64,000 nt of DNA, from contig MU004238.1 of assembly GCA_010405405.1 (NCBI GenBank), forward strand, positions 1,313,530-1,377,529, given 5' to 3'. Shown in pieces: positions 1 to 64,000 of this stretch. How positions within the stretch are numbered: position 1 is the first letter of the stretch; every line of letters starts with the position of its first letter. The notes beneath the pieces were generated by a model, which had not been told where the DNA came from, ran no database searches, and was given only the letters and a program-made list of their open reading frames with translations. This DNA comes from Microthyrium microscopicum. Its lineage: Eukaryota. A program made the position numbers and the translations under genes.

Positions 1-278
1 AGAGCTACTTCTTTAGCTTTAGTATATTCTATAGTTAAGAGAACTAATAAGTTTCTAACTATTATAATTAATAGCTAAGCATACCTCTAAAGTAGCTTAG
101 CTTATAGATAGACTACTCTAGCTTAGAGAAGAACCTTAAAGATTCCTAGGCAATAAGATAAAGGCTAAGGAATTCCTTTATAGTTTCTTAGTAATTACTC
201 CTATTTCTATTTTTATATACCTAATTTATTAAGTATCTTATAACCTTTTTACCTACTCTATAACCCTAATCTCTAATA
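1..278 (+). repeat. 5' LTR of element A (partial)
   Basis: Colinear with 8362-8639 apart from transitions; ends CTAATA (=CTAACA). Confidence 0.9.
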
Positions 279-399
279 TTATAATTACTTCTTACTAATA
301 AAGTACCTATAAAGCTTTTCCTTTAAAATATTATAATTAGTTATAAGTAACGAACTAATAAAACCTAAGGGTAAGGCTCTTAGAGTAAATCTAGTTATA

Positions 400-3300
400 C
401 TAGATATAGCTATACTAACTCTAGTAGGACTAAGTAGCCTTATAGGCAATCCTAATAATATAGAATAAGCCTATCTAGAACTAGTAATAAATATAAAAAA
501 AACACTAGAATAGCTATAAGCTAAAATATAGTAAATACGCAATATACTTAAGATTAAATAACTTAAAGTAATAAAAGTAGCCTATAAACGTAGAGAACTT
601 TGCTTAGTTAAATAGATTAATAAATAGGGTTAATATAATACTAGCTTAGCTATTTTAGCTTATATTAAATATAATAGCTCTAAATTAGCTTATAGTAGTA
701 ATAAATTATAGATATATAAAGCTAAAAGTCTATAAGAATATAAGAATTAGGTCTTTAATATAACTAATATACTTACTATAAAGAAATATAAGGAGGACCT
801 ATACCTAGTAGTTCTCTAAGCCTATAATTACCTTAATAAAGAAGTTATATAACCTACTTAGAATAATTATATTAATTTCTAGACTTAGTTAGCTAAACTA
901 GACTAATATAAACCTACGTAGGCCCTTATAGAATAATAGGCTCTTAAACTCCTTAGTTCGTTTATTAAGAGACGTTATAAAGCCTTCTAGAGCTTCTTAA
1001 TTACTATAATAGAAGAAAAGATCCCCTAAGAATACTTTAATAAGCTTATACTTCTCTTTTATAAGTATAAGATTAATAATATATTAATTTGCTTATTATT
1101 CTTTAGTAATAGACTATCTACTTGCCTTAGAAATAATATAATCTTTAACCTAGACTATATAGTTAAGATAGTTAAAGAAGCTTTATCTTAATATATTTTA
1201 AAGTACTTAAGACTTATTAGTAACTAGAAAATACTAACTACTTCTAAGAAAGATATTAGGAATAGTAAATCCTCTAAATAGCGTTTAATATCTATAGATT
1301 TAGAGGATAAGACTTAATAAGGTTTCTAGAAGAATAAGTTAAAAAAGTCTAGACTAAGCCCTCTTAATAGGGCTTTAAAGCTAGATAAACTAAAGAGTAA
1401 TATAACGCCTAGAGTTAAATAGTTATTCCTTAGTAACCTTAGTAAAAGTAAGTACTAGAACTATACTAAAATAAGCTATATAGCCTATAGCTACCCTAAC
1501 CTAAAGCTAAAGAAGTTAGAAAGAAAAGACTAAACTATAAGGTAGCTAACTAGGACCTTATAGCTTTTATTATAAATAATCTAGTCTTTAACCTCCTTAG
1601 TAACTTCTATAAAGTTATTATTACTTAAGTCCTAGAAGTAGTAAAGAATAAGAGGATTCTAAATAAGAAGGTATACTAATTAAAGAAATTATACTAAATT
1701 ATCTTATAAAAAACTACTTAGAATTAAGTAAGCTAAGATTATATACTATAAAGCATAATAATAGATAGTAAAGCTTATTTTAATATTATAGACTACGCCT
1801 TAGCTAAGAAGCTTTAATTAAAAATATATTATTTCTTAAAAGAGTTAGCTAAGTACCTAAATAGTATACTTATAGCTATTTATAGAGTAGTAACTACTAA
1901 AGTAATAGTAGTTAACTTTAATAAGATCCTAAAGACTAATAAAATATTATTTTATATTATAAACTTACTATACTATATAATTATTATAAGGATACTTTAG
2001 CTTAAGAATTAGAACTCCTTACTAGACTTTAAGGCTAAGACTTTATTCTTTATTTATCTAAAGAATAACTACTATAGTAAGATTAGCTCTATCTTCTTAG
2101 AGGAATTACTTTAATTAGGTTAAGATAAATTTACTTAGCTCTTTAAGTATCTAGTAGGTTTATTAAACTATATTAGCCTATAAAACTTACTATATTACTA
2201 TAAAGAGCTTATAGAAGCCTTTAGTAAAGACAAAGCATAGGATTTAGTAGAATATAGTTTATAGGACTTAGCTATTAACCTTAAGCTAGGTATAAGTATA
2301 CTCTATAGGCCTATTTATAGCCTATTAGAAGTAAAACTAGTTATTTTACGTAAATACCTTAAGAGAGACCTTAAGAAGGGATTTATCTATAAATTTTAGT
2401 CTTTTACTAGAGCTTTAATTATCTTTATAAAGAAGAAGAATAGTACCTTATATCTATATATAGACTATAGAGGCTTAAATAATATTATAATTAAGGACTA
2501 CTATGCTTTACTACTAATTAAAGAGTTATTAAACTAACTATTAAGAGCTAAGCTCTTTATAAGCCTAGATCTCTATAAAGTATACTATTATATTTATATT
2601 TATACTAGTAATAAATAGAAAATAGTATTCTAAACTAAATATAAGTCCTTTAAGTATTAAGTAATACTATTTAAGCTTACTAACGCTTTTATTACCTTTT
2701 AAGTATATATTAACTAAGTTCTATATAGCCTTATTAACGTAACTTATATTATTTATCTTAATAATATCTTTATCTTCTCTAAGAATAAAGAAGATTATAT
2801 TAAGTATATAAAGAAGGTACTTAAAAGACTTATTAAGTTTAAGTTATATACTAAGCTATTAAAGTATAGCTTCTATATAAATTAAACTAAGTACCTTAAG
2901 TACGTTATAACCTTAAATAGTATTATAATAGAATTAGAATAAATTATAATAGTTATAGATTAGCTAATACTATATAATATATATTAAGTAAGAGAGTTTA
3001 TTAGCTTTATAAACTACTATTAATATTTTATTACTAACTTTTTTTATATTATTTTCCTATTAAACTCTTTAATTAAGAAGTTTTTAGGGTAGGCTCTAAA
3101 AGGTTAATAGCTATATAATAAGAAATTAGTTCCTATTAACCTCTCTCCTAAAGCTATTTAATCCTTTAATAACCTAAAGGCTATCTTTATATATACCTTA
3201 ATCTTTACTTACTATAATTCTATATTAAAGACCTATCTAAAGATAAATGCCTCTAAGTAAGTAATCTATAGTATTTTAAGCTAAAAGCAAACTAAGCTAG

Positions 3301-5360
3301 GCTAAGAGAGCTAATAGTAACCTATAGCGTTCTACTTAAGAAAGCTATTAGGACTTAAGAGTTACTATAGAACCCTATAGTAAAAGTTCCTAGCTATTAT
3401 TAACTCTATAAAAGTCTTTTATAAGTATCTATATAGTATTCTAAAGTTCTTAGTCCTAATAGATTATATAAACTTTTATTTACTTAATATATTCTAAAAT
3501 ATCTTTACTATATATATAAGATAGGTAGATTTTCTTACTAAGTTTAAGTTTAATATTAAATACTACCTAGGGAAGATAAACCTTATAAATAGACCTTTAT
3601 AAAGACTAAACTATATCTCTTTAGGTAATATAGAATAGAAAAGAATTATAAATGCCTTATTAAACCTTATCTAAGATAAACTATAACTATTTAAGGTATT
3701 TAAGCTTAATAAAGACCTAATTAGGTTTATTAACGTTTTAGTTATATTTATTAGTACCTTATTATAGTACTTAAGAAATAATTCTTAGGAAGTAGATATT
3801 ATTACTACGTTAAATATATCTAATAGCTTTCTTACTAAGCTAATAAAAGATAAATAAATCTATTTATAGATAGAAGTTACTATAAAGAATAGTAGAGTCT
3901 AAGTTCTTTAATATTTTTATAATAACTTCTTAGAAGAAGGCTATAGAAGCTAACATAAGACGTTAAAGAAGATTTAACGCTATTATACTTAGAATAATAT
4001 TAATAAGAATATCTAAGAGTACTACATAGCCTATTTAGAGTATAAATAAAATACGTCTATTAAATAAGGCTAAAATAGGCTCTTTCTACTCCTACTAGTA
4101 CTAATAGCCCTCTAGAAAGATATTATAGTTAATTTTATTACTAACTTACTCTTAAGTATTTTCTAAAGATAGCTATATAACTTTATTATAGTAGTTATTT
4201 ATAAGCTAACTAAAATAGCTTATTATATACTCTATTATAAAGATATAGATATAAATAATCTTACTAAGCTCTTTTTATATAAGGTAGTATAACTTTATAG
4301 TATACTAAATATAATTATATCTAATAGAGGCTCTATATTTGTCTCTAAGTTCTAAAATATATTCTTCTACTACTTAAAGATCTAATAGAAGCTATTTACT
4401 ACGTTCTAATCTTAGATAGATAAATAAATAAAGCGTTAAAACTAAGAGATTAAGTACTATTTATATATTTACTATAACTAAGAATAGGACAATTAGGCTA
4501 AAAAGCTTAATTTTACTAAGTTTATATATAATAATAATATATATAACTTAACTAGTATTACTCTATTTATAGTATATATAGGTAGATATTTATACGTACT
4601 AAAAGTACCTAAAGAGTATCTAATAAATACTACTTTTAATATAAAGGAACTAATAGAATATATTCTATTTCTCTAAAGAGCCCTTTAAGCTTATTTAGAG
4701 AATATTTAAATTATATAAGCTAAATACTATAATAAAGGCTATAAGGACATTACCTTAAAGGTAAATAACTAAGTTCTACTTAATATAAAGAATATTAGAA
4801 TAGCTAAGTCTAAAAAGAAACTAGATATTAAGTATATAGGCCCTTTTAAAGTAATAAAGATTATTAACTATAATACGTACTATATTAACCTATCTAAAGG
4901 CGCTCTAGTTTATAATATCTTCTATATCTTCTTATTATAATAATATATACTTAATATACGCTTTCTATAATAAATAGTCTTATTTTAAGAAACTTTAGAC
5001 CCTAAAGAGACTAATTACTATAAGGTTAAAGGCGTAATTAAATATAAGGTTAATAAAAATAGTACCTATTATTATAAAGTAAAGTAGAAGAACTACTTTA
5101 TATCTAAAGTAAGCTAGGAACCTACTAGTAACTTCTTCTTAATTACGCTAAAGTATTACTAAGAGAAGTTAAAGAAAAAGGATATTTCTCTAGCTAAATT
5201 AGCTCTAATAAGAGTAACTAAATATAACTTAAAATAACTTAACTTAAATAAACCTTATCTAGAGCCTAAGAAGCTAAGGAGATATCTAAAGAAGCCTTTA
5301 GTACCTACTAAACCTATACTAGCTAAGAAAAGGCTAAATAGACTAAAATAGTTATAATAA
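400..5360 (+). pseudogene. RIP-inactivated gag-pol of element A (PR-RT-RH-IN-chromodomain, AT-hook-like tail)
   Basis: Conserved motifs in Gypsy order, read through RIP-derived stops; boundaries approximate. Confidence 0.85.
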
Positions 5361-5599
5361 GACTTAGAATAAGCCTCTTTTTATAAAGAAGATAAGTATA
5401 AAAGTATAGTTACTTTATAGTATATATAAATATATAATAATAATTTATTTTACTTATAATTAAAATAAGCCTATTTAGATAAAACTAAATAGTACTTAGA
5501 TAGTACTATTATAATACCTTAGAATAAATAAGTTTCTATAGATATATATATAAATATAGTCTAAATAAAAAAGACTTAGAGAAAATTTAGAACTAGATA

Positions 5600-7579
5600 T
5601 AGAACTAATTTTAAACCTAAACTTAAAACTATTAGTATTGCTTTAGCTTTACTTATTAATCTTTAAAGGAGTATCTTTTAAATACTTTAAAATAATAATT
5701 TTAGATTTATAGAGATATATTCCTAAGTACTATCTAGGTTTATAAAAAAGGACTTAGAAATTTAAGAAAGTATTTTATTAAAAGAAACTATCTTATACTA
5801 TTTATATAAATTAGTTTAAATAGAACCTAATAGCTACTAAGTACTAATAAATAGCTTATAATAAACCTAAAATATAACTAACTTTACCTATTAGATACTA
5901 AACGTATTAATTTAATATTAGATATATCTACTAGATACTATATCTACTCTTTAGACTCTTTAGACTCTTTAGACTCTAAATTGTTATCTTTAGAATTAAT
6001 CTAATCTATTATAACTAGATAGTAATAAAGAACTACCTACTTATTTATTCTAAGCTTATACTTATTAATCTAGCTCTAAAGAGTTATAAACTAACCTATA
6101 TTAAAAGCTTTCTCCTTCTTTTTAGTGCTATTAGCTTACTAAGAAGTAAGTATTTTTATAATATTAGTAAGATTACTAATTTAACGTAATAAAGTACTTA
6201 TAACTTAGAATAGAGTTAGTTAGAATTTAAGTAATATAATTAGAGTATTTATACCCTTTTAGCTACTATTTATAAGTAATTTAAATTTATAATAATAAAT
6301 ATAGAGATTATTATAGTACTTAATATAAGTAGTACTAATAATAGCTCTAAGTAAAGCTACTTTAGAGTAATAGATAGCCTTCTTAGTTATAAGGACCTTC
6401 TTACTATTTTTATAATATACTAGTATTATATAGATACTATTATATTTATTCTTAGTAATATTAGAATATAGAGAGAAGGTATTATTTATAGTATTAATAT
6501 AGATATACCTATTTATATTAGTTTAAACCTAAGTATAATAAAAGGATTTACTTATGTCTAGATAGCTTTTATAACGTTCTTATTAGTAATGTAAACTACC
6601 TTTTTAGTATAAAGGAGCTAACCTATATTATACTTACTTAGATTACTATTATAAGTTTACTAGCAAAGTATATAGACCTTTATTACGTTATAATACTTCT
6701 AAAGGAAGTTCTTAGTAATACTCTTCTTATAAAGAATAATCTAAGAAATAATTAGTAATAATTAGATTTAAATTAAATTAATTAGGAATAACTTACTTTA
6801 AAATATTATTAATAGAACTTTATAGTCTTATAGGTTATATAGTAATAACTATCTTAAACCTTAAAGGCTAATACGTAGTCCTTAAAAGCTATATAGTACT
6901 AATCCTTTAAATTAGTATATAAAAAAGTCTTAGTATATACTTTAATATATTACTAATATAGATTAAGTATAAGAAACTATTTAATAATTAACTTAGCCTT
7001 ATTTTTATATAAAATAAACTTATTTATATTAGATAGTTCTATCTTATTATTATTAAAATTATATAAAAGATATTTACTACTTAACTAACTATAATTAATT
7101 AATACGTTATAGATAAAGAAGGTTTAGTATAATTTAAACTAAGCTTAAGTCTTATTAGTACGTATAATACTATTAAAATATATTTACTTTATATTAGGCT
7201 AAGAAAGTTTAGATTTATTATTATAGTTATACTTAGAAGCCTTTCCTTTTTTCTTAGCCTAAATAGTATTCTTTTTAATTTTCTTAAATTTTAAAAGCTC
7301 TAAAGAGGAGTAGTCTAAACTTAATAGTTTAATATAATTATTATTAGTATTAATTTAGGTACTATTAATAAATTTAACCTTATTAGTTACCTTTTTAGTA
7401 GTATTAATATTAATAGAATTAGCTAGTTTTATAATGCTAGTAATTAGAGTCTTTAGTAAAGTAATAGTATCTTTAGAGACCTTAGAGATATCCTTAGAGA
7501 CCTTAGAGGCATTAGATAGAAATAAACTAGGTTTATTTAAAGCCTTATTAGCTTCTACTTTATCCTTTATAGTAGCTAT
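5600..7579 (-). pseudogene. RIPed antisense multi-intron gene of unknown function carried by element A
   Basis: Minus frame from ATA(=ATG) at 7579 has only 3 stops in ~130 codons; exon 6255-6508 has 1 stop in ~85 codons. Intron-like segments at 7139-7187, 6977-7023, 6899-6940, 6741-6796 (GTAAGT..ACTAAT..TAG), 6509-6555 and 6204-6254. Removing 6741-6796 and 6509-6555 joins low-stop frames. Confidence 0.7.
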
Positions 7580-8279
7580 TAGAGAGAATAGATATAAAAA
7601 AATATAAAGTATACTAAGTAGATTTATAAGAAAGCTATTAGTAAAATATTAGGACTACTAGCTAAGACTTATTTTTATACTATAGCCCTATTTATAAAGA
7701 TTAGCTTTACTTAGTTAGCTAAGGTTTACTTAAGTATATATCTTAATTCTATAAAAGTAGAATAAAAAAGAATTAGAAGAAGTATATAATTATAAGATTA
7801 AATATACTTTATTTAATACCCTCTTACCTAATTAGGTTAGTAGAGAGTAAATACTTACTTTATTAAGTACTTCTTATTAAGGAAAGCTTTAATATTAATC
7901 CTTACTATAAGTAAAGATTCTAAAGAGGAAAGTTACCCTTAGTAAGTAATAATCTATAAATTAAGTAGACTTAAGGTAATAGCCTAAGGAAACTTAAAAA
8001 CGCTTAAGTCCCTAATAAACCTAGATAAACCTAAATAAGTACCTAATAGTAACGTTTAGCTTTATAAATTATTATTTAAGAAGTACTCTTTTAAGTAATA
8101 TTTAAAACTAATAATAAGTTTACTAAGATTTACTAAGATTATTATCTAGCTAGTTAGATAGTAGCTAAGTAGTTTATACTATTATAATATAATACGCCTT
8201 AAAGCGTATTAGTACTATTAGAATATAGTTAACTCTTTAGAAATCTATAAGGACGTTTAGGTCCTTATTAGAGAGATAA

Positions 8280-8639
8280 TATTAGGAATTAAACCTAATA
8301 GACTCTTTAAGATAGGTATTATAGCCTAAGTGCCTTAGCCTAATAGCTATTAGAAGCTAGTAGAGCTACTTCTTTAGCTTTAGTATATTCTATAGTTAAG
8401 AGAACTAATAGGTTCCTAATTATTATAATTAGTAGCTAAGCGTACTTCTAAGGTAGCTTAGCTTATAGATAGACTACTCTAACTTAGAGAGAAACCTTAG
8501 AGGTTTTTAGGCAATAAGATAGAGGCTAAGGAATCTCTTTATAGTTCCTTAGTAATTACTCTTATCTCTATTTCTATATACCTAATCTATTAAGTGTCTT
8601 ATAACCTTTTTATCTACTCTATAATCCTAATCTCTAATA
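8280..8639 (+). repeat. 3' LTR of element A (360 bp)
   Basis: Begins TATTAG (=TGTTAG) after purine tract AGAGAGATAA and ends CTAATA; matches 1-278. Confidence 0.85.
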
Positions 8640-8737
8640 GTAGATCTCTATAATCTAATCTAAAAAGTTAACTTTAGTAATACTAGAGACTTTAAGTCTT
8701 ACTAAATTACTAATAGCTTTTTTATGCTAGTACTTAT
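8640..8737 (-). pseudogene. Fragment of pogo/Fot1-like transposase lying between elements A and B
   Basis: Minus frame continues across the CTTAT TSD from F(Q)PYK at 23447-23461 into (H)(W)HKKAI...ITKV(D)FL. Confidence 0.8.
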
Positions 8738-8939
8738 TGTTACGGATCCTCTCCGTTAAGATCTTCTTTGGAGATCTCTAGCATCCTATTACGTGATGCT
8801 AAGGGCTTAGCGCCTAAGGTTTAGCTAGTATAAAGCTTATCTTCTACTAGCCTTAATTCCTCTTCTAGATCCTCTATCTTAGTTTTCTTAAATTATATCT
8901 ATATCTAGATTATACCCTTATATTTATAGCTTCCTAATA
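8738..8939 (+). repeat. 5' LTR of element B
   Basis: TGTTACGG...CTAATA; shares a 1-nt deletion with 23245-23446. Confidence 0.95.
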
Positions 8940-11900
8940 TAAAACTAAGATTAATCTAAACCTAAAATTTTATTTCTAGAAGAGCGTATATTAAAATCGC
9001 TAAAATTAACGATTTGTACGTACTTTGTCCTTTGTTTTAGGCTTCTTAATCTATAAGGATACTAACCTATAAATAAGAGGAAATTACGTATAAAGTATCT
9101 TAGTGTTACGTATAGGCCTTTAAGTAGCTTAATTAGGATAATCTTAGTATCTAACCTTACTAAATTCTTTGTAGTAGCTAAGTTCTATACCTATATCTCT
9201 CTCTCTCTATACCTATAATAATAAACTCTTTAGATAAATTACGTTAGATTACTATACTAGAACTATATTCTAAACTTGCTACTCTAAAGAAATAAATCGT
9301 ATATAAAGCTTTTACTAATTTTTGCGTACTAATACTAAAGATATAAATATATTTAGTATCTCTACCTTATAATATATTGTCTACTATCCCTCTAAATAGC
9401 CCTTAATCTAAGACTTGTTTATAATCTAAAATACGCTAATCTTAGTAAAATATAATATAGTCTACTATATAGGAATCTTACTAAAATACTTTTAATAGTA
9501 ATAATAATAAACTATCTACTTAGACTTAACGTAGTTATTAAGGCGCTCTCTTATTATAACAACTATCTATATTATCTTATCGTCTCTTCCTTATACGTAT
9601 ACCTATTTTCTCTAATATTCTAGAATAACCTAAGAATAGCGCTGCTAGTACTTTTTATAGTTAGCTAAAAGGCAAAACTACTAAACTCTATACTATTAAG
9701 CTATATGCTATAGACTAGACTTAGGTAGAATAAATTGCTCTTTAAGAGTAATACTCTTATTACTTTATAATATACGTTACTATTACCCTAGTAGCGAAAG
9801 ACTATATTATATTAACTTACCTTATATATAACTAAATCTTATTCTAAGCTTAGAAAACCTATAACTTTAATAGAGAAGTAGGCTCTATCTCTATTAATCT
9901 TATAATTGTCTAAATCTTATAGAGCGAGTTATAGCTTAAAATTATTAAAGATAGAGTAGGGTTTATATAAAGTATTAGCTTCTACTTTAATACTTAGTTT
10001 AAGTAATTTTAAAACTATATTAAGTCTATCTAAGTAGCTACTATTATATTTAAAGAGACTTATAAAGATCTATTAGAGTTAGCTACTAAATGCTAATATA
10101 ATAATAAAAGTATTAACGATATTATAACCCTACTAAACGCTACTAAGGCTAAAGTTACTAAATAGGCTATTAAGATTAAGTCCTTAGTTAACTTAGCTAC
10201 TATTACTATAAGCTAACTATATAAGTTAAATAACTACTACTTATACCTTAAAGCTAAAATTATAATCCTTTGCTACAACGCTACTAAATTAGTATAAACT
10301 ACTATACGCCTTTAAGAATTATAAACTAAGAAGTAAACTAAAATTACTTAACTCTAAGCTAAAGTTTAAGACTTAGAAGAGTAACTAAGTAACTTTATCT
10401 ATAATAGTAAAGAATAAATATATTAAATAGATTCTAATAAAGAAGCACCTATAGTACTTTTCTATACTTATTAAATATAAAACTTATAAGTTACTACTAG
10501 CCTTACGCCTACTATCTCTAAAAGATTTACTAGCTTTAAGAACTTATCTAGACGCAAATAGGCTAACCTTAGTAAATATAATAGAAAAAAACATAACCTC
10601 TACCTAGTATAGAAACTAAAGGTAAAGAATTACCTATATTATAAAGCACGCTTATTTCCTTCTAAACTAGTATAAGCTATATAGATCTATAATAAATATA
10701 ATAGCCTTATATTAGGCTTCATTATAGACTATATTTAATATAACGCTAAAAATCTTTATATCTCTATAGCTAAATTCTAGAACGATCTTAACCGCTACTT
10801 TAAAAGAACTAGTAAATATAAGGAAGCTCTCCTCTAGCTATAGAACCTACTTAGTAAGATAAAGAAAACTAACGACCTAAATATATAGCTAGTTAAGTTT
10901 ACTAGTAAGACTAATAGCGTAAATCTCTTTAATAGTAATAAGCTTATATACCTTTATAATATAGTTACTAAAGAATTAATAAGCTACCTATATATAAACA
11001 AAGTAACTAATACTATTAACTATATAGTAGAACTTTACTAAGTTAACTAATTAGCTAATTAAAAGAACCCTAATAATAATAACTATAATAATTATACTAA
11101 TAGTCATAGCGCTAATAAGAACCTTAATAAGAACTAGAAGGATAACTAAAAGCTAATTCCTTACTAAGATAGGAACTTATTTAACTATCTAAAGAAAGAA
11201 GAACGCTATCTTTACTATAGTAAAAAAGGCTATAATCCTTATAATAAGAAAGCTTTCTACAAAGGTAAGGAAGCTCTTTATAAGACTATACTCTAAGCTA
11301 AGCTTATAAGTATCTAAACTTAGTTAAATATACAATACTGCTAACCTTTTGCTAAAGATAAGTAGCCTTAAACTTCCTATAGTGATAAATACTACTAAGG
11401 AAATGAGTAACTCCTTAGTAAGGACACGTAAAGAAGCTAAATAATAAAGAAGCATAAAATAGACGTAGAAAACGTTAAATAAAAGTAGTCTAGGCCTACT
11501 TAAATAAGTCTAAAAATAAGGAAGAACCTTATTATAGTATATTAGTTGTCTATATTTCTATAGCTTACCTACTATCTAATTAATAACTAAAATATAATAT
11601 ACCTAAGATAGGTTAATAATAGAGTACTATAAGTTACGTCTTAATATCTAATAGCGTATATACTAAAGCTAAAGTTCTTATTAATACTAGTAGTAAAGCC
11701 TTTAGTATTATTAACTCTTAATATCTTAAACTCTATAGTATTAAATCTATTAAAATATTACGCCCTTACTAAGTAGAGATAGTAAATAGCTATATAATTG
11801 CTACTATAACTTATATAGCATTTATAACCCTTTATATTAGTACCTATTTTAAATAAGCCTTATGCTTTATTATAGAAATTACTAATTACGATATTATTCT

Positions 11901-14381
11901 TAAAGACCTATAAGTTAATAAGTATAAAGTTATACTTTAAAGAGACTAACGTATACTAGGCTTCTACTCTAAGTATTGCTTCTAAAGCTATATTGCCTTA
12001 TATTATCCTATTATAGTAGATTATAAAAGTTATATTATTATAGACAAGAAAAATAAAGATGCTCTAAATATCTATACTATCTCTTCCTACATATTTATAG
12101 TGCTAATTAGCTATAAGAATAACTACTTCTTAGTACTCTATAAAGAAGACTTTAATATACTTAAAGAAGATAAAGATCTAGATTTTATTCCCTAGCAAAA
12201 TATTACTAAGATTACTATAATATTAATAAAAGATTACGTAAAGTAGCGCAAGAAGCTTAAATAAGACCTACTAATATAAGAAGAATTACTTAGTATAATC
12301 CCTAAGGAATTCTATTAATATGTCTATCTTTTTAACCTTAGTTAAGTTAATAAACTATTACCTTATTGTCCTAGATTTAATTATTTAATCCTAACGAATC
12401 TAAATATAAAGGTACTTATATAAAAGTTATATAGTATGTCTTACTAGTAAGCATAAGTTATTAAAGAATATATTAAAAATATACTTAGTAAAGGCTTTAT
12501 CTATAAAAGCACCTCTTAATATATTACTCTAGTTCTTTGCGTAAGTAAATTAGAAAAAAGTATTTAAGTCTACGTTAATTATTATAGATTAAATAAAATT
12601 ACGCTAAAGAATTAGAACGTACTATTACTACTTATAAAAACTCTTACTAAGATTTATAAAGCTAAGTTCTTCTCTAAATTTAACGTTATTACTATATTTA
12701 ATAATATTCATATCTATGAGGGTAATAAATATAAAACTACTTTTTTAATCTATTATAGTTTATTTAAATCCCTTATTATACTATTTAGGATAATAAGCTT
12801 ACTTAGAATATTCTAGGCCTTTATTAATAGCGCCGTCTATAAGTTCCTTAATAACTTTATTACTATCTATCTTAATAACGTTCTTATCTAGAGCAAAATA
12901 AAAGAAAAGCATATTACTTACGTTTACTTAATCTTTAATAAACTTAAGGCTGTAGGACTCTACTTTAATATTACTAAGTTAGAATTTATAACTAAAAGCG
13001 TTAAATATCTTAGTATTATTATTACCCTAGAGGGTATCTTTATAGATAAAAAGAAAGTAGAAGCTATTCTTAAATAGTAATACTTTTCCTTACTAAAAGA
13101 CGTCTAAATGTTTCTTAGCTTTGCTAATTTCTATCGCTACTTTATTAAAAGCTATTTAAAGATTGTAGCACCTTTAATAGCACTTACTAAAAAAGATATT
13201 CTTTAGTAATATCCTTAGAATATTAATAGTCCTAAAGAGGCTACTTTTAAAGCCTTAAAAAAGGCATTTACGTTAGTAAATATCCTTTACTACTTTAATC
13301 TAGATAGAGAGACTTAGCTTAAGATAGACGCCTCTAACTAGGTTGCTATAGCAATATTATTCTAAAAAGATAATAAGGGAATTCTTTGCTCTATTGCCTT
13401 TCTATCTAAAAAGATAATACTTATAGAATATAATTATAATATTTATAATAAAGAACTCTTAGCTATTATTTACGCTTTTAAGAAATAGGAACTAGAACTA
13501 TTCTCTATTAACGACTTAGTTTAGGTCTTTACTAACTATCTTAACCTACGTACGTTTATATTAACTAAGAAGTTATTTTACTATTAGGCTCGTTAGGCTA
13601 AATTCCTATTATAATTTTAATTTAATATTATATATTATAATAGGCTATTAAACGCTAAAGTAGACGCCTTTATACGCTAGTCTTAAGACCTTCCTAAGTT
13701 TAATAACGATCCTTAAGTTGCTTAGTAAGTCCGCCTAATACTATTCTCCTACTACTTTACTAACCTTATAAGTATACGTTATACTATTAAGGTTACTATA
13801 ATCCTAGTGTAGAAGAAATAACCTTTAATAATTAAGTTAGCTATAATTATTACTAATAAGGTTAATATATTTACTATAGAAGGGGAGTTAACTAGTAATC
13901 TAACTATAGAGAGTCATCTTAAGGATACTCTAATCTTAAAGGAGCTAACTAGTAATCCTAAGATAGATAATATACCTATTAACTTAGAGACCTTATAAAA
14001 GAATATTATAAAAGTAAGTAAAAAGAATAAGCTTATATAAGCTATTTATGACTATAAAGTAGCGTAATACTACTATTTACTATATAGTATACTAAAACGT
14101 AAGTCTATTAAATTAGGAAATTATTACGTCCTTCTTAATAGAACTATTTAATACTACTAATAGCTACTTATTTCTTAAGAAAAACTTTACTACTAAGCTA
14201 TATAATATATATATAATTATAAGATTATAGGCTATAAAGGAATAGCTATAATATATTAGCGTATATTTTAGTATTATTACTAGCTACGCATAGCTAAAGA
14301 CGTTAAGTAATATATAAAGTAGTATAAATACGCCTTCTCTAAGCCTATAACGCAAAAGAAATAAGGCCTACTCTAATCTTT

Positions 14382-14584
14382 TGTTACGGATCCTCTCCGT
14401 TGAGATCTCTTCATAAGATCTCTGGCATCCTCGTTACGTAATGCTAAGGGCTTAGCGCCTAAGGTTTAGCTAGCATAGAGCTTATCTCCTGCTAGCCCTA
14501 ATTCCTTTTCTAGATTCTCTATCTTAGTTTTCTTAAATTATATCTATATCTAGATTATACCCTTGCATTTATAGCTTCCTAATA
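14382..14584 (+). repeat. 5' LTR of element C
   Basis: TGTTACGG...CTAATA; near-identical to the B LTRs. Confidence 0.95.
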
Positions 14585-17500
14585 TAAAACTAAGACTACT
14601 CTAATATTTAAAAACCTATTTTTAAAATACGCCTACTAATATTATAAGATTTAATAGTTTATATATCTAAATTTTATTATTCTATACAAAAATAGATCTC
14701 TAGACCTATAAGAATAATAACTCTACTAGCGTAGAGATTTACGTATAAGGACTAAATAGCTTTATAAGTATAGACTAATTAGTAATTAAGGGGAAGATCT
14801 TAGCATCTTCTACCCTATATCTACTAGACCTATAGCAATAGCTTTATCCTATACCTATATCTTCTTCTATATACCTAAATTAATAGTAATAAACCTAAAC
14901 TAAGAATTACTTTTAATTAAAGCGCCTAAACCTTATCCTAAACTAGCTATTCTAATAAAGTAAATTATTTAGAAGGCATTAGCCTATCCTTACGTACTAG
15001 CGCTACCTACTTAATACTATTTAATATTACTTCTTTAGACTATGTTTAGCAAACTTCCTACTAGTTACTAATTAGAGATATGTATATAATCTAAGATTTA
15101 ATAACTCTAAGAGACTACTTAGTCTATAATGTAACAGTTAACCCTAAAAATTTTTAATAGTAATAATAATATAGCTAAACTACCTTATAGCTATAGCTAG
15201 CGTTATTCTTCTATCTACTTTTGCTATTTTTCTCTAGCCTAAGCCCTAATCCTATTAAATATTATTAAATAATCTAAAGGTAGTACTTAAAACCTATTTA
15301 AGAAGGATAAAGGTAAGAAAGCAATACGTTATGACGTATAGCTATATTTACTAGACTAAGATTAGATTAATTAGATTACCCTTAAAGGCTAATACCTATA
15401 GTATTTCGTAATATACGTTAGCATTACTCTAAAAGATTAAACTTGTATTATTTCTACGTACCTTATATAAGATTAAGTAGTATTCTAAATATAAGAGTCT
15501 CTAAACCTAGATAGAAAGATTAGACTTATATTTATTAATTCTATTATACTCTACTATATTTAAGGTGAAGTAGAACTAGAGGTTATTAAAAATAGAATAG
15601 GCTTTACTTATAGCGTTAGCTTCTACGCTAATATCTAGTTTAAGTAACTTTATAACTATATTAAATCTACCTAAGTAGTAAGCATTGCTTTTAAAGCTAT
15701 ACGTATTAACTTAGTAAACTTATTAAAAGAATACTAGTATAATAAGGATAATATATTAAACCTCTCTACTATATATAATAACGCTATAGTATAAAATTCT
15801 TTTCTATAATAACGTATTTATATCCTAGAAAGTAAAGCTACCTAAGCTATAAGCAAAGCTTATTAGTTAATTAAGTAATAGCTTTACCTTAAGGAATAGG
15901 ATATAATTTATTACTATAAAGTAATTAGAGCTATAGATACTATTAAGCATTTATATAACTCTTATACTAAAAAGCGTAACTAAATTATACTCTTAGAAAG
16001 AAAAGTCTAAGACCTTAAAGATTAACTAAGTAATTTAGCCTATAAGACTAAAGAACTAGCGTACTAGATAGACTTTAATAAGGAAGTAGACGCAATGCTA
16101 CCCTTTTAGAGCTACCTACGCCTAAATCTTCGTCTTAATACTAAGAGTATTATACCTACCTTAAAAGTATTAGTAAGCTCTAAAACTAACTCTATATAAG
16201 AATAGTAAGATTCTAATACTTATAATAGTAAGAAATAAGACTTATATCCTTAATAGAAGCTTAAAGTAAAAAACTATCTCTATTATAAAGTACGTACCTT
16301 TCCTAATAAGCTATCTTAAGCTATCTAGGTTCGTAGCAAATATAAAGACCTTACTCTTAGCTTTATTATTAATTATGCTTAATATAACGTACCTAACTTA
16401 TATACTTTTATAGTAGAGTTCTAGGATAATTTTAACTACTATTTTAAAAGTACTAATAAGCATAAAGCTACCCTTCTTTAGCTATAAAATTTATTTAATA
16501 AGATAAAGAAGACTAATAACTTAAGCTCTTACCTAGTTAAGTTTACTAGTAAAACTAATAGAGCCTACTTATCTAATACTAATAAACTAACTTATATACG
16601 TAATATAATTACTAAAGAGCTAATAAGCTATCTCTATACTAGTAAAGTAACTATAAGCGCTAAGTTTATAACAGAACTATAATAAGTTAATTACTTCTTA
16701 GACTATAAGAAGTCTAATAATAAAGATAAGAATAAGGATAAGAATAAGGATAAGAATACCTAGAAGATAATTCTACGTTATAGCAATATCCTATTTTTAT
16801 ACCTTAAGAAAGAAGAATACTACCTATAATATAGTAATAAAGGCTATAATCTATAATCTAAAATTGTACCCTACTAAAATAAAGATACTATATCTAATAA
16901 TAATATCTAAACTAAATTAGCTTTAATCTATACTTCTTAGTTATACTATACTCTAAGCATAGAAGATAATAAAGACGTATTCCTAACTTATAGCTAACGC
17001 TAAGGAAACACGTAGCTTCTTTATACTAACGTACGAATAAGCTAAACTCTAATAAGGCGCAAAATAAATAAAAGAAACATTAGATAGAAGCTATCTAAGC
17101 TTACTTAAGTAAATCTAAATCTAAGGAAGAACCTTATTATAATATAGTAGTAGTCTATATATTTACTACTTATCTACTAATTAATTAATTACTAGAAACT
17201 AATACTATTCTAAAAGTAGGATAATAGTAGAGTACTATAGAGAGTATCTTTCTCTTAGATAGCTCTTATACTAAAGTAAAAATTCTTATTAATATAAGTA
17301 ATAGCATATTTAGTATTATTAATCCTTATTACCTTTAACTTTATAGCCTTAAATCTATTAAAATATTAAGACTTTATTAAGCTAAGATAGCTAATAGTTA
17401 TGCCATCGCTACTATAACTTATATAATATTTATTACTTTATATATTAGTATTTATCTTAAATAAGCTTTATGCTTCATTATAGAAATTACTAACTATAAT

Positions 17501-20500
17501 ATTATCCTTAGAGACCCTTAAGTTAATAAGTATAAAGTTATACTTTAAGGAAGCTAATAAATATTAGGCTTCTACTCTAAGCACTATCTCTAAAGCTATA
17601 TAGCTTTATACTATCCTATTATAGTTAATTATAGAGGCTAAGTAGTTATAGAAAAGAAGAATAAGAATATTCCTAATATTTACGTTATTTCTTCTTATAT
17701 ATTTATAACTTTAATATAGTAAGAGAAAAACTAATTCTCTATATTATATAAAGAAGATTTTAACGCATTAGAAAAAGAAGAAGATCTAGATTCTATTCCT
17801 TAGCGCAATATTATTAGTATTATAGTAATCTTAATAAAAGACTATACTAAATAGTAAGAGAAGCTTAAATAAGATCTACTAATATAAAAAGAATTACTTA
17901 GTCTAATCTCTAAAGAATTTTACTAATATATTTACCTCTTTAACCTAGTATAAGTTAATAAATTACTACTCTATTGCCCTAGATTTAACTACTTTATCCT
18001 AATAGATTTATAAGCTAAAGTACCTATATAGAAGTTCTATAGGATATTGCGCTAATAAGCTTAAGTTATTAAAGAGTATATTAAAAATATGCTTAGAAAA
18101 GGCTTTATCTATAAAAGTACTTCTTAATATGCCTTACTAGTTCTTTACGTTAGTAAACTAGGTAGAGGTATCTAGGTCTACGTAGATTACTATAGATTAA
18201 ACGAAATTACCTTAAAGAATTAGAACATTTTATTACTTTTTACTAAAACCTTTATAAAGATCTACAAAGCTAGATTTTTCTCTAAATTTAATATTATTAC
18301 TACCTTTAATAATATTTATATCTATAAAGGCAATAAGTATAAAACTACCTTTCTTACCTACTATAGCCTATTTAAGTCTCTTATTATGCTATTTAGTATA
18401 ACTAGCTCCCTTAGAATATTCTAAGCTTTTATTAATAGCGCCGTTTAAGAATACCTAGATAATTTTGTTACTATATACCTAAATAACGTCTTTATTTAGA
18501 GCAAAACTAAAGAAGAGTATATTGCTTACGTCTATCTAATCCTTAATAAGCTTAAGAAGGCTAGCCTTTACCTTAATATTACTAAGTTAGAATTTATAAC
18601 TAAGAGCGTTAAATACCTTAGTATTATTATTATACCTAATAAAATCCTTATAGACGAAAAGAAAGTAGAAGCAATACTAAAATAGTAATGCTTCTTATTA
18701 CTTAAAGACGTCTAGATATTCTTAAGCTTTATAAACTTCTATTGCTAATTTATTAAAGGATACTTAAAAATCATAGTACTAATAATAGTACTTACTAAAA
18801 AGAACGTCTCTTAATAATATCCCTAGAACCTAGACAGCCCTAAAGAGGCTACTTTTAAAGCCTTAAAGAAAGTTTTTACTATAGTACTAATCTTATAATA
18901 TTTTAATCTTAATAAAGAGACCTAGCTTAAAACTAATGCCTTTAACTAAGTTGCTATAGTAGTCCTCTTATAGAAGAATAACGATAAAGAACTTTACCTA
19001 GTTACCTTTCTATCTAAAAAGATAATACTAGTAGAGTATAACTATAATATTTATAATAAAGAACTACTTATAATTATCTACGTATTTAAAGAATAGGAAC
19101 TAGAGCTATTCTTTACTAATAATTCTATTAAAGTCTATATAGACTATCTTAACTTAAAGTTATTTATATCTATAAAAAAGCTCTCTTACTATTAAGCGCG
19201 CTAAGTAGAGTTCCTATTATAATTCTAATTTAAAATTAAATACTATAATAGACTATTAAATACTAAAGCTAATATCCTTACTTAACGATCTTAGGACCTA
19301 CTATAATTTAATAATAACCTATAAGTTATATAATAAGTACGTTCTATACTATTTCCCTACTATTTTACTAATACTTATAGTACGTACTATATATTTAATA
19401 TAATTACTTATAATACGTACTAAGCTATTAAGGTAGTAACTATACTAGTTTAGGGTAAATACCCTTTAATAATTAAGTTAGCTATAATTATTACTAATAA
19501 AGTTAATATATTTACTATAGAAAGGGAGTTAACTAGTAATCTAACTATAAGGAGTTATTCTAAGGATACTCTAACCTTAGAGGAATTAATTAGTTATTCT
19601 AAGGTAGAGAATATACTTGCTAACCTAGAAACATTATAGAAGGATATTATTAAAGTAAGTAAAAAGGATAAGCTTATTTAAGCTATCTATGACTATAAAG
19701 TAGTATAGTATTACTACTTGCCTTATAGTATATTAGAACGCGAATCTATTAAGCTTAGAGACTATTAAGTCCTTATAGATAGAACTATTTAATATTACTA
19801 GCGCCTACTAGTCTCTTATAGAAAACTTTACTATTATATAATATAATACGTATATAATTATAAGATTATAGGATATAGAGATACTACTACAACTTATTAA
19901 CGTCTATTCTAATTCTACTACTAGCCTTATATAGTAGAAGACGTTAAGTAATATATAAAATAATGCTACTACGCTTTCTCTAAGCTAGTAATATAAAAGA
20001 AATAAGGCCTATTATAATTATTCTTTCTACTAAACTATATATAGGCTAATATCTTAATTAACTTTATTATTGCGTTACTACTATACGTCTACTTAGAAGT
20101 TATTTATTACTACGCTATAATAGTAGTTAATAGACTTACTTGTATCTACTACTTTATATCCTTAGCTAACCTTAACGTCTAGATAATAGTATTAGTATTC
20201 CTTAACTAGATATAGAAGTATACTAGCTAGCTAGACTCTATCTTATCTAATTATAGATCTTAATTTACTTTAGCCTTTTAGCGCTACTTATATAAGTAAG
20301 TAGAAGTAATAATCTATCTTACTACTACTTAGTACCTATAATCTAATAGTATTACTAAGATTATAGTATAAGCCCTAAAGGCTTACTTATAATGCTTCGT
20401 TAATTACTAATAGAATAATTAGGTAAGACTCTTACTATTTACTAAGTTTAAGGCTAACTACGCTATCTACGCTATAACTAAAATAAGCCTATTTAAAGCG

Positions 20501-21523
20501 CTTAATAGCTTATTACTATACTCTAGCTTAGAACTAGGTATACTAGGTAAAGTATTTATAGGCTCTAAGCTAGTATAAAGTAAATAACGCTCTATAGATA
20601 TATTCCTTAAAGATAGATAAGATTTACGCAATTATCTCTATAAGTAAATTTTATAGTCTTAGGTACTAATAAACAAGTAAGTTAACTAATACTACTATCT
20701 AATACCTAACCTTAAACTAGGCAACTAAGTACGTCTAGACATACGTTACTATAAAACTCTTTACCCCTCTAAATTACTTAATAATAAATCTACTAGTCTA
20801 TTTAAGATCTTAAAGAAGATTAATATACTTACTTATAAGCTTAATCTCTTTAAGAAGATAAAAATATACCCTATCTTCTATGCCTAGCTTTTATACCTTA
20901 TCCTTAAAGGTGCTACTATACTATAAGAACCTAATAATCCTCTAGCTATTACTAATCTAGAAGGAAACGACGATAAGTAGGAATAGTTAGTTAATTACGT
21001 TATTAATAGCCATTAACATAACTAGTAAGAAAAAGGTAAAAAGAAGATACTTTAATACAAAGTTAAATTTACTAGATAGGATAATTAGAATTACGACCTA
21101 GATTAGTAACTATAAATAAATCTTAAATTATGCCCTAAGCTCGTTATAGAGTTTTATAACTATAATCCTATAAAACTAGGCCCTTACAAGTTATTTATTA
21201 ACCCTTAGAAGAAGAAGGATAAAGAATATAACTCTAATAGCATTCTCCCTAATTAGTAAGGTTATTATTATTACTATAGTAGTATCCTAATACTTCTACG
21301 AACTAGAGTATTTTAAGGATATCTTATAGTTTATTAATGCTACTTAATAGTTACCTTAGTAGGCTAGAGGGTAGTAAAGAATAGATACTTATAGTATTAT
21401 ACATAGAAGGATATTAAACTCTTTGCTTTTATTATTATAGTTATAATACGTTTTATACCTATTATAGCGTTATCCTATATAGTTAGATTAGCTTAAGAGC
21501 ACTAATATTAGAGAGGGGAGTAT

Positions 21524-21726
21524 TATTATAGATCTTCTCTATTAAGATCTCTTTATAAGATCTTTAGTATCCTTATTATGTAATACTAAGGGCTTAGTGC
21601 CTAAGGTTTAGCTAGCATAGAGCTTATCTCCTACTAGCCCTAATCCCTCTTCTAGATTCTCTATCTTAGTTTTCTTAAATTATATCTACATCTAGATTAC
21701 ATCCTTACATCTATAGCTCCCTAATA
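21524..21726 (+). repeat. 3' LTR of element C
   Basis: Follows the PPT, matches 14382-14584 and is followed by TSD TCTTT. Confidence 0.95.
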
Positions 21727-23244
21727 TCTTTCTCCCTACTAAACTATGCGTAGGTAGATATTTTAATTAACTTTACTATTACCCTACTACTATATATCTA
21801 TATAGGCATTATCTACTAATACGCTATAATCGTAGTTAATAGACTTACCTATACACGCTAGTTCGTCTCCTTACCTAATCTTAGCGTCTAGATAATAGTT
21901 CTAGTATTCCTTAACTAGATCTAGAAATACATTAGCTAGCTAGACTTAATCTTATTTAATTATAAATCTTAATTCACCTTAGCCTTTTAGCGCTATCTCT
22001 ATAAACGAGTAGGCGTTATTATTTATCTTACTACTACTTAGTACTTATAGTTTAATAGAATAACTAAGATTGTAGTATAAGTATTAAAAGCCTACCTACG
22101 CTGCTTTATTAATTATTAATAGAACGATTAAGTAGAACTCCTGCCTTTTGCTAAATTTGAAGCTAATTACGCTATTTACGCTACTACTAAGATAAGCCTA
22201 TTTAAAGCGCTTAATAGCTTACTACTACGCTCTAATCTAGAACTATTAGCTCTTAGTAAAACTTTCTCTAGAACTAAGTCATTCTAAGATAACTAACGCC
22301 TTACTAATATATTCTAAAAAAGTAAATAAGACTTGCGCAACTATCTTTATAAGTAGATTACTTAGTTATAAGTATTAATAGATAAATAGGTCAACTATTA
22401 TCGTTACCCCGCTCTAAACCTTAAACTTAGTAATTAGGTCCGCCTTAATATATATTACTATAAGACTCTTTACCTATTAAAGTTACTTAATAATAAGTCT
22501 ACTAGATTATTTAAGATCTTAAAGAAGATTAATACGCTTACCTATAAGCTTAATCTACCTAATAAAATAAAAATATACCCTATATTCTACGCTTAGCTAT
22601 TATACCCTATACCTAAAGGCGCTACTATCCTCTAAGAACCTAATAACCCTCTTGCCATTATTAATCCTAAAAGAAACAACAATAAGTAAGAATGAACTAT
22701 TAACTACGTTATTAATAGCTAATAGTATAACTAGCATAGCAAAGGTACTAAAAAGATACTATAATATAAAGTTAAATTTACTAGATAGAACGACTAGAAT
22801 TATAATCTAGATTAGTAACTATAGATAGACCTAGAGTCATGTCTAGAGCTTGTTACTAAATATTACGACTAGAACCCCTTAAAACTAGGCCCTTATAAGT
22901 TATTTATTAACCTATAGAAGAAGAATAATAATAACTACGACTCTAATAGTATTCTCTCTAATTAGTAAGGATATATTTTCATTACTATAGCAGTATCCTA
23001 GTACTTCTACGAACTAAAGTATTCTAAGGACATCTTATAGTTCATTAATGCTACTTAATAGTTACTTTAGTAAGCTAGAGGATAGTAAAAGAATAGATAC
23101 TTGTAGTGCTATATACTAAAGGATGTTAAACTCTTTGCTTTTACTTTGTTATCGTTTATAATACATTTTATACCTATTTGCTTTAGTAGCATTATTCTGC
23201 ATATAGGATTAGCTTAGGAGCGCTAATTTTAGAAGGGAGAGTAT

Positions 23245-23446
23245 TATTATAGATCCTTTCCGTTAAGATCTCCTTTAGAGATCTTTGGCATCTTATTACG
23301 TAATGCTAAGGGCTTAGCGCCTAAGGTTTAGCTAGCATAGAGCTTATCTCCTACTAGCCCTAATCCCTCTTCTAGATCCTTTGTCTTAGTTTTCTTAAAT
23401 TATATCTATATCTAGATCGCACCCTTATATCCGTAGCTCCCTAACA
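23245..23446 (+). repeat. 3' LTR of element B
   Basis: Follows the PPT, ends CTAACA and is followed by TSD CTTAT. Confidence 0.95.
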
Positions 23447-24601
23447 CTTATAAGGCTAAAATACTAAGACGTCTAAAAGTTATAGAATCTATAAAGTATA
23501 AAGTAATAAGAAGAAGGGAATTATCTTATTATTAAGGTAAAAAAAGAGGAAATTCTTTATAGTTTAACTCTTATAGCTATTAAGAATTAAGAGCCTAAAT
23601 TCACCCTTTTAAAACGTCTTTATAGCTTCGTTAAAGTGCTTTATCTAACTAAGAAGGATCTCGTTATTTATATAAGCTAATTCTAAAGTATTAAAATACT
23701 AATTATTAAATAGGGATATTAAACAAACCTAATCTTCTTATGCTTTACTAGATTTTAATTATAGAATAACCTATAGAGGAATATAATTACTAGTAGTATT
23801 TATATACTCTACTATAGTAACAAGTTCCTAATTTAATTCCTTTAGAGCTATAATCTATTACCTCTTTTTACCTAAAGTTATAAGAATAATAATATTCTCT
23901 TTATTACTAATTCTAATACGAAATCCTTCTTTATTAATATTCTAAAGATCTTTAGCCTAAATTCTAAGTCTCTAAAGCTTTCCTTCTAATTTATTATACT
24001 AATCTTTTATATCTTTTAGGTCTTTAGCTACTGCTCGTTTAAGATCCTTTAAATTATTAATTTAGAGGAATAATTTAACGTAGAATTACTTTATAAAGTA
24101 GCGTGACTAGTAATCTCTAAGTAATAAGGGTTCAAAATCTAGCAGATTATTTAGATAGTCTTTAAGTAACTTATAAGCGGCTATTTTAATCATAAGAATA
24201 TTCCTATTAATACCTAGCTTATAGAGATCCTTTATAAATAAAATAATTACTTATTCTTTATATTATTAAAGATGTATGTTAGCTCTACGTTATTTACTTC
24301 TTATTTTTATTCCTTAAAGGTAATCGTTAAAGGTCTATAGATTTATACTATATATGTATATATATTCTAATTTAGACTTCTAACTACTACGTTTCTACGT
24401 AGATAAGGCTTTAAGCATAATAATAAGACGCAAATTAAAATAATAATATAATAGGGAATACGTAGGGGGATAGGATTAAGAAGATGTATTTATTTTAGGC
24501 TAATTCTTAGCATTCTGGCGGGTGAACTAGCTGGCGGGTGAGCTGGCGGGCATCCCCTAGCGGGGATGTCTAGTCTTAGGGATGGGTATGCATTAACACA
24601 C
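23447..24601 (-). mobile_element. pogo/Fot1-like (Tc1/mariner superfamily) DNA transposon, 5' part, RIPed
   Basis: De-RIPed minus translation gives LGDHWSR.F (HTH), WNIDEEGFRIG, NRELVTIVECINAAG..IPPWVI, FRLLILDGHES and PHTSQILQPLDVSVFQPYK, typical of DDE_1 transposases. GC-rich terminus with CTGGCGGG repeats at 24514-24550, followed by TA at 24602-24603; exact terminus uncertain. Confidence 0.85.
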
Positions 24602-24771
24602 TATTTCGAAATTTGAGCGAGTGAAAGGATTTCTTTAGTACCAATTGAATACAATGAGCAGGTAACATTTGTCACTTCACAGTTCACTTCTATCAGACTT
24701 GTGCCTGTGGCAGCCGCTAACGGCGGTCAAGAATTAAGAGCTAGGGGTACTTGGTAGAGTACGCGATAGAT

Positions 24772-25887
24772 ATGGCTGCTGTACAAGAAGTTCAGCAAGA
24801 GGATGGTGCTGCTAGACTGGGCAAAGATTTATTCTCCGGGGCTATGGGTGGCATTGCACAGGTTCTGATAGGTATGATATTCTCGCCGACAACTCATGGC
24901 ATCATCAGCAACACGCTATCAATTGTTATGAGTACATAGCATAAAGCTAACTTACAGACAGGCCAGCCATTTGGTAAGATGTTTTAATACAAAACGATGG
25001 GATTGTTTTCAGGATTCTGACCATTCACGCGCTCAGACATCGTCAAAGTCCGCCTCCAAACAACCCAAGAATACAAAGGCGCCATAGATTGCGCCTCCAA
25101 AATCTGGTCCCACGAAGGTCCTCTCGCCTTCTACAAAGGCACCCTCACACCCCTTCTCGGCATCGGCGCCTGCGTCTCCGTCCAATTTGGCGCATTCCAC
25201 TATGCCCGCCGGTCTCTTGAAGCGCGCAACTCAGCCAGCAACCCACTCGCTCCAGGCACACTCTCGCTCGGCCAATTCTACCTCGCAGGAGCGTTCGCTG
25301 GCCTCACCAATACCGTTCTTAGCACGCCCATTGAACACATTCGCATACGTCTGCAAACGCAGCCACACGATCCTGCTCGCCGCTTGTATAGCGGACCTGG
25401 CGACTGTATTCGAAAACTGTACCGAGCTGATGGCCTGCGTGCGATATTTCGTGGAAGTGGGGTGACGAGTTTGCGGGAGATGCAGGCTTATGGCATGTGG
25501 TTTTTGACCTTTGAGGCGCTGATGAATGCGGATGCGAAGCGTACTGGCGTGGAGCGCAAGACTATTGCGACGTGGAAAGTTGCGCTTTATGGTGGGCTCG
25601 CGGGCGAGGCGCTATGGTTGGGGAGCTATCCGCTGGATGTCATCAAGAGCAAGATGCAGACGGATGGGTTTGGCGGCGCGCAGAAGTATCCCTCGATGAG
25701 GACCGTAGCGGCAGAGATGTGGGCGCAGGGAGGAGCGAGGGCGTTCTGGAAGGGTATTGGACCGACGCTGGCGAGAGCGATGCCGGTTAGTGCTGGGACT
25801 TTTGCGGTGTAAGTTGACTCCTTGTGTGCTTGATTGTTGAGTACTGACATTGGTAGGGCGGAGATGACTTCGAGGTGGTTGGGATGA
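24772..25887 (+). CDS. Mitochondrial carrier family protein, YMC1/YMC2-like (4 exons)
   Basis: Exons 24772-24871, 24962-24973, 25037-25808, 25857-25887 with GT-AG introns. Carrier signatures GQPFDIVKVRLQ, TPIEHIRIRLQ and YPLDVIKSKMQ. Confidence 0.9.
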
Positions 25888-26458
25888 TACGAGGCTCTAG
25901 GTTGAGTAGTTTGGTCATGTACAATACGTTGGGGCAACCCAGATCATTCGACTTTGCATAACTCATGACGGATCTCACAGGTTTTTCGGACTGTAAAATT
26001 CGCTTGATTGCAGATGCTCTGTTCTGTCTGTTCCAAGAAGTACGACATATTCCATGGAGTGCGATAATTCCCAGCGAGTGCGATGTTCCTCAACGAGTGC
26101 GATACCCCCATTGCGTTCGCTAATCTATCAAAGTCTGAATACGGGGTATTTTTCAAACATGATCGCCAGGAAGAGTTTGACCTGCACAGCGCACACGTGT
26201 TGTTCTATCTAACGTGTTTTGAGGTATTCCACAAGTCCACAGAGCCACCTCTCGAAACAATGAATTCTGAGATGCCAACACAGCCTTGATATGTGTTCAT
26301 TATGAGTTCACGTTATCGCCAAATGGCAAAGCTATTCCAGCAATTTGAAGAAGCCAACACACTACGTCTTCTTACACAGTAGGCGGCAGGCCTTGTATAT
26401 GAAAAACACCTTTTCCTTACGTTCATCATGAAACGAGTTAGTCCTACCATCCAACAAC

Positions 26459-27841
26459 ATGGCAAACCCAAACAAGAATCAGCTATCTCTCCTGGATTCC
26501 GATGTCGCGGACGCGGTATCAAGCCGTAGAGCTTGCCGATTTGATAAACTGCCCGTGGAGATTCTGAGACTGATCATCATTGCTGGACTACCATACAGTG
26601 TTTACAATCTCATGAGAGTTTGCAAGAGGTTCAGGGAAGTTATGGTTGAGCCAGGAAACGGTAAGATATGCCTGCTCGTGGTGATTGTCTGTATAGATGA
26701 TGGCTCCCATTGTACTAGAGTACGCGATGGCGTTTGACCGCGACAATTGATTTATTCATTTACGGCGTCGCATTACTTCCGTAGCGACATTGTACTGACA
26801 ACTACAGGCTACGTAATGAAGATCCAGCTCGAATTTTATCACACAGCTTTTCGCATTTGTTTTGCCAACAGAACGCACAATCCTGAAAACGATGATGTGA
26901 TCTCTACAGTCCTTCTATGGAAGCTTCTTCATCAACCTAATTTCGCACGTCTGGAACATGACGCAAATCATCACGAGATTAGCAGATTGAGGCTGTCATT
27001 GCTGGGAGCTCACTTCTATCATCAGCAATATCAACAGGTTCTGGTCACTGACTTTTCCAATGGAATGCAAGGCGTTCTAAGCAACGCAATTACCCCTTTT
27101 CGAGATGTTTACGTTCAGCGATTGCGTTTTCAACTCACAAAGGATGTCAACAAACGGCCGAAAGCTTTCGAGACTCTGGGATTGCAGTTCTGCTCAAATC
27201 TGCAGCTTCTTCATATTGATATGAAAACCGCGAAACTAATGAGCGTATGGCTCAAAGATATTTCTCTGTCAAAACTTCTTGGCTCTTCTTCCTTTTCGCG
27301 TCTGCATACATTAATCCTCGACAGAGAGGTAGTATGTCGAAGTTCCATGTCTATGCAGGATATCGCAGCGTTTCTGAGCCTTCCAGCTTTACAGCACCTC
27401 TTTGTGATCGGTAGAACCAACGACTATACTCACAAATTATGCACCCACGGCGAACGTGACATAGCAGATACTTGCGCAGTCGAAAAGCTCGTGGTACCCC
27501 TTAAGGATATCACTACTCAGTGGCAAAAGATCAAAACGATCGCGTTTACTGGAGCTGATCACTTCATGAGCTTGGACAACATTCTAGAGCTAATTAGCGC
27601 TATAAAAGGTCTAAAAGCAAGCGTCCAATGGCTCAATTATCCAAAGCGAAGCGATTTTAAGCGTCCGATTCGAGGATTCTTCTTCAATACCGAGAAACAT
27701 GAAGCCGTTTTCCGGTTTGACCCCATGGATCGCGAATCAGTGAGTCAATTGGATAATGAGCTGACATGTGCGTTGAGAAGAAGTCATGCTAACGATTATC
27801 ACCTAGATCAAACCACAACCTCTGTTGCTTCCAATGTATAG
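26459..27841 (+). CDS. F-box domain protein
   Basis: N-terminal FDKLPVEILRLII...LMRVCKRFREV. Intron 26661-26807 (GTAAGA..ACTGAC..CAG) joins in frame to the 364-aa ORF, which has Leu-rich repeat-like segments. Confidence 0.75.
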
Positions 27842-28430
27842 TAGGTCCGGCCGTCACTCATTGGTCCCTCTACCTCGCCCTTCTAGGAGATATCGCTACA
27901 AGGACAACGGAGCTTGACAGGATGCTCCATTGTCGAAGTGATAGTCAGCACCCGGTATGCTACTCAGATATGTTACACCGCATTCACCGAGGCGACTACC
28001 CTATGATTCAGACGCAAGAAAAGAAAGGAAAGAAAAGGAACGGGAAGGACTCACTCCCAGACGTTTGAGATGTGTACAATATTGAATAGAATTACATGGA
28101 GACATGCGACCGACAGACAGGACAATTGAAGTGCACCCATCACCTTCTTTGACTGCCATCCGCTAGCTTCTGTCATCATCTACTTTGGTTCCTATCGAGC
28201 GCGAGCAGTCGAAGGGATCGTGTCATTCAGTATGTCGGTTCGTTGACATGCCAGTAGCATTGCATAGACTCTGCGCGAACGTCACTATTGAACAATCTCT
28301 TGATATATTGTGCTTTATTCTGTTCATTTGTATCATGATTACGTAGCCTGTAATATTTTTCCAGCAAAATCTACCAAACACGTCCCAAAATGCCAACATG
28401 ATCATACACTTCTCCATAAACCTCAGACAT

Positions 28431-31395
28431 TCAAGAACTTGAAGCCTTGACAACCACAAAGCTCCCCTTCAGCTCACTCCGCGCACAAGCAGCACCCACA
28501 GTTCCCAAACATCTATCTACCTCATTGATATCACCTCCGTGGTTCTTGGCCAGGCCTCTCAAGCCCCAATTCCTGCCAACAACGACCAAGTTATTCGCCT
28601 TCTTTGGCAGCATCTCGCTATCACTGGTGGCACGAGCGAGCACTGCACCAGCTACTTCCGTAGCAGAATCGGCGTGTAGTTCAGTGGTCTCAATGGTCAC
28701 TCGGGCAAGTACCTCAGCTGCTAGATTGGCCTGTACCGATTCGAAAAGTGCCGTGTCCCGCGTGCTGTCCTCTGGTCGTATCAACGGTGCAGGCATAGCA
28801 GACACTGACCGGTCCATTTTTGTGGTGTTTGGCGTTGTGGTAGTGTTGTTCTTTGCAAAAGTTATTTCGTCGTCGTCATCGTGTGTTTCGTCTATGTCGC
28901 TTTGTAACACAAACCGTACAATGGTAGCGGTACATCCTTTTTCGACCATCTGCATACTTATCCCGAGGGCAAGCATATCATCAGGCCCTCCAAAGAGAGC
29001 ACAAAAGACGTGCTTGATAGCCTGGATGGTGAGCGATGGCGCTGGAAGATCTCGCAAGTTAGACAGTGATCGGACAGACAGTGTCGACTTGGTGCGTAGG
29101 AGGGCGTGTGGGCGCCGATTTGCGCTGTCGGTCTGTAGTAAATGGTTGGCGTGCTTGGCCGAGCGACTGATGAAAATGGCTGTGTTACAGGGAGCGAGTT
29201 GGAGGGCACTAAGGACGAAGCGCGTGTATGGTCCTTCATAGACGACTTCTGAGCGCTGCAGATCAGCGTTCTCGCTTAAAGAACCAGATTCGGACCAAGG
29301 GATAAACAGGAGGTCTGTGGAGTAGTTGGAAGCGCGGTTGATTAGGGTATCGGCAAAGGAATCTTCAGGGACGACGTCGACTTCGCCGGAGGTAGGAACG
29401 TTGTAGATTTGGCCGAGAGTACGGAAGGTATTGACAAGAGGGTCGAGTAAGGCGTATTCGTCAACTTCGGAAACTTGCATGACTGAGGATGGCCGCTCGG
29501 TGAGGGAGATCAAACGGACGCCGTGGGCAGTTACACGGCGTACTGGTTTGACGTCTGGGTTTTGTTCGACGACTTGGCTTTTAGTTGGGTGGATTTGAGC
29601 TTCCGTGGTTTGTGGGCCGCTGAGGAGGTTCATGAAGGCGAGGATGGCCGGCATGTTGTCAAAGCGAAGATATACAAGCATTTTTCGTACTCTGGAGTTG
29701 TCGAGCTTCTCAGTTGCTAGGTTCGGTCCTCCAGATACGATATCATGAGAAACTGCTCCAGTAAGAGGCTCTTCGGTGTCCCAATCAATCTTACCCTGCT
29801 TCCAAAGGGCGAGTTTCTTCTGGTAGGCTGGAGGATACAAAGCATGTGTTAAAGGAGTAGTTGCGAATGTTGTAACCAAGGCCTACAAAAGTACCTAGTT
29901 AGCATAAACCTGCGACATGATATTGCAACAACTTGCCATAACAACAAACATGGAAAATGTTTGGACAGACAGAATCTTAGCATTGAGACCGATATTCTAG
30001 TAAAGTCAGCATTCCGGACCAAGAACAGGATTGTCTAAACTCTAGACTCACCAGTACGATCAACTCCACCAAGCCTTTGCAACTCATCAGACTTCCAATA
30101 GCAAAACTCTCCCTCCAAACCATCCCACAAGCTCTAGCCGAGAGACTAGCGCCAACAAACTTGCCAAAGAAAGCGACAGCGATAATACCAACCACGTATC
30201 CCCAGATCAGTCCTGTATTGAGCAAACCCAGATTTGTGCTAAGACCTGACAATGCAAAATATAGAGGCAAGAATAAAGCGCTCACCAGATCCTCCACCTT
30301 CTCCGTGACTTTGATGGCGAAACCACCTTCATGGGGGCATATTATACCTATGATGAAGGCACCGAAGATAGGATGCACACCAATCACGCCTGTGAAGAAT
30401 GAAGATGTGAGAACCAGCAGCAGAGTGAGCGCAATTACACCTTGAGATGGTCCGTCCTGGATGCTTCGTGTTCTATTGAGTACCCAAAGGAATGTTGGGC
30501 GCACTGCAAAGACGATGAATAGGATGTAGCCAACGAGAGTGAGTAGCACCCAGAGCGCAGTGATGCCAGATCCGGCGTTTACGAGGGCGACGCAAAGTGC
30601 GAGTAGCACCCAGCCTGTCACATCGTTACTAACACCCGCTGATAGCACTATGATGCCGACTGGGGTCTGAAGAAGCTTAAGTTCCGTCAAGATACGGCAT
30701 AGCACTGGAAAGGCCTATACATTTGTCAGTCGTTACTGCGTTCTTGGCCTTCAGGACCGACTTACGGTAATGGCCATAGCCACACCAACGAATAAACAGA
30801 AAGTTCCAAACGAGATAGGGACGGGCGCTGGAAATGTCTCATACAATCCCCAGGCAATTCCACAACCTAGCCCGAATGGGAGAGCCATTCCACCCAGACC
30901 TACACATAGCGCTTGTCGCCAATTACTGAATAGGAATCGCACATCGACTTCAAGGCCAACAAGGAAAAGAAACAATATCAATCCAAGATTAGCTACCAAA
31001 CTCAGATTGGGCATAGCCTCTCTTGGAAATATCGTAGCAGTAAATTTCGGAATATGGCCAAATACTGATGGTCCGAGAATGATACCGCCAATGACTTCGG
31101 CAATGACACGAGGCTGTCGTAGCAGTGATAGCGGATAGTGAAGAAGTCGACATAATATGATGATTATTCCAGCCTTTTAGATGTTAGCTAACCTCAAAAT
31201 ACCACAACTTTAGATGCTGTAGGACAATGAGTGTACCTGTATTATAAAAATGATGATTGGATTTGACGAGTCGTATTTGGCAGGGTTTCCGTGCTCCAGG
31301 ATACCTCCTTGTGGTGCTGCGCGAACAGCACTTGTCGTCGCTGTCGCTGAGGCGGTAATGGTCTTGGTGACGGTCGTAGCTAATAGTGAAGACAT
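28431..31395 (-). CDS. KHA1: K+/H+ antiporter (CPA2 family, Kha1-like)
   Basis: Spliced ORFs with GLILFLFLVGLEVD, AITAFPVLCRILTELKLL, GVSNDVTGWVLLAL, LMSCKGLVELIVL and a long C-terminal domain. Introns ~31174-31236, ~30716-30766, ~29997-30050 and 29883-29936 (GC-AG). Confidence 0.9.
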
Positions 31396-32512
31396 ATTTG
31401 GGAACGACTGATTTGAGCCGCAGAAATAGTGGGCTAGTCACGACTCTCACGAGTGATTCGGTGGATCTTCAGACTGGAGAGGCTATGAAGGCTGAGATGC
31501 AACTGAATAGTTCGAGATTAGTAGCCACCGTACAGTTAAATATTGCGATATCAAGCCACCAAGTTATCTGATCGCATGAAGATGTTGGAGTAGTTCACGA
31601 CGATCGCTAGTAGACGTTGAAGAGTCTGGGGTAGGCACTGCGCAGATGATCGCCGCTCAGCCAAGCGGATCAATATAAAGACATAAGACGGTCCCCGAAG
31701 AGTCTAGATCTCGAAGTTGTGCACACCAAATTCACTGTCAACGAACAGGACTTGCCAAGTGTTGGATGGAGAGGAAGCTCGGAAGCTCTTTGGAGTGTTC
31801 ACCCACCAAAACTCGATCAACCAAGGGAGAGAGGGATTGGGAGACAAGGCTGGGTTGGTCGACCAGCACAAAGCACAGGATTCAGACAGCCATTCAAGAC
31901 TGGAGAATGAGCGCCTAAGCTCCAACTGGGCGGCGTGTTTTTGCCTAAATAGGCCTGTCATGAACGCCTCTGCTCACGCTTGCCCGCCTGGTAGCCGTTT
32001 GCTGCGTTTGAAGCCGCTGCATTTCTTAGTCTCCTCCACTAAGTCAGTGCCAACTGCATGCCAGATCCTCGGCGAGGGAGACGACTGCGGGCAGGATGCT
32101 CTGGAGGGCTGCTGTTTCAACTGTACGTGTTCTTGCAATCCAGATCCGCATGTTGAGGTAGAGATTGGAGAGAACAAGATCTTGATGCGAGCTAGGAATG
32201 TCCAGAGCCGCGTGACCAAGATCAGAATCATCGGACAAAATAAATTCGTATATCTTGTCTTTCACATGCCACGAAAGCACAACTGGCAAAGCGTTGGAAA
32301 GGTAGTTGTATAGTATGCATATTCCATTAATTCAAACAAGCACTCTTCCAGTCGTACAATCTATAAAAAGTTGATCTATCTAGTCCACCTTAGGACCTAC
32401 TATGCCATGAGCCTACCCATGAGGCTGTATATGGTGCAAATATACAAACACCGCCCATCCAAACTCCACTAATGACCACTTCATGATCTTACAAACTATC
32501 GCCAGTGTCCGT

Positions 32513-34295
32513 CTATAGCTTCGCGCCCATAAACTCATGCACCTTGAGTGCCTGCCGGATACTGAGATCCAACATGATCTCTTCCGAACCACCTGGAATC
32601 GCATATGCTCGTACATCACGATACAACCGCTCCACCTTTCCACCCTGTCCGCCACGCGTGTACGAAAGCCCACCAAAGATCTGCGACGCTTCACGCGCGC
32701 AGAACTCAAAGGTGACCGTCGACTGCGCCTTGAGACCAGCAATAGCACCGCCCAACTTCAACATAGCTTCCGTCTCGCCCATAACCTGGCACTGGTACAT
32801 CATCTGTTCCAACCAAGCCCAACTCGCTTCTATTTGACGAGCCATATGCGCAAACTTGAGGCGAATGACTGGGTGTTCAATGAGTTTCTTGCCAAATGTC
32901 TTGCGCTTGTGTGCGAATTTCATGGCTTCTTCGTAGCAGACACGTGAGAAGCGCAGACATTGGATGATGATACCGATACGTTCGTGGTTGAAGTTTGTCA
33001 TGATGATGTTGAAGCCCTTGTTTTCTTTACCCAGGAGGTTCTCAACGGGGACTTTGACGTCTTCAAAGGTGATGTAGGTGGTGCCGGAGGACCATACTCC
33101 TTGACAGTCCATTCGGCGGGTGGTGACACCGGGGCCGCGCTCGATGAGAAGCATGGAGACGCCGCCCATGCCTTTGCCGCCGGTGCGGACGGCGGTGGTG
33201 AAATAGTCGCACCAGATACCGTTTGTGATCCACTAAAATTGGCTGTTAGTAAGAGATTCGTGAGTGCATAGGAGTTGCTTCATACCTTCTTCTCGCCATT
33301 GACGATATAGTGTTTACCATCCTCCGAAAGCTTCGCTTCGCACGTGAGCTGAGCAACATCGGATCCAACATCAGGCTCAGTGATAGCCAGGCAAATTCTC
33401 TTGTCTCCAGCCAAGATACCAGGCACAATACGATCCTTTAATGCAGGCTTACCATATTTTAAGAGTGGTGGGCCACCAATGCCAAAACCGCCAATCAAGT
33501 TCCAGACTAGACCACCAGATGCAGCGCGAGAGATTTCATCAGTGATGAGAAGCTCATGGAACAAGTCCCAGTTCTCAGCGGGTACACTGGCGCAACACTT
33601 GCCACCTGTGTATTGGGTGGGATATTTCTCTGAGCCCATAAGACCAGCGAGGTAGCCACGTTGACCCATTTCTTTGTATATTTCTGTAGGAATCATCTTG
33701 GCTTCTTCCCACTCGTCTACGAATGGCATGATCTTCTCCTCTACCCATTCGCGAACTTCGGCTCGGAGATCGGCATGGCTTTGGTTGTAGTATTGGCTGT
33801 GATACTAGAACACTACCGTTAGGATGTTATTCGTAATTTGCTGCGCATAGACTTACTGATTGATACCAATGTGGGTCAGCATATGGGATCAAATCACCAA
33901 ATGGTTCCAGAGCTTCTGATTCCTGTTTAGGTTCGGAGCTGCTCGCTGCCTTGGCCGCTGGCTTTGGAGCCGCCTTGGGAGCAGCGGGTTTTGCGGCAGG
34001 TTGAGGCTTGGTGTTGAGTGACCCGACTTGTAGCTTTGGCTTGTACTTTTTAAGGATTGATTCGTTGTGGTATTTCCAGAATTGCTTTGATGCATCCTTA
34101 CCACCGACGCGCTGAAGGACTGCGGAATGAGGTTAGAGAGCACTAGATGACAGAGATAATCGGCTTACTCTTCTTGCCACCGGGATGCTCATCAGCAAAA
34201 GTTGTTACATCGTAAACATCTTGATCGACGATAACATATAAGCTTTCAGCCTTGTTGTGGCCAGCGACCTCTTCGGCAGAGAATACTTTGGACAT
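32513..34295 (-). CDS. Acyl-CoA dehydrogenase with N-terminal cytochrome b5-like domain
   Basis: N-terminal VYDVTTFADEHPGGKK heme-binding motif; CLAITEPDVGSDVA, YIVNGEKKWITNG, QIFGGLSY and YAIPGGSEEI; several GT-AG introns. Confidence 0.92.
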
Positions 34296-35385
34296 GGTGA
34301 TGTATGTGAAGGAGTGATTGGAAGGGTTGTTAAAGAGACAAAGGAGAGAAGGGAGATGGCGGACAGGGTGGGTTATGAAGTGGCCGAGCTGACCACAGAA
34401 ATTGGCCGTAAGAGTAAGAATATATGGGGAAATGTAGAGTGGCAGGTGGTTGACATGTGAAGAAGCCAGCGGTAAAAGCGACGTCAGCCGATCACGAGGG
34501 TTGAAATGCTTGAAATGCTTCGGCCGGTGACCACCAGCACAGCCAGAATGGCTTGGTGTATTTTCTCAAAGCGGGATTTTTGCCTTCTACGGCGTCTATT
34601 GGTGGCGATGGAATATCGAGCTTATATAATCACTTAATCCAAACCCAATATAATTTGCGACTTCAGCGCCATTGCCAGATAAGGAGTACAGCGTCGAACT
34701 TTACAAACTGGGGAAACTGGCAGGTGCCAAAAAGTCAACACTTCACACGTGGCGCAGGAGGTGACATTCTGCGGAACATCGTTTGATGCTCATTATTGCT
34801 GCATGCGTGTTTGGAATATTTTGCTGCCGAGGTCGATTAGAAACAAGGATCTCCACGCTTTGTTTATTCCTTTGTTCGTCTGTCGTGTGCTCATTGATAT
34901 TATTTCGGGCTCTCACATGGAATCAACCTCTCTTGAGCCCCATGTTGCCATATCCCTGCTGCTCTACCCTAAGAAAACGCAAAGAACATTCAATAAATTT
35001 ATATTTCTTTAGAAGTCTAAAGGGTCCAACTCTTACATGATATATTTCCGTTTCGTGATCAGAACCTAGGGTGTCACAGAATAATTCATTGTTGAGCATA
35101 TATACAGGAGCCCACATATCTAACAGGTAGATCGAGCCTTTTTGGTTTTATAAAGCAGTTAGAATCACGATGCAGAACAGTCAAGGTTTGGCATTATAAT
35201 TTTATTGAGTATTACTCAACTCAATTCCCCGAATATCGCCAATCCATTTTAGATCACTCTCTACTTTGAGGAGTGATTATCTTCTATAATACATGCAGAA
35301 ACGACCGTCAATCACGTCAAGAACATATCAGCTGTTCTCCGAGGAAAATGTTCGTCGTTCGCTCGTGAGAAATCCAGGTCACTTT

Positions 35386-38300
35386 CTACCGCTGCTGAAA
35401 TCCATATGGCTGTGGAGGCTGAAATCCTTGAGGAGGTTGTTGATATCCCTGCCCGCTACCAATCCGCGCCATAGGCTGAGCTTGATGCTGTCCTTGCGTC
35501 AAGTTGCAATGCCTAAGTACTTTCATGATCGCTGTTGGCGGTATGCCAATGTGGGCGGACTGTTCAGCACGCGGCAACATGCTGAGGAAGATGTTGACAT
35601 CGCGAGGCAGTGATGGGGCAGCTTGTTGGTTGCCTTTGGCAGCGTTCACCCGTCGGCCGGCGGCACCTTTGAAAGGCGATTCTCCTCTAGGATACTTGCG
35701 CGGGTGGGCCTGCTCGTCGGATGGATCGGCTGCGAATGGTCGTTTTGGTGACAGACGTGGTTGTTGGTCGGGAAGGTTTAGATGGGCGTTGGTTGGTCGT
35801 GGAGAGAATGTCGGAGGGGAGTCTTGGTGAATGTGAGGAGAATGTTGCTCGATAGACTGGAATATTTTGGGTCTCATTTGAGCTGGGAGAGATATGACGG
35901 GGCGGACTGATGTGGGGTCGAAAGGCTTTTGTAGCGGAATGGATGTGTTGAATCGATGAGAGAAGAGGTTTGCGGCGTCATTTGGGAAGAGCTCTTTCAT
36001 GCGTGCCTCGAGCTTGCGGATTTGCTGAAGTTCGCCGTAGTTTGACTCGTAACGATGGAAAAACATGTAGAGATTCTTCGCCTTGTGTATGTTTTGCGGG
36101 TCTTTTACCAGACGATTTACGACTGCTTCAAAGGTTGCTCGGGCGTTGGTATCGTCGTTGATATCCAACAAATGTTTGATGTACTCCAGTGCATATTCTT
36201 CATCCTCTGGAAAGAGCTTCATGCCTCGCTCAAAGATCTTTGTAGCCGCAACGTCCTTGTAGCAGTAGTGCTCAAGTAAAGCGCTCGCAATATACACGTC
36301 GCTGGTGAGCTTACCGCGTTTACGAGCTTGATTGAAAACGTGACGCATGCCGCCTTCTCCAATCTTGCCTTTGCCCTGGACACGACGAAGAGCTCGCATC
36401 AGTGCTATCCAGGTGTATGTGAGGGTCTTTTGTAACAGATCAACCTGGGCTTTGCAGCCGGCTTTTACGGCGTTGATCTGGGTGTTTTGCTGCTCCAAAA
36501 GCGCTTTTTGCGCCGCCTGCTGTTCATCTTCATTGTCCGCATCATCAATTGAGGACAATTGGGCTAGACGTGGAGCAAACGACTCCTGAATCCGCGCAAC
36601 GGAATTTGCTTCGCGGTCTGTGTTGACTTTGATCAAGTCATACAAAGCGTCGAGAAGCTTGTCATATGGTGCACGAACCTGATTACCGCGACGCTTCACG
36701 GCATCATCGCCGTCCTGATTCCCGGCACTGGTCATTTCGATTTGATCAGCATATCTAAAAGCAAGGAGACAACTCTCTGGATTCGCTTCTATTCCATTTT
36801 TAAGGAAGGCTTCGCCTTCTGTATCTTTGCCACTATTATAGCAGAACTCAGCAGCTTCGTACCAGAATTGAGGCTCGAAGCGCAGAGTGATCGTCGCTTG
36901 TTTGTAGACATGAAGGATTCGCCGCATATACTCCGCATGGTCATCGGGTCTCAAGTCGATAGGGTCGGTTTTCTCCCATTCGATCCATGCTTTCCACATT
37001 TTGACCTGCTCTTCATATTCAGTGTCACCGTCGAAACCTGGCTGGGGAGGGAGTCTGGGGATCGTGGAACGGTTTAGCTCTGCTGTCAATCTATGGAGTT
37101 GGAACCATGACTGTTTTGCAGAGAAATATGCTGGAGACTTTTCCTGGATGAATTTGCGGCCCTGGAATATTAGTTTTGAACACACAAACAATAAACGTTT
37201 GACTTACTGTGACATTATTAAGCTGAGTCTCAAACATATAATACTCTTTCCAAATGCTTTCCACCTGCTGAGTAGGGATTGCAATGGCTTGTCGATATGC
37301 CTTCCTGAGAGTATCCATCTTTTGCTGATCTTGCCAGCCAGTGCCTCCGGGTGTGCCTGGTCCCGACTTCAAGAAATCAATGTACTCTCGCCAAAGAACA
37401 CCTGCATCTTTGTCGATTCCTAGCGTTTGAAGAACGAATTCGTAGGCTTGTGATACTATTTGTCGTGCTTTTCCATCGGCGTCGTTGTTGAGGTTGTTTC
37501 TCCGTCGAACATAATCCAGATATTTTGACCAAAGCTGTACATGCGGTAGATGTACAAGTGCGCGATGGAATATTGAATCCACTCGAAAGAATTCACTGTT
37601 TTCCAGTTCCATGTCTAACCATTGGATCCACAACTCTGCCTGCAAATAATTAGTCATCTCTCAGGTCAACATGAATCTCACTTACATCTGAGGGGAAGAG
37701 TTTGAAGTATCGGTCGTAGACAGCGCGGGCGTCATCAAACTTTCCTTTGCTTCGATACTCACTAATCAGTCCAAACCAAGCTTCAATATCGCCGCGAGAA
37801 TCTTCCTTAATTCGGTCTTCAAGGATTCCCACTGCGTCCTTTGACGATCTTGGTTTGGGTAGCGGCGACGCATAGTTTGCCTGATCACTTATCTGGGGAA
37901 GATTAGGAATAGGAGGAGTGGCAGTGGCACGGATGTCAGAAGGAAGAGAAGACGCAGAAACATTCAAAGTTGTGTTGACGTTTGAAGGCATGTCCTCAGT
38001 CTTTGGTATTTGTACATCAGAGGTATTCAGAGGCGTTCCTGTTGCAGAACGTTGTTCCTCTATAACGCCATTTCCACCATTCATGCCATTTGTGCCTACA
38101 GCAGGAACATCTTCTTCATCCTCGGATTCATCAACAATGAAACCACCTTTGGTTCGAGGGCCAGCCGATGGCACCTCATTCTCGACAGTATCGGAGGGTT
38201 TGGGTGCAGAGACGGGAAGCGCAGGGGTTACTAGAGCAGAAGGATCATAATCTTCATCCTCTTCTTCACTCTCGAGGGTCACATCACCGGCATCACTCGA

Positions 38301-38402
38301 CTCAACCTGCTCAGTATTTGACTCGGCTGGAGGATCTGTGGATAGGGCATTATCGGTTTGCATCGACTGCATAAAGGCGGCTTCATCGCCAAAGTCGGCC
38401 AT
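35386..38402 (-). CDS. RNA14: mRNA 3'-end processing factor Rna14/CstF-77 (HAT repeats)
   Basis: Three ORF segments joined by two introns (~37641-37685, ~37163-37207). HAT-repeat motifs LWSKYLDYVRR, LRKAYRQAIAIP, WKAWIEWEK and KIFERGMKLFP. Confidence 0.9.
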
Positions 38403-39382
38403 CGTAGCGGTGTTTGTTGTGGTATTCGCGATGAGAGGGGTATAGGTGCAGACAAGCAATTTCTTGACTTTGCGAGCTTGCGCGGAACGTAAGGAAGAGG
38501 TAGGATAACAGAGACCCAAGGCAAAGAACCGATAAGCGCCAAACAGAAAGACTTGATGGAATTAAGTAGTGGACGATGGAGAATAATGTGGAAAGACGAA
38601 GTGTGATGAAAGAGTTAGATGGACTGAAAGGTGGTGCGGTGGGCGATGACTGGAGTAACCTTTGTGAAAGTGAAGTTGGTTGTTGCTAGTCGAAGTGAAG
38701 CTTAGCGCCGCTAGCGCCTCCTTAAGCGCACCATAATGCGATGTCTTGGTATTGACACAATGAGGATTGAGAGCCGCTGCCATGAAATTATAAGCAGCCG
38801 TTATTGAGATAGTTCTGACAAATCTTAATTCTCAAAATCCATTACGATCATAGGTTTTCGAAATTTGAATTTGAATGCTCATCTACCTCAACTCTGTTCA
38901 ATCAACCTCCATTTACATTCCACGAAGAGACTGATGACCCATGAAAGCCAGGTCTGCACTTGGATTATGAAGCGAATAGTTTGCTGTTTCTGAAACGAAG
39001 CAGTTGGAAGCTCTATATATGGAGGCTATGCGAGGATATGCTCCAGCAATAATTCCAGAAACACTAGAGAAAGTACCTAAAATACAGTACTAGATAAACC
39101 GCGAAATAGTCAGGCCGTGTTGCAGGGTTCTTTGCTACATCAGATGTCAAAATCTTTACAATTTCTAAATACCTTAAACCTGCTGGGAGTCTGTTTCTAG
39201 GTCCATCAGAAATGGTGAAGGAGAGCAACAGCAAACGATGCATATTCATATGCAGCGCCAAACGTAAGGCTGAACGAGCCTTGTGCTAGTCCCATATTGG
39301 CCTAGCTCACCCGAGGCTCCTCATGATTTCTAAAAAAGTTCAAGACTCGTGAATACTGTTCCTTTCTCATCATGGCGCAGTC

Positions 39383-40524
39383 ATGCCTTCCAGTGCAACT
39401 TCGAATACAAATGGACACGCAACGTCGCATACCAAAGCTCTCGCTAAACCTACCGTAAATCAAACACCCAACGCGTGGTCCTTCTTCGCTGTGCCCCGAC
39501 CAATCAAGCGCATCTTCGATCGATTTCCCCTTCTCACATATCCTGCCAACCGGCTCCCTGAGCGCGTTCAGCGGGTGAAATCAGCTGATGGCCATGCTTT
39601 GTTTATATGGTGTGCGCCAGAAGACGCGTCCGAAAACAGAGCCTCCTTCAATCCGGCGTGCCTTCGATGGCAGGTGAGTGTTACAACCAAGCATACGCCG
39701 GTGAGGAGGCATCGCGTTGACAGGCATCTAGGCATTTCTAAAGTCGCAAAACCTTCAGTTCCACACTGTATCATCCAGCAATCACGCGTCAACAAATGAA
39801 AGACTGCCATTTCTTGTAGTCAATCCGAGCTGCTCGTCACCTTTCAAGTCAAATATTGTATCAGCACATGAACTTGCTAAATGGGCAGTGGATCAGAAAG
39901 ACTCATGGCCAGTAGAATTGGAACTCCATTACGAACCGTATATGAGTTTGTTGAATAATGAAATAAGAAGAGCTTGGGTACGTCATGATGATGGACGTTG
40001 GAAGATTGATGCTAACACAAATATTACAGCAATATCACATGTACTTATCGCCGAACTTCGAGGCATTCACGGCGCCATCATACATCCATTCGCAAACAAA
40101 CTCCTCAGTCGTGCGAATCACAAGCTCATGGGAGCTACAGAAAGCTGCCCGCGAAGACTTGATGAAATCGAGCCCCAGAATAGACGTAGAGGGGCTCTAC
40201 GCCTCAGCAGATCGCGCATTCTTTGCTTTGGACAATCTGCTCAAACGAAAAAGAAGAATGGTAGCTGATGTGTCTGCGCCGTCGCTACTTGAAGCGACAC
40301 TATTCTCGTATCTGTTCCTTTTGCTTGAGCTTCCATTGGACCGATGGCTTGACAATCGTCTACCAGAAATAGCACGAAAATATCCGGAACTCGTTGAGCT
40401 AGAAAACACATTAAAAAAGCAGTACGGCTTGCAACCCCCTGCCATCTACGACGCCCTTACTGGAACCAAAGACTCGACTTTGAACTCTAGGACTAGACTG
40501 GAAAAGCATTTTGGTATCCGCTAA
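39383..40524 (+). CDS. Mitochondrial outer-membrane SAM complex subunit Sam35/metaxin-like
   Basis: IKRIFDRFPLLTYP, SFNPACLRWQAFLK, SNHAS..RLPFL and C-terminal GST-like PSLLEATLFSYL; introns 39674-39731 and 39978-40029. Confidence 0.8.
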
Positions 40525-40978
40525 TACGCGATTCAAACTCTACCTTATAAAGAATCTCTACATTTGCATTGGAAACGGGAATTGGAGCATGGATACGGAG
40601 CAGTATTTGAATCTTATGACGGTCTATTTAACGGAAAAAAGTCTAGATTATGAATTGACCGCTACAGCATGGCGAATGGTGTTCTGTACAATATAGAAGG
40701 ACTTGCATCGATATCAATCGTAATGTTAGAGAACATCTGAACCTGGCTACTGGCTCTTCAAAATTGGAACTACTTTAGTGCAGCACGGTTTCATTCACCG
40801 TTTATATCAAATGTGAGTCATATTCTATTGACGCCACTAATGTGAGCAAGGATGCAATCCGGTAGCACAAACGCTTGTGATATTCCATTGATCAGGCCAG
40901 TTCGTCCAATGGATTTCATCCAAACCTCGCTGCAAATGTCCTCAAATTTTGAGAGTTGAGAGTCACTCAAAATCTACA

Positions 40979-41683
40979 ATGACAAAACTGGATCTCTTTA
41001 CTTCGTTTGACACATCTTTGATCGATCTTCAAAACTATGGCGATGACTATCAGTCGTTCTCTACAACCGAATCAATTCCATCAGAAAGAGCAAATGAGAC
41101 TACTCTGATAACACCAAGAGCATCATCAAACAGCCTGCCATCATTGCAGCTCAGCAACCAACAGCCCAGCAACATTCATGAGAGACTAGTTCCTATCATG
41201 GCAGGTCAATTGCCTGAAGTGATTAACGCTATCTTCGAAACCACAGAGTCGGCAGCCACAGCCCCGCGAAGAGTTGGATTATTCGATTCGACATCGTCAC
41301 TTCAGGGACTCTCAGCACCCGCAGGACTCGATATCGACTTCATACCCAACACTTTGCAGGCGCACACATCTTCCAATGAATATTCTATCGTTTTTTTGGT
41401 TCTAGGGGCGGATGTCTCGCACTTGACGAGAGATCTTTTGCTACTTCGAAGACTCCTTTGTCTATCCGGAGTAGTTTCTTTCATACATCTCTCTAATCAA
41501 CCTGCTGATCAAGACACTCAACCAACAGAGACATGCCAAGAAATAATCATTATAGCTGAGGAAGCAGGATTTCCATACTTTGGCGCTTTGGGATATACAT
41601 TGGAGTCGAGCAACGCCTTGTTGTCCTCTGAACCCACCGCAAATCAACTTTGCTCTGTGTCAATCTTAGTCATTGCTGCTTAG
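40979..41683 (+). CDS. Hypothetical protein
   Basis: ~234-codon open frame from the first ATG; no recognised motif. Confidence 0.35.
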   Translation: MTKLDLFTSFDTSLIDLQNYGDDYQSFSTTESIPSERANETTLITPRASSNSLPSLQLSNQQPSNIHERLVPIMAGQLPEVINAIFETTESAATAPRRVGLFDSTSSLQGLSAPAGLDIDFIPNTLQAHTSSNEYSIVFLVLGADVSHLTRDLLLLRRLLCLSGVVSFIHLSNQPADQDTQPTETCQEIIIIAEEAGFPYFGALGYTLESSNALLSSEPTANQLCSVSILVIAA

Positions 41684-42113
41684 GCCTCCATAGGTATAGA
41701 TGCGAACAAAGCGACATGCTTCTTCCGGAACTCTGCTATTTTCCTTGTTCAACCCAGTAATCCAATCAATCTGAAAAAATGTCCAGTTCGGAGCGTCCTT
41801 TCACATCGTGTGTCGAGAAAGACATATCAAACAAAGAGGCCAATCCATTTGTTTCTGCCAGATGCGGCTCTGAATATGCTCCATTTGCTGATCTCAATGG
41901 GTTGAAAGAGCATACAAAGCGAATCAATTGCCCGTTCAAGTACAAATCAAGTCAACATTTCACCGTACTTGCTCTGTATCCCAGGCTCCAAAATTCAGTT
42001 AATTTTCTGTCATCATACCCTGTGCAAACTGCTGGAACGAAGCCAGTTACCTATAGCACCCTCCAGAAATCAAATTTCAATCATAAGCTTTAGAGAATAC
42101 ATTATCTCTCAAA

Positions 42114-42986
42114 ATGGCCCCCAAGCAAAGTCCGCGAAAGCAACCACAACGCGCTGCTAAGCAGAAAGCTGCAGCAAAGAAGGCCGCGCCAGCGCCTTCC
42201 CCAACTACAACCCGAGTTACAAAGAAGCGTTATGCTAAGAAGCCTGCCACGGTCAAGAACACTTTTGATCGAGCTGTCAATGCAGCCTTCAGGAAAGTCA
42301 AAGCAGAAGAGAACAAGTTGGCTGCTGCCCAGGAAGAGTACACTAAACTGGTGAATGGGGCCGCGAAGACCGGCAGCACCGCAAGTGGATCTCGAAAATC
42401 GATACGCGTTGTTAAAGCGAAACAGGCTGCTACTAATAAGCTGACTGAACTTTCAAACAAACTCAAGACGTTGAAGAAGAGCGTAGCAGCTGCCGAAGCT
42501 CAACTTGCTAAGGCTCACAAAAATGGAGCAGGCCTGGCAACTTACATGGCAACTTCCTCGCCAATGTCTTCGCCAAAACGACGTTAGTAATTTCCTTGAT
42601 TAGTCCAAGTCATCAATTTATCTCTTTTGAATCTGCTGAGCTACTATTCTGCACACTTGTGACAGTAGGAACTTAACAATTTCAAAATGCGTTATGACAG
42701 TCAAACAATATGCTCATGTCTTGTTGATATTCGTATGCTAACGAGATCAGGGACCACCCCATCGATCGATTCATCTCTACCTGGTTCTGCGCCAGTAACT
42801 CCTACGCCTGCAGCAAAGTCTCGCAAGTCGAAGAAAGACTATATTTCCATAAGCGGCCTTCCTTCGCCAAGAGACACTCCGCCAAAGTACTACCATAGAG
42901 TTACTAACACCCCTCTGGGAGCTAGACCTCGCCCATTGAGCAGAAGTTCTGGCGGCAGAAGCACCCCCTCACCTCTAGGTTACTAG
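42114..42986 (+). CDS. Hypothetical basic Lys/Ala-rich protein with central coiled coil (2 exons)
   Basis: Good ATG context (CAAAATGG). Intron 42583-42750 (GTTAGT..GCTAAC..CAG) joins ORF 42114 in frame to ORF 42687-42986. Confidence 0.65.
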
Positions 42987-43602
42987 TGTCAAGAGTATCT
43001 GTAATGTGGTCCTATCATGATTGCGTTTGAGCTACACTGCAAACTCCGGGGAATACTGTATCAAGCAATGGTTGGCTTCAACATGGTAAACTTTATGCCG
43101 AAGGCAGTGGGAGAAACGCCTTCTGATATCGAGCAGACTACTTGATGTTAGAGGGCGATCTAGTTGCATTACGTTTTTGGGAACATATGTAATAGAACTT
43201 TTCTGGTAGAGGATCATAGGTCGTCAAAGTTCACGAGGAACGCATTTTAGATCTTATTTGCAGTGTTCAGATTAGTTGATTGAGATTCGCTTTTACTCGT
43301 GTAAATAACTGTAATGGATATACAGGACTCCTTTCTATGCGTATCGGTAGCAGCTCGGAGCCACCTGTCTTACTTTGCGCGCAACTCGAGCAAGCCCTCT
43401 TGACCTCTGTGTAATCTACCTCAGCGCTTGTCTCACGCGCTATTTACCGTACTCGTGGCGACACTCTACTCATCAGGGAAAAATTCAATACATAAGCTTA
43501 TTTGAACCAGCGCATTGAACTTGTCTGGTCTTGCGCTGTCATCATATCTTGACAAAGAAGTTCGAAATCCTGGCGATATCGCAATCTGCTCCCTCGTCAA
43601 CC

Positions 43603-44184
43603 ATGAAGTTTATAATCCAGCCATACAATCCGAGTTGGCCGGAAGAATTTCAAAGAGTAAAAGCGTCACTCGAAACCATCCTGAATGAAGTCGATTACGT
43701 CTCTATCGAGCACGTAGGAAGCACATCAATACCAGGTATGGCTGCAAAACCAGTCATAGACATTGATATTATAGTCAAGCCGTCATCGCTCGTTGCTTCT
43801 CGTGTTGCTCTAGTTGGAGCAGGATATCTTGACATGGGCGAAATACATCTGCGAGGTCAATTCCAATTCCGCCAACCAGGATACGGAAGGCTAGAGCCAG
43901 CACTTGGAGAAAAAGACGCCGATGGACGCCCGAGGCGGAATACGTATGTGATGATCGAAGGGTGTCTGCCACTGAGGAACCATTTGGATGTCAGGAGAGT
44001 GCTATTGGAGGATGCAGACTTAAGGGAGGAATACGCAGCTTTCAAATATTCTCTGGCTGATAAGGACCACAAAGATGTAGGAGCGTTCGCTGGTGCAAAG
44101 ACAGAGATTATATGGAAGATTCTGCGAACGGCTGGTTGGAGTGAAGAGGACTATGCGCCTCTCAGATTAGCAAATACCAAATGA
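43603..44184 (+). CDS. GrpB/UPF0157 family nucleotidyltransferase-fold protein
   Basis: PYNPSWPEEF, IEHVGSTSIPGMAAKPVIDIDI, NHL..R..L, LREEYAAFK, AKTEII; intronless. Confidence 0.88.
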   Translation: MKFIIQPYNPSWPEEFQRVKASLETILNEVDYVSIEHVGSTSIPGMAAKPVIDIDIIVKPSSLVASRVALVGAGYLDMGEIHLRGQFQFRQPGYGRLEPALGEKDADGRPRRNTYVMIEGCLPLRNHLDVRRVLLEDADLREEYAAFKYSLADKDHKDVGAFAGAKTEIIWKILRTAGWSEEDYAPLRLANTK

Positions 44185-44254
44185 TAGAAAAGTAATTGAA
44201 AGATCATTAGAGCAAAGCCCTTGAAATGGAAAGTCTATATTGGTATCACTATGT

Positions 44255-47200
44255 TTAACTGAGCAGCTCCTTGATATCTTCAATTCGCTGAAGCTTCTTT
44301 TCTTCCTCATTCATCATGCCCAATGAGGTGGCACTGCACAAACTATTAGCATAAAGTACAGAGTATTAACTAGACGCAGGCGGTGGAAGGCAAACTTACA
44401 TAAATCTCTTGCGTTCCTGGATCTTCAGCATCCGTTCCTCGACGGTCCCTTGGATAATGAAGCGAGTGACGTGAACCTCAGATTCCTGGCCCATTCGATG
44501 TACGCGATCGATTGCTTGAGCCTCGACTGCGAAACTCCACCATGGATCCATCATGAAGACATGCTTAGCGGCAGTAAGATTGAGGCCGACTCCACCAGCC
44601 CTCAGACTGAGAAGCAGCACGACGCCATTTCGTCTGTTGACAAACTCGTCAATAACGGCAGCTCGCTGTTTTTGAGCCATAGTTCCATCAAACCGCAAGA
44701 AAGCAATGTGGTCTCTCTTCAAAGCCGGTTCGATAAGGTCCAAGAATGATGTGAATTGCGAAAACACTACAGATTTAGTCATCGGATCTTGTACGCGAAG
44801 CTTCTTCAGTTCGGTTAGAAGAGCGGAAATCTTCGTCGACCCATTAATACCTAGGCGCCGTAGAGATATTTTGGAAGCTGCTGCTTTCGACGTGGATAAT
44901 TCACTCGTTCCAGTGTGACCATGTTCGACCCCATCGTGCCTAACAACCTCGAACAAATCGCGGTTGTTGATCTCCTCCCGGCAATTGAAGCATTTTGGAG
45001 TTTGCCCCTTCTCGCGTTGATGCTGGATATAATCCAATATACACTGCTTGCAGGCGCTATGCCAGCAACCAGTAACAGTTTGCTCGTTCATAGGCTCTTC
45101 ACAGCAAATTGGGCATTCTACAGCAGATTCCTCCTGAATCTGCCTGAGAACAGCCGCACCAAACTTGTTGGCATCTTGCTCTTCCGTCTCACCTTCAAAC
45201 TTAGATAGCAACGATACCAGATCCATATCATCCGAAAGACCACTCTCAACGTCTTTCGCGTTGATAGCGTCCTCTTCGTCAGCCACAATGCCTGGATTCC
45301 TGGTAAGTAATGGGTGACAGCAAGTTTGTCGAAGGCGTAGAATCTGTGCAAAGATGGTCGTGTACTTCTTGAGCAGATTATCCGCATTTGCGTCAAAAGT
45401 TCGTTTGGCCCGATGGAAAAAGAAGTCATAGACATCTCGTTCGGATTCAGAAAGTTCTAATTTATCAATCTTGATTGTGCGCGTTGGTAGTGGGACAAGA
45501 GCTTCGCCACTTGGAAGCTTCATATCTTTCGTTCTCCGAAGAATGAGAGGCTCCATGACAGTTTGCAGAACACGCAAGGCTCTGAGGAAATCACCGGACT
45601 CAAAAGGGGCGGTGATGAAGGTCCGCCAGTATGAGAAATTACTCCAAGGGGCGACTTGTAAGAAATGAACTAGACTGAAGAGATCTTGTTCCCTGTTCAC
45701 GATCGGTGTTCCTGAAAGCACCCATCGATGTTGAGCTTTGAGTTCATAACATGCCTTGGCCGTTTTGGAGGTTCGGTTTTTAATCATATGTGCTTCGTCA
45801 AGTACCACTCGATAGTATGACAGGCCAAAGAGAGAGTCAGGTTTCATCGTCCCATCCCTGGAAGCCATTTCTTGGTATTGAGATAAGACTGTGCCGTAAG
45901 ATGTGATAATGATATTGGGAATTTGAGTGGAATTGGCTCTACAGCATAGAGTGCGAAGATCCAAGTTCTTCTCAGACCCGTAGTAGACGAAAACGTTGAC
46001 TGTTCCTGGGCTAGAGGCTTTTTCAGCCTCGCTCTTCCACTGGGAGAGTAGTGACATGGGACAAATAACCAGGGTGGTCGAAGGCGCCGGCTCCACATTC
46101 AGTGCAGAGGTCGGCTCGTGGAGACGAGAAAGATCATTGATAGTGTTGCTTCGGTTCGCAGCTGGTGGGAGTGATTCATCACGATGGCTGTGCACTAGAC
46201 TGAGCACTTCAATGGTCTTCCCAAGGCCCATTTCATCTGCCAAAATACCACCGAGACAGTTTTGCTCTTGTACAGGAAACTCCAAGTCCAGCGTCCCTGA
46301 GTAAAGGTTGACGTAGAATGAGTCTGCGTTGCTTGTCGTTGGAAGGTCATTCCCGTCAGAATCTTTCACAGGCCACTTGTATTCGTCCCATAATGGATGC
46401 ATGGACTCTTCTCGCTCAGAACTAGCAGTTTCTTTTCCAATCATCCAATGTAAGGCCTGTTTTTGATACCTTCTTAAGCTCAGGATGAATGTTGAGGCGG
46501 GCTCGGCTTCAGGTGAGTCAAAGTCGAATGCTTGAGCTTTCTTATAAAGAGCATCCAGTTGATCTTGTTCCAATTCTTCTCCATTTTCAGCAACATCTGA
46601 GGATGGGGATGCAGGATCATTCTCCGTCTGCTTAGACGTATCGCCAATCTTTTGCACGCCAGCTTCGGTAATCTTCTCGGCAACCTGGATTATACCCTCT
46701 CGCTTCTGGCCTTCGTCTTGATGGTGTCCACTTGATGGAGTAAGGTGAATCTCTTCAAATAATTTAACGAGTGCAATTTGTCGCAAGCGTAGGTCTCGTT
46801 CTTCAGACGACTCTTGAGCTTCGAAAATGTTTCGCTCACGGTTGGAATCCATTCTCCCAAAACCGAAGGAGCCAAATGCAGTTTTGAGTAGGTAGCAATG
46901 GAGCTGGAGAATCAGATCATCGCCAGTCTTTATCCGATTTGGAGCGTAAACACAAGTGCCCTCCAAGAAGCATATGTGCTGATCTAGCAAACTTGCAATC
47001 CAAGCAGCCGCGGTATTTTCTAGCCTGCCTACCTCTTCTCTTCGAGAATTTGTGAAGCGAACAACTATATCGTTTCTTTTAGAGCCCGCACCATTTCCAA
47101 AACGACCTGGTTTTTTAGCCGCAACGGGTTTGGCTCTCTCGATTTGTATCTTTTCGCCAAATGTAAGCAGACCAAGGCCACTGCGAGTGGCCCAGCCGGC

Positions 47201-47709
47201 TACTCCAAATGATCCAATATATCTTTTGTCTGGGAACCTCGACAGTTGCTTTCCTGGTCGAGCCGGTTTTTTGGACGACACGAGGGAAAGGGAGGACGCT
47301 TCGGATACATTCGAAGGGTCGGTAGGTAAGCTAACTGCGGGCGTCGTTTGATCTTTCCATGATCCATCTAGATAGATGTTGATAGCTGTTTATTTCAATT
47401 AGCCATAAAAGCCAGTAGGTCGAGGTTGAACTCACCTCGTTCTAAGTTTCCATCGGAAGCCTTTATTAAATGTTCAACAACGGTAGTTGATAACGTTTCG
47501 CCAATAATTCCAGCTAACAAATCAACGTCAAATGCACCAGGTGTATGCGGGGCTATCTCTGGTGTTTTTATCGTTACTTCAGCTTCGACGTTTGACGACA
47601 GCAATGGCGCAGATGACTGTGTAGATGTGGACGAACTCGGCGGCAGTTCATCATCTACGAAGAATCGTCTCTTCTTCGCAGGTCGCTCCTCTAATTCTGG
47701 ATGGGCCAT
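44255..47709 (-). CDS. RAD5: DNA repair protein Rad5 (HIRAN, SNF2 helicase, RING)
   Basis: HIRAN region, GGILADEMGLGKT, VVLDEAH, RING CPIC...CWHSACKQC...CFNC, QAIDRVHRMGQ; introns 47386-47435 and 44334-44399. Confidence 0.95.
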
Positions 47710-47774
47710 AATTTCAGGTGAGTGTCTGATTTCATGGCAAGGGGGGATTTGTTTGCGAATGGTCATGAGTAAAG

Positions 47775-47807
47775 TTCGCGTGGCAACGCGTGTTTACATG
47801 ACGCGCG
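47775..47807. promoter_or_regulatory. Cluster of MCB-like (MluI cell-cycle box) elements upstream of RAD5
   Basis: TTCGCGT (47775), ACGCGT (47786) and ACGCGCG (47801) lie within 33 bp, 66-98 bp from the RAD5 ATG. Confidence 0.6.
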
Positions 47808-47939
47808 GTCACGTTTTTCGCAACTTCTCATCATCATCTTTCTCTCTGACAGAAATCTCGCCCATTGAGAATAGAAAAACACAACTTGAATACGCCGTGC
47901 TCTGGCAATGTCTGATCAGAACACATATCATTCTCCCTG

Positions 47940-49110
47940 ATGGTTCTGAAAACTTCGAGGCTGGCCAGGAAGCTCTACATCTCAGCCGTCTCAACTGCTA
48001 GGCCATTGACAACTTCAGCACATGGCTCTGTACACAAAGCGCGGGAGCATTGTCTCAACATTTTGAGGTTTTTGAATCATGCCACTAGAAATAGAATTAT
48101 TCACTGATATGTCAGCTAGGAGGAACGATGTTCCATCCTTTTTATTAAAAGGTTATGTGCCACGGCATGGTCAAGATGCCTTCCTCGCATTACATGCTCT
48201 CAATGTAGATGTTGCGCGAGTAGCCGACAGCACCAGTCATCCAAGCATAGGGGCAATGCGCATGCAATTCTGGAGAGATGCCGTCGACAGAGCTCTTGCT
48301 GGCTCACCCCCTGAGGAGCCAGTCGCCATCCTACTTTCCGCGGCGGCTGAAGATTTGCATATTCGAAGCAAAGGAAAATCAAGACTCAGTAAACGATGGC
48401 TTCATAGGATCATCGACACTAGAGAGCAGTACCTTGGCAACAAACCATACCCAACCCTGGATGCTTTGGAGAGCTATGCGGAGAACACTTACTCCACCTT
48501 GCTTTATTTAAGCCTATCTGCCTTGTCAATCAATTCCGTAACTGCTGATCACCTCGCATCGCATATCGGAAAGGCTACTGGAATAGCAGCAGTGCTTCGA
48601 GGCTTTCCTCTGGTCGCGTTTCCACAAGTCCCTTCTCATCATTCCAGCAACGCGAGAGGTGGCCCTATTGGAAGTCCACCTCAGGGCGCTGTCTTGCTAC
48701 CATTGGATGTTATGGCACAGACTGGCTTACAGGAAGAGCAAGTTTTCAGACAAGGTGGTAATGCCCCGAACCTTCAAGATGCTTTGTTTACAGTAGCGAC
48801 GAGAGCAAACGATCATCTGATCACGGCATCAGAGATGCTGAAAAATTTGCAAGAAGGTCGGGATGTTGGGCATGACTTTGAACACGCACATGAAGATGAC
48901 CATCGATCTTCTGATGGCCTGAAACCGAACATTGAAGGACTTGGGTCAGTAGATCCTGCATTCGGCGTTCTACTAAGAGCTGTGGTAACCCATAATTGGC
49001 TTGAGAGACTACAAAAAGTTGACTTTGATGTATTCAATCGTACTTTGATGCAAACGGACTGGAAATTACCGTGGAAACTAGCATGGTCCTCCTACAGAAA
49101 ACAAATATAG
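47940..49110 (+). CDS. NDUFAF6: Squalene/phytoene-synthase-like complex I assembly factor (NDUFAF6-like)
   Basis: Basic/Ser-Thr presequence MVLKTSRLARKL; intron 48068-48119; MRMQFWRDAV, LESYAENTYSTLLYL, ASHIGKATGI, LERLQKVDFDVF. Confidence 0.85.
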
Positions 49111-49389
49111 GCGAATGTGGATTTTCCGAGGTTGCCGGATGATGTTGCTTGAGTTTCTCAAACGAATCCTGCCAGTTCCTAAAGCTTATTCTTCGCACCC
49201 TTATCTCTCACACCAATCTTCAAGGAACAATAATCCAACCGGACTGTCGACCATTTGTGGAAGCCGTCGGATTGTCCATCATGTCAATTAGGATGTTCTA
49301 GAGGGTGATGTATATGCATATCGCCATGACAGCCGTTACGTGGATGCGCAGGGCTTGCCATCCGTAAAGTTCCATGGCTCTGCGGCGCG

Positions 49390-49880
49390 AAAATGCGACA
49401 ATCCTCGGTGATATAGCGGTGATCAATGCTATCAGTTTGGGAACGTGAAGTCGGTCACTGGGCCTGGTTAAATCCAATGCGAGGGCATGACGCACAGTCC
49501 TGCGCAGACAGGCGCCGGGATTTGATGTTTTCTCGCAAGTCCAAATCAAGAGTTTACGGGGTGAAAAGGTATATAACGTTGGGTGCTATATGCCTGCTTG
49601 CCCCTGGTTACCATCTACCTCTGGTACAAGCAGGCAGAATCATTTTATTACCTTGTTCAAATAGGCCAGGACGCTGGCGCCATTGCCACATCATACGGCA
49701 TTCCAACCCTGGCCTCAAAGTGTAGCCTGTCGACTACTCCATGCTCTAGATGCCTACAACTCATAAATAGACATTTCCGTTACTTTGTGCAGATCGATTT
49801 GAAGGTCTCAGCTAATACAGTTGAATGGCAAAATCCATCCGTTCCTTGCCCAACAATCAATGTGAAATTACACTTGTCTT
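49390..49880 (+). pseudogene. Possible decayed multi-LysM gene
   Basis: LysM-like fragments in shifting frames: GDIAVINAISLG/..WLNP; YYLVQIGQDAGAIATSYGI/..NPGL; YFVQ..VEWQNPSVPC. Confidence 0.3.
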
Positions 49881-50468
49881 CCTCCAAAGGACTATCAAGG
49901 TAATTTCAACAAACAATCCGGAAACTAGTTAGGCACGCCTCTTTTGTTTCGTACCCGGTGTTATGGATATGATAGTATGAGATGGAAATAGTTTGTAGCC
50001 CAGCTCGGTTTCACACCGAAAACGTTACAGTATGTTAGCAGTAACAGCTATCGAATATGTTGCATAGCGGACAAGATAATTGCCATGCAAACGCTAGTCT
50101 AGGTTTTGTCCAAGATTATATGCGGAGAGCATCTTCAATCTCGGAGGTAACTGAGACAACATACTGGTCACTGCCTCCGATCCTTCAAGCTCTGCATATC
50201 TCAATCACCATATCAATGTCTAAGCTCTTAAGCTCTTTGGATCTGGAGATGATTTAGGAATGTTACGAAAACAAGACCTAGATCGTCACCGCCTACCTGA
50301 CACGATGCAACCTAGAGTTCATATAATTCACATTGCAGTGTCGGAGAAGATAAGACGCTTTCACATGGTGGATCCAAGCGAGCAAAAACGTTGCATGCGA
50401 AGTTCTTGATTTGGATATCGATCCTCCTGCAAATCTTCAAACCAATGATGAGTCGATTGTTTAAGGTA

Positions 50469-50697
50469 CCGTAGCTTTCGCATCAAATGCAGGATTAATT
50501 AACCGCTTTTGGCAATCCCAAATTTGGGCTTACTACTCAGTAATTTTAGGGGACCCTAGGGGACCCTACCTAGCGCTAACTTTTGTTCACACGTAAAATT
50601 AATTCTCTACTTATCATTGGTGAAAGATATTGGTCATCCCAAATTTGGGATTGCCAAAAGCGGTTAATTAATCCTGCATTTGATGCGAAAGCTACGG
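50469..50697. mobile_element. MITE (Tc1/mariner-type), 229 bp, perfect 60-bp TIRs, TA TSD
   Basis: 50469-50528 is the exact reverse complement of 50638-50697; TA at 50467-50468 and 50698-50699; terminus CCGTA; no coding capacity. Confidence 0.93.
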
Positions 50698-53399
50698 TAG
50701 AGCTTCACATTGTTAGGATTCGGATGAGCGGCTTGGTAGACATGAACCCAGACATGTCCACATGCAGGAAGGGTCAAAAATGTTCTCTTGTGGGCCCGAT
50801 TGTTCTGAGGCAAAGGTTAAAGAAAGCTGAACTAAGGTTAATAGCGCCCCAGACATTATTACCCTCCTCGTGGCCTCGACTTGCTGCCACCACCCTCTGG
50901 TCAATTGGGCGAGGCTAAACTTGTTTCCGCACTTTGACTCCTGCAGGATCAGGGGTTATGATAGTTTTTCTGGAATTGCTGACCGCAAGGGCTGTGGCAC
51001 GTCTCATTTCTCACAAACCAACCGATCTTCCTTGCCGACCTTGAAAGAGGCATTGGTCACGAGTTTTGCTCTTTGCCAGCAAAGACTTTGACGCCCTGAA
51101 ATCATGTCACCATAACTGCACCCCTGTCTGCCAGAGGGAAGCGGAGATCTCTTATGTGCATCCTTCTCTCAGAATCATATGCAAGATACAACTGTGATTG
51201 CCAGGCTTATTTTCGCCGAACGCAGAGTAGGGCGCTCATTATTAGCAATTTGACCCGGAATTTCTCCTATCCTTTCTGCAAGACCTAACACCATGAGAAG
51301 GATGTTGAGTCGTATTACGTGGCTGGACAAGAAATCCATTCTCGTATGCTCGGAGCGAACGGCTTGGAAAACAAATGATACGAGCGGCTTCTGTGTGAAA
51401 AAGGTCTCGATCGGGCCTACCAGAATATCAAGGCGCTGAACAGTTTTGGAGACTGGGTCAAAGGCGCAAATTTCTGGAGTTGCACCAATAAAGCGCCATA
51501 TCTGAAGGGAACACGAACTGCTGATCGCGCAAAGCGCTTTTGGTGGCACAGACCTGCAGATAGCTTTAGATGCGATGATATCTAAGGCTGCTCAAGTTAC
51601 AGCTGCAGACCGGAGAGCGCAGCCCATCAATTTGGGAGGTGATGTGGACGAGACATGCACTAAAGTAGGTTCTATTTCCGCGCTATGCGAATAATAAAAA
51701 CCGCTCGGGTCACAAGTGTATATGCTCCACTTATTACTCTTGTTTCAACAAGCACACACACCGAGCACCGTGGGACAATCAGCACAGCTGCACAAGCTCT
51801 TTCCGTCAAAAAACAACCTTGCGCCAAAGTTACATCGACAATCAGCAACAGCGCTTCGTGGCAGGGTTGGAGGCGAGGCAGAGGGCTGATATTCGAGACG
51901 ATCAATGAGTGTTCGATGGTCCTTGAACACAATCCTCAAATTCGCCTCTTCGCCAACCCATTGACAAGTTCAAAGCCCTGCTGGAAGTATCTGGCTGGCC
52001 AGGATCCTTCCGTTGTGCAAGATTATCATGTTGTGAACGGAGAGTGTCTTCCACTTCCACTTTTACCAAGGGGGCAAGTAGTAGTTAGAGGTGGAGGCAG
52101 TAGCCTGTACTTGAGGAGTTACACTACAACACCGAGACCTTGACTCCTCAAGCGGACCGCAAGCGCTCCCCGGTTGACCCTTCGCAATGGATTAGGAGAA
52201 GACGTTAATGCTGTGCCAAAACGGCGCTCAGGCTGAGATGCATAAGGAAGAAAAGAACCAAGAAAAAAGAGAGGACAATTAATTCTTGAATCGAATTATG
52301 AGTTCTGATCTTCTCTCCACCAAAGCGTGAAGTGCGTCTTCCAACCAACAAAATCGATGGATAATGGTATATCCTCCACTTAACGCCCTTGCTAGTGATG
52401 GGTGGGGTAGCACAGTTCGATCTGGCAGAGAAAAGAGATTCACCGCCTGAACTAAACGATATTGATCCTCTCGTCTCTTCGGCTAGTTTATTGACCAGCA
52501 ACCAGCACTCAAATGGCGCTGACGGGGAATCTCCACCCCACCATATTAAAAAGATGCAGCTGCTCAGCGAAAATTGTACAGCCTATGGACTAGTACTCTA
52601 TGGACTACGGAGGCGTCGTTTACCTGAAGGTTGTCCCAAGGATGATGGGCCGTACGGATAGGCGAAAAGCAAATATTGCTTGTACCGTGGCATAATTCGG
52701 ATCTTCATCACTTGTTCGGGAATGGCACTAATATAATTTATGAACTCTGGGGTCCGCCACCAAATCTGCAATGCAATTATGCACGTTGTCACTTGCACAG
52801 CCTGGTACGAAAAAGGATCTGGACAACGGTAAGTTGCAAGATGAGAGGTTGAGACTAGCAAATGGACCAGTAAGTGGTAGGATCCGTGTCTCATATTGGT
52901 TCTACCTCCACAAGTGGTTTTGATCACAATCAGGCTAAATGCACTATCTGTGCTGGTTGATGATTTGATTCATAGCATCGTGTTTCTGCTTACTAGTGCT
53001 ATAGCCGCCCTCGCCGCATGGTCTGAACAATGATACAATCTTACAGCCTGTAAAATAAGAGGTACTTTCTGACGCACGAAAAGCCGGAGGTTACAGAGGT
53101 CTTCGAATTGCGTGTCTTTCATCATGTCAACCCGGGACAGTCAGCATTTCCATAGGGTCCCAGACAGAGTGGCCGGTTACAGTACAGTGCTGCTAAGCTG
53201 CTTAGATCCTAAACGCTGAAATTATGCTCCAATGATATCAGATCAGGCAGCCCCAAACGAAAGGTGTCAAGGCCTGCTTGACCTTGTTTACCTAATATTA
53301 CTACAGTGCCATTTAGGTTCTCTAGTCCCCCCCCCTGAAACTGTGAAATGGCGCTGCAGGCTGTAATTGGGTGGATCCGCGAGAGGAACTAGGCGTTAT

Positions 53400-54421
53400 A
53401 GTGCAAATTTGTAGGGCGCCTCTTGGTTGCGGCTCTGTAGCAGCCTCTTAAAACTATCCTTTGTAAATACTACTTCTTGGGTCGCTTTTAAAGCCGTGCT
53501 GGCGACGTGGATAGCGGAATAGCAGTATTTAATTACTGCTTATTTTTCAACTTTATAATATCTTAAAATGGTAGTATTCCTATTAATTAATAGCGTTTAA
53601 AGCTCTTTAATAGTAATTATATCTTAATGGAGCTAATTAGGCCATAATCTTAAGTTAGGTTCTTAAAGATATTAAAGCTAAAGTAGGTAGAAGGACAATA
53701 TTCTTACTAGTAGAGTTAAAGATCTAGAGTTAAAGATATTAAACGGTATAGGATTATTAGCGCTAAGGGCTATTTTATTAGTAATTAAATCTAATAGTAG
53801 TAAAGAAGCTAAAGATTTAGTAATAGCGACGCTAATAGAGTGCTATTTTAAAGTTAATAAAGAAGTAAGAGTAATAACTATAAGATATCCTATTAATTTA
53901 GTCTAAAATTATTAAAATATATCTATTTAACGTTATTTTACCTTTAACGATTCCTTAATATCTTCTATATAACTTTCTACTACTATTTTAGTATTAAAAT
54001 ACTTCTTAATACTATAGTTTATACTTATTAGGTCCTTAGTCCTATCTAATCTCTAAATCGTTATATCTTAACGCGTACTATAGGTAAATACTATGCGTTA
54101 GTACCTAAAAAGGCTACAAGATAGTTATTTAAGATCTATATAGATATAGGTAGAATTACTCTACTAAAAACGCCTATACTAGCCTTAAAGGCTCTAGCTA
54201 TGTCTTCTTATCTTAAGGATCTAATTCTTATATCTTATACTAAGCCTACGCTATTACCTATTCTTTATAGTAAAATTAATATAAATACTATTATTCTTAA
54301 CTATTTACTAATACTATTAGCTTCTTAGGTTTAACTAGATAAGTATTCTTTATAATAAGATAGTAAGACTTAAGATATCTTAGAGTATGCTACTAATAGA
54401 TTATATCTTTAAGATATTAAC
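53400..54421 (-). mobile_element. Unidentified RIPed repeat hosting element E (continues at 63201-64000)
   Basis: RIP signature on both sides of E, joined by the TSD. Minus strand has long low-stop frames but no motif I could recognise. Confidence 0.45.
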
Positions 54422-54689
54422 TATTAGAAATAGGTCGTTCTAAGTAGGTAAAGACTATAATTATTACGGTTTAAGTAGATATATAAAAATAGGGATAAGA
54501 GTAATTACTAGAGAGTTACTTAGACCCCTATAATCCCTCTTCTTTATTACCTAGAGCTATAAGGACTCTACTAAGCTATCTATATTTATAATAGGTTATT
54601 ATTAATTAACTTAACTAATAACGCTTTATCTTATATAGACGTATCTTATTAGTAGCTATCTTAAACTAGAGGTATCTTAATTCCTAATA
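54422..54689 (-). repeat. 3' LTR of element E
   Basis: Matches 62933-63200 apart from transitions; adjacent pyrimidine tract is the minus-strand PPT. Confidence 0.93.
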
Positions 54690-55829
54690 TTATTCCTCTT
54701 CTTAAGGCTATTTATCCTAAAGAGTATATTTAAAAGTTCTAATAGATATTTCTTATACTTATATATAGCTTTTAACTATACTCTATTATACTAAGACTTA
54801 GAAGAGAATAAGGCTTAACTAAACGTATAAGATTAAGCTACTTATATCTTAAGGAGTTTTCTATAGCCTAGTAATATTCTTATTCTCTAGCTTTAGTATA
54901 TAACTTATTCTAAATAGATAGCCTTTTATTTTTTACCTACTCTAGATAAATAGCTCTTTATTTTTTACTAGTCTTAGATTATAATTAACTATATTAACTT
55001 AAACTTAAAGAAGTCTAGTTATTAAGGTCTAATATATTAGTAGAATATTTAATAAGTAATTACTAGCTCTATTAGGGTCTTAATTAATTAATACTAGCTT
55101 TATTAAAGCTAAATTAAGCTATCTATAAATATAGTATAGTATTACTATTTATATTTAATTAGATCTTATTAAAATGCTACTAGATAGTTATCCTATATAT
55201 AGTATAAGTTATCTAGTTATTAAAATATATATAGCTTAACTTAATTAGTTATATTATATTAGATATACTAAATTTATATTAGTTTAGTATAATTAGCTTT
55301 ATAATAGGTTAAGTAGCTATAACTTATATATAAAACTATTCTATAAGCCTTATTTAGCTTTAAATTAGAAGCGTATTTTAACCCTATTTTGTATTAAAAA
55401 AGGTTCTTAAAGAAGTACTCCTTATATACGTATCTTAATGCTTCTTATGTCTAATTAAAAGTTATTTTGTATTATTTATAGTAAGGTATTTAAATCTTTA
55501 CTTAAAAGTTTAAAGACTCTAAGGCTAGGATTATACTTTCTTATTTAGAAAGTTATAACTCCTTTAAGTACTTACTATACTATACGTAACTTTCTTTTAC
55601 TATAAGAGGCTTTTATAAGTCTTTACTAAGTATTATTATATTAATACTTAGCTATTTTAGGAAAGTAAAGAAATTTAGGTATAAAATAATTCTTCTTACT
55701 CTAAATTCTTTATCTCTTATTTTTTATACTCTAAATCTTAAGATAAGTAGAAATTCTATAGTTTTATAAATATATATAAAGATTACTATTACTAACCTAT
55801 TTTATATTATAGGTCCTTCTTTAGTAACT

Positions 55830-57353
55830 ATAAATTTTCTTTTCTTAGTTATTAAGCTACTTAGCGCCTCTTTAAGTCTCTTTAACCTATTTTAGTATAC
55901 TTTATACTTTTCTAATTTTTAATAACTTATTTTAATTAATTTATATACTTTTAAACCTATTTTTATTTAAAGTAGGTATTAATATAAATAAGTTACTTAA
56001 AGATTCTATTAAAGGCTCTTAAGTCCTTACTAAAGGTAACTTTAATTCTAGTAAGACTATAGTAACTATTCCTACTAATAAAGATATTAATATATTTTAT
56101 AATAACTAAATCTTAACTACTAATATTATAGACCTTACTAAAGTAGTCTTTAAGAATAAAATAAAGTAAGAATACGCTAATAAGAGTATTATAGCTTTAC
56201 TTAGCCTATTATAGTACTACTTAACCCTAAATCTCTATTAGCGTTATATAGAGATCTATATAGCATATTTCTTTTCTTTTTTAATTACTAAACTTTACCT
56301 TATTCTTAACTTAGACTATTATTATGCTTAGTAAGTTAGTTTAGGTAAGTACTTTATTAAATACTTTAATATAAAGTTAACTAAGGATTATTTAGAAGTA
56401 ATATCCTATTCTAGCTTATTTTACGTTATATTATATTAATATAAGTAAGTTATTCCTTATTAAGACCTTTATAATAAAGCTAAGCTTATTTTAGTCTATA
56501 TTACTATTAATAAGGTTATTTATACTCTTAAGAATAGTTCTTAAGACAAATTATTTTATAAAGATAAGCGTATACTTTATAATAGTATTTAGTACGCTTA
56601 TAAGTACGTAGTAACTCTTTATAAGTTATAAGTACTTATTTTAACTAATTCTAGTCTAGCTTTATATATTTAGACGCTAATTAATTTATAGTTATATATC
56701 TAAGTAGCTAGTAGTTAACTTTTTTCTATTATACTTTAGTATTGCTAAGGGTAGCTTTTATGTAACCTACGTACTTATTAACTACTATATAAGTACTAAA
56801 GCTACCTAAAAGCTAATAAATAATAGCCTTTTAGAATTAGAGAAGCGTATTATAGCTTATCTAGCTCTCTTAGGCGCTAATATCTAATTCTATCTTCTTA
56901 AGCGTTTTAAGCGCTATAATATGCTATATTCTTAGCGTATAGACTTCTACTATATTATTAGTCTTTAAGGACTTAATATATCTTAGGTAAGTTTTTTTAT
57001 ATCTATACTAGGTTACTTTATATTTAACTATTCTATAGTAATTTACTAATACTAAGAATAATCTAGCTAGTATTCTTTTAAACTCTTAAGTACTTTTTAA
57101 GCACTATAAGGCCTATCTTAGTATTTCTAAGCGTTAAGAAATTAAGGCCTATATTAAAAAGGCTATTAAGGCTTTCTATAAGGATAGTTATACTAATAAA
57201 GACTATTTTAAGGTTAAGGCTATAGCTCCTACTATAAAAAAGTGTAAGATAGGCTAGGTAGCTTCTTCTTAAGTTAAAATAAAGTTAGATAGGTTATCTT
57301 AGATCTTTTTAGAATTTAATATTATCTATACTTAGCCTTAATTAGCTAAGTAA
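55830..57353 (+). pseudogene. RIPed antisense multi-intron gene of unknown function carried by element E
   Basis: Low-stop plus-strand frames; intron-like segments 56345-56395, 56445-56494, 56604-56659 and 56987-57038. Removing the 52-nt 56987-57038 joins two long frames in phase 0. Start approximate. Confidence 0.65.
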
Positions 57354-57749
57354 GGCTATTTCTTATTATATTAAGTTATTTTGTATTCCTTAAGGATAAG
57401 TTAGTTAGTAGATACCCTTCTAAGACTTCCTAAGAATAAGTTTATTAGTAAATACCTTTATAGAACTATTATATAGCTAATTTAACTCTTAGTTAGAAAT
57501 TACTTATTCTTTTATATATTTTCTAATATATATTTTAACCCTATTTTGCGTTATAAAGAGTTTTTAAAAAAGTACTCCTTATATATATATAGAAACCTAT
57601 TTTATATATTATTCTAAGTTATTTTATATATTTATAACTTAGTAGTTTTTTTATATACTTATTATCTAGTACTATTTTTAAGTTACTTTAGGTTAATTTA
57701 TTATAATATACGTATAAAGGAGTTAATTTAGGTTCTAATTAGTAAGAAA

Positions 57750-60700
57750 ATTATAAAGTAATTATTCCTTTTCTTTAAAAGCTTATCTTAAGTCTTTTAG
57801 GTCTTTTTTAGCCTTTCTAGCTATCTTTTTAGTCTTATAGGGTTAAGATTTATTAACCTATCTATAATATTATCTAAATATATTATTTTATATTTAATTA
57901 CTCCTCTAATTATACTTATTACTAGTATAATGCTTTTCTTAGCTAACTTTATATAATAGTACTTTAAAGTAATTAAAGAAAGGTTAGCTATAGGCTCTTA
58001 AGTTAATTTAGACTCTAAGTAACTTTTCTATTTTATAAAGTAGTAATATTTACTCTTTTTATCTACTATATACTTTATTACTTCCTCTATATTATATATA
58101 TTTAAGTCTTCTAGGTTTAAAGAATCCTATAGTAATATAGACTTCTATAGAAAGTAGAGGTTTAGCTTATATAGCTCTAATAGGAAGATATAGAATATAT
58201 TATAGACTTATATATTCTTTAGGAAGTTAAGCTAATAAGTATTAATATTTATAACTTCTATAATCTTAAAAAGACCTATATACTTAATATTAAGCTTCTT
58301 CTTAACGTAAGTAGTCTAAATATTCTTTATATTAAGTAAGACTTAGTTATTAATATTTAAATAAACGTTCTTCTTCTCTTTATTATACTAGTTAGCTTAG
58401 TATAGCTATACTTTAGCTAATTTATTTCTTATTACGCATTATAGAGATAAGATATAGTTTACTATCTTCTTAGCGTTAAGTATAATACTTTTTAATAGTA
58501 TTTTAGCTAATTTAAAAGTATAGGAGTTTCTTCTAGTATATATAATAAAAAAAGTAACTTTAGTTAATAAGTAAATACTATTATTATAGTTAAACTTAGC
58601 TAAACTAAGCTATCTTGCTTAATTGTTCTATTTCTAATACCTATAAATCTATAAGTAGTACTTAACCTCCTAGTTTAAGTACTCTATTTAACTATTAGTC
58701 TATAAGTAGAATACTATTAAGAGTTTTCTAAGGATAGAAAGATAATAAAGAAATATTTTCTAGTACTTAAAAATAAAGAAAGGTCTTTAATTAGATATAA
58801 TAGTATAAAGTATACTATATAGGTATATAACCTCTTATAAAAAGATCTTAGTAAAGTCTTTTATATCTATATTCTTTCTTATTAAGATATAGTAAGCTAT
58901 TTTAGTTAATTTATTAATAACTACTATAATAGAGTTATAAATTTAATTATTATAAATACTTAGGAGTAAATTTATAATAAAATCTATAGTAATATTCTTT
59001 TATAGCGCTTCTAAGATTAATAAGACTATTAATAACCCTTTCTAAGCTTATTTAATAAATTTATTACGTTAGTAGTTAAGGCAAGCCTTATAATAGTTTT
59101 TAATGTTCTTTTAGATATAGTCCTAAGTATAGTAGCGCTTAATCTTCTTAAGTATCTTCTTTAATCCTTTATAACTATCTTTTATAGCGTTATTATAAAA
59201 CTTTTATAAAATTTTCTTCTTTTATAACTCTTTCTTAACGAAAATAAGATTTTTACTTATTTATTTAGCTTTATCTAAGTTATTCTTAGCTAGAAGTAGT
59301 TTATTAATAGCTAAAATCTTACTAAAGCTTATTTTTAAATACTTCTAAGTCTTAGTAGGCTTATCTTAATCTTTCTTAAGTTAATTTATAGTAAAATACT
59401 ATATATTAATACTAATATACGTAATAATAAAGTCTATAAGTCTAATAGCGTTAGTTTTAGCTATAGGAGTATTATCTAGCTATAACTTATTATAAAGTAG
59501 GTTAAGTAACGCTTCTATAGTCTTTTTCTATTCTCTTTAGCCCTCTTTAACATAGTCTAGACGTCTTAAGGGTCTATTAGCTAGATTTATCTTACCTAGG
59601 TAGTACTTAATATTAAAATTATATTCTAAGAGTAAATCTACCTATTTTATATATATTAATAATATTTTTAGTATTATTTTAAGCAATTTAAGATTTATAT
59701 AGTCTATTAAGACCTAAAATTAGTCTAGTAAGCCTTATAAGTACTTTCTAAATACTTTTAAGAAATTTATAATTACTAAGAACTCCTATTATAGAGTTTT
59801 ATAGTAGCTCTCTAATAGAGACAATTTCTAAGAATAGAATATAATAAGTTTCTATAAGCTATTCTAGCTTTTATTACGCTATTTCTAGCTTAATATCCTA
59901 TAAATTGCCCTTCTAGAAGCATTAGTTTCTAACTATATAGAAAGTATAGAGTTAAAATAGACTAAAATTAGTACGTTTATAAAAGAATCTTTTAGTTTAT
60001 TAAAAGAATTTAAGGCGTCTAGTAGTAATTTAATATCTATAAACTTCTCTTATTATAGCTTTAAGCCTTTTAGGGCTTAACCTAGTTCTTTCCTAGTTAA
60101 GGCGTTTAGTAATATAGTAATATAGAAGAATCTAGTAATAAACTAATAATAATAGTTTATAAAGCTAATAAATTCTCTTACTTAGTATATATTATATAGT
60201 TTTAGCTAATCTAGGTATATATTAACCTATAACTAATCTATAATAGTACTATCTAAGGTTATAATATAACTTAGATACTCTATACTACTAGTATAAAACT
60301 TATACTTAGATAGCTTTATATATAAATAATACTCTATAAGTTGCTATAAGACTTCTTAGACGTCTTTAATATATTACTCTTTAGTTTTAGAGTAAATAAG
60401 GATATTATTAAGATAAATAATATATATTATGTCTACTAAGCCTCTTAATACTTAGTTAATATACGCTTAAAAGGCTATAAAAGCATTTATAAGTCTAAAT
60501 AAAACTACTATATACTTAAATATTTTATATTTAGTCCTAAACGTAGTCTTTTACTTATTACTATCTTTAATATATAAATAGTAGTAAGCTTTATATAAGT
60601 TAAGGCTAGTAAAAAACTTAGCGCCTTAAAGTCTATTTAAAGACTTCTTAATAAGAAGTAATGCGTACTAATTCTTAATAGTAATATTATTTAGGCCTTA

Positions 60701-62800
60701 GTAATCTATATAAAGTTATAATATCCTATCTTTCTTCTTTATAAAGAGGATAGAGGCTTTAGTAAGGAATTTTAACTTCTAGATTTAACCTTTTATAAGG
60801 TAAGTATCTAAGTACTTACGTAGAATAACTAACTTAGCTTTTAAGAAGCTATAAATAGGTCTATATAATACTATAGCGCCTAGCTCTAAGTTAATCTTAA
60901 GGTCTTATAGACTATATTAGGCTAGTTTAAGTATATCTTATTTACTAAAGACTTTAGCAAACTATAAATACTTACTTAAGAGCTCTTTTATAAATAAATT
61001 TAGGTCTAGTAACCTAACTAGATAATTAAATAGTTAAGATAAATTATCCTAAGCTAACTTAGAGAATTTATTAACGTTTATAGTTTCTATCTTACTATAG
61101 AAGCTACTAAAAAGTTACTTTTATATAAAGGTCTTATTCTTAAAGTCTAGAAAAGGATTCTATTTCTTTAACTAGAGTATTTTTATAATAATAGAGTAAT
61201 ATAAAGAGTTTATAATATAAAATAACCCTATTCTAGTCTTAGGGAGGCTATTTAAGTTAACTATTATTATTATAGCTTCTATAACTTTATAAATTTATAT
61301 AAGAGTACTATTTAGGTATATTATAAGTATCTTAAGAAGAAGAGTAATATAGAGCTAAAGTTTTTTAGCTAGCTTAATATTTATAACGTTAAAGTATAAC
61401 TTATAATTAACTATAATATCTAAGGATAGAGCCTCCTAGCCTTTATTATTCTTTAAACTTCCTTATAGGTATATTTACTTTAACTTTAGTCTTATAAAGT
61501 CTACCTTGCTAAGTAAGTTATTATTCTTAGCTTTTAACGTCTCTAAGACGTATATAATAATAGTTTTATAAAGCTATTTAGCGCTAAGCTAAGCTATTTT
61601 ATTAATAAGAAAGGTTACTAAGTCCTAGTCTATAACTTTATAACTTTATTTTTCTTTTATAGCTTAGGGCATTCTATTTTAAAGTAGAGTCTACTATATT
61701 TAAAGTATTTAATCTTTTTTAAGTTAGACTCTAGTAGAATATCTACGTTCTAAGTCGTTTTAGGCATAGCTTATTCTACCTTACTATTCTTTAAAGAGTA
61801 GAAAGACTTTCTAAGTATTCTTAGCTCTTTTAAGCCCTTCTTATACTTATACTTATCTCTTAAGAAGTATAAGCGTTATTTTAAGAAAGATTATCCTAGG
61901 TTTACTTTTTTAAGAGTAGAATAAGCCTTAGCCTCTATAGAACTAAGAATCTAATATAAGTTAGCCTTTTTAAAAGCCTCTTTAACTATAGTAGTAGTAA
62001 ACTTCTTATTAAAAAGAATCTTCTTCTATATATTTCTAAGAAAGTCTCTATAAAACTAAAAGAGGTAACTCTTCTAATTATTATATTTCTATTTCTTCTA
62101 TAACTTAAGGAGGTTATTATAAAGCTCCTAAAGGTAGTGTTAATCTAATTTAACTATCTAAGACTTCTTAAAAGTAATATATTCTTACTTTATAGAGTAG
62201 CCTAAATAGCCTAGCGTATAGTTTTAGACTACTTACTATATCTTTTAAAATCCTAAGTCTTAGGACTCTTTATAAAAGATAAGATTATTTAATTCTATCT
62301 ATAATAGCTCTTTCTTAAGCTAATTACGTTTATAAATATACTAATAGAGTTACTAGTTATAAGTACTTTCTTAATAAAAGGGTTTAATAAACTTTTATTT
62401 AACGTTATTAACCTAAGATATATATTCCTAGAGACTCTTCTTCTTATAAAGCTCTATCTTAGGCCTATCTTAATTTAAAAGTTCTAAGAGAGTAAAAGCT
62501 TAGCTTAAAAGATACTAATTAAGTCTTATTATATTAACTTAGCTAAAGTTCTCTAACTTTTAGGTAGTTTTAAGTTTACTAAACTAAATTACCCTAGCTT
62601 TTACTATTAGCTCTTATATCTTAAGCTCTAGCTTCTTTTTATTAATAAGTACGTTAAGTTCCTTCTTATAATACGTTATAAAGTTATTTTAGGTCTCCTT
62701 AGGCCTAGGTAAATTAAGGTTAGCTAGTTTAATATTAGATAGGTCTAATAAATCTCTAAATATATTAGTTTAAGGTATAATAGGTACTAATAACCCTTAG
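57750..62800 (-). pseudogene. RIP-inactivated gag-pol of element E
   Basis: Gypsy domain order on the minus strand; boundaries approximate. Confidence 0.85.
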
Positions 62801-62932
62801 CCTAATAGTTAAGGCTACTTAAGTCTTATCTAGGTACTAAGGTCTAAATATCTACTATTAGATATAGTTTCTAATTAAATAAAAGATAAAAATAATTTCT
62901 TTAGGTACTTAAAGGTTAAGAAGTAATTACTA

Positions 62933-63200
62933 TATTAGAAATAAGTTATTCTAAGTAAGTAAAGACTATAATTATTATAGTTTAAGTAGATACGTAAAAA
63001 TAAGAATAAGAGTAATTACTAGGGAGTTACTTAGATCCTTATAATTCCTCTTCTTTATTACCTAAAGCTATAAGGACTCTACTAAGCTATCTATATTTAT
63101 AATAAGTCGTTATTAGTTAACCTAACTAATAACGCTTTATCCTACGTAGACGTGTCCTATTAGTAGCTGTCTTAAACTAGAGGTATCCTAGTTCCTAACA
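62933..63200 (-). repeat. 5' LTR of element E
   Basis: Minus strand begins with intact TGTTAGGAAC. Confidence 0.93.
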
Positions 63201-64000
63201 TTAATATTACTTAACCTTTTCTAGTTAAAGTAATCTAAAATATTCTTAATGCTACTTAGGATGTTATTTATAAGCGTTAATATAGCCTAAACTACGTCTA
63301 AGAGACGTATTTACTTAGAACTAGTATCTAAAACGCTATAATAAATAGTGCTTAGTATTTTAAGATATTTTTACTTAATTTTAGCACCCTAGTTTCCTAG
63401 ATTAACTTTACGCTATTAACTCTACTAGTACCTAAATTCCTTCTTAAAATTACTATCGTTATAAAGATTTAAAAGTAAGGAATACCTATTATTAAGAATA
63501 AATTTAATTATATTTGCTAGAGTCTAGTTTAAACCTTTAAAAAAACTTAGGAATAGCTTAATTTACGTCTTAAAGAGCAAGGAATAATATATAGTTCTAT
63601 TATCTTAATATAGATATTTTTAAAGCAATAAATAAAGAAGGGGACTAAAGATCTTTAATATAGCTTTAGTATTAATTTAGGCTTAAGCAATAAGGAGCTT
63701 AATAGTATTCTTACTCTAATTTAGCGCTAAATTGCTTACTAGTACTAGTCTAATTTCCATTAGAATACTTAACACATTAGTAATCTTAAATAGGAGATTT
63801 TGTTTAATATTACTAAGCTAGAACGTCCTCCTTTAGCGTTAGTAATAACAGCTAAGATACTTAAATAGGTAGATCTACGTTACGAAGAATACTAACGGCA
63901 TATAAATTCCACCTTAGAATTTATTATATTATTAAGTAAATAGCTATATTAGGATAAACGCTATCTAAATTACCTTAATAGTAGTTACTACTAAGTCAAT

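Follow-up and report, generated by a model that had tools for sequence, protein, structure and literature searches.

RESULTS

Element A and the region downstream of pol

The window analyzed here is a 64,000-nucleotide stretch of Microthyrium microscopicum contig MU004238.1 (assembly GCA_010405405.1, positions 1,313,530 to 1,377,529). It opens with a RIP-saturated Ty3/Gypsy LTR retrotransposon, element A, whose LTRs flank gag and a pol with its domains in the order RT, RNase H, integrase (Table 1). The 5′ LTR is probably truncated by the window start; DNA contigs have loose ends at 278, which is the end of this LTR. Loose ends at 8280 offer an alternative start for the 3′ LTR, which may begin there rather than at 8362. 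Depending on this choice, the gap between pol and the 3′ LTR measures ~2.9 kb (LTR near 8280) or ~3.0 kb (LTR at 8362), in agreement with the ~2.9 kb given in an initial annotation of this DNA.

With stops read as X, the pol of element A was recognized by Pfam through RVT_1 (5.1e-7), RT_RNaseH_2 (4e-9), and SH3_Tf2-1 (9.9e-12), even though 7.3% of its codons are stops. A protein search with pol gave 19 matches (best, 4.8e-65), of mixed taxonomy that does not itself place the family. The gag region had no match in a Pfam search, and its product is significantly similar to that of the gag of a second element in the window, element B (35.4 bits, E of 1e-5). Pfam found no chromodomain in element A at an E of ≤1; what we take to be a chromodomain-like motif, judged by eye against a consensus, lies near 5020-5140. 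Downstream of pol, which ends at about 5350, region 5941-7579 is coding-like and the ~700 bases adjoining the 3′ LTR are not. The antisense coding-like segments span 5947-7576, and the stretch between them and the 3′ LTR presumably holds both the antisense promoter and the polypurine tract.

Table 1. Features of element A and of the corresponding region of element B (window coordinates)
Feature	Position	Strand	Description
5′ LTR, element A	1..281	+	90.7% identity to 8362-8642 across 281 bases
gag region, element A	300..1450	+	Low-stop frame +f0, not the frame of pol; positive coding score
pol, element A	1500..5350	+	RT, RNase H, integrase; one frame, broken only by RIP stops
Spacer, pol end to 3′ end of antisense gene	5351..5940	.	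No coding-like segment on either strand
Antisense exon 3	5941..6508	-	Model segment 6519-5947, 191 codons, score 11.1
Antisense intron 2 (model of the initial annotation)	6509..6555	-	47 nt; RIP-form donor, ATAAGT..AACTAAT..TAG
Antisense exon 2	6556..6740	-	Model segment 6728-6561, 56 codons, score 6.4
Canonical alternative to antisense intron 2	6558..6637	-	80 nt; strict pattern match
Antisense intron 1	6741..6796	-	56 nt, GTAAGT..ACTAAT..TAG; strict pattern match
Antisense exon 1	6797..7579	-	Model segment 7576-6812, 255 codons, score 19.4
In-frame peptide repeat near N terminus	7468..7516	-	SK[VD]-type, 9/21-nt; repeat analysis and translation
Non-coding stretch, antisense gene to 3′ LTR	7580..8361	.	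No stop depletion; no coding signal in three models
3′ LTR, element A	8362..8642	+	LTR identity 90.7%; contig loose ends at 8637
Antisense coding-like segments, element B	55954..57254	+	55954-56607, 56702-56884, 57042-57254; element B itself lies on the minus strand
Canonical intron candidates, element B	starts 56604 and 56987	+	Strict pattern

Stop depletion and the choice of strand

The long antisense frames reported earlier were borne out: among all six frames of all AT-rich DNA in the window, the two longest stop-free runs are both antisense in this region (7358-7648, 97 codons; 6262-6522, 87 codons), and the counts of 3 stops in the ~130 codons from 7579 and 1 in 6255-6508 were reproduced. 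Over 5600-7579, the best antisense frame path contains 51 stops, compared with 65.5 ± 4.4 in dinucleotide shuffles, only 1 of 300 of which reached so low a count; stop density on this strand is thus below that expected from dinucleotide composition. However, the sense strand of the same interval is equally depleted (48 stops versus 62.8 ± 4.3; 0 of 300 shuffles; z of −3.0 versus −3.1 for antisense), and on that strand a run of 82 codons overlaps the 97-codon antisense one, so stop counts alone cannot choose the strand. Stops are depleted relative to dinucleotide shuffles in 5400-7700 of element A and in 55600-57900 of element B, but not beside the 3′ LTRs. In element B the depletion is stronger on the antisense strand (z of −4.7 versus −2.5). 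TGA is absent from every frame of pol and of the segments and so is useless as a marker of non-coding frames.

Three codon-periodic models were applied, the first trained on the RIPped pol of elements A and B, the second, independent of it, on host open reading frames (ORFs) RIP-mutated in silico, and the third on host genes recoded as purine/pyrimidine, which is invariant to RIP. With the pol-trained model, the best antisense segment of element A scored 19.4 (shuffles, 7.7 ± 1.9; 0 of 200 as high), versus 5.4 for sense; in element B the values were 15.3 (shuffles, 9.2 ± 2.3; 3 of 200) versus 5.3. The pol controls gave 44.6 and 46.8 on the sense strand versus 8.9 and 7.4 on the antisense strand. 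The RIP-simulated host model gave antisense scores of 17.8 and 16.0 in element A, where sense scored no more than 7.8, and was ambiguous for element B (11.1 versus 9.7). The purine/pyrimidine model was less discriminating, with antisense scores of 15.0 and 9.4 versus sense scores of 12.0 and 7.4 in element A and sense slightly above antisense at order 3 in element B. By all three models, the coding-like region outscored the flanks beside the 3′ LTRs. For other elements in the window, the shadow strand, although non-coding, can score as much as half of the sense value; our strand call therefore rests on ratios rather than absolute scores.

Codon-position composition points the same way. The antisense frames match real RIPped genes (A2 > T2, C2 > G2, T3 > A3), as in exon 1, with A2 at 47%, T2 at 31%, and C2 at 17% versus G2 at 4%. 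The sense frames have the mirror composition, with T2 at 44 to 57% in four of five segments (T1 and T2 both at 51% in the fifth) and G2 > C2 in four of five. Taken with the two four-letter models and the introns found at frame switches, this favors antisense as the coding strand, with moderate support.

Two other sources of the signal were rejected. Tandem repeats total less than 100 nt and therefore do not explain the periodicity. Nor is the region an inverted copy of the gag or pol of element A or of any other element in the window, the closest such match having an E of 0.044 over 32 residues. An env-like third ORF on the sense strand likewise fared poorly, its segments scoring no more than 5.4 (pol-trained) and 7.8 (RIP-simulated) with a shadow-like composition.

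Introns and the spliced gene model

We defined a strict intron pattern (GT[AG]NGT..branch..YAG), which matches at antisense frame switches at 6796-6741 and 6637-6558 in element A and at starts 56604 and 56987 in element B. This amounts to 2 matches per 2.3 kb of antisense sequence in each element, compared with 9 in gag-pol and other AT-rich sequence totaling ~50 kb-strands. With RIP-relaxed signals, nearly any frame switch can be bridged. The first intron of element A lies between coding segments 1 and 2, and its length is correct modulo 3. Both introns for which the initial annotation gave frame-restoring coordinates carry the signals ascribed to them, and their joint removal fuses three coding-like frames; for the second, 6509-6555 and the canonical alternative 6558-6637 both preserve the frame, and the data do not separate them. 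Of the six or so introns proposed there, however, only two to three find support, namely these two and the alternative. A DNA contig joint that skips 6446-6827 is a misfit as an intron and was given no weight: its ends read TT..TC, and one side comprises just 22 letters.

The three-exon spliced model comprises 512 codons with 32 in-frame stops (6.2%), compared with 7.3% in RIPped pol and 12.3% in the unspliced antisense frame. It begins with ATA (7579-7577), possibly an ATG altered by RIP. Exon 2 is the weakest part of the model, with 6 stops in 62 codons (about 10%). Exon 3 contains the 87-codon open run and ends in the ESK-ESK-ESK repeat noted earlier (a 9-nt unit in 3.6 copies at 5946-5977), followed by a stop. 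The model and the strand models lend support to the antisense gene of about 500 amino acids first proposed, the equal stop depletion of the sense strand in element A being one point against it.

Homology searches

Pfam returned no family at an E of ≤1 in any of the six frames of 5237-8361 (stops as X), Transposase_28 (PF04195) included, although the domains of pol were recognized in the same RIP state. When exon 1 was searched exhaustively with HMMER against 1.84 billion representative proteins, no match reached an E of ≤0.001, with power lowered by RIP damage. A word-index search with exon 3 yielded 97 candidates, none at an E of ≤0.01; the RIPped gag, run as a power control, likewise yielded none among 1492 candidates at that threshold, and for this reason blank word-index searches say little about RIPped non-pol proteins.

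Element B and the wider family

Element B, whose pol is 68.6% identical to that of element A, has coding-like segments of similar sizes at the same position. Neither of its two strict-pattern introns preserves the frame; with further acceptors considered for the first of them, a third, downstream AG does preserve it, the first two AGs failing. When the antisense proteins of the two elements were compared with composition correction, the best score was 19.6 bits, level with wrong-orientation controls (17 to 18.5 bits). Segment-level shuffles gave z values of 2.9 and 3.7, each reached by 1 of 300 shuffles, in two of nine comparisons, which is a hint of similarity. Protein conservation in the antisense region is in any case below that of gag.

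About 2960 DNA contigs of the source organism (run X1) and 2948 contigs of run X3 cover element A in all of its 30 bins. Contig depth, which is not a copy number, is pol-like in the bins over 5221-7830. The single RNA run that was tried contributed 0 contigs. Contig differences from the window's copy are almost all transitions. Base variants occur at 11 positions in the pol-to-LTR region, none bearing on stops. A second organism also carries this region of element A. These data support the view that the antisense region is common to the whole of family A. Every copy of the gene that we examined is RIP-mutated.

DISCUSSION

In the current study, we asked what occupies the long interval between pol and the 3′ LTR of a heavily RIPped fungal Gypsy element. 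The explanation that we favor, and hold to be probable with moderate confidence, is an ancestral, intron-bearing antisense gene of ~510 codons in families A and B that now persists as a RIP-killed relic. According to this model, the related Gypsy families A and B would descend from an element in which a coding gene of this length, with at least two short spliceosomal introns, ran opposite to gag-pol between pol and the 3′ LTR. Introns that lie antisense in the genomic RNA of a retroelement cannot be spliced out there and are therefore copied at every retrotransposition. The gene may have been expressed from a promoter of its own, located within the ~700 non-coding bases beside the 3′ LTR. Its predicted protein product is ordinary in composition and has short peptide repeats near both termini. 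If plant antisense ORFs and retroviral antisense genes are a guide, this product might act in trans on the expression or replication of the element itself.

Genes of this kind are already known, and the novelty for fungi implied by the initial annotation was overstated. The Boty element of Botrytis cinerea and Sclerotinia sclerotiorum carries an antisense gene, brtn, between pol and the 3′ LTR (PMC7264820, PMC8365987), which these and two further articles (PMC4227169, PMC5987419) trace to a 2011 paper (Virology 417:248). It was the only case that our literature search on accessory genes of fungal LTR retrotransposons found. As described in PMC7264820, brtn resembles the proposed gene of element A in being an extra gene of a fungal Ty3/Gypsy element that follows pol, precedes the 3′ LTR, and is encoded opposite to them. 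The name brtn-106, used in PMC4227169, hints at a much smaller product than the ~510 codons of element A. The proposed gene of element A has at least two introns and survives only as a RIP relic; the exon 1 search, its power lowered by RIP damage, showed no sequence relation to brtn.

In plants, ORFs of the aORF-3R type, as listed in PMC7264820, include gene23 of maize Grande and those of rice RIRE2, Silene Retand, and Phaseolus PvRetro13. The gene of element A shares their location downstream of pol and ahead of the 3′ LTR; its host is a fungus. In Retand elements, the pol-to-3′ LTR regions measure 2.9 to 6.6 kb and most encode a TRP28 domain (PMC11963269), whereas neither TRP28 (PF04195) nor any other Pfam domain was found in element A. 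The word “intron” occurs 0 times in PMC7264820 and PMC11963269, whereas the gene of element A is predicted to bear introns. A looser parallel is provided by HBZ of HTLV-1 and APH-2 of HTLV-2 (PMC11963269), which likewise run counter to gag-pol from the 3′ end of their elements and for which a regulatory role is proposed. These genes share no sequence or domain relation with that of element A and differ in host and element type, so the comparison is one of analogy only.

Among other explanations, the one that survives best, although we consider it unlikely, is that the region is a passenger: a host-gene fragment captured in reverse, introns included, or a piece of another mobile element, co-amplified without any role in the life cycle. 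A captured genomic fragment would be expected to bring introns with it, and transduction is discussed as an origin of such ORFs (PMC11963269); the lack of significant protein similarity between elements A and B, unlike in gag, would also fit relaxed constraint or independent captures. Against this, the region is evenly covered across the family and present in a second organism, and two families with only 68.6% identity in pol both have it at the same position, in segments of comparable size. Nor was any conserved host family or transposase domain recognized, though equally RIPped pol domains were.

It is also conceivable, if rather improbable, that the region never coded for protein and that its low stops, periodicity, and intron-like strings arose by chance in an extremely AT-rich, TA-dominated RIP composition. 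GTAAGT, CTAA, and TAG strings are frequent at such composition, relaxed signals bridge almost any frame switch, and both the homologue searches and the comparison of A with B came up blank or nonsignificant. However, dinucleotide shuffles rarely or never reached the observed scores, the adjoining ~700 to 900 bases of equal composition were blank in four tests, the host-trained purine/pyrimidine model flags the region too, and the pattern recurs independently in element B.

Least probable, and in our view quite doubtful, is a sense-strand gene, such as an env-like third ORF downstream of pol with the antisense signal as its shadow: element A has sense open runs of 53 to 97 codons with equal stop depletion, and the purine/pyrimidine model fails to separate the strands, but both four-letter models favor antisense two- to threefold in element A (the pol-trained one in element B also), codon-position composition agrees with them, as does the stop depletion in element B, and the sense path itself switches frame, its sole strict intron match (6146-6208) lying off the switches.

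Returning to the antisense gene, its practical weight is limited, as it would be dead in the source genome and its product is not identifiable from the window copy. The analysis does illustrate that RIP-saturated DNA still yields coding potential and strand through codon-periodic models, purine/pyrimidine coding, and codon-position composition. It is conceivable, although less likely than not, that these elements represent a lineage of fungal Gypsy elements with an antisense gene of ~510 residues that belongs to no known protein family and retained its introns owing to its orientation. No antisense accessory gene with introns would then have been described before for an LTR retrotransposon of a fungus, and the gene might encode a trans-acting factor with, for example, an anti-silencing function. 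Little is understood about the accessory genes that LTR retrotransposons carry. If our reading is true, a second case, larger and intron-bearing, from a fungal Gypsy family that looks unrelated would suggest that such genes arise repeatedly, would provide a natural illustration that antisense introns outlast retrotransposition, and would add a fresh candidate to the element-encoded regulators.

Results

The stretch between pol and the 3′ LTR (the extra region) of element A, a RIP-mutated Ty3/Gypsy element on the plus strand running from the window start to ~8642, is real as a sequence feature. With slightly better than even confidence, we read it as the relic of an accessory gene, now killed by RIP, that contained introns and lay antisense to gag-pol in a fungal Gypsy family.

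Two blocks of the window are very AT-rich (1-24000 and 54001-64000; GC 0.20-0.28), and ordinary genes fill the block between them (GC 0.43-0.55), with the host genes in 25000-53000. Further RIPped retroelements lie on the plus strand at 9632-24271; their ORF fragments recur at an offset of ~5.6 kb (e.g., 12616/18224 and 12892/18500); this spacing suggests a family present in tandem or nested copies and lacking a long pol-to-LTR region.

Features of the window, with the alternative antisense gene models of element A and its codon-model segments
Feature	Position	Strand	Remarks
Na+/H+ exchanger	29977-30705	minus	
Acyl-CoA dehydrogenase	32513-33169	minus	
Suf/Rna14-like	35386-38519	minus	
GrpB	43531-44184		
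SNF2/HIRAN/RING helicase, Rad5-like	44396-47281	minus	
Squalene/phytoene synthase	48079-49110		
Element A LTRs	1-281 and 8362-8642		90.7% identical
Element B	roughly 63200-54450	minus	RIP-saturated Gypsy, related to A
Initial gene model	7579-6797, 6740-6556, 6508-5941	antisense	512 codons, 32 stops (6.2%)
Model with alternative intron 2		antisense	501 codons, 32 in-frame stops (6.4%)
Unspliced single frame	from 7579	antisense	546 codons, 67 in-frame stops (12.3%)
RIPped pol (comparison)			1,216 codons, 7.3% in-frame stops
A segment 1	7576-6812	antisense	255 codons, pol-trained score 19.4
A segment 2	6728-6561	antisense	56 codons, pol-trained score 6.4
A segment 3	6519-5947	antisense	191 codons, pol-trained score 11.1

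RIP state of the elements

When A 282-5350 was translated in one frame, with X at stops, Pfam recovered RVT_1 (5.1e-7), RT_RNaseH_2 (4e-9), RT_RNaseH (2.6e-7) and the integrase SH3_Tf2-1 domain (9.9e-12). Since these domains share a single frame, the pol frame of A has been kept and is broken by point mutations only, stops making up 7.3% of its codons. TGA occurs in none of the six frames of A pol (1602-5250) or B pol (57900-61600, minus), consistent with almost complete loss of TpG/CpA and with RIP having saturated its preferred site (elsewhere, a few TG survive, e.g., at 6555-6556). The A copy differs from ~2,960 source-organism contigs almost entirely by transitions; together with the kept frame, the stops and the missing TGA, this is the signature of saturating RIP.

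In element B, the related Gypsy element at the far end of the window, pol (61371-57879) shares 68.6% identity with A 1801-5236, there are LTR fragment matches at 63021-62902 and 54510-54473, and the distance from pol to the 3′ LTR is also ~3 kb. The same gap in A, put at ~2.9 kb by the initial annotation, measures 3.0 kb, or indeed ~2.9 kb should the LTR begin at about 8280, a position at which contigs end. Loose ends of several source-organism DNA contigs fall at 8280, 8637 and 278; the 3′ LTR may span ~8280 to 8640, the 5′ LTR being cut by the window start, and the purine-rich sequence immediately preceding 8280 is a candidate polypurine tract.

Presence across the family

Source-organism DNA contigs span all 30 bins of 1-8700, with a depth at 5221-7830 like that of pol, and contigs of a second organism also match 5990-8080. 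The extra region therefore belongs to the family and is not a private insertion, which argues against a captured passenger fragment, an explanation that we consider unlikely. What speaks for capture is that the A and B antisense translations share no significant likeness: composition-corrected BLASTP gave 19.6 bits at best (controls: wrong orientation, 17-18.5 bits; sense vs sense, 20.0 bits), whereas gag of A vs B gave 35.4 bits (E 1e-5), in sense frames only. Either the putative protein changes more rapidly than gag or there is no homology between the two regions; this missing likeness weakens the accessory-gene reading more than anything else. Single-segment shuffle tests gave weak collinear hints for A1/B1 (z 2.9) and A3/B2 (z 3.7), each at 1 in 300 and among nine comparisons. 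An inverted copy of A's own gag/pol or of other window elements was ruled out by comparison.

Coding signal and strand

The long antisense open frames noted initially were recovered as runs of 97 codons (7358-7648) and 87 codons (6262-6522), and no other stop-free run in the window's AT-rich DNA, whatever the frame, matches them in length; a sense run of 82 codons overlaps the former. In a frame-path test, in which frame switches are permitted at a penalty and stops are counted against dinucleotide shuffles, the antisense strand of A 5600-7579 carries 51 stops vs 65.5±4.4 (1 of 300 shuffles as low), and the density is thus below that of shuffled sequence, as had been proposed. The sense strand is equally depleted (48 vs 62.8±4.3; 0 of 300), and stop counts alone do not pick the strand in A. 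Depletion in B favors antisense (z -4.7 vs -2.5 for sense), and in the LTR-adjoining stretches (A 7700-8361, B 54700-55600) it is absent on both strands. B also has a very open extra antisense stretch at 55506-55892 (129 codons, 2 stops), T-rich at codon position 2 and without counterpart in A.

Three codon-periodic models were applied to the extra region. The first, an order-2 model, was trained on RIPped pol from both elements. Under it, none of 200 dinucleotide shuffles (7.7±1.9) reached the best antisense segment of A, while sense segments score up to ~5 and the sense value falls below the shuffle scores; B gave 15.3 antisense vs 9.2±2.3 in shuffles (3 of 200 reach it) and 5.3 sense. Leave-one-out pol controls scored 44.6 and 46.8 sense and 8.9 and 7.4 antisense, and LTR-proximal flanks gave no score at all. 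The failure of shuffles to reach the A segment and the silent flanks count against there being no gene here, a possibility we rate below capture.

The second model, purine/pyrimidine, was trained on non-RIPped host ORFs and reads a signal that RIP cannot alter. It recognizes pol (21.7 sense vs ≤5.6 antisense) and places the extra region above the flanks, but both strands score (A, 15.0 and 9.4 antisense vs 12.0 and 7.4 sense; B ambiguous). For the third, a four-letter model that draws on no transposon sequence, the training set was these host ORFs after in silico RIP; it gave 17.8 and 16.0 antisense vs ≤7.8 sense in A, 11.1 vs 9.7 in B, 38.5 and 44.1 sense vs 17.5 and 7.7 antisense in pol, and 4.0 at most in the flanks. 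The antisense reading also fits codon-position composition: frames on this strand resemble RIPped pol and gag (A exon 1: A2 47%, T2 31%, C2 17%, G2 4%; T3 > A3), and the candidate sense frames are mostly a mirror image (T2 44-57% in four of five segments, 51% T at positions 1 and 2 in the fifth; G2 > C2 in four of five). A sense-strand ORF, despite the equal depletion of sense stops, is thus the least probable explanation, given the preference of the pol-trained and RIP-simulated models for antisense in A and the mirror-like sense composition. The strand call calls for caution: the noncoding strand of other window elements scores up to half as high as the sense strand (e.g., 41.0 vs 80.2), so the assignment rests on a 2-3 fold ratio, composition and introns together, with no one decisive test behind it.

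Candidate introns and gene models

Two antisense matches to a strict fungal intron pattern (GT[AG]NGT, CTRAY-type branch, YAG) fall in the extra region of A (6796-6741 and 6637-6558) and two in that of B (starts 56604 and 56987), against 9 in ~50 kb-strands of gag-pol and other AT-rich DNA taken as background. The first A match lies inside the 83 nt that separate coding segments 1 and 2, and its 56 nt shift the frame correctly. For the second switch of frame there are two candidates, the 47-nt intron first proposed (6555-6509; RIP-form donor ATAAGT) and a canonical intron of 80 nt (6637-6558); the initial claim that 6741-6796 and 6509-6555 restore the frame holds, and 6637-6558 does so in place of the latter. 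In B, the donor GTACGT at 56604 is the exact end of the first coding segment, and the third downstream AG (56673) is needed to keep the frame, the first two failing; the candidate at 56987 loses the frame with the pattern's own acceptor. Because RIP-relaxed signals allow many alternatives, intron detail past A's first intron is tentative. The count of about six introns originally suggested is unsupported. Stops within exon 1 (7579-6797) are no denser than RIP gives in pol.

In two runs of one sample, a single DNA contig per run connects 6445 directly to 6828, so that 382 bases are missing, among them exon 2 and both proposed introns. The joint has ends TT..TC and just 22 letters on one side; it may reflect a deletion in some copy or a misplaced contig.

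Putative product and known systems

No Pfam family matched any frame of the A extra region at E≤1, exon 1 had 0 relatives among 1.84 billion representative proteins, and exon 3 had no match in a protein search; a RIPped gag control was equally blank, so these blanks carry little force. T at codon position 2 is 31-38% in the main segments and can only exceed its pre-RIP value, so the putative product would have had an ordinary share of hydrophobic residues. Short in-frame repeats lie close to both ends of the putative antisense gene (7468-7516 and 5946-5977).

Our literature search found no fungal antisense accessory ORF beyond Boty. PMC7264820 places antisense additional ORFs at this position (pol to 3′ LTR) in maize Grande, rice RIRE2, Silene Retand and Phaseolus PvRetro13 and, outside plants, in Boty of Botrytis cinerea and Sclerotinia sclerotiorum. 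The Boty gene brtn is cited in PMC8365987 and PMC4227169, and a BRTN-like transcript is reported in Monilinia (PMC5987419). In plant Retand, the pol-3′ LTR regions are 2.9-6.6 kb, compared with ~2.9-3.0 kb for A, and their antisense ORFs mostly have a TRP28 domain (PMC11963269, available text); the word "intron" does not occur in the available text of PMC7264820 or PMC11963269. Antisense accessory genes are thus a kind already known, and the present case would be a variant of it, not something categorically new.

What the first reader, a model, noticed from the sequence alone, without database searches (positions are those of the whole stretch)
55830..57353. Second Gypsy family (E) has an apparently homologous antisense intron-containing gene at the same position
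Seen: E has different LTRs (268 vs 360 bp) but the same architecture, with ~3 kb after pol holding an antisense gene with at least four intron-like segments. The relic proteins share motifs in the same order: E 'LTLNLY*RYIEIYIAY' (~56221-56268) vs A 'LILNLY**YIK|YYIAF' (across intron 6899-6940), and E 'AYLALLGANI' (~56855) vs A 'SKVALLRAII' (~6350). One intron in each begins GTAAGTTATTCCT. Inference: the gene is an inherited module of a chromovirus clade, not a one-off host-gene capture, and may define an undescribed TE-encoded protein family. Caveat: RIP reduces amino-acid complexity, which inflates chance matches.
Basis: partly seen in the sequence, partly recalled or inferred. Interest (0 to 1): 0.85.

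Follow-up and report, generated by a model that had tools for sequence, protein, structure and literature searches.

The report
Dead antisense gene inside fungal retrotransposons
Two mutation-riddled fungal Gypsy retrotransposons each carry, after their polymerase gene, the wreck of an extra gene on the opposite strand that seems to have had introns; extra genes placed this way are already known in other fungal and plant elements.

Summary
The observation largely holds. Elements A (1-8642, +) and E (54422-63203, -) are RIP-saturated Ty3/Gypsy elements. Each has about 3.1-3.25 kb between pol and the 3' LTR.

In both, only the strand opposite to gag-pol shows coding-like codon structure, in three blocks of changing frame:
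- A: 7579-6851, 6740-6561 and 6462-5905.
- E: 55909-56568, 56702-56920 and 57042-57254.

The two longest stop-free frames in the 24-kb RIP block lie in A's blocks. Two canonical intron-like segments in A (6796-6741, 6637-6558) sit at the block junctions and give exactly the observed frame shifts.

A-E similarity is weak but specific. Block 1 scores 100, against a maximum of 72 over 936 comparisons with other RIP-mutated translations. One transition-blind island reaches 0.80 purine/pyrimidine identity.

Not supported:
- "At least four introns" is not shown.
- The shared GTAAGTTATTCCT lies off the alignment diagonal.
- No protein could be reconstructed, and no homologue or Pfam family was found.

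The class is not new. An antisense gene between pol and the 3' LTR is published for Botrytis Boty elements (brtn) and for plant Grande, RIRE2 and Retand. Homology to brtn could not be tested.

Verdict: probably a real, dead, inherited accessory gene; a new member of a known kind; moderate interest.

The parts
1..281 (+). Element A, 5' LTR (cut by the window start)
   Evidence: Direct repeat with 8362-8642, 91% identity
283..1500 (+). Element A, gag relic (frame starting at 283)
   Evidence: Low stop density and positive codon score in this frame. Similar to E gag at z 25 against shuffles.
1632..5201 (+). Element A, pol relic (RT, RNase H, integrase, SH3_Tf2-1)
   Evidence: Pfam hits RVT_1, RT_RNaseH_2, RT_RNaseH and SH3_Tf2-1 in the frame starting at 282. 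49% aa identity to E pol.
6851..7579 (-). A antisense coding-like block 1 (frame f2); contains a 97-codon stop-free stretch at 7355-7648
   Evidence: Codon log-likelihood 29.7, against 9.4 +/- 2.0 and a maximum of 16.4 in 200 shuffles. Holds the longest open frame in 1-24000.
6899..6940 (-).
   Evidence: Signals read from the sequence. Removing it makes 13 of 25 residues identical to E by my count. The length is a multiple of 3, so an in-frame indel is equally possible.
6741..6796 (-). A, intron-like segment of 56 nt (GTAAGT...ACTAAT...TTAG)
   Evidence: Matches the strict intron pattern. It joins frame f2 to f1 in phase and ends exactly where block 2 starts.
6638..6740 (-). A antisense block 2 (frame f1), putative exon 2
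   Evidence: Codon score 7.0 for 6740-6561. Bounded by the two intron-like segments.
6558..6637 (-). A, intron-like segment of 80 nt (GTAAGT...ACTAAT...CTAG)
   Evidence: Matches the strict intron pattern. It joins f1 to f0 in phase (worked out).
5905..6557 (-). A antisense block 3 (frame f0); contains an 87-codon stop-free stretch at 6259-6522
   Evidence: Codon score 16.5 for 6462-5905. Second longest open frame in 1-24000. Holds the purine/pyrimidine-conserved island 6485-6396.
7749..7858 (-). A, third strict intron-like pattern (110 nt), upstream of block 1
   Evidence: Its role was not examined.
8362..8642 (+). Element A, 3' LTR (at least this part)
54422..54692 (-). Element E, 3' LTR
   Evidence: Direct repeat with 62933-63203, 89% identity
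55374..55504 (+). E, internal direct repeat, copy 1
   Evidence: 71-78% identical to 57531-57661. Together the two copies flank the antisense blocks.
55909..56568 (+). E antisense coding-like block 1 (frame f1); holds the 'LTLNLY*RYIEIYIAY' motif
   Evidence: Codon score 17.4, against 11.0 +/- 2.4 in shuffles, p 0.01. Similar to A block 1, score 100.
56445..56494 (+). E, possible 50-nt intron starting GTAAGTTATTCCT
   Evidence: The 13-mer is shared with A 6796-6784. The frame after it is poor (10 stops in 36 codons, my reading), and it lies off the alignment diagonal. Doubtful.
56702..56920 (+). E antisense block 2 (frame f2); holds 'AYLALLGANI' and the conserved island 56715-56804
   Evidence: Codon score 8.2. 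Purine/pyrimidine identity 0.80 to A 6485-6396. Local alignment z 4.7, exceeded by 0 of 100 shuffles.
56987..57038 (+). E, intron-like segment of 52 nt (AG|GTAAGT...TTAAC...TATAG)
   Evidence: The donor was found by the strict pattern. That pattern's own acceptor at 57066 gives the wrong frame. The acceptor at 57038, read, joins f2 to f0 in phase, just before block 3.
57042..57254 (+). E antisense block 3 (frame f0)
   Evidence: Codon score 14.0
57531..57661 (+). E, internal direct repeat, copy 2
57923..61528 (-). Element E, pol relic (RNase H, integrase zinc domain, SH3_Tf2-1, weak chromodomain at 57977-58096)
   Evidence: Pfam; tblastn with A pol
62933..63203 (-). Element E, 5' LTR

Best explanation
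A and E are two diverged families of one lineage of fungal Ty3/Gypsy elements, now inactivated by repeat-induced point mutation (RIP). Their common ancestor carried an extra gene on the opposite strand, between the integrase end of pol and the 3' LTR.

Inferred mechanism: the gene was transcribed from its own promoter in the 0.8-1.2 kb next to the 3' LTR, towards pol. Its transcript was spliced by the host spliceosome and encoded a protein of several hundred residues. Its introns could persist through rounds of retrotransposition because in the element's genomic (sense) RNA they are present only as reverse complements and are not spliced out. By analogy with other antisense accessory genes of retroelements, the protein most likely regulated the element's own expression or its silencing.

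Shown here: strand-specific, frame-specific coding-like structure; intron-like segments in A that fit the frames; weak specific similarity between A and E.

Inferred only: transcription, splicing, the protein and its function. Both copies are dead now.
For: 1. Architecture. pol ends at about 5200 in A and about 57950 in E, and the LTRs start at 8362 and 54692. The more distant Gypsy copies at 8.6-24 kb (31% pol identity) have only about 630 nt there.

2. Codon structure, using a model trained on the other element's pol.
- A: best antisense segment 29.7, against shuffles of 9.4 +/- 2.0 with a maximum of 16.4 (0 of 200 reached it).
- E: best antisense segment 17.4, against 11.0 +/- 2.4 (p 0.01).
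- The best sense-strand segments reach only 7.3 and 7.8.
- Non-coding frames of pol reach at most 12.9.

3. A training-free check. Stop density falls to 5-8 per 150 codons in single antisense frames, as low as in pol. The two longest stop-free frames in 1-24000 (97 and 87 codons) are both antisense in A's post-pol region, and the next longest (82 codons) is the sense-strand mirror of the first. The longest within A's own gag-pol is 60-61 codons, and other Gypsy relics in the block reach 79.

4. Introns. A strict donor-branch-acceptor pattern occurs 4 times in 6.4 kb of antisense post-pol DNA, 0 times on the sense strand there, and 5 times in the other 56.9 kb searched. By my arithmetic that is a Poisson p of about 0.003. 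In A, two of these lie at the junctions of the coding-like blocks, and their lengths (56 and 80 nt) give exactly the frame changes f2 to f1 to f0.

5. Homology between A and E.
- Block 1 scores 100, against 51 +/- 7 in shuffles (0 of 200 reached it) and against maxima of 64 and 72 in 468 real RIP-mutated background windows each.
- A transition-blind local alignment gives z 4.7 (0 of 100 shuffles). The opposite-orientation control gives z 0.7 and the reversed control z -0.6.
- The similarity islands lie on diagonals 63029, 63194, 63200 and 63221, all equal modulo 3, with matching frame pairs.
- Sense-strand translations show z of 1.6 or less.
Against: - Similarity between A and E is thin. Only 3 of 65 90-nt windows reach purine/pyrimidine identity 0.72, against 5 of 28 in gag and 68 of 74 in pol.
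- With BLAST's composition correction the block 1 match vanishes (E 1.1). The gag control, a true homologue, also nearly vanishes there (E 0.18).
- Transversions are only slightly enriched at third codon positions in the islands (72, 73, 92; p 0.20).
- E's coding signal is modest (p 0.01), and shuffles reached 18.8.
- I could not find a consistent exon-intron model for E. The shared GTAAGTTATTCCT is off the diagonal. At E block 3 the sense strand has the longer open frame (68 against 47 codons).
- No Pfam family matched in any antisense frame at E up to 10.
- No relative appeared in 5.8 billion clustered proteins or in 1.84 billion representatives. RIP-mutated queries have little power, though: gag gets no Pfam hit either.
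Confidence: 0.6

Rival explanations
1. The long region after pol is non-coding (an untranslated or regulatory spacer, as in many elements). The coding-like blocks, intron-like patterns and A-E matches are chance products of RIP-skewed, low-complexity sequence.
For: - RIP is saturating: TpA/ApT is 1.8 and (CpA+TpG)/(ApC+GpT) is 0.03-0.06. This inflates chance matches.
- The composition-corrected BLAST is not significant.
- The DNA-level alignment of the whole region is no better than its opposite-orientation control (z 3.2 against 3.0).
- The third-position test is not significant.
- No homologues were found.
Against: - The codon score in A lies far outside 200 shuffles and outside pol's non-coding frames.
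- The two longest open frames of the 24-kb block lie here.
- The signal is specific to one strand and one frame.
- The intron patterns are enriched on one strand and fit the frames.
- The A1-E1 score exceeds all 936 comparisons with real RIP-mutated background.
Confidence: 0.15
2. The relic is not an ancestral module. It is a nested insertion or a transduced piece, such as a fragment of another transposon or a host gene, that landed in the post-pol region. In E it would lie within a unit bounded by the 131-nt direct repeats.
For: - E's antisense blocks (55909-57254) lie neatly between direct repeats at 55374-55504 and 57531-57661.
- RIP-rich blocks are full of nested elements: other Gypsy copies and LTR-like repeats lie at 8.6-24 kb.
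- Genes with spliceosomal introns are typical of host genes and DNA transposons (general knowledge).
Against: - A has no comparable flanking repeat.
- Both elements have the relic in the same place and orientation and at similar size, with collinear similarity in matching frames. Two independent insertions would not give that.
- No transposase or other family was detected.
Confidence: 0.15
3. The region encodes a third sense-strand reading frame (env-like or other) downstream of pol, and the antisense signal is its shadow.
For: - Sense frames are also fairly open in places: an 82-codon frame at 7359-7607 (+) in A and a 68-codon frame at 57078-57284 (-) in E.
- In true coding regions one antisense frame can score up to 12.9.
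Against: - Sense-frame codon scores are negative where the antisense score is highest (for example -4.1, -18.3 and -6.0 against +15.4 at 7182).
- The best sense segments, 7.3 and 7.8, are below the shuffle mean.
- Sense-strand translations of A and E show no similarity (z 1.6 or less).
- No strict intron pattern and no Pfam hit were found on the sense strand.
Confidence: 0.05

Closest known systems
brtn, the antisense gene of Boty-like Ty3/Gypsy elements of Botrytis cinerea and Sclerotinia (Zhao et al. 2011, Virology 417:248). That paper was not held. I saw it only as cited in passages of PMC8365987, PMC7264820, PMC4227169 and PMC5987419.
   Same: A fungal Gypsy element with a chromodomain, carrying an additional gene between pol and the 3' LTR in antisense orientation. 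It is present in more than one species or family. A BRTN-like transcript with 63% identity is reported in Monilinia (passage).
   Different: Sequence relationship is unknown. No BRTN sequence was available to me, and my RIP-mutated queries found nothing. Here the coding-like blocks span about 1.35-1.7 kb with intron-like segments. I could not see the size or intron content of brtn.
Antisense additional ORFs between pol and the 3' LTR of plant Tat-lineage Gypsy elements: Grande, RIRE2 and Retand (TRP28 domain, PF04195). Sources: PMC7264820 passages; PMC11963269 abstract and passages.
   Same: A long pol-to-3'-LTR region (2.9-6.6 kb in Retand) holding an antisense gene that is conserved across copies and species. 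Function unknown, with a regulatory or nucleic-acid-binding role proposed.
   Different: Those are plant elements and not chromoviruses. The TRP28 domain was not detected here (no Pfam hit at E up to 10). The passages I read mention no introns.
HBZ of HTLV-1 and related antisense genes of retroviruses (mentioned in PMC11963269 passages; that HBZ is spliced is recalled, not seen in a call).
   Same: A protein-coding gene on the minus strand of a retroelement, near its 3' end, expressed from its own promoter.
   Different: That is a vertebrate retrovirus, with no sequence relationship. The promoter lies in the 3' LTR itself.
Antisense-intron retrotransposition indicator cassettes (laboratory constructs; recalled, no call).
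   Same: The same logic: an intron placed antisense to the element's RNA is not removed from the genomic RNA, so it survives in new copies.
   Different: Those are artificial reporters. Here it would be a natural gene.

Membership tests
Ty3/Gypsy LTR retrotransposon | Two LTRs flanking gag and a pol ordered RT - RNase H - integrase | tested here: met
   LTR pairs found. RVT_1, RT_RNaseH_2 / RT_RNaseH, Integrase_H2C2 and SH3_Tf2-1 lie in this order in one frame.
Chromovirus (Gypsy with a chromodomain at the integrase C-terminus) | Chromodomain after the integrase | tested here: inconclusive
   E has Pfam Chromo at E 0.055 and 13.8 bits, below the 25.1-bit cut-off. A has no hit. RIP lowers sensitivity.
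[quoted passage not shown] | Located between the end of pol and the 3' LTR | tested here: met
   The blocks at A 7579-5905 and E 55909-57254 lie between pol's end and the LTR.
Antisense additional ORF between pol and the 3' LTR | Coding capacity on the strand opposite to gag-pol | tested here: met
   Shown as a relic only. Evidence comes from the codon score, stop depletion and longest open frames. Every block carries stops, for example 13 in 243 codons.
Antisense additional ORF between pol and the 3' LTR | Conserved among copies or families to a degree like the element's other proteins | tested here: inconclusive
   Only two copies are available. The similarity islands are specific but sparser than in gag.
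Antisense additional ORF between pol and the 3' LTR | Transcribed from its own promoter | not testable with these tools
   No RNA run holding the stretch was listed.
BRTN protein family | Sequence similarity to BRTN | not testable with these tools
   No BRTN sequence could be obtained. Searches with RIP-mutated queries returned nothing at all, which is uninformative.
TRP28 / Transposase_28 (PF04195) | Match to the Pfam model | tested here: not met
   The only Pfam hit in the six antisense read-through translations at E up to 10 was a chance-level Spiralin match at E 0.43. RIP lowers sensitivity.
Spliceosomal introns (fungal type) | GT donor, CTRAY-like branch site 5-20 nt before a YAG acceptor, about 40-120 nt long, restoring the reading frame | tested here: met
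   Met for A 6796-6741 and 6637-6558. Met for E 56987-57038 only with a hand-chosen acceptor.
Spliceosomal introns (fungal type) | Removal seen in RNA | not testable with these tools
   No RNA data.

The most novel reading that the evidence does not exclude
A lineage of ascomycete chromoviruses carries, as an ancestral module, an intron-bearing antisense gene. It would encode a protein of roughly 400-500 residues, unrelated to brtn, TRP28 or any described family. That would make it a new retroelement accessory protein, kept under selection across families whose pol has diverged to about 50% identity.
Probability: 0.3. Interest if true: 0.65.

Novelty: new member of a known kind. Interest (0 to 1): 0.4.

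Why it matters
If intact relatives confirm it, antisense accessory genes would be a recurrent feature of fungal Gypsy elements, not a peculiarity of Boty. Introns kept inside a retroelement would also be a natural case of the rule that introns survive only when they are antisense to the element's RNA. It would give a second fungal system in which to ask what such genes do, for example control of the element's own expression or of host silencing. As it stands, both copies are dead, the protein cannot be read and the architecture has precedent. The finding is a lead for a screen of fungal repeat libraries, not a discovery in itself.

Tried and rejected
- **Whole genome and earlier findings.** Neither was available.
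- **DNA-level comparison of the post-pol regions.** blastn gave only short hits of no weight. A lax purine/pyrimidine alignment was no better than the opposite-orientation control.
- **BLOSUM62 with ordinary gap costs and plain blastp.** Both ran into the linear regime of biased composition. The reversed-sequence control reached 45.8 bits against 52.4 for the real comparison. I replaced these with stricter gap costs and real-sequence backgrounds.
- **Pfam on the antisense frames.** Nothing but a chance-level hit.
- **Pfam on 8643-24500.** I mapped the pol copies there with a tblastn script instead.
- **Protein searches.** A block 1 by word index: 830 candidates, none at E up to 10. A block 1 by exhaustive HMMER: 0 hits at E up to 0.001. 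E residues 245-345: 83 candidates, none.
- **Intact relatives through pol.** 19 weak hits at 21-30% identity. The JGI hit P0003 led to 79 metagenome loci of an AT-rich Gypsy family (L001-L079). In 10 of the 12 loci examined, the 3' LTR candidate starts roughly 70-290 nt after the pol match. One locus (L004) has about 2.6 kb there, and one gave no LTR candidate. This family is not of the same architecture, so the path was a dead end.
- **RNA evidence.** No RNA holder was listed, and one coded run held next to none of the words. No reads were laid.
- **Exon-intron model for E.** None was consistent with both the 50-nt segment at 56445 and the frames. I abandoned it.
- **MAFFT of the two GTAAGT regions.** It did not align the two 13-mers to each other.
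- **Tandem repeats.** Only short arrays were found.
- **Zhao et al. 2011.** Not held.
- **Structure prediction and the protein atlas.** Not used, because a RIP-mutated read-through with stops would give meaningless results.
Full report
**Setting.** The window has two AT-rich blocks (1-24000 and 54000-64000, GC 0.21-0.28) around a gene-bearing stretch of GC 0.42-0.50. The AT-rich blocks carry a saturating RIP signature. TpA/ApT is about 1.8 and (CpA+TpG)/(ApC+GpT) is 0.03-0.16, against 0.67 and 1.35 in the genic part.

Element A has LTRs at 1-281 (cut by the window start) and 8362-8642. Element E has LTRs at 54422-54692 and 62933-63203. I read stop codons as X and scanned against Pfam. A then shows RVT_1, RNase H and the Tf2-type integrase SH3 domain in one + strand frame. 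E shows RNase H, the integrase zinc domain, SH3 and a sub-threshold chromodomain in one - strand frame.

pol therefore ends near 5200 in A and near 57950 in E. That leaves 3.1 and 3.25 kb before the 3' LTR. A and E pol are 49% identical as RIP-mutated translations. The other Gypsy copies in the window (12.4-22.6 kb) are only 27-31% identical and have about 630 nt between the integrase and their LTR-like repeat. The long tail is a trait of the A/E lineage.

**Is there a gene relic, and on which strand?** RIP makes only transitions, so reading frames are kept but become filled with stops.

- *Stop density.* In 450-nt windows, stop counts fall to 5-8 per 150 codons in single antisense frames of the tail. 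This is as low as in the true pol frame (7-16), while other frames carry 15-40.
- *Codon usage.* I trained a log-likelihood on the RIP-mutated pol of one element and applied it to the other. It finds pol's frame in most 300-nt windows (best-scoring frame in 19 of 24 windows in A and 22 of 26 in E), with an antisense frame or a neighbouring frame ahead in the rest. In the tail it scores only antisense frames positively.
- *Best segments.* In A they are f2 7579-6851 (29.7), f1 6740-6561 (7.0) and f0 6462-5905 (16.5). In E, on the + strand, they are f1 55909-56568 (17.4), f2 56702-56920 (8.2) and f0 57042-57254 (14.0).
- *Shuffle test.* Against 200 shuffles the A value is far outside the null (9.4 +/- 2.0, maximum 16.4). 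The E value is at p 0.01 (11.0 +/- 2.4, maximum 18.8). The best sense-strand segments (7.3 and 7.8) are below the null mean. Non-coding frames of pol reach at most 12.9.
- *Open frames.* Without any training, the two longest stop-free frames in the whole 24-kb RIP block are 7355-7648 (97 codons) and 6259-6522 (87 codons). Both are antisense in A's tail. A's own gag-pol reaches only 60-61 codons, and other Gypsy relics in the block reach 79.

In E the picture is weaker. Its longest tail frame is on the sense strand (68 codons, 57078-57284), although the codon score there favours the antisense strand.

**Introns.** GTAAGT is not enriched in the window (50 observed against 54.6 expected). A strict pattern is another matter: donor GT[AG][AT]GT, a CTRAY-like branch site, then YAG, 40-120 nt in all. 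It occurs three times on the antisense strand of A's tail and once on that of E. It does not occur on the sense strand of either tail, and it occurs five times in the other 56.9 kb searched. By my arithmetic that is a Poisson p of about 0.003.

In A, the segment 6796-6741 (56 nt: GTAAGT, ACTAAT, TTAG) ends exactly where the f1 block begins and joins f2 to f1 in phase. The segment 6637-6558 (80 nt) joins f1 to f0 in phase (sequence, blocks). The blocks were found without splice information and the patterns without frame information. Their agreement is the best evidence that these are real introns.

GTATAT is what RIP would make of GTATGT. Removing it raises the local match to E to 13 of 25 residues by my count. 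Its length is a multiple of three, however, so an in-frame indel is equally possible.

In E, the donor at 56987 (AG|GTAAGT) lies at the f2/f0 junction. Only the acceptor at 57038, which I picked by eye and which gives 52 nt, restores the frame; the pattern's own acceptor at 57066 does not. I could not build a consistent model around E's 56445 donor, because the frame it leads into has 10 stops in 36 codons. 'At least four introns' is therefore not shown.

**Are the two relics homologous?** At the DNA level the tails barely align. Three tests that allow for RIP give a specific signal.

1. With strict gap costs, A block 1 against E block 1 scores 100, aligning A 7048-6778 with E 56155-56419. Shuffles give 51.3 +/- 7.4 (0 of 200 reached 100).
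2. A local alignment blind to transitions, with strict scoring, gives z 4.7 (0 of 100 shuffles) for A 6537-6398 against E 56665-56802. The opposite orientation gives z 0.7 and the reversed sequence z -0.6. Gag, a true homologue, is not detected at all at this stringency. The core, A 6485-6396 against E 56715-56804, has 0.80 purine/pyrimidine identity.
3. The islands lie on diagonals (A coordinate plus E coordinate) of 63029, 63194, 63200 and about 63221. All are equal modulo 3. The frame pair is A f2 with E f1 for the first two and A f0 with E f2 for the last two. This is what in-frame divergence of one gene would give.

Translations of the sense strand show nothing (z 1.6 or less).

Against homology:
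- Only 3 of 65 90-nt windows in the tail reach purine/pyrimidine identity 0.72, against 5 of 28 in gag, 68 of 74 in pol and 0 of 65 in a null.
- BLAST's composition correction removes the block 1 hit (E 1.1), though it also nearly removes gag (E 0.18).
- Excess transversions at third codon positions are not significant (72, 73, 92; p 0.20).
- The shared GTAAGTTATTCCT sits at diagonal 63241, 41-47 nt off the islands. On the island diagonal, A's donor instead faces a degraded GTAATA in E. Whether the two 13-mers mark one ancestral intron is open.

**What it is.** The most economical reading is that the common ancestor of A and E carried an antisense, intron-bearing accessory gene in its tail, now destroyed by RIP in both copies. 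The relics span about 1.7 kb in A and 1.35 kb in E. If A's three blocks are joined at the two intron-like segments, the frame would be about 500 codons long. That figure is my arithmetic, and the start codon cannot be found, because RIP turns ATG into ATA. An antisense gene can keep introns in a retroelement because the genomic RNA contains them only as reverse complements. Function is inferred only by analogy, as a regulator of the element's expression or of silencing.

Rivals are chance structure in a non-coding spacer, a nested or transduced piece, and a sense-strand third frame. For the nested reading, E's blocks lie between 131-nt direct repeats at 55374-55504 and 57531-57661, and A has no such repeats. 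I weigh these rivals in the fields above.

**Relation to what is known.** The architecture is not new. Passages in four papers cite Zhao et al. 2011. These describe Boty-like Gypsy elements of Botrytis cinerea (gag, protease, RT, integrase, chromodomain) with an additional antisense gene, brtn, between pol and the 3' LTR. It is also present in Sclerotinia, and a BRTN-like transcript is reported in Monilinia. The original paper is not held.

In plants, Grande, RIRE2 and Retand have antisense ORFs in a pol-to-3'-LTR region of 2.9-6.6 kb, mostly with the TRP28 domain. My other searches for fungal cases turned up nothing more. That is no proof of absence, because most subscription journals are not searched.

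No Pfam family, TRP28 included, matched the antisense frames. No protein in the two large collections matched. RIP-mutated queries are weak, since even gag gets no Pfam hit, so these blanks say little. I had no BRTN sequence, so membership in that family is untested.

My attempt to reach intact relatives through pol led to an unrelated AT-rich Gypsy family in metagenome contigs. There, 10 of the 12 loci examined have the 3' LTR candidate within roughly 70-290 nt of the pol match. No RNA data were available.

**Verdict.** The interpretation of an inherited antisense gene with introns is the best-supported reading (about 0.6). The claim of an undescribed protein family is unproven, and the kind of feature is already in print. 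I rate it a new member of a known kind, of moderate interest, and worth following only where intact copies can be found.

Noticed in passing
window 55374-55504 and 57531-57661: Inside element E, a direct repeat of about 131-180 nt (71-78% identical, core TTTAACCCTATTTTG...AAGTACTCCTTATATA) brackets the antisense coding-like blocks at a spacing of 2157 nt. Element A has nothing comparable. It could mark a nested unit, an internal duplication or a regulatory repeat.
   Followed up: partly
window 8643-24000: A different RIP-mutated Gypsy family (pol 27-31% identical to A) lies here in a tandem or nested arrangement with 5.6-kb and 1.7-kb spacings. LTR-like 205-nt repeats sit at 8736, 14381, 21523 and 23243. 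Only about 630 nt separate its integrase from the next repeat, so it has no long tail.
   Followed up: partly
window 5946-5977 and 7468-7508: Short tandem repeats with periods that are multiples of three (9 nt x 3.6 copies, 21 nt x 2 copies) lie inside A's antisense blocks. They read as ESKESKESKE and SKVSKDISKVSKD.
   Followed up: no
window 1-281 vs 62933-63203; 283-1500 vs about 61700-62932: The LTRs of A and E differ in length but are still detectably related in a transition-blind alignment (z 7.8). Gag is also related (z 17.5 at lax scoring, z 25 as protein). The two 'families' share all their parts.
   Followed up: yes
window 24000-54000: The GC-normal stretch between the two RIP blocks carries long open frames of ordinary host genes. 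Examples are a 997-codon frame at 44396-47389 (-) with helicase-like and RING-like motifs (judged by eye), a 605-codon frame at 35386-37203 (-) and a mitochondrial-carrier-like frame at 25021-25812. None was searched.
   Followed up: no
L001-L079 (metagenome contigs): An abundant AT-rich (GC 0.29-0.37) Gypsy family, 64-87% identical to protein P0003. LTR candidates are 160-480 nt long. In 10 of the 12 loci examined, the 3' LTR starts roughly 70-290 nt after the pol match. L004 has about 2.6 kb there. The family probably matched my RIP-mutated query partly through shared composition.
   Followed up: partly
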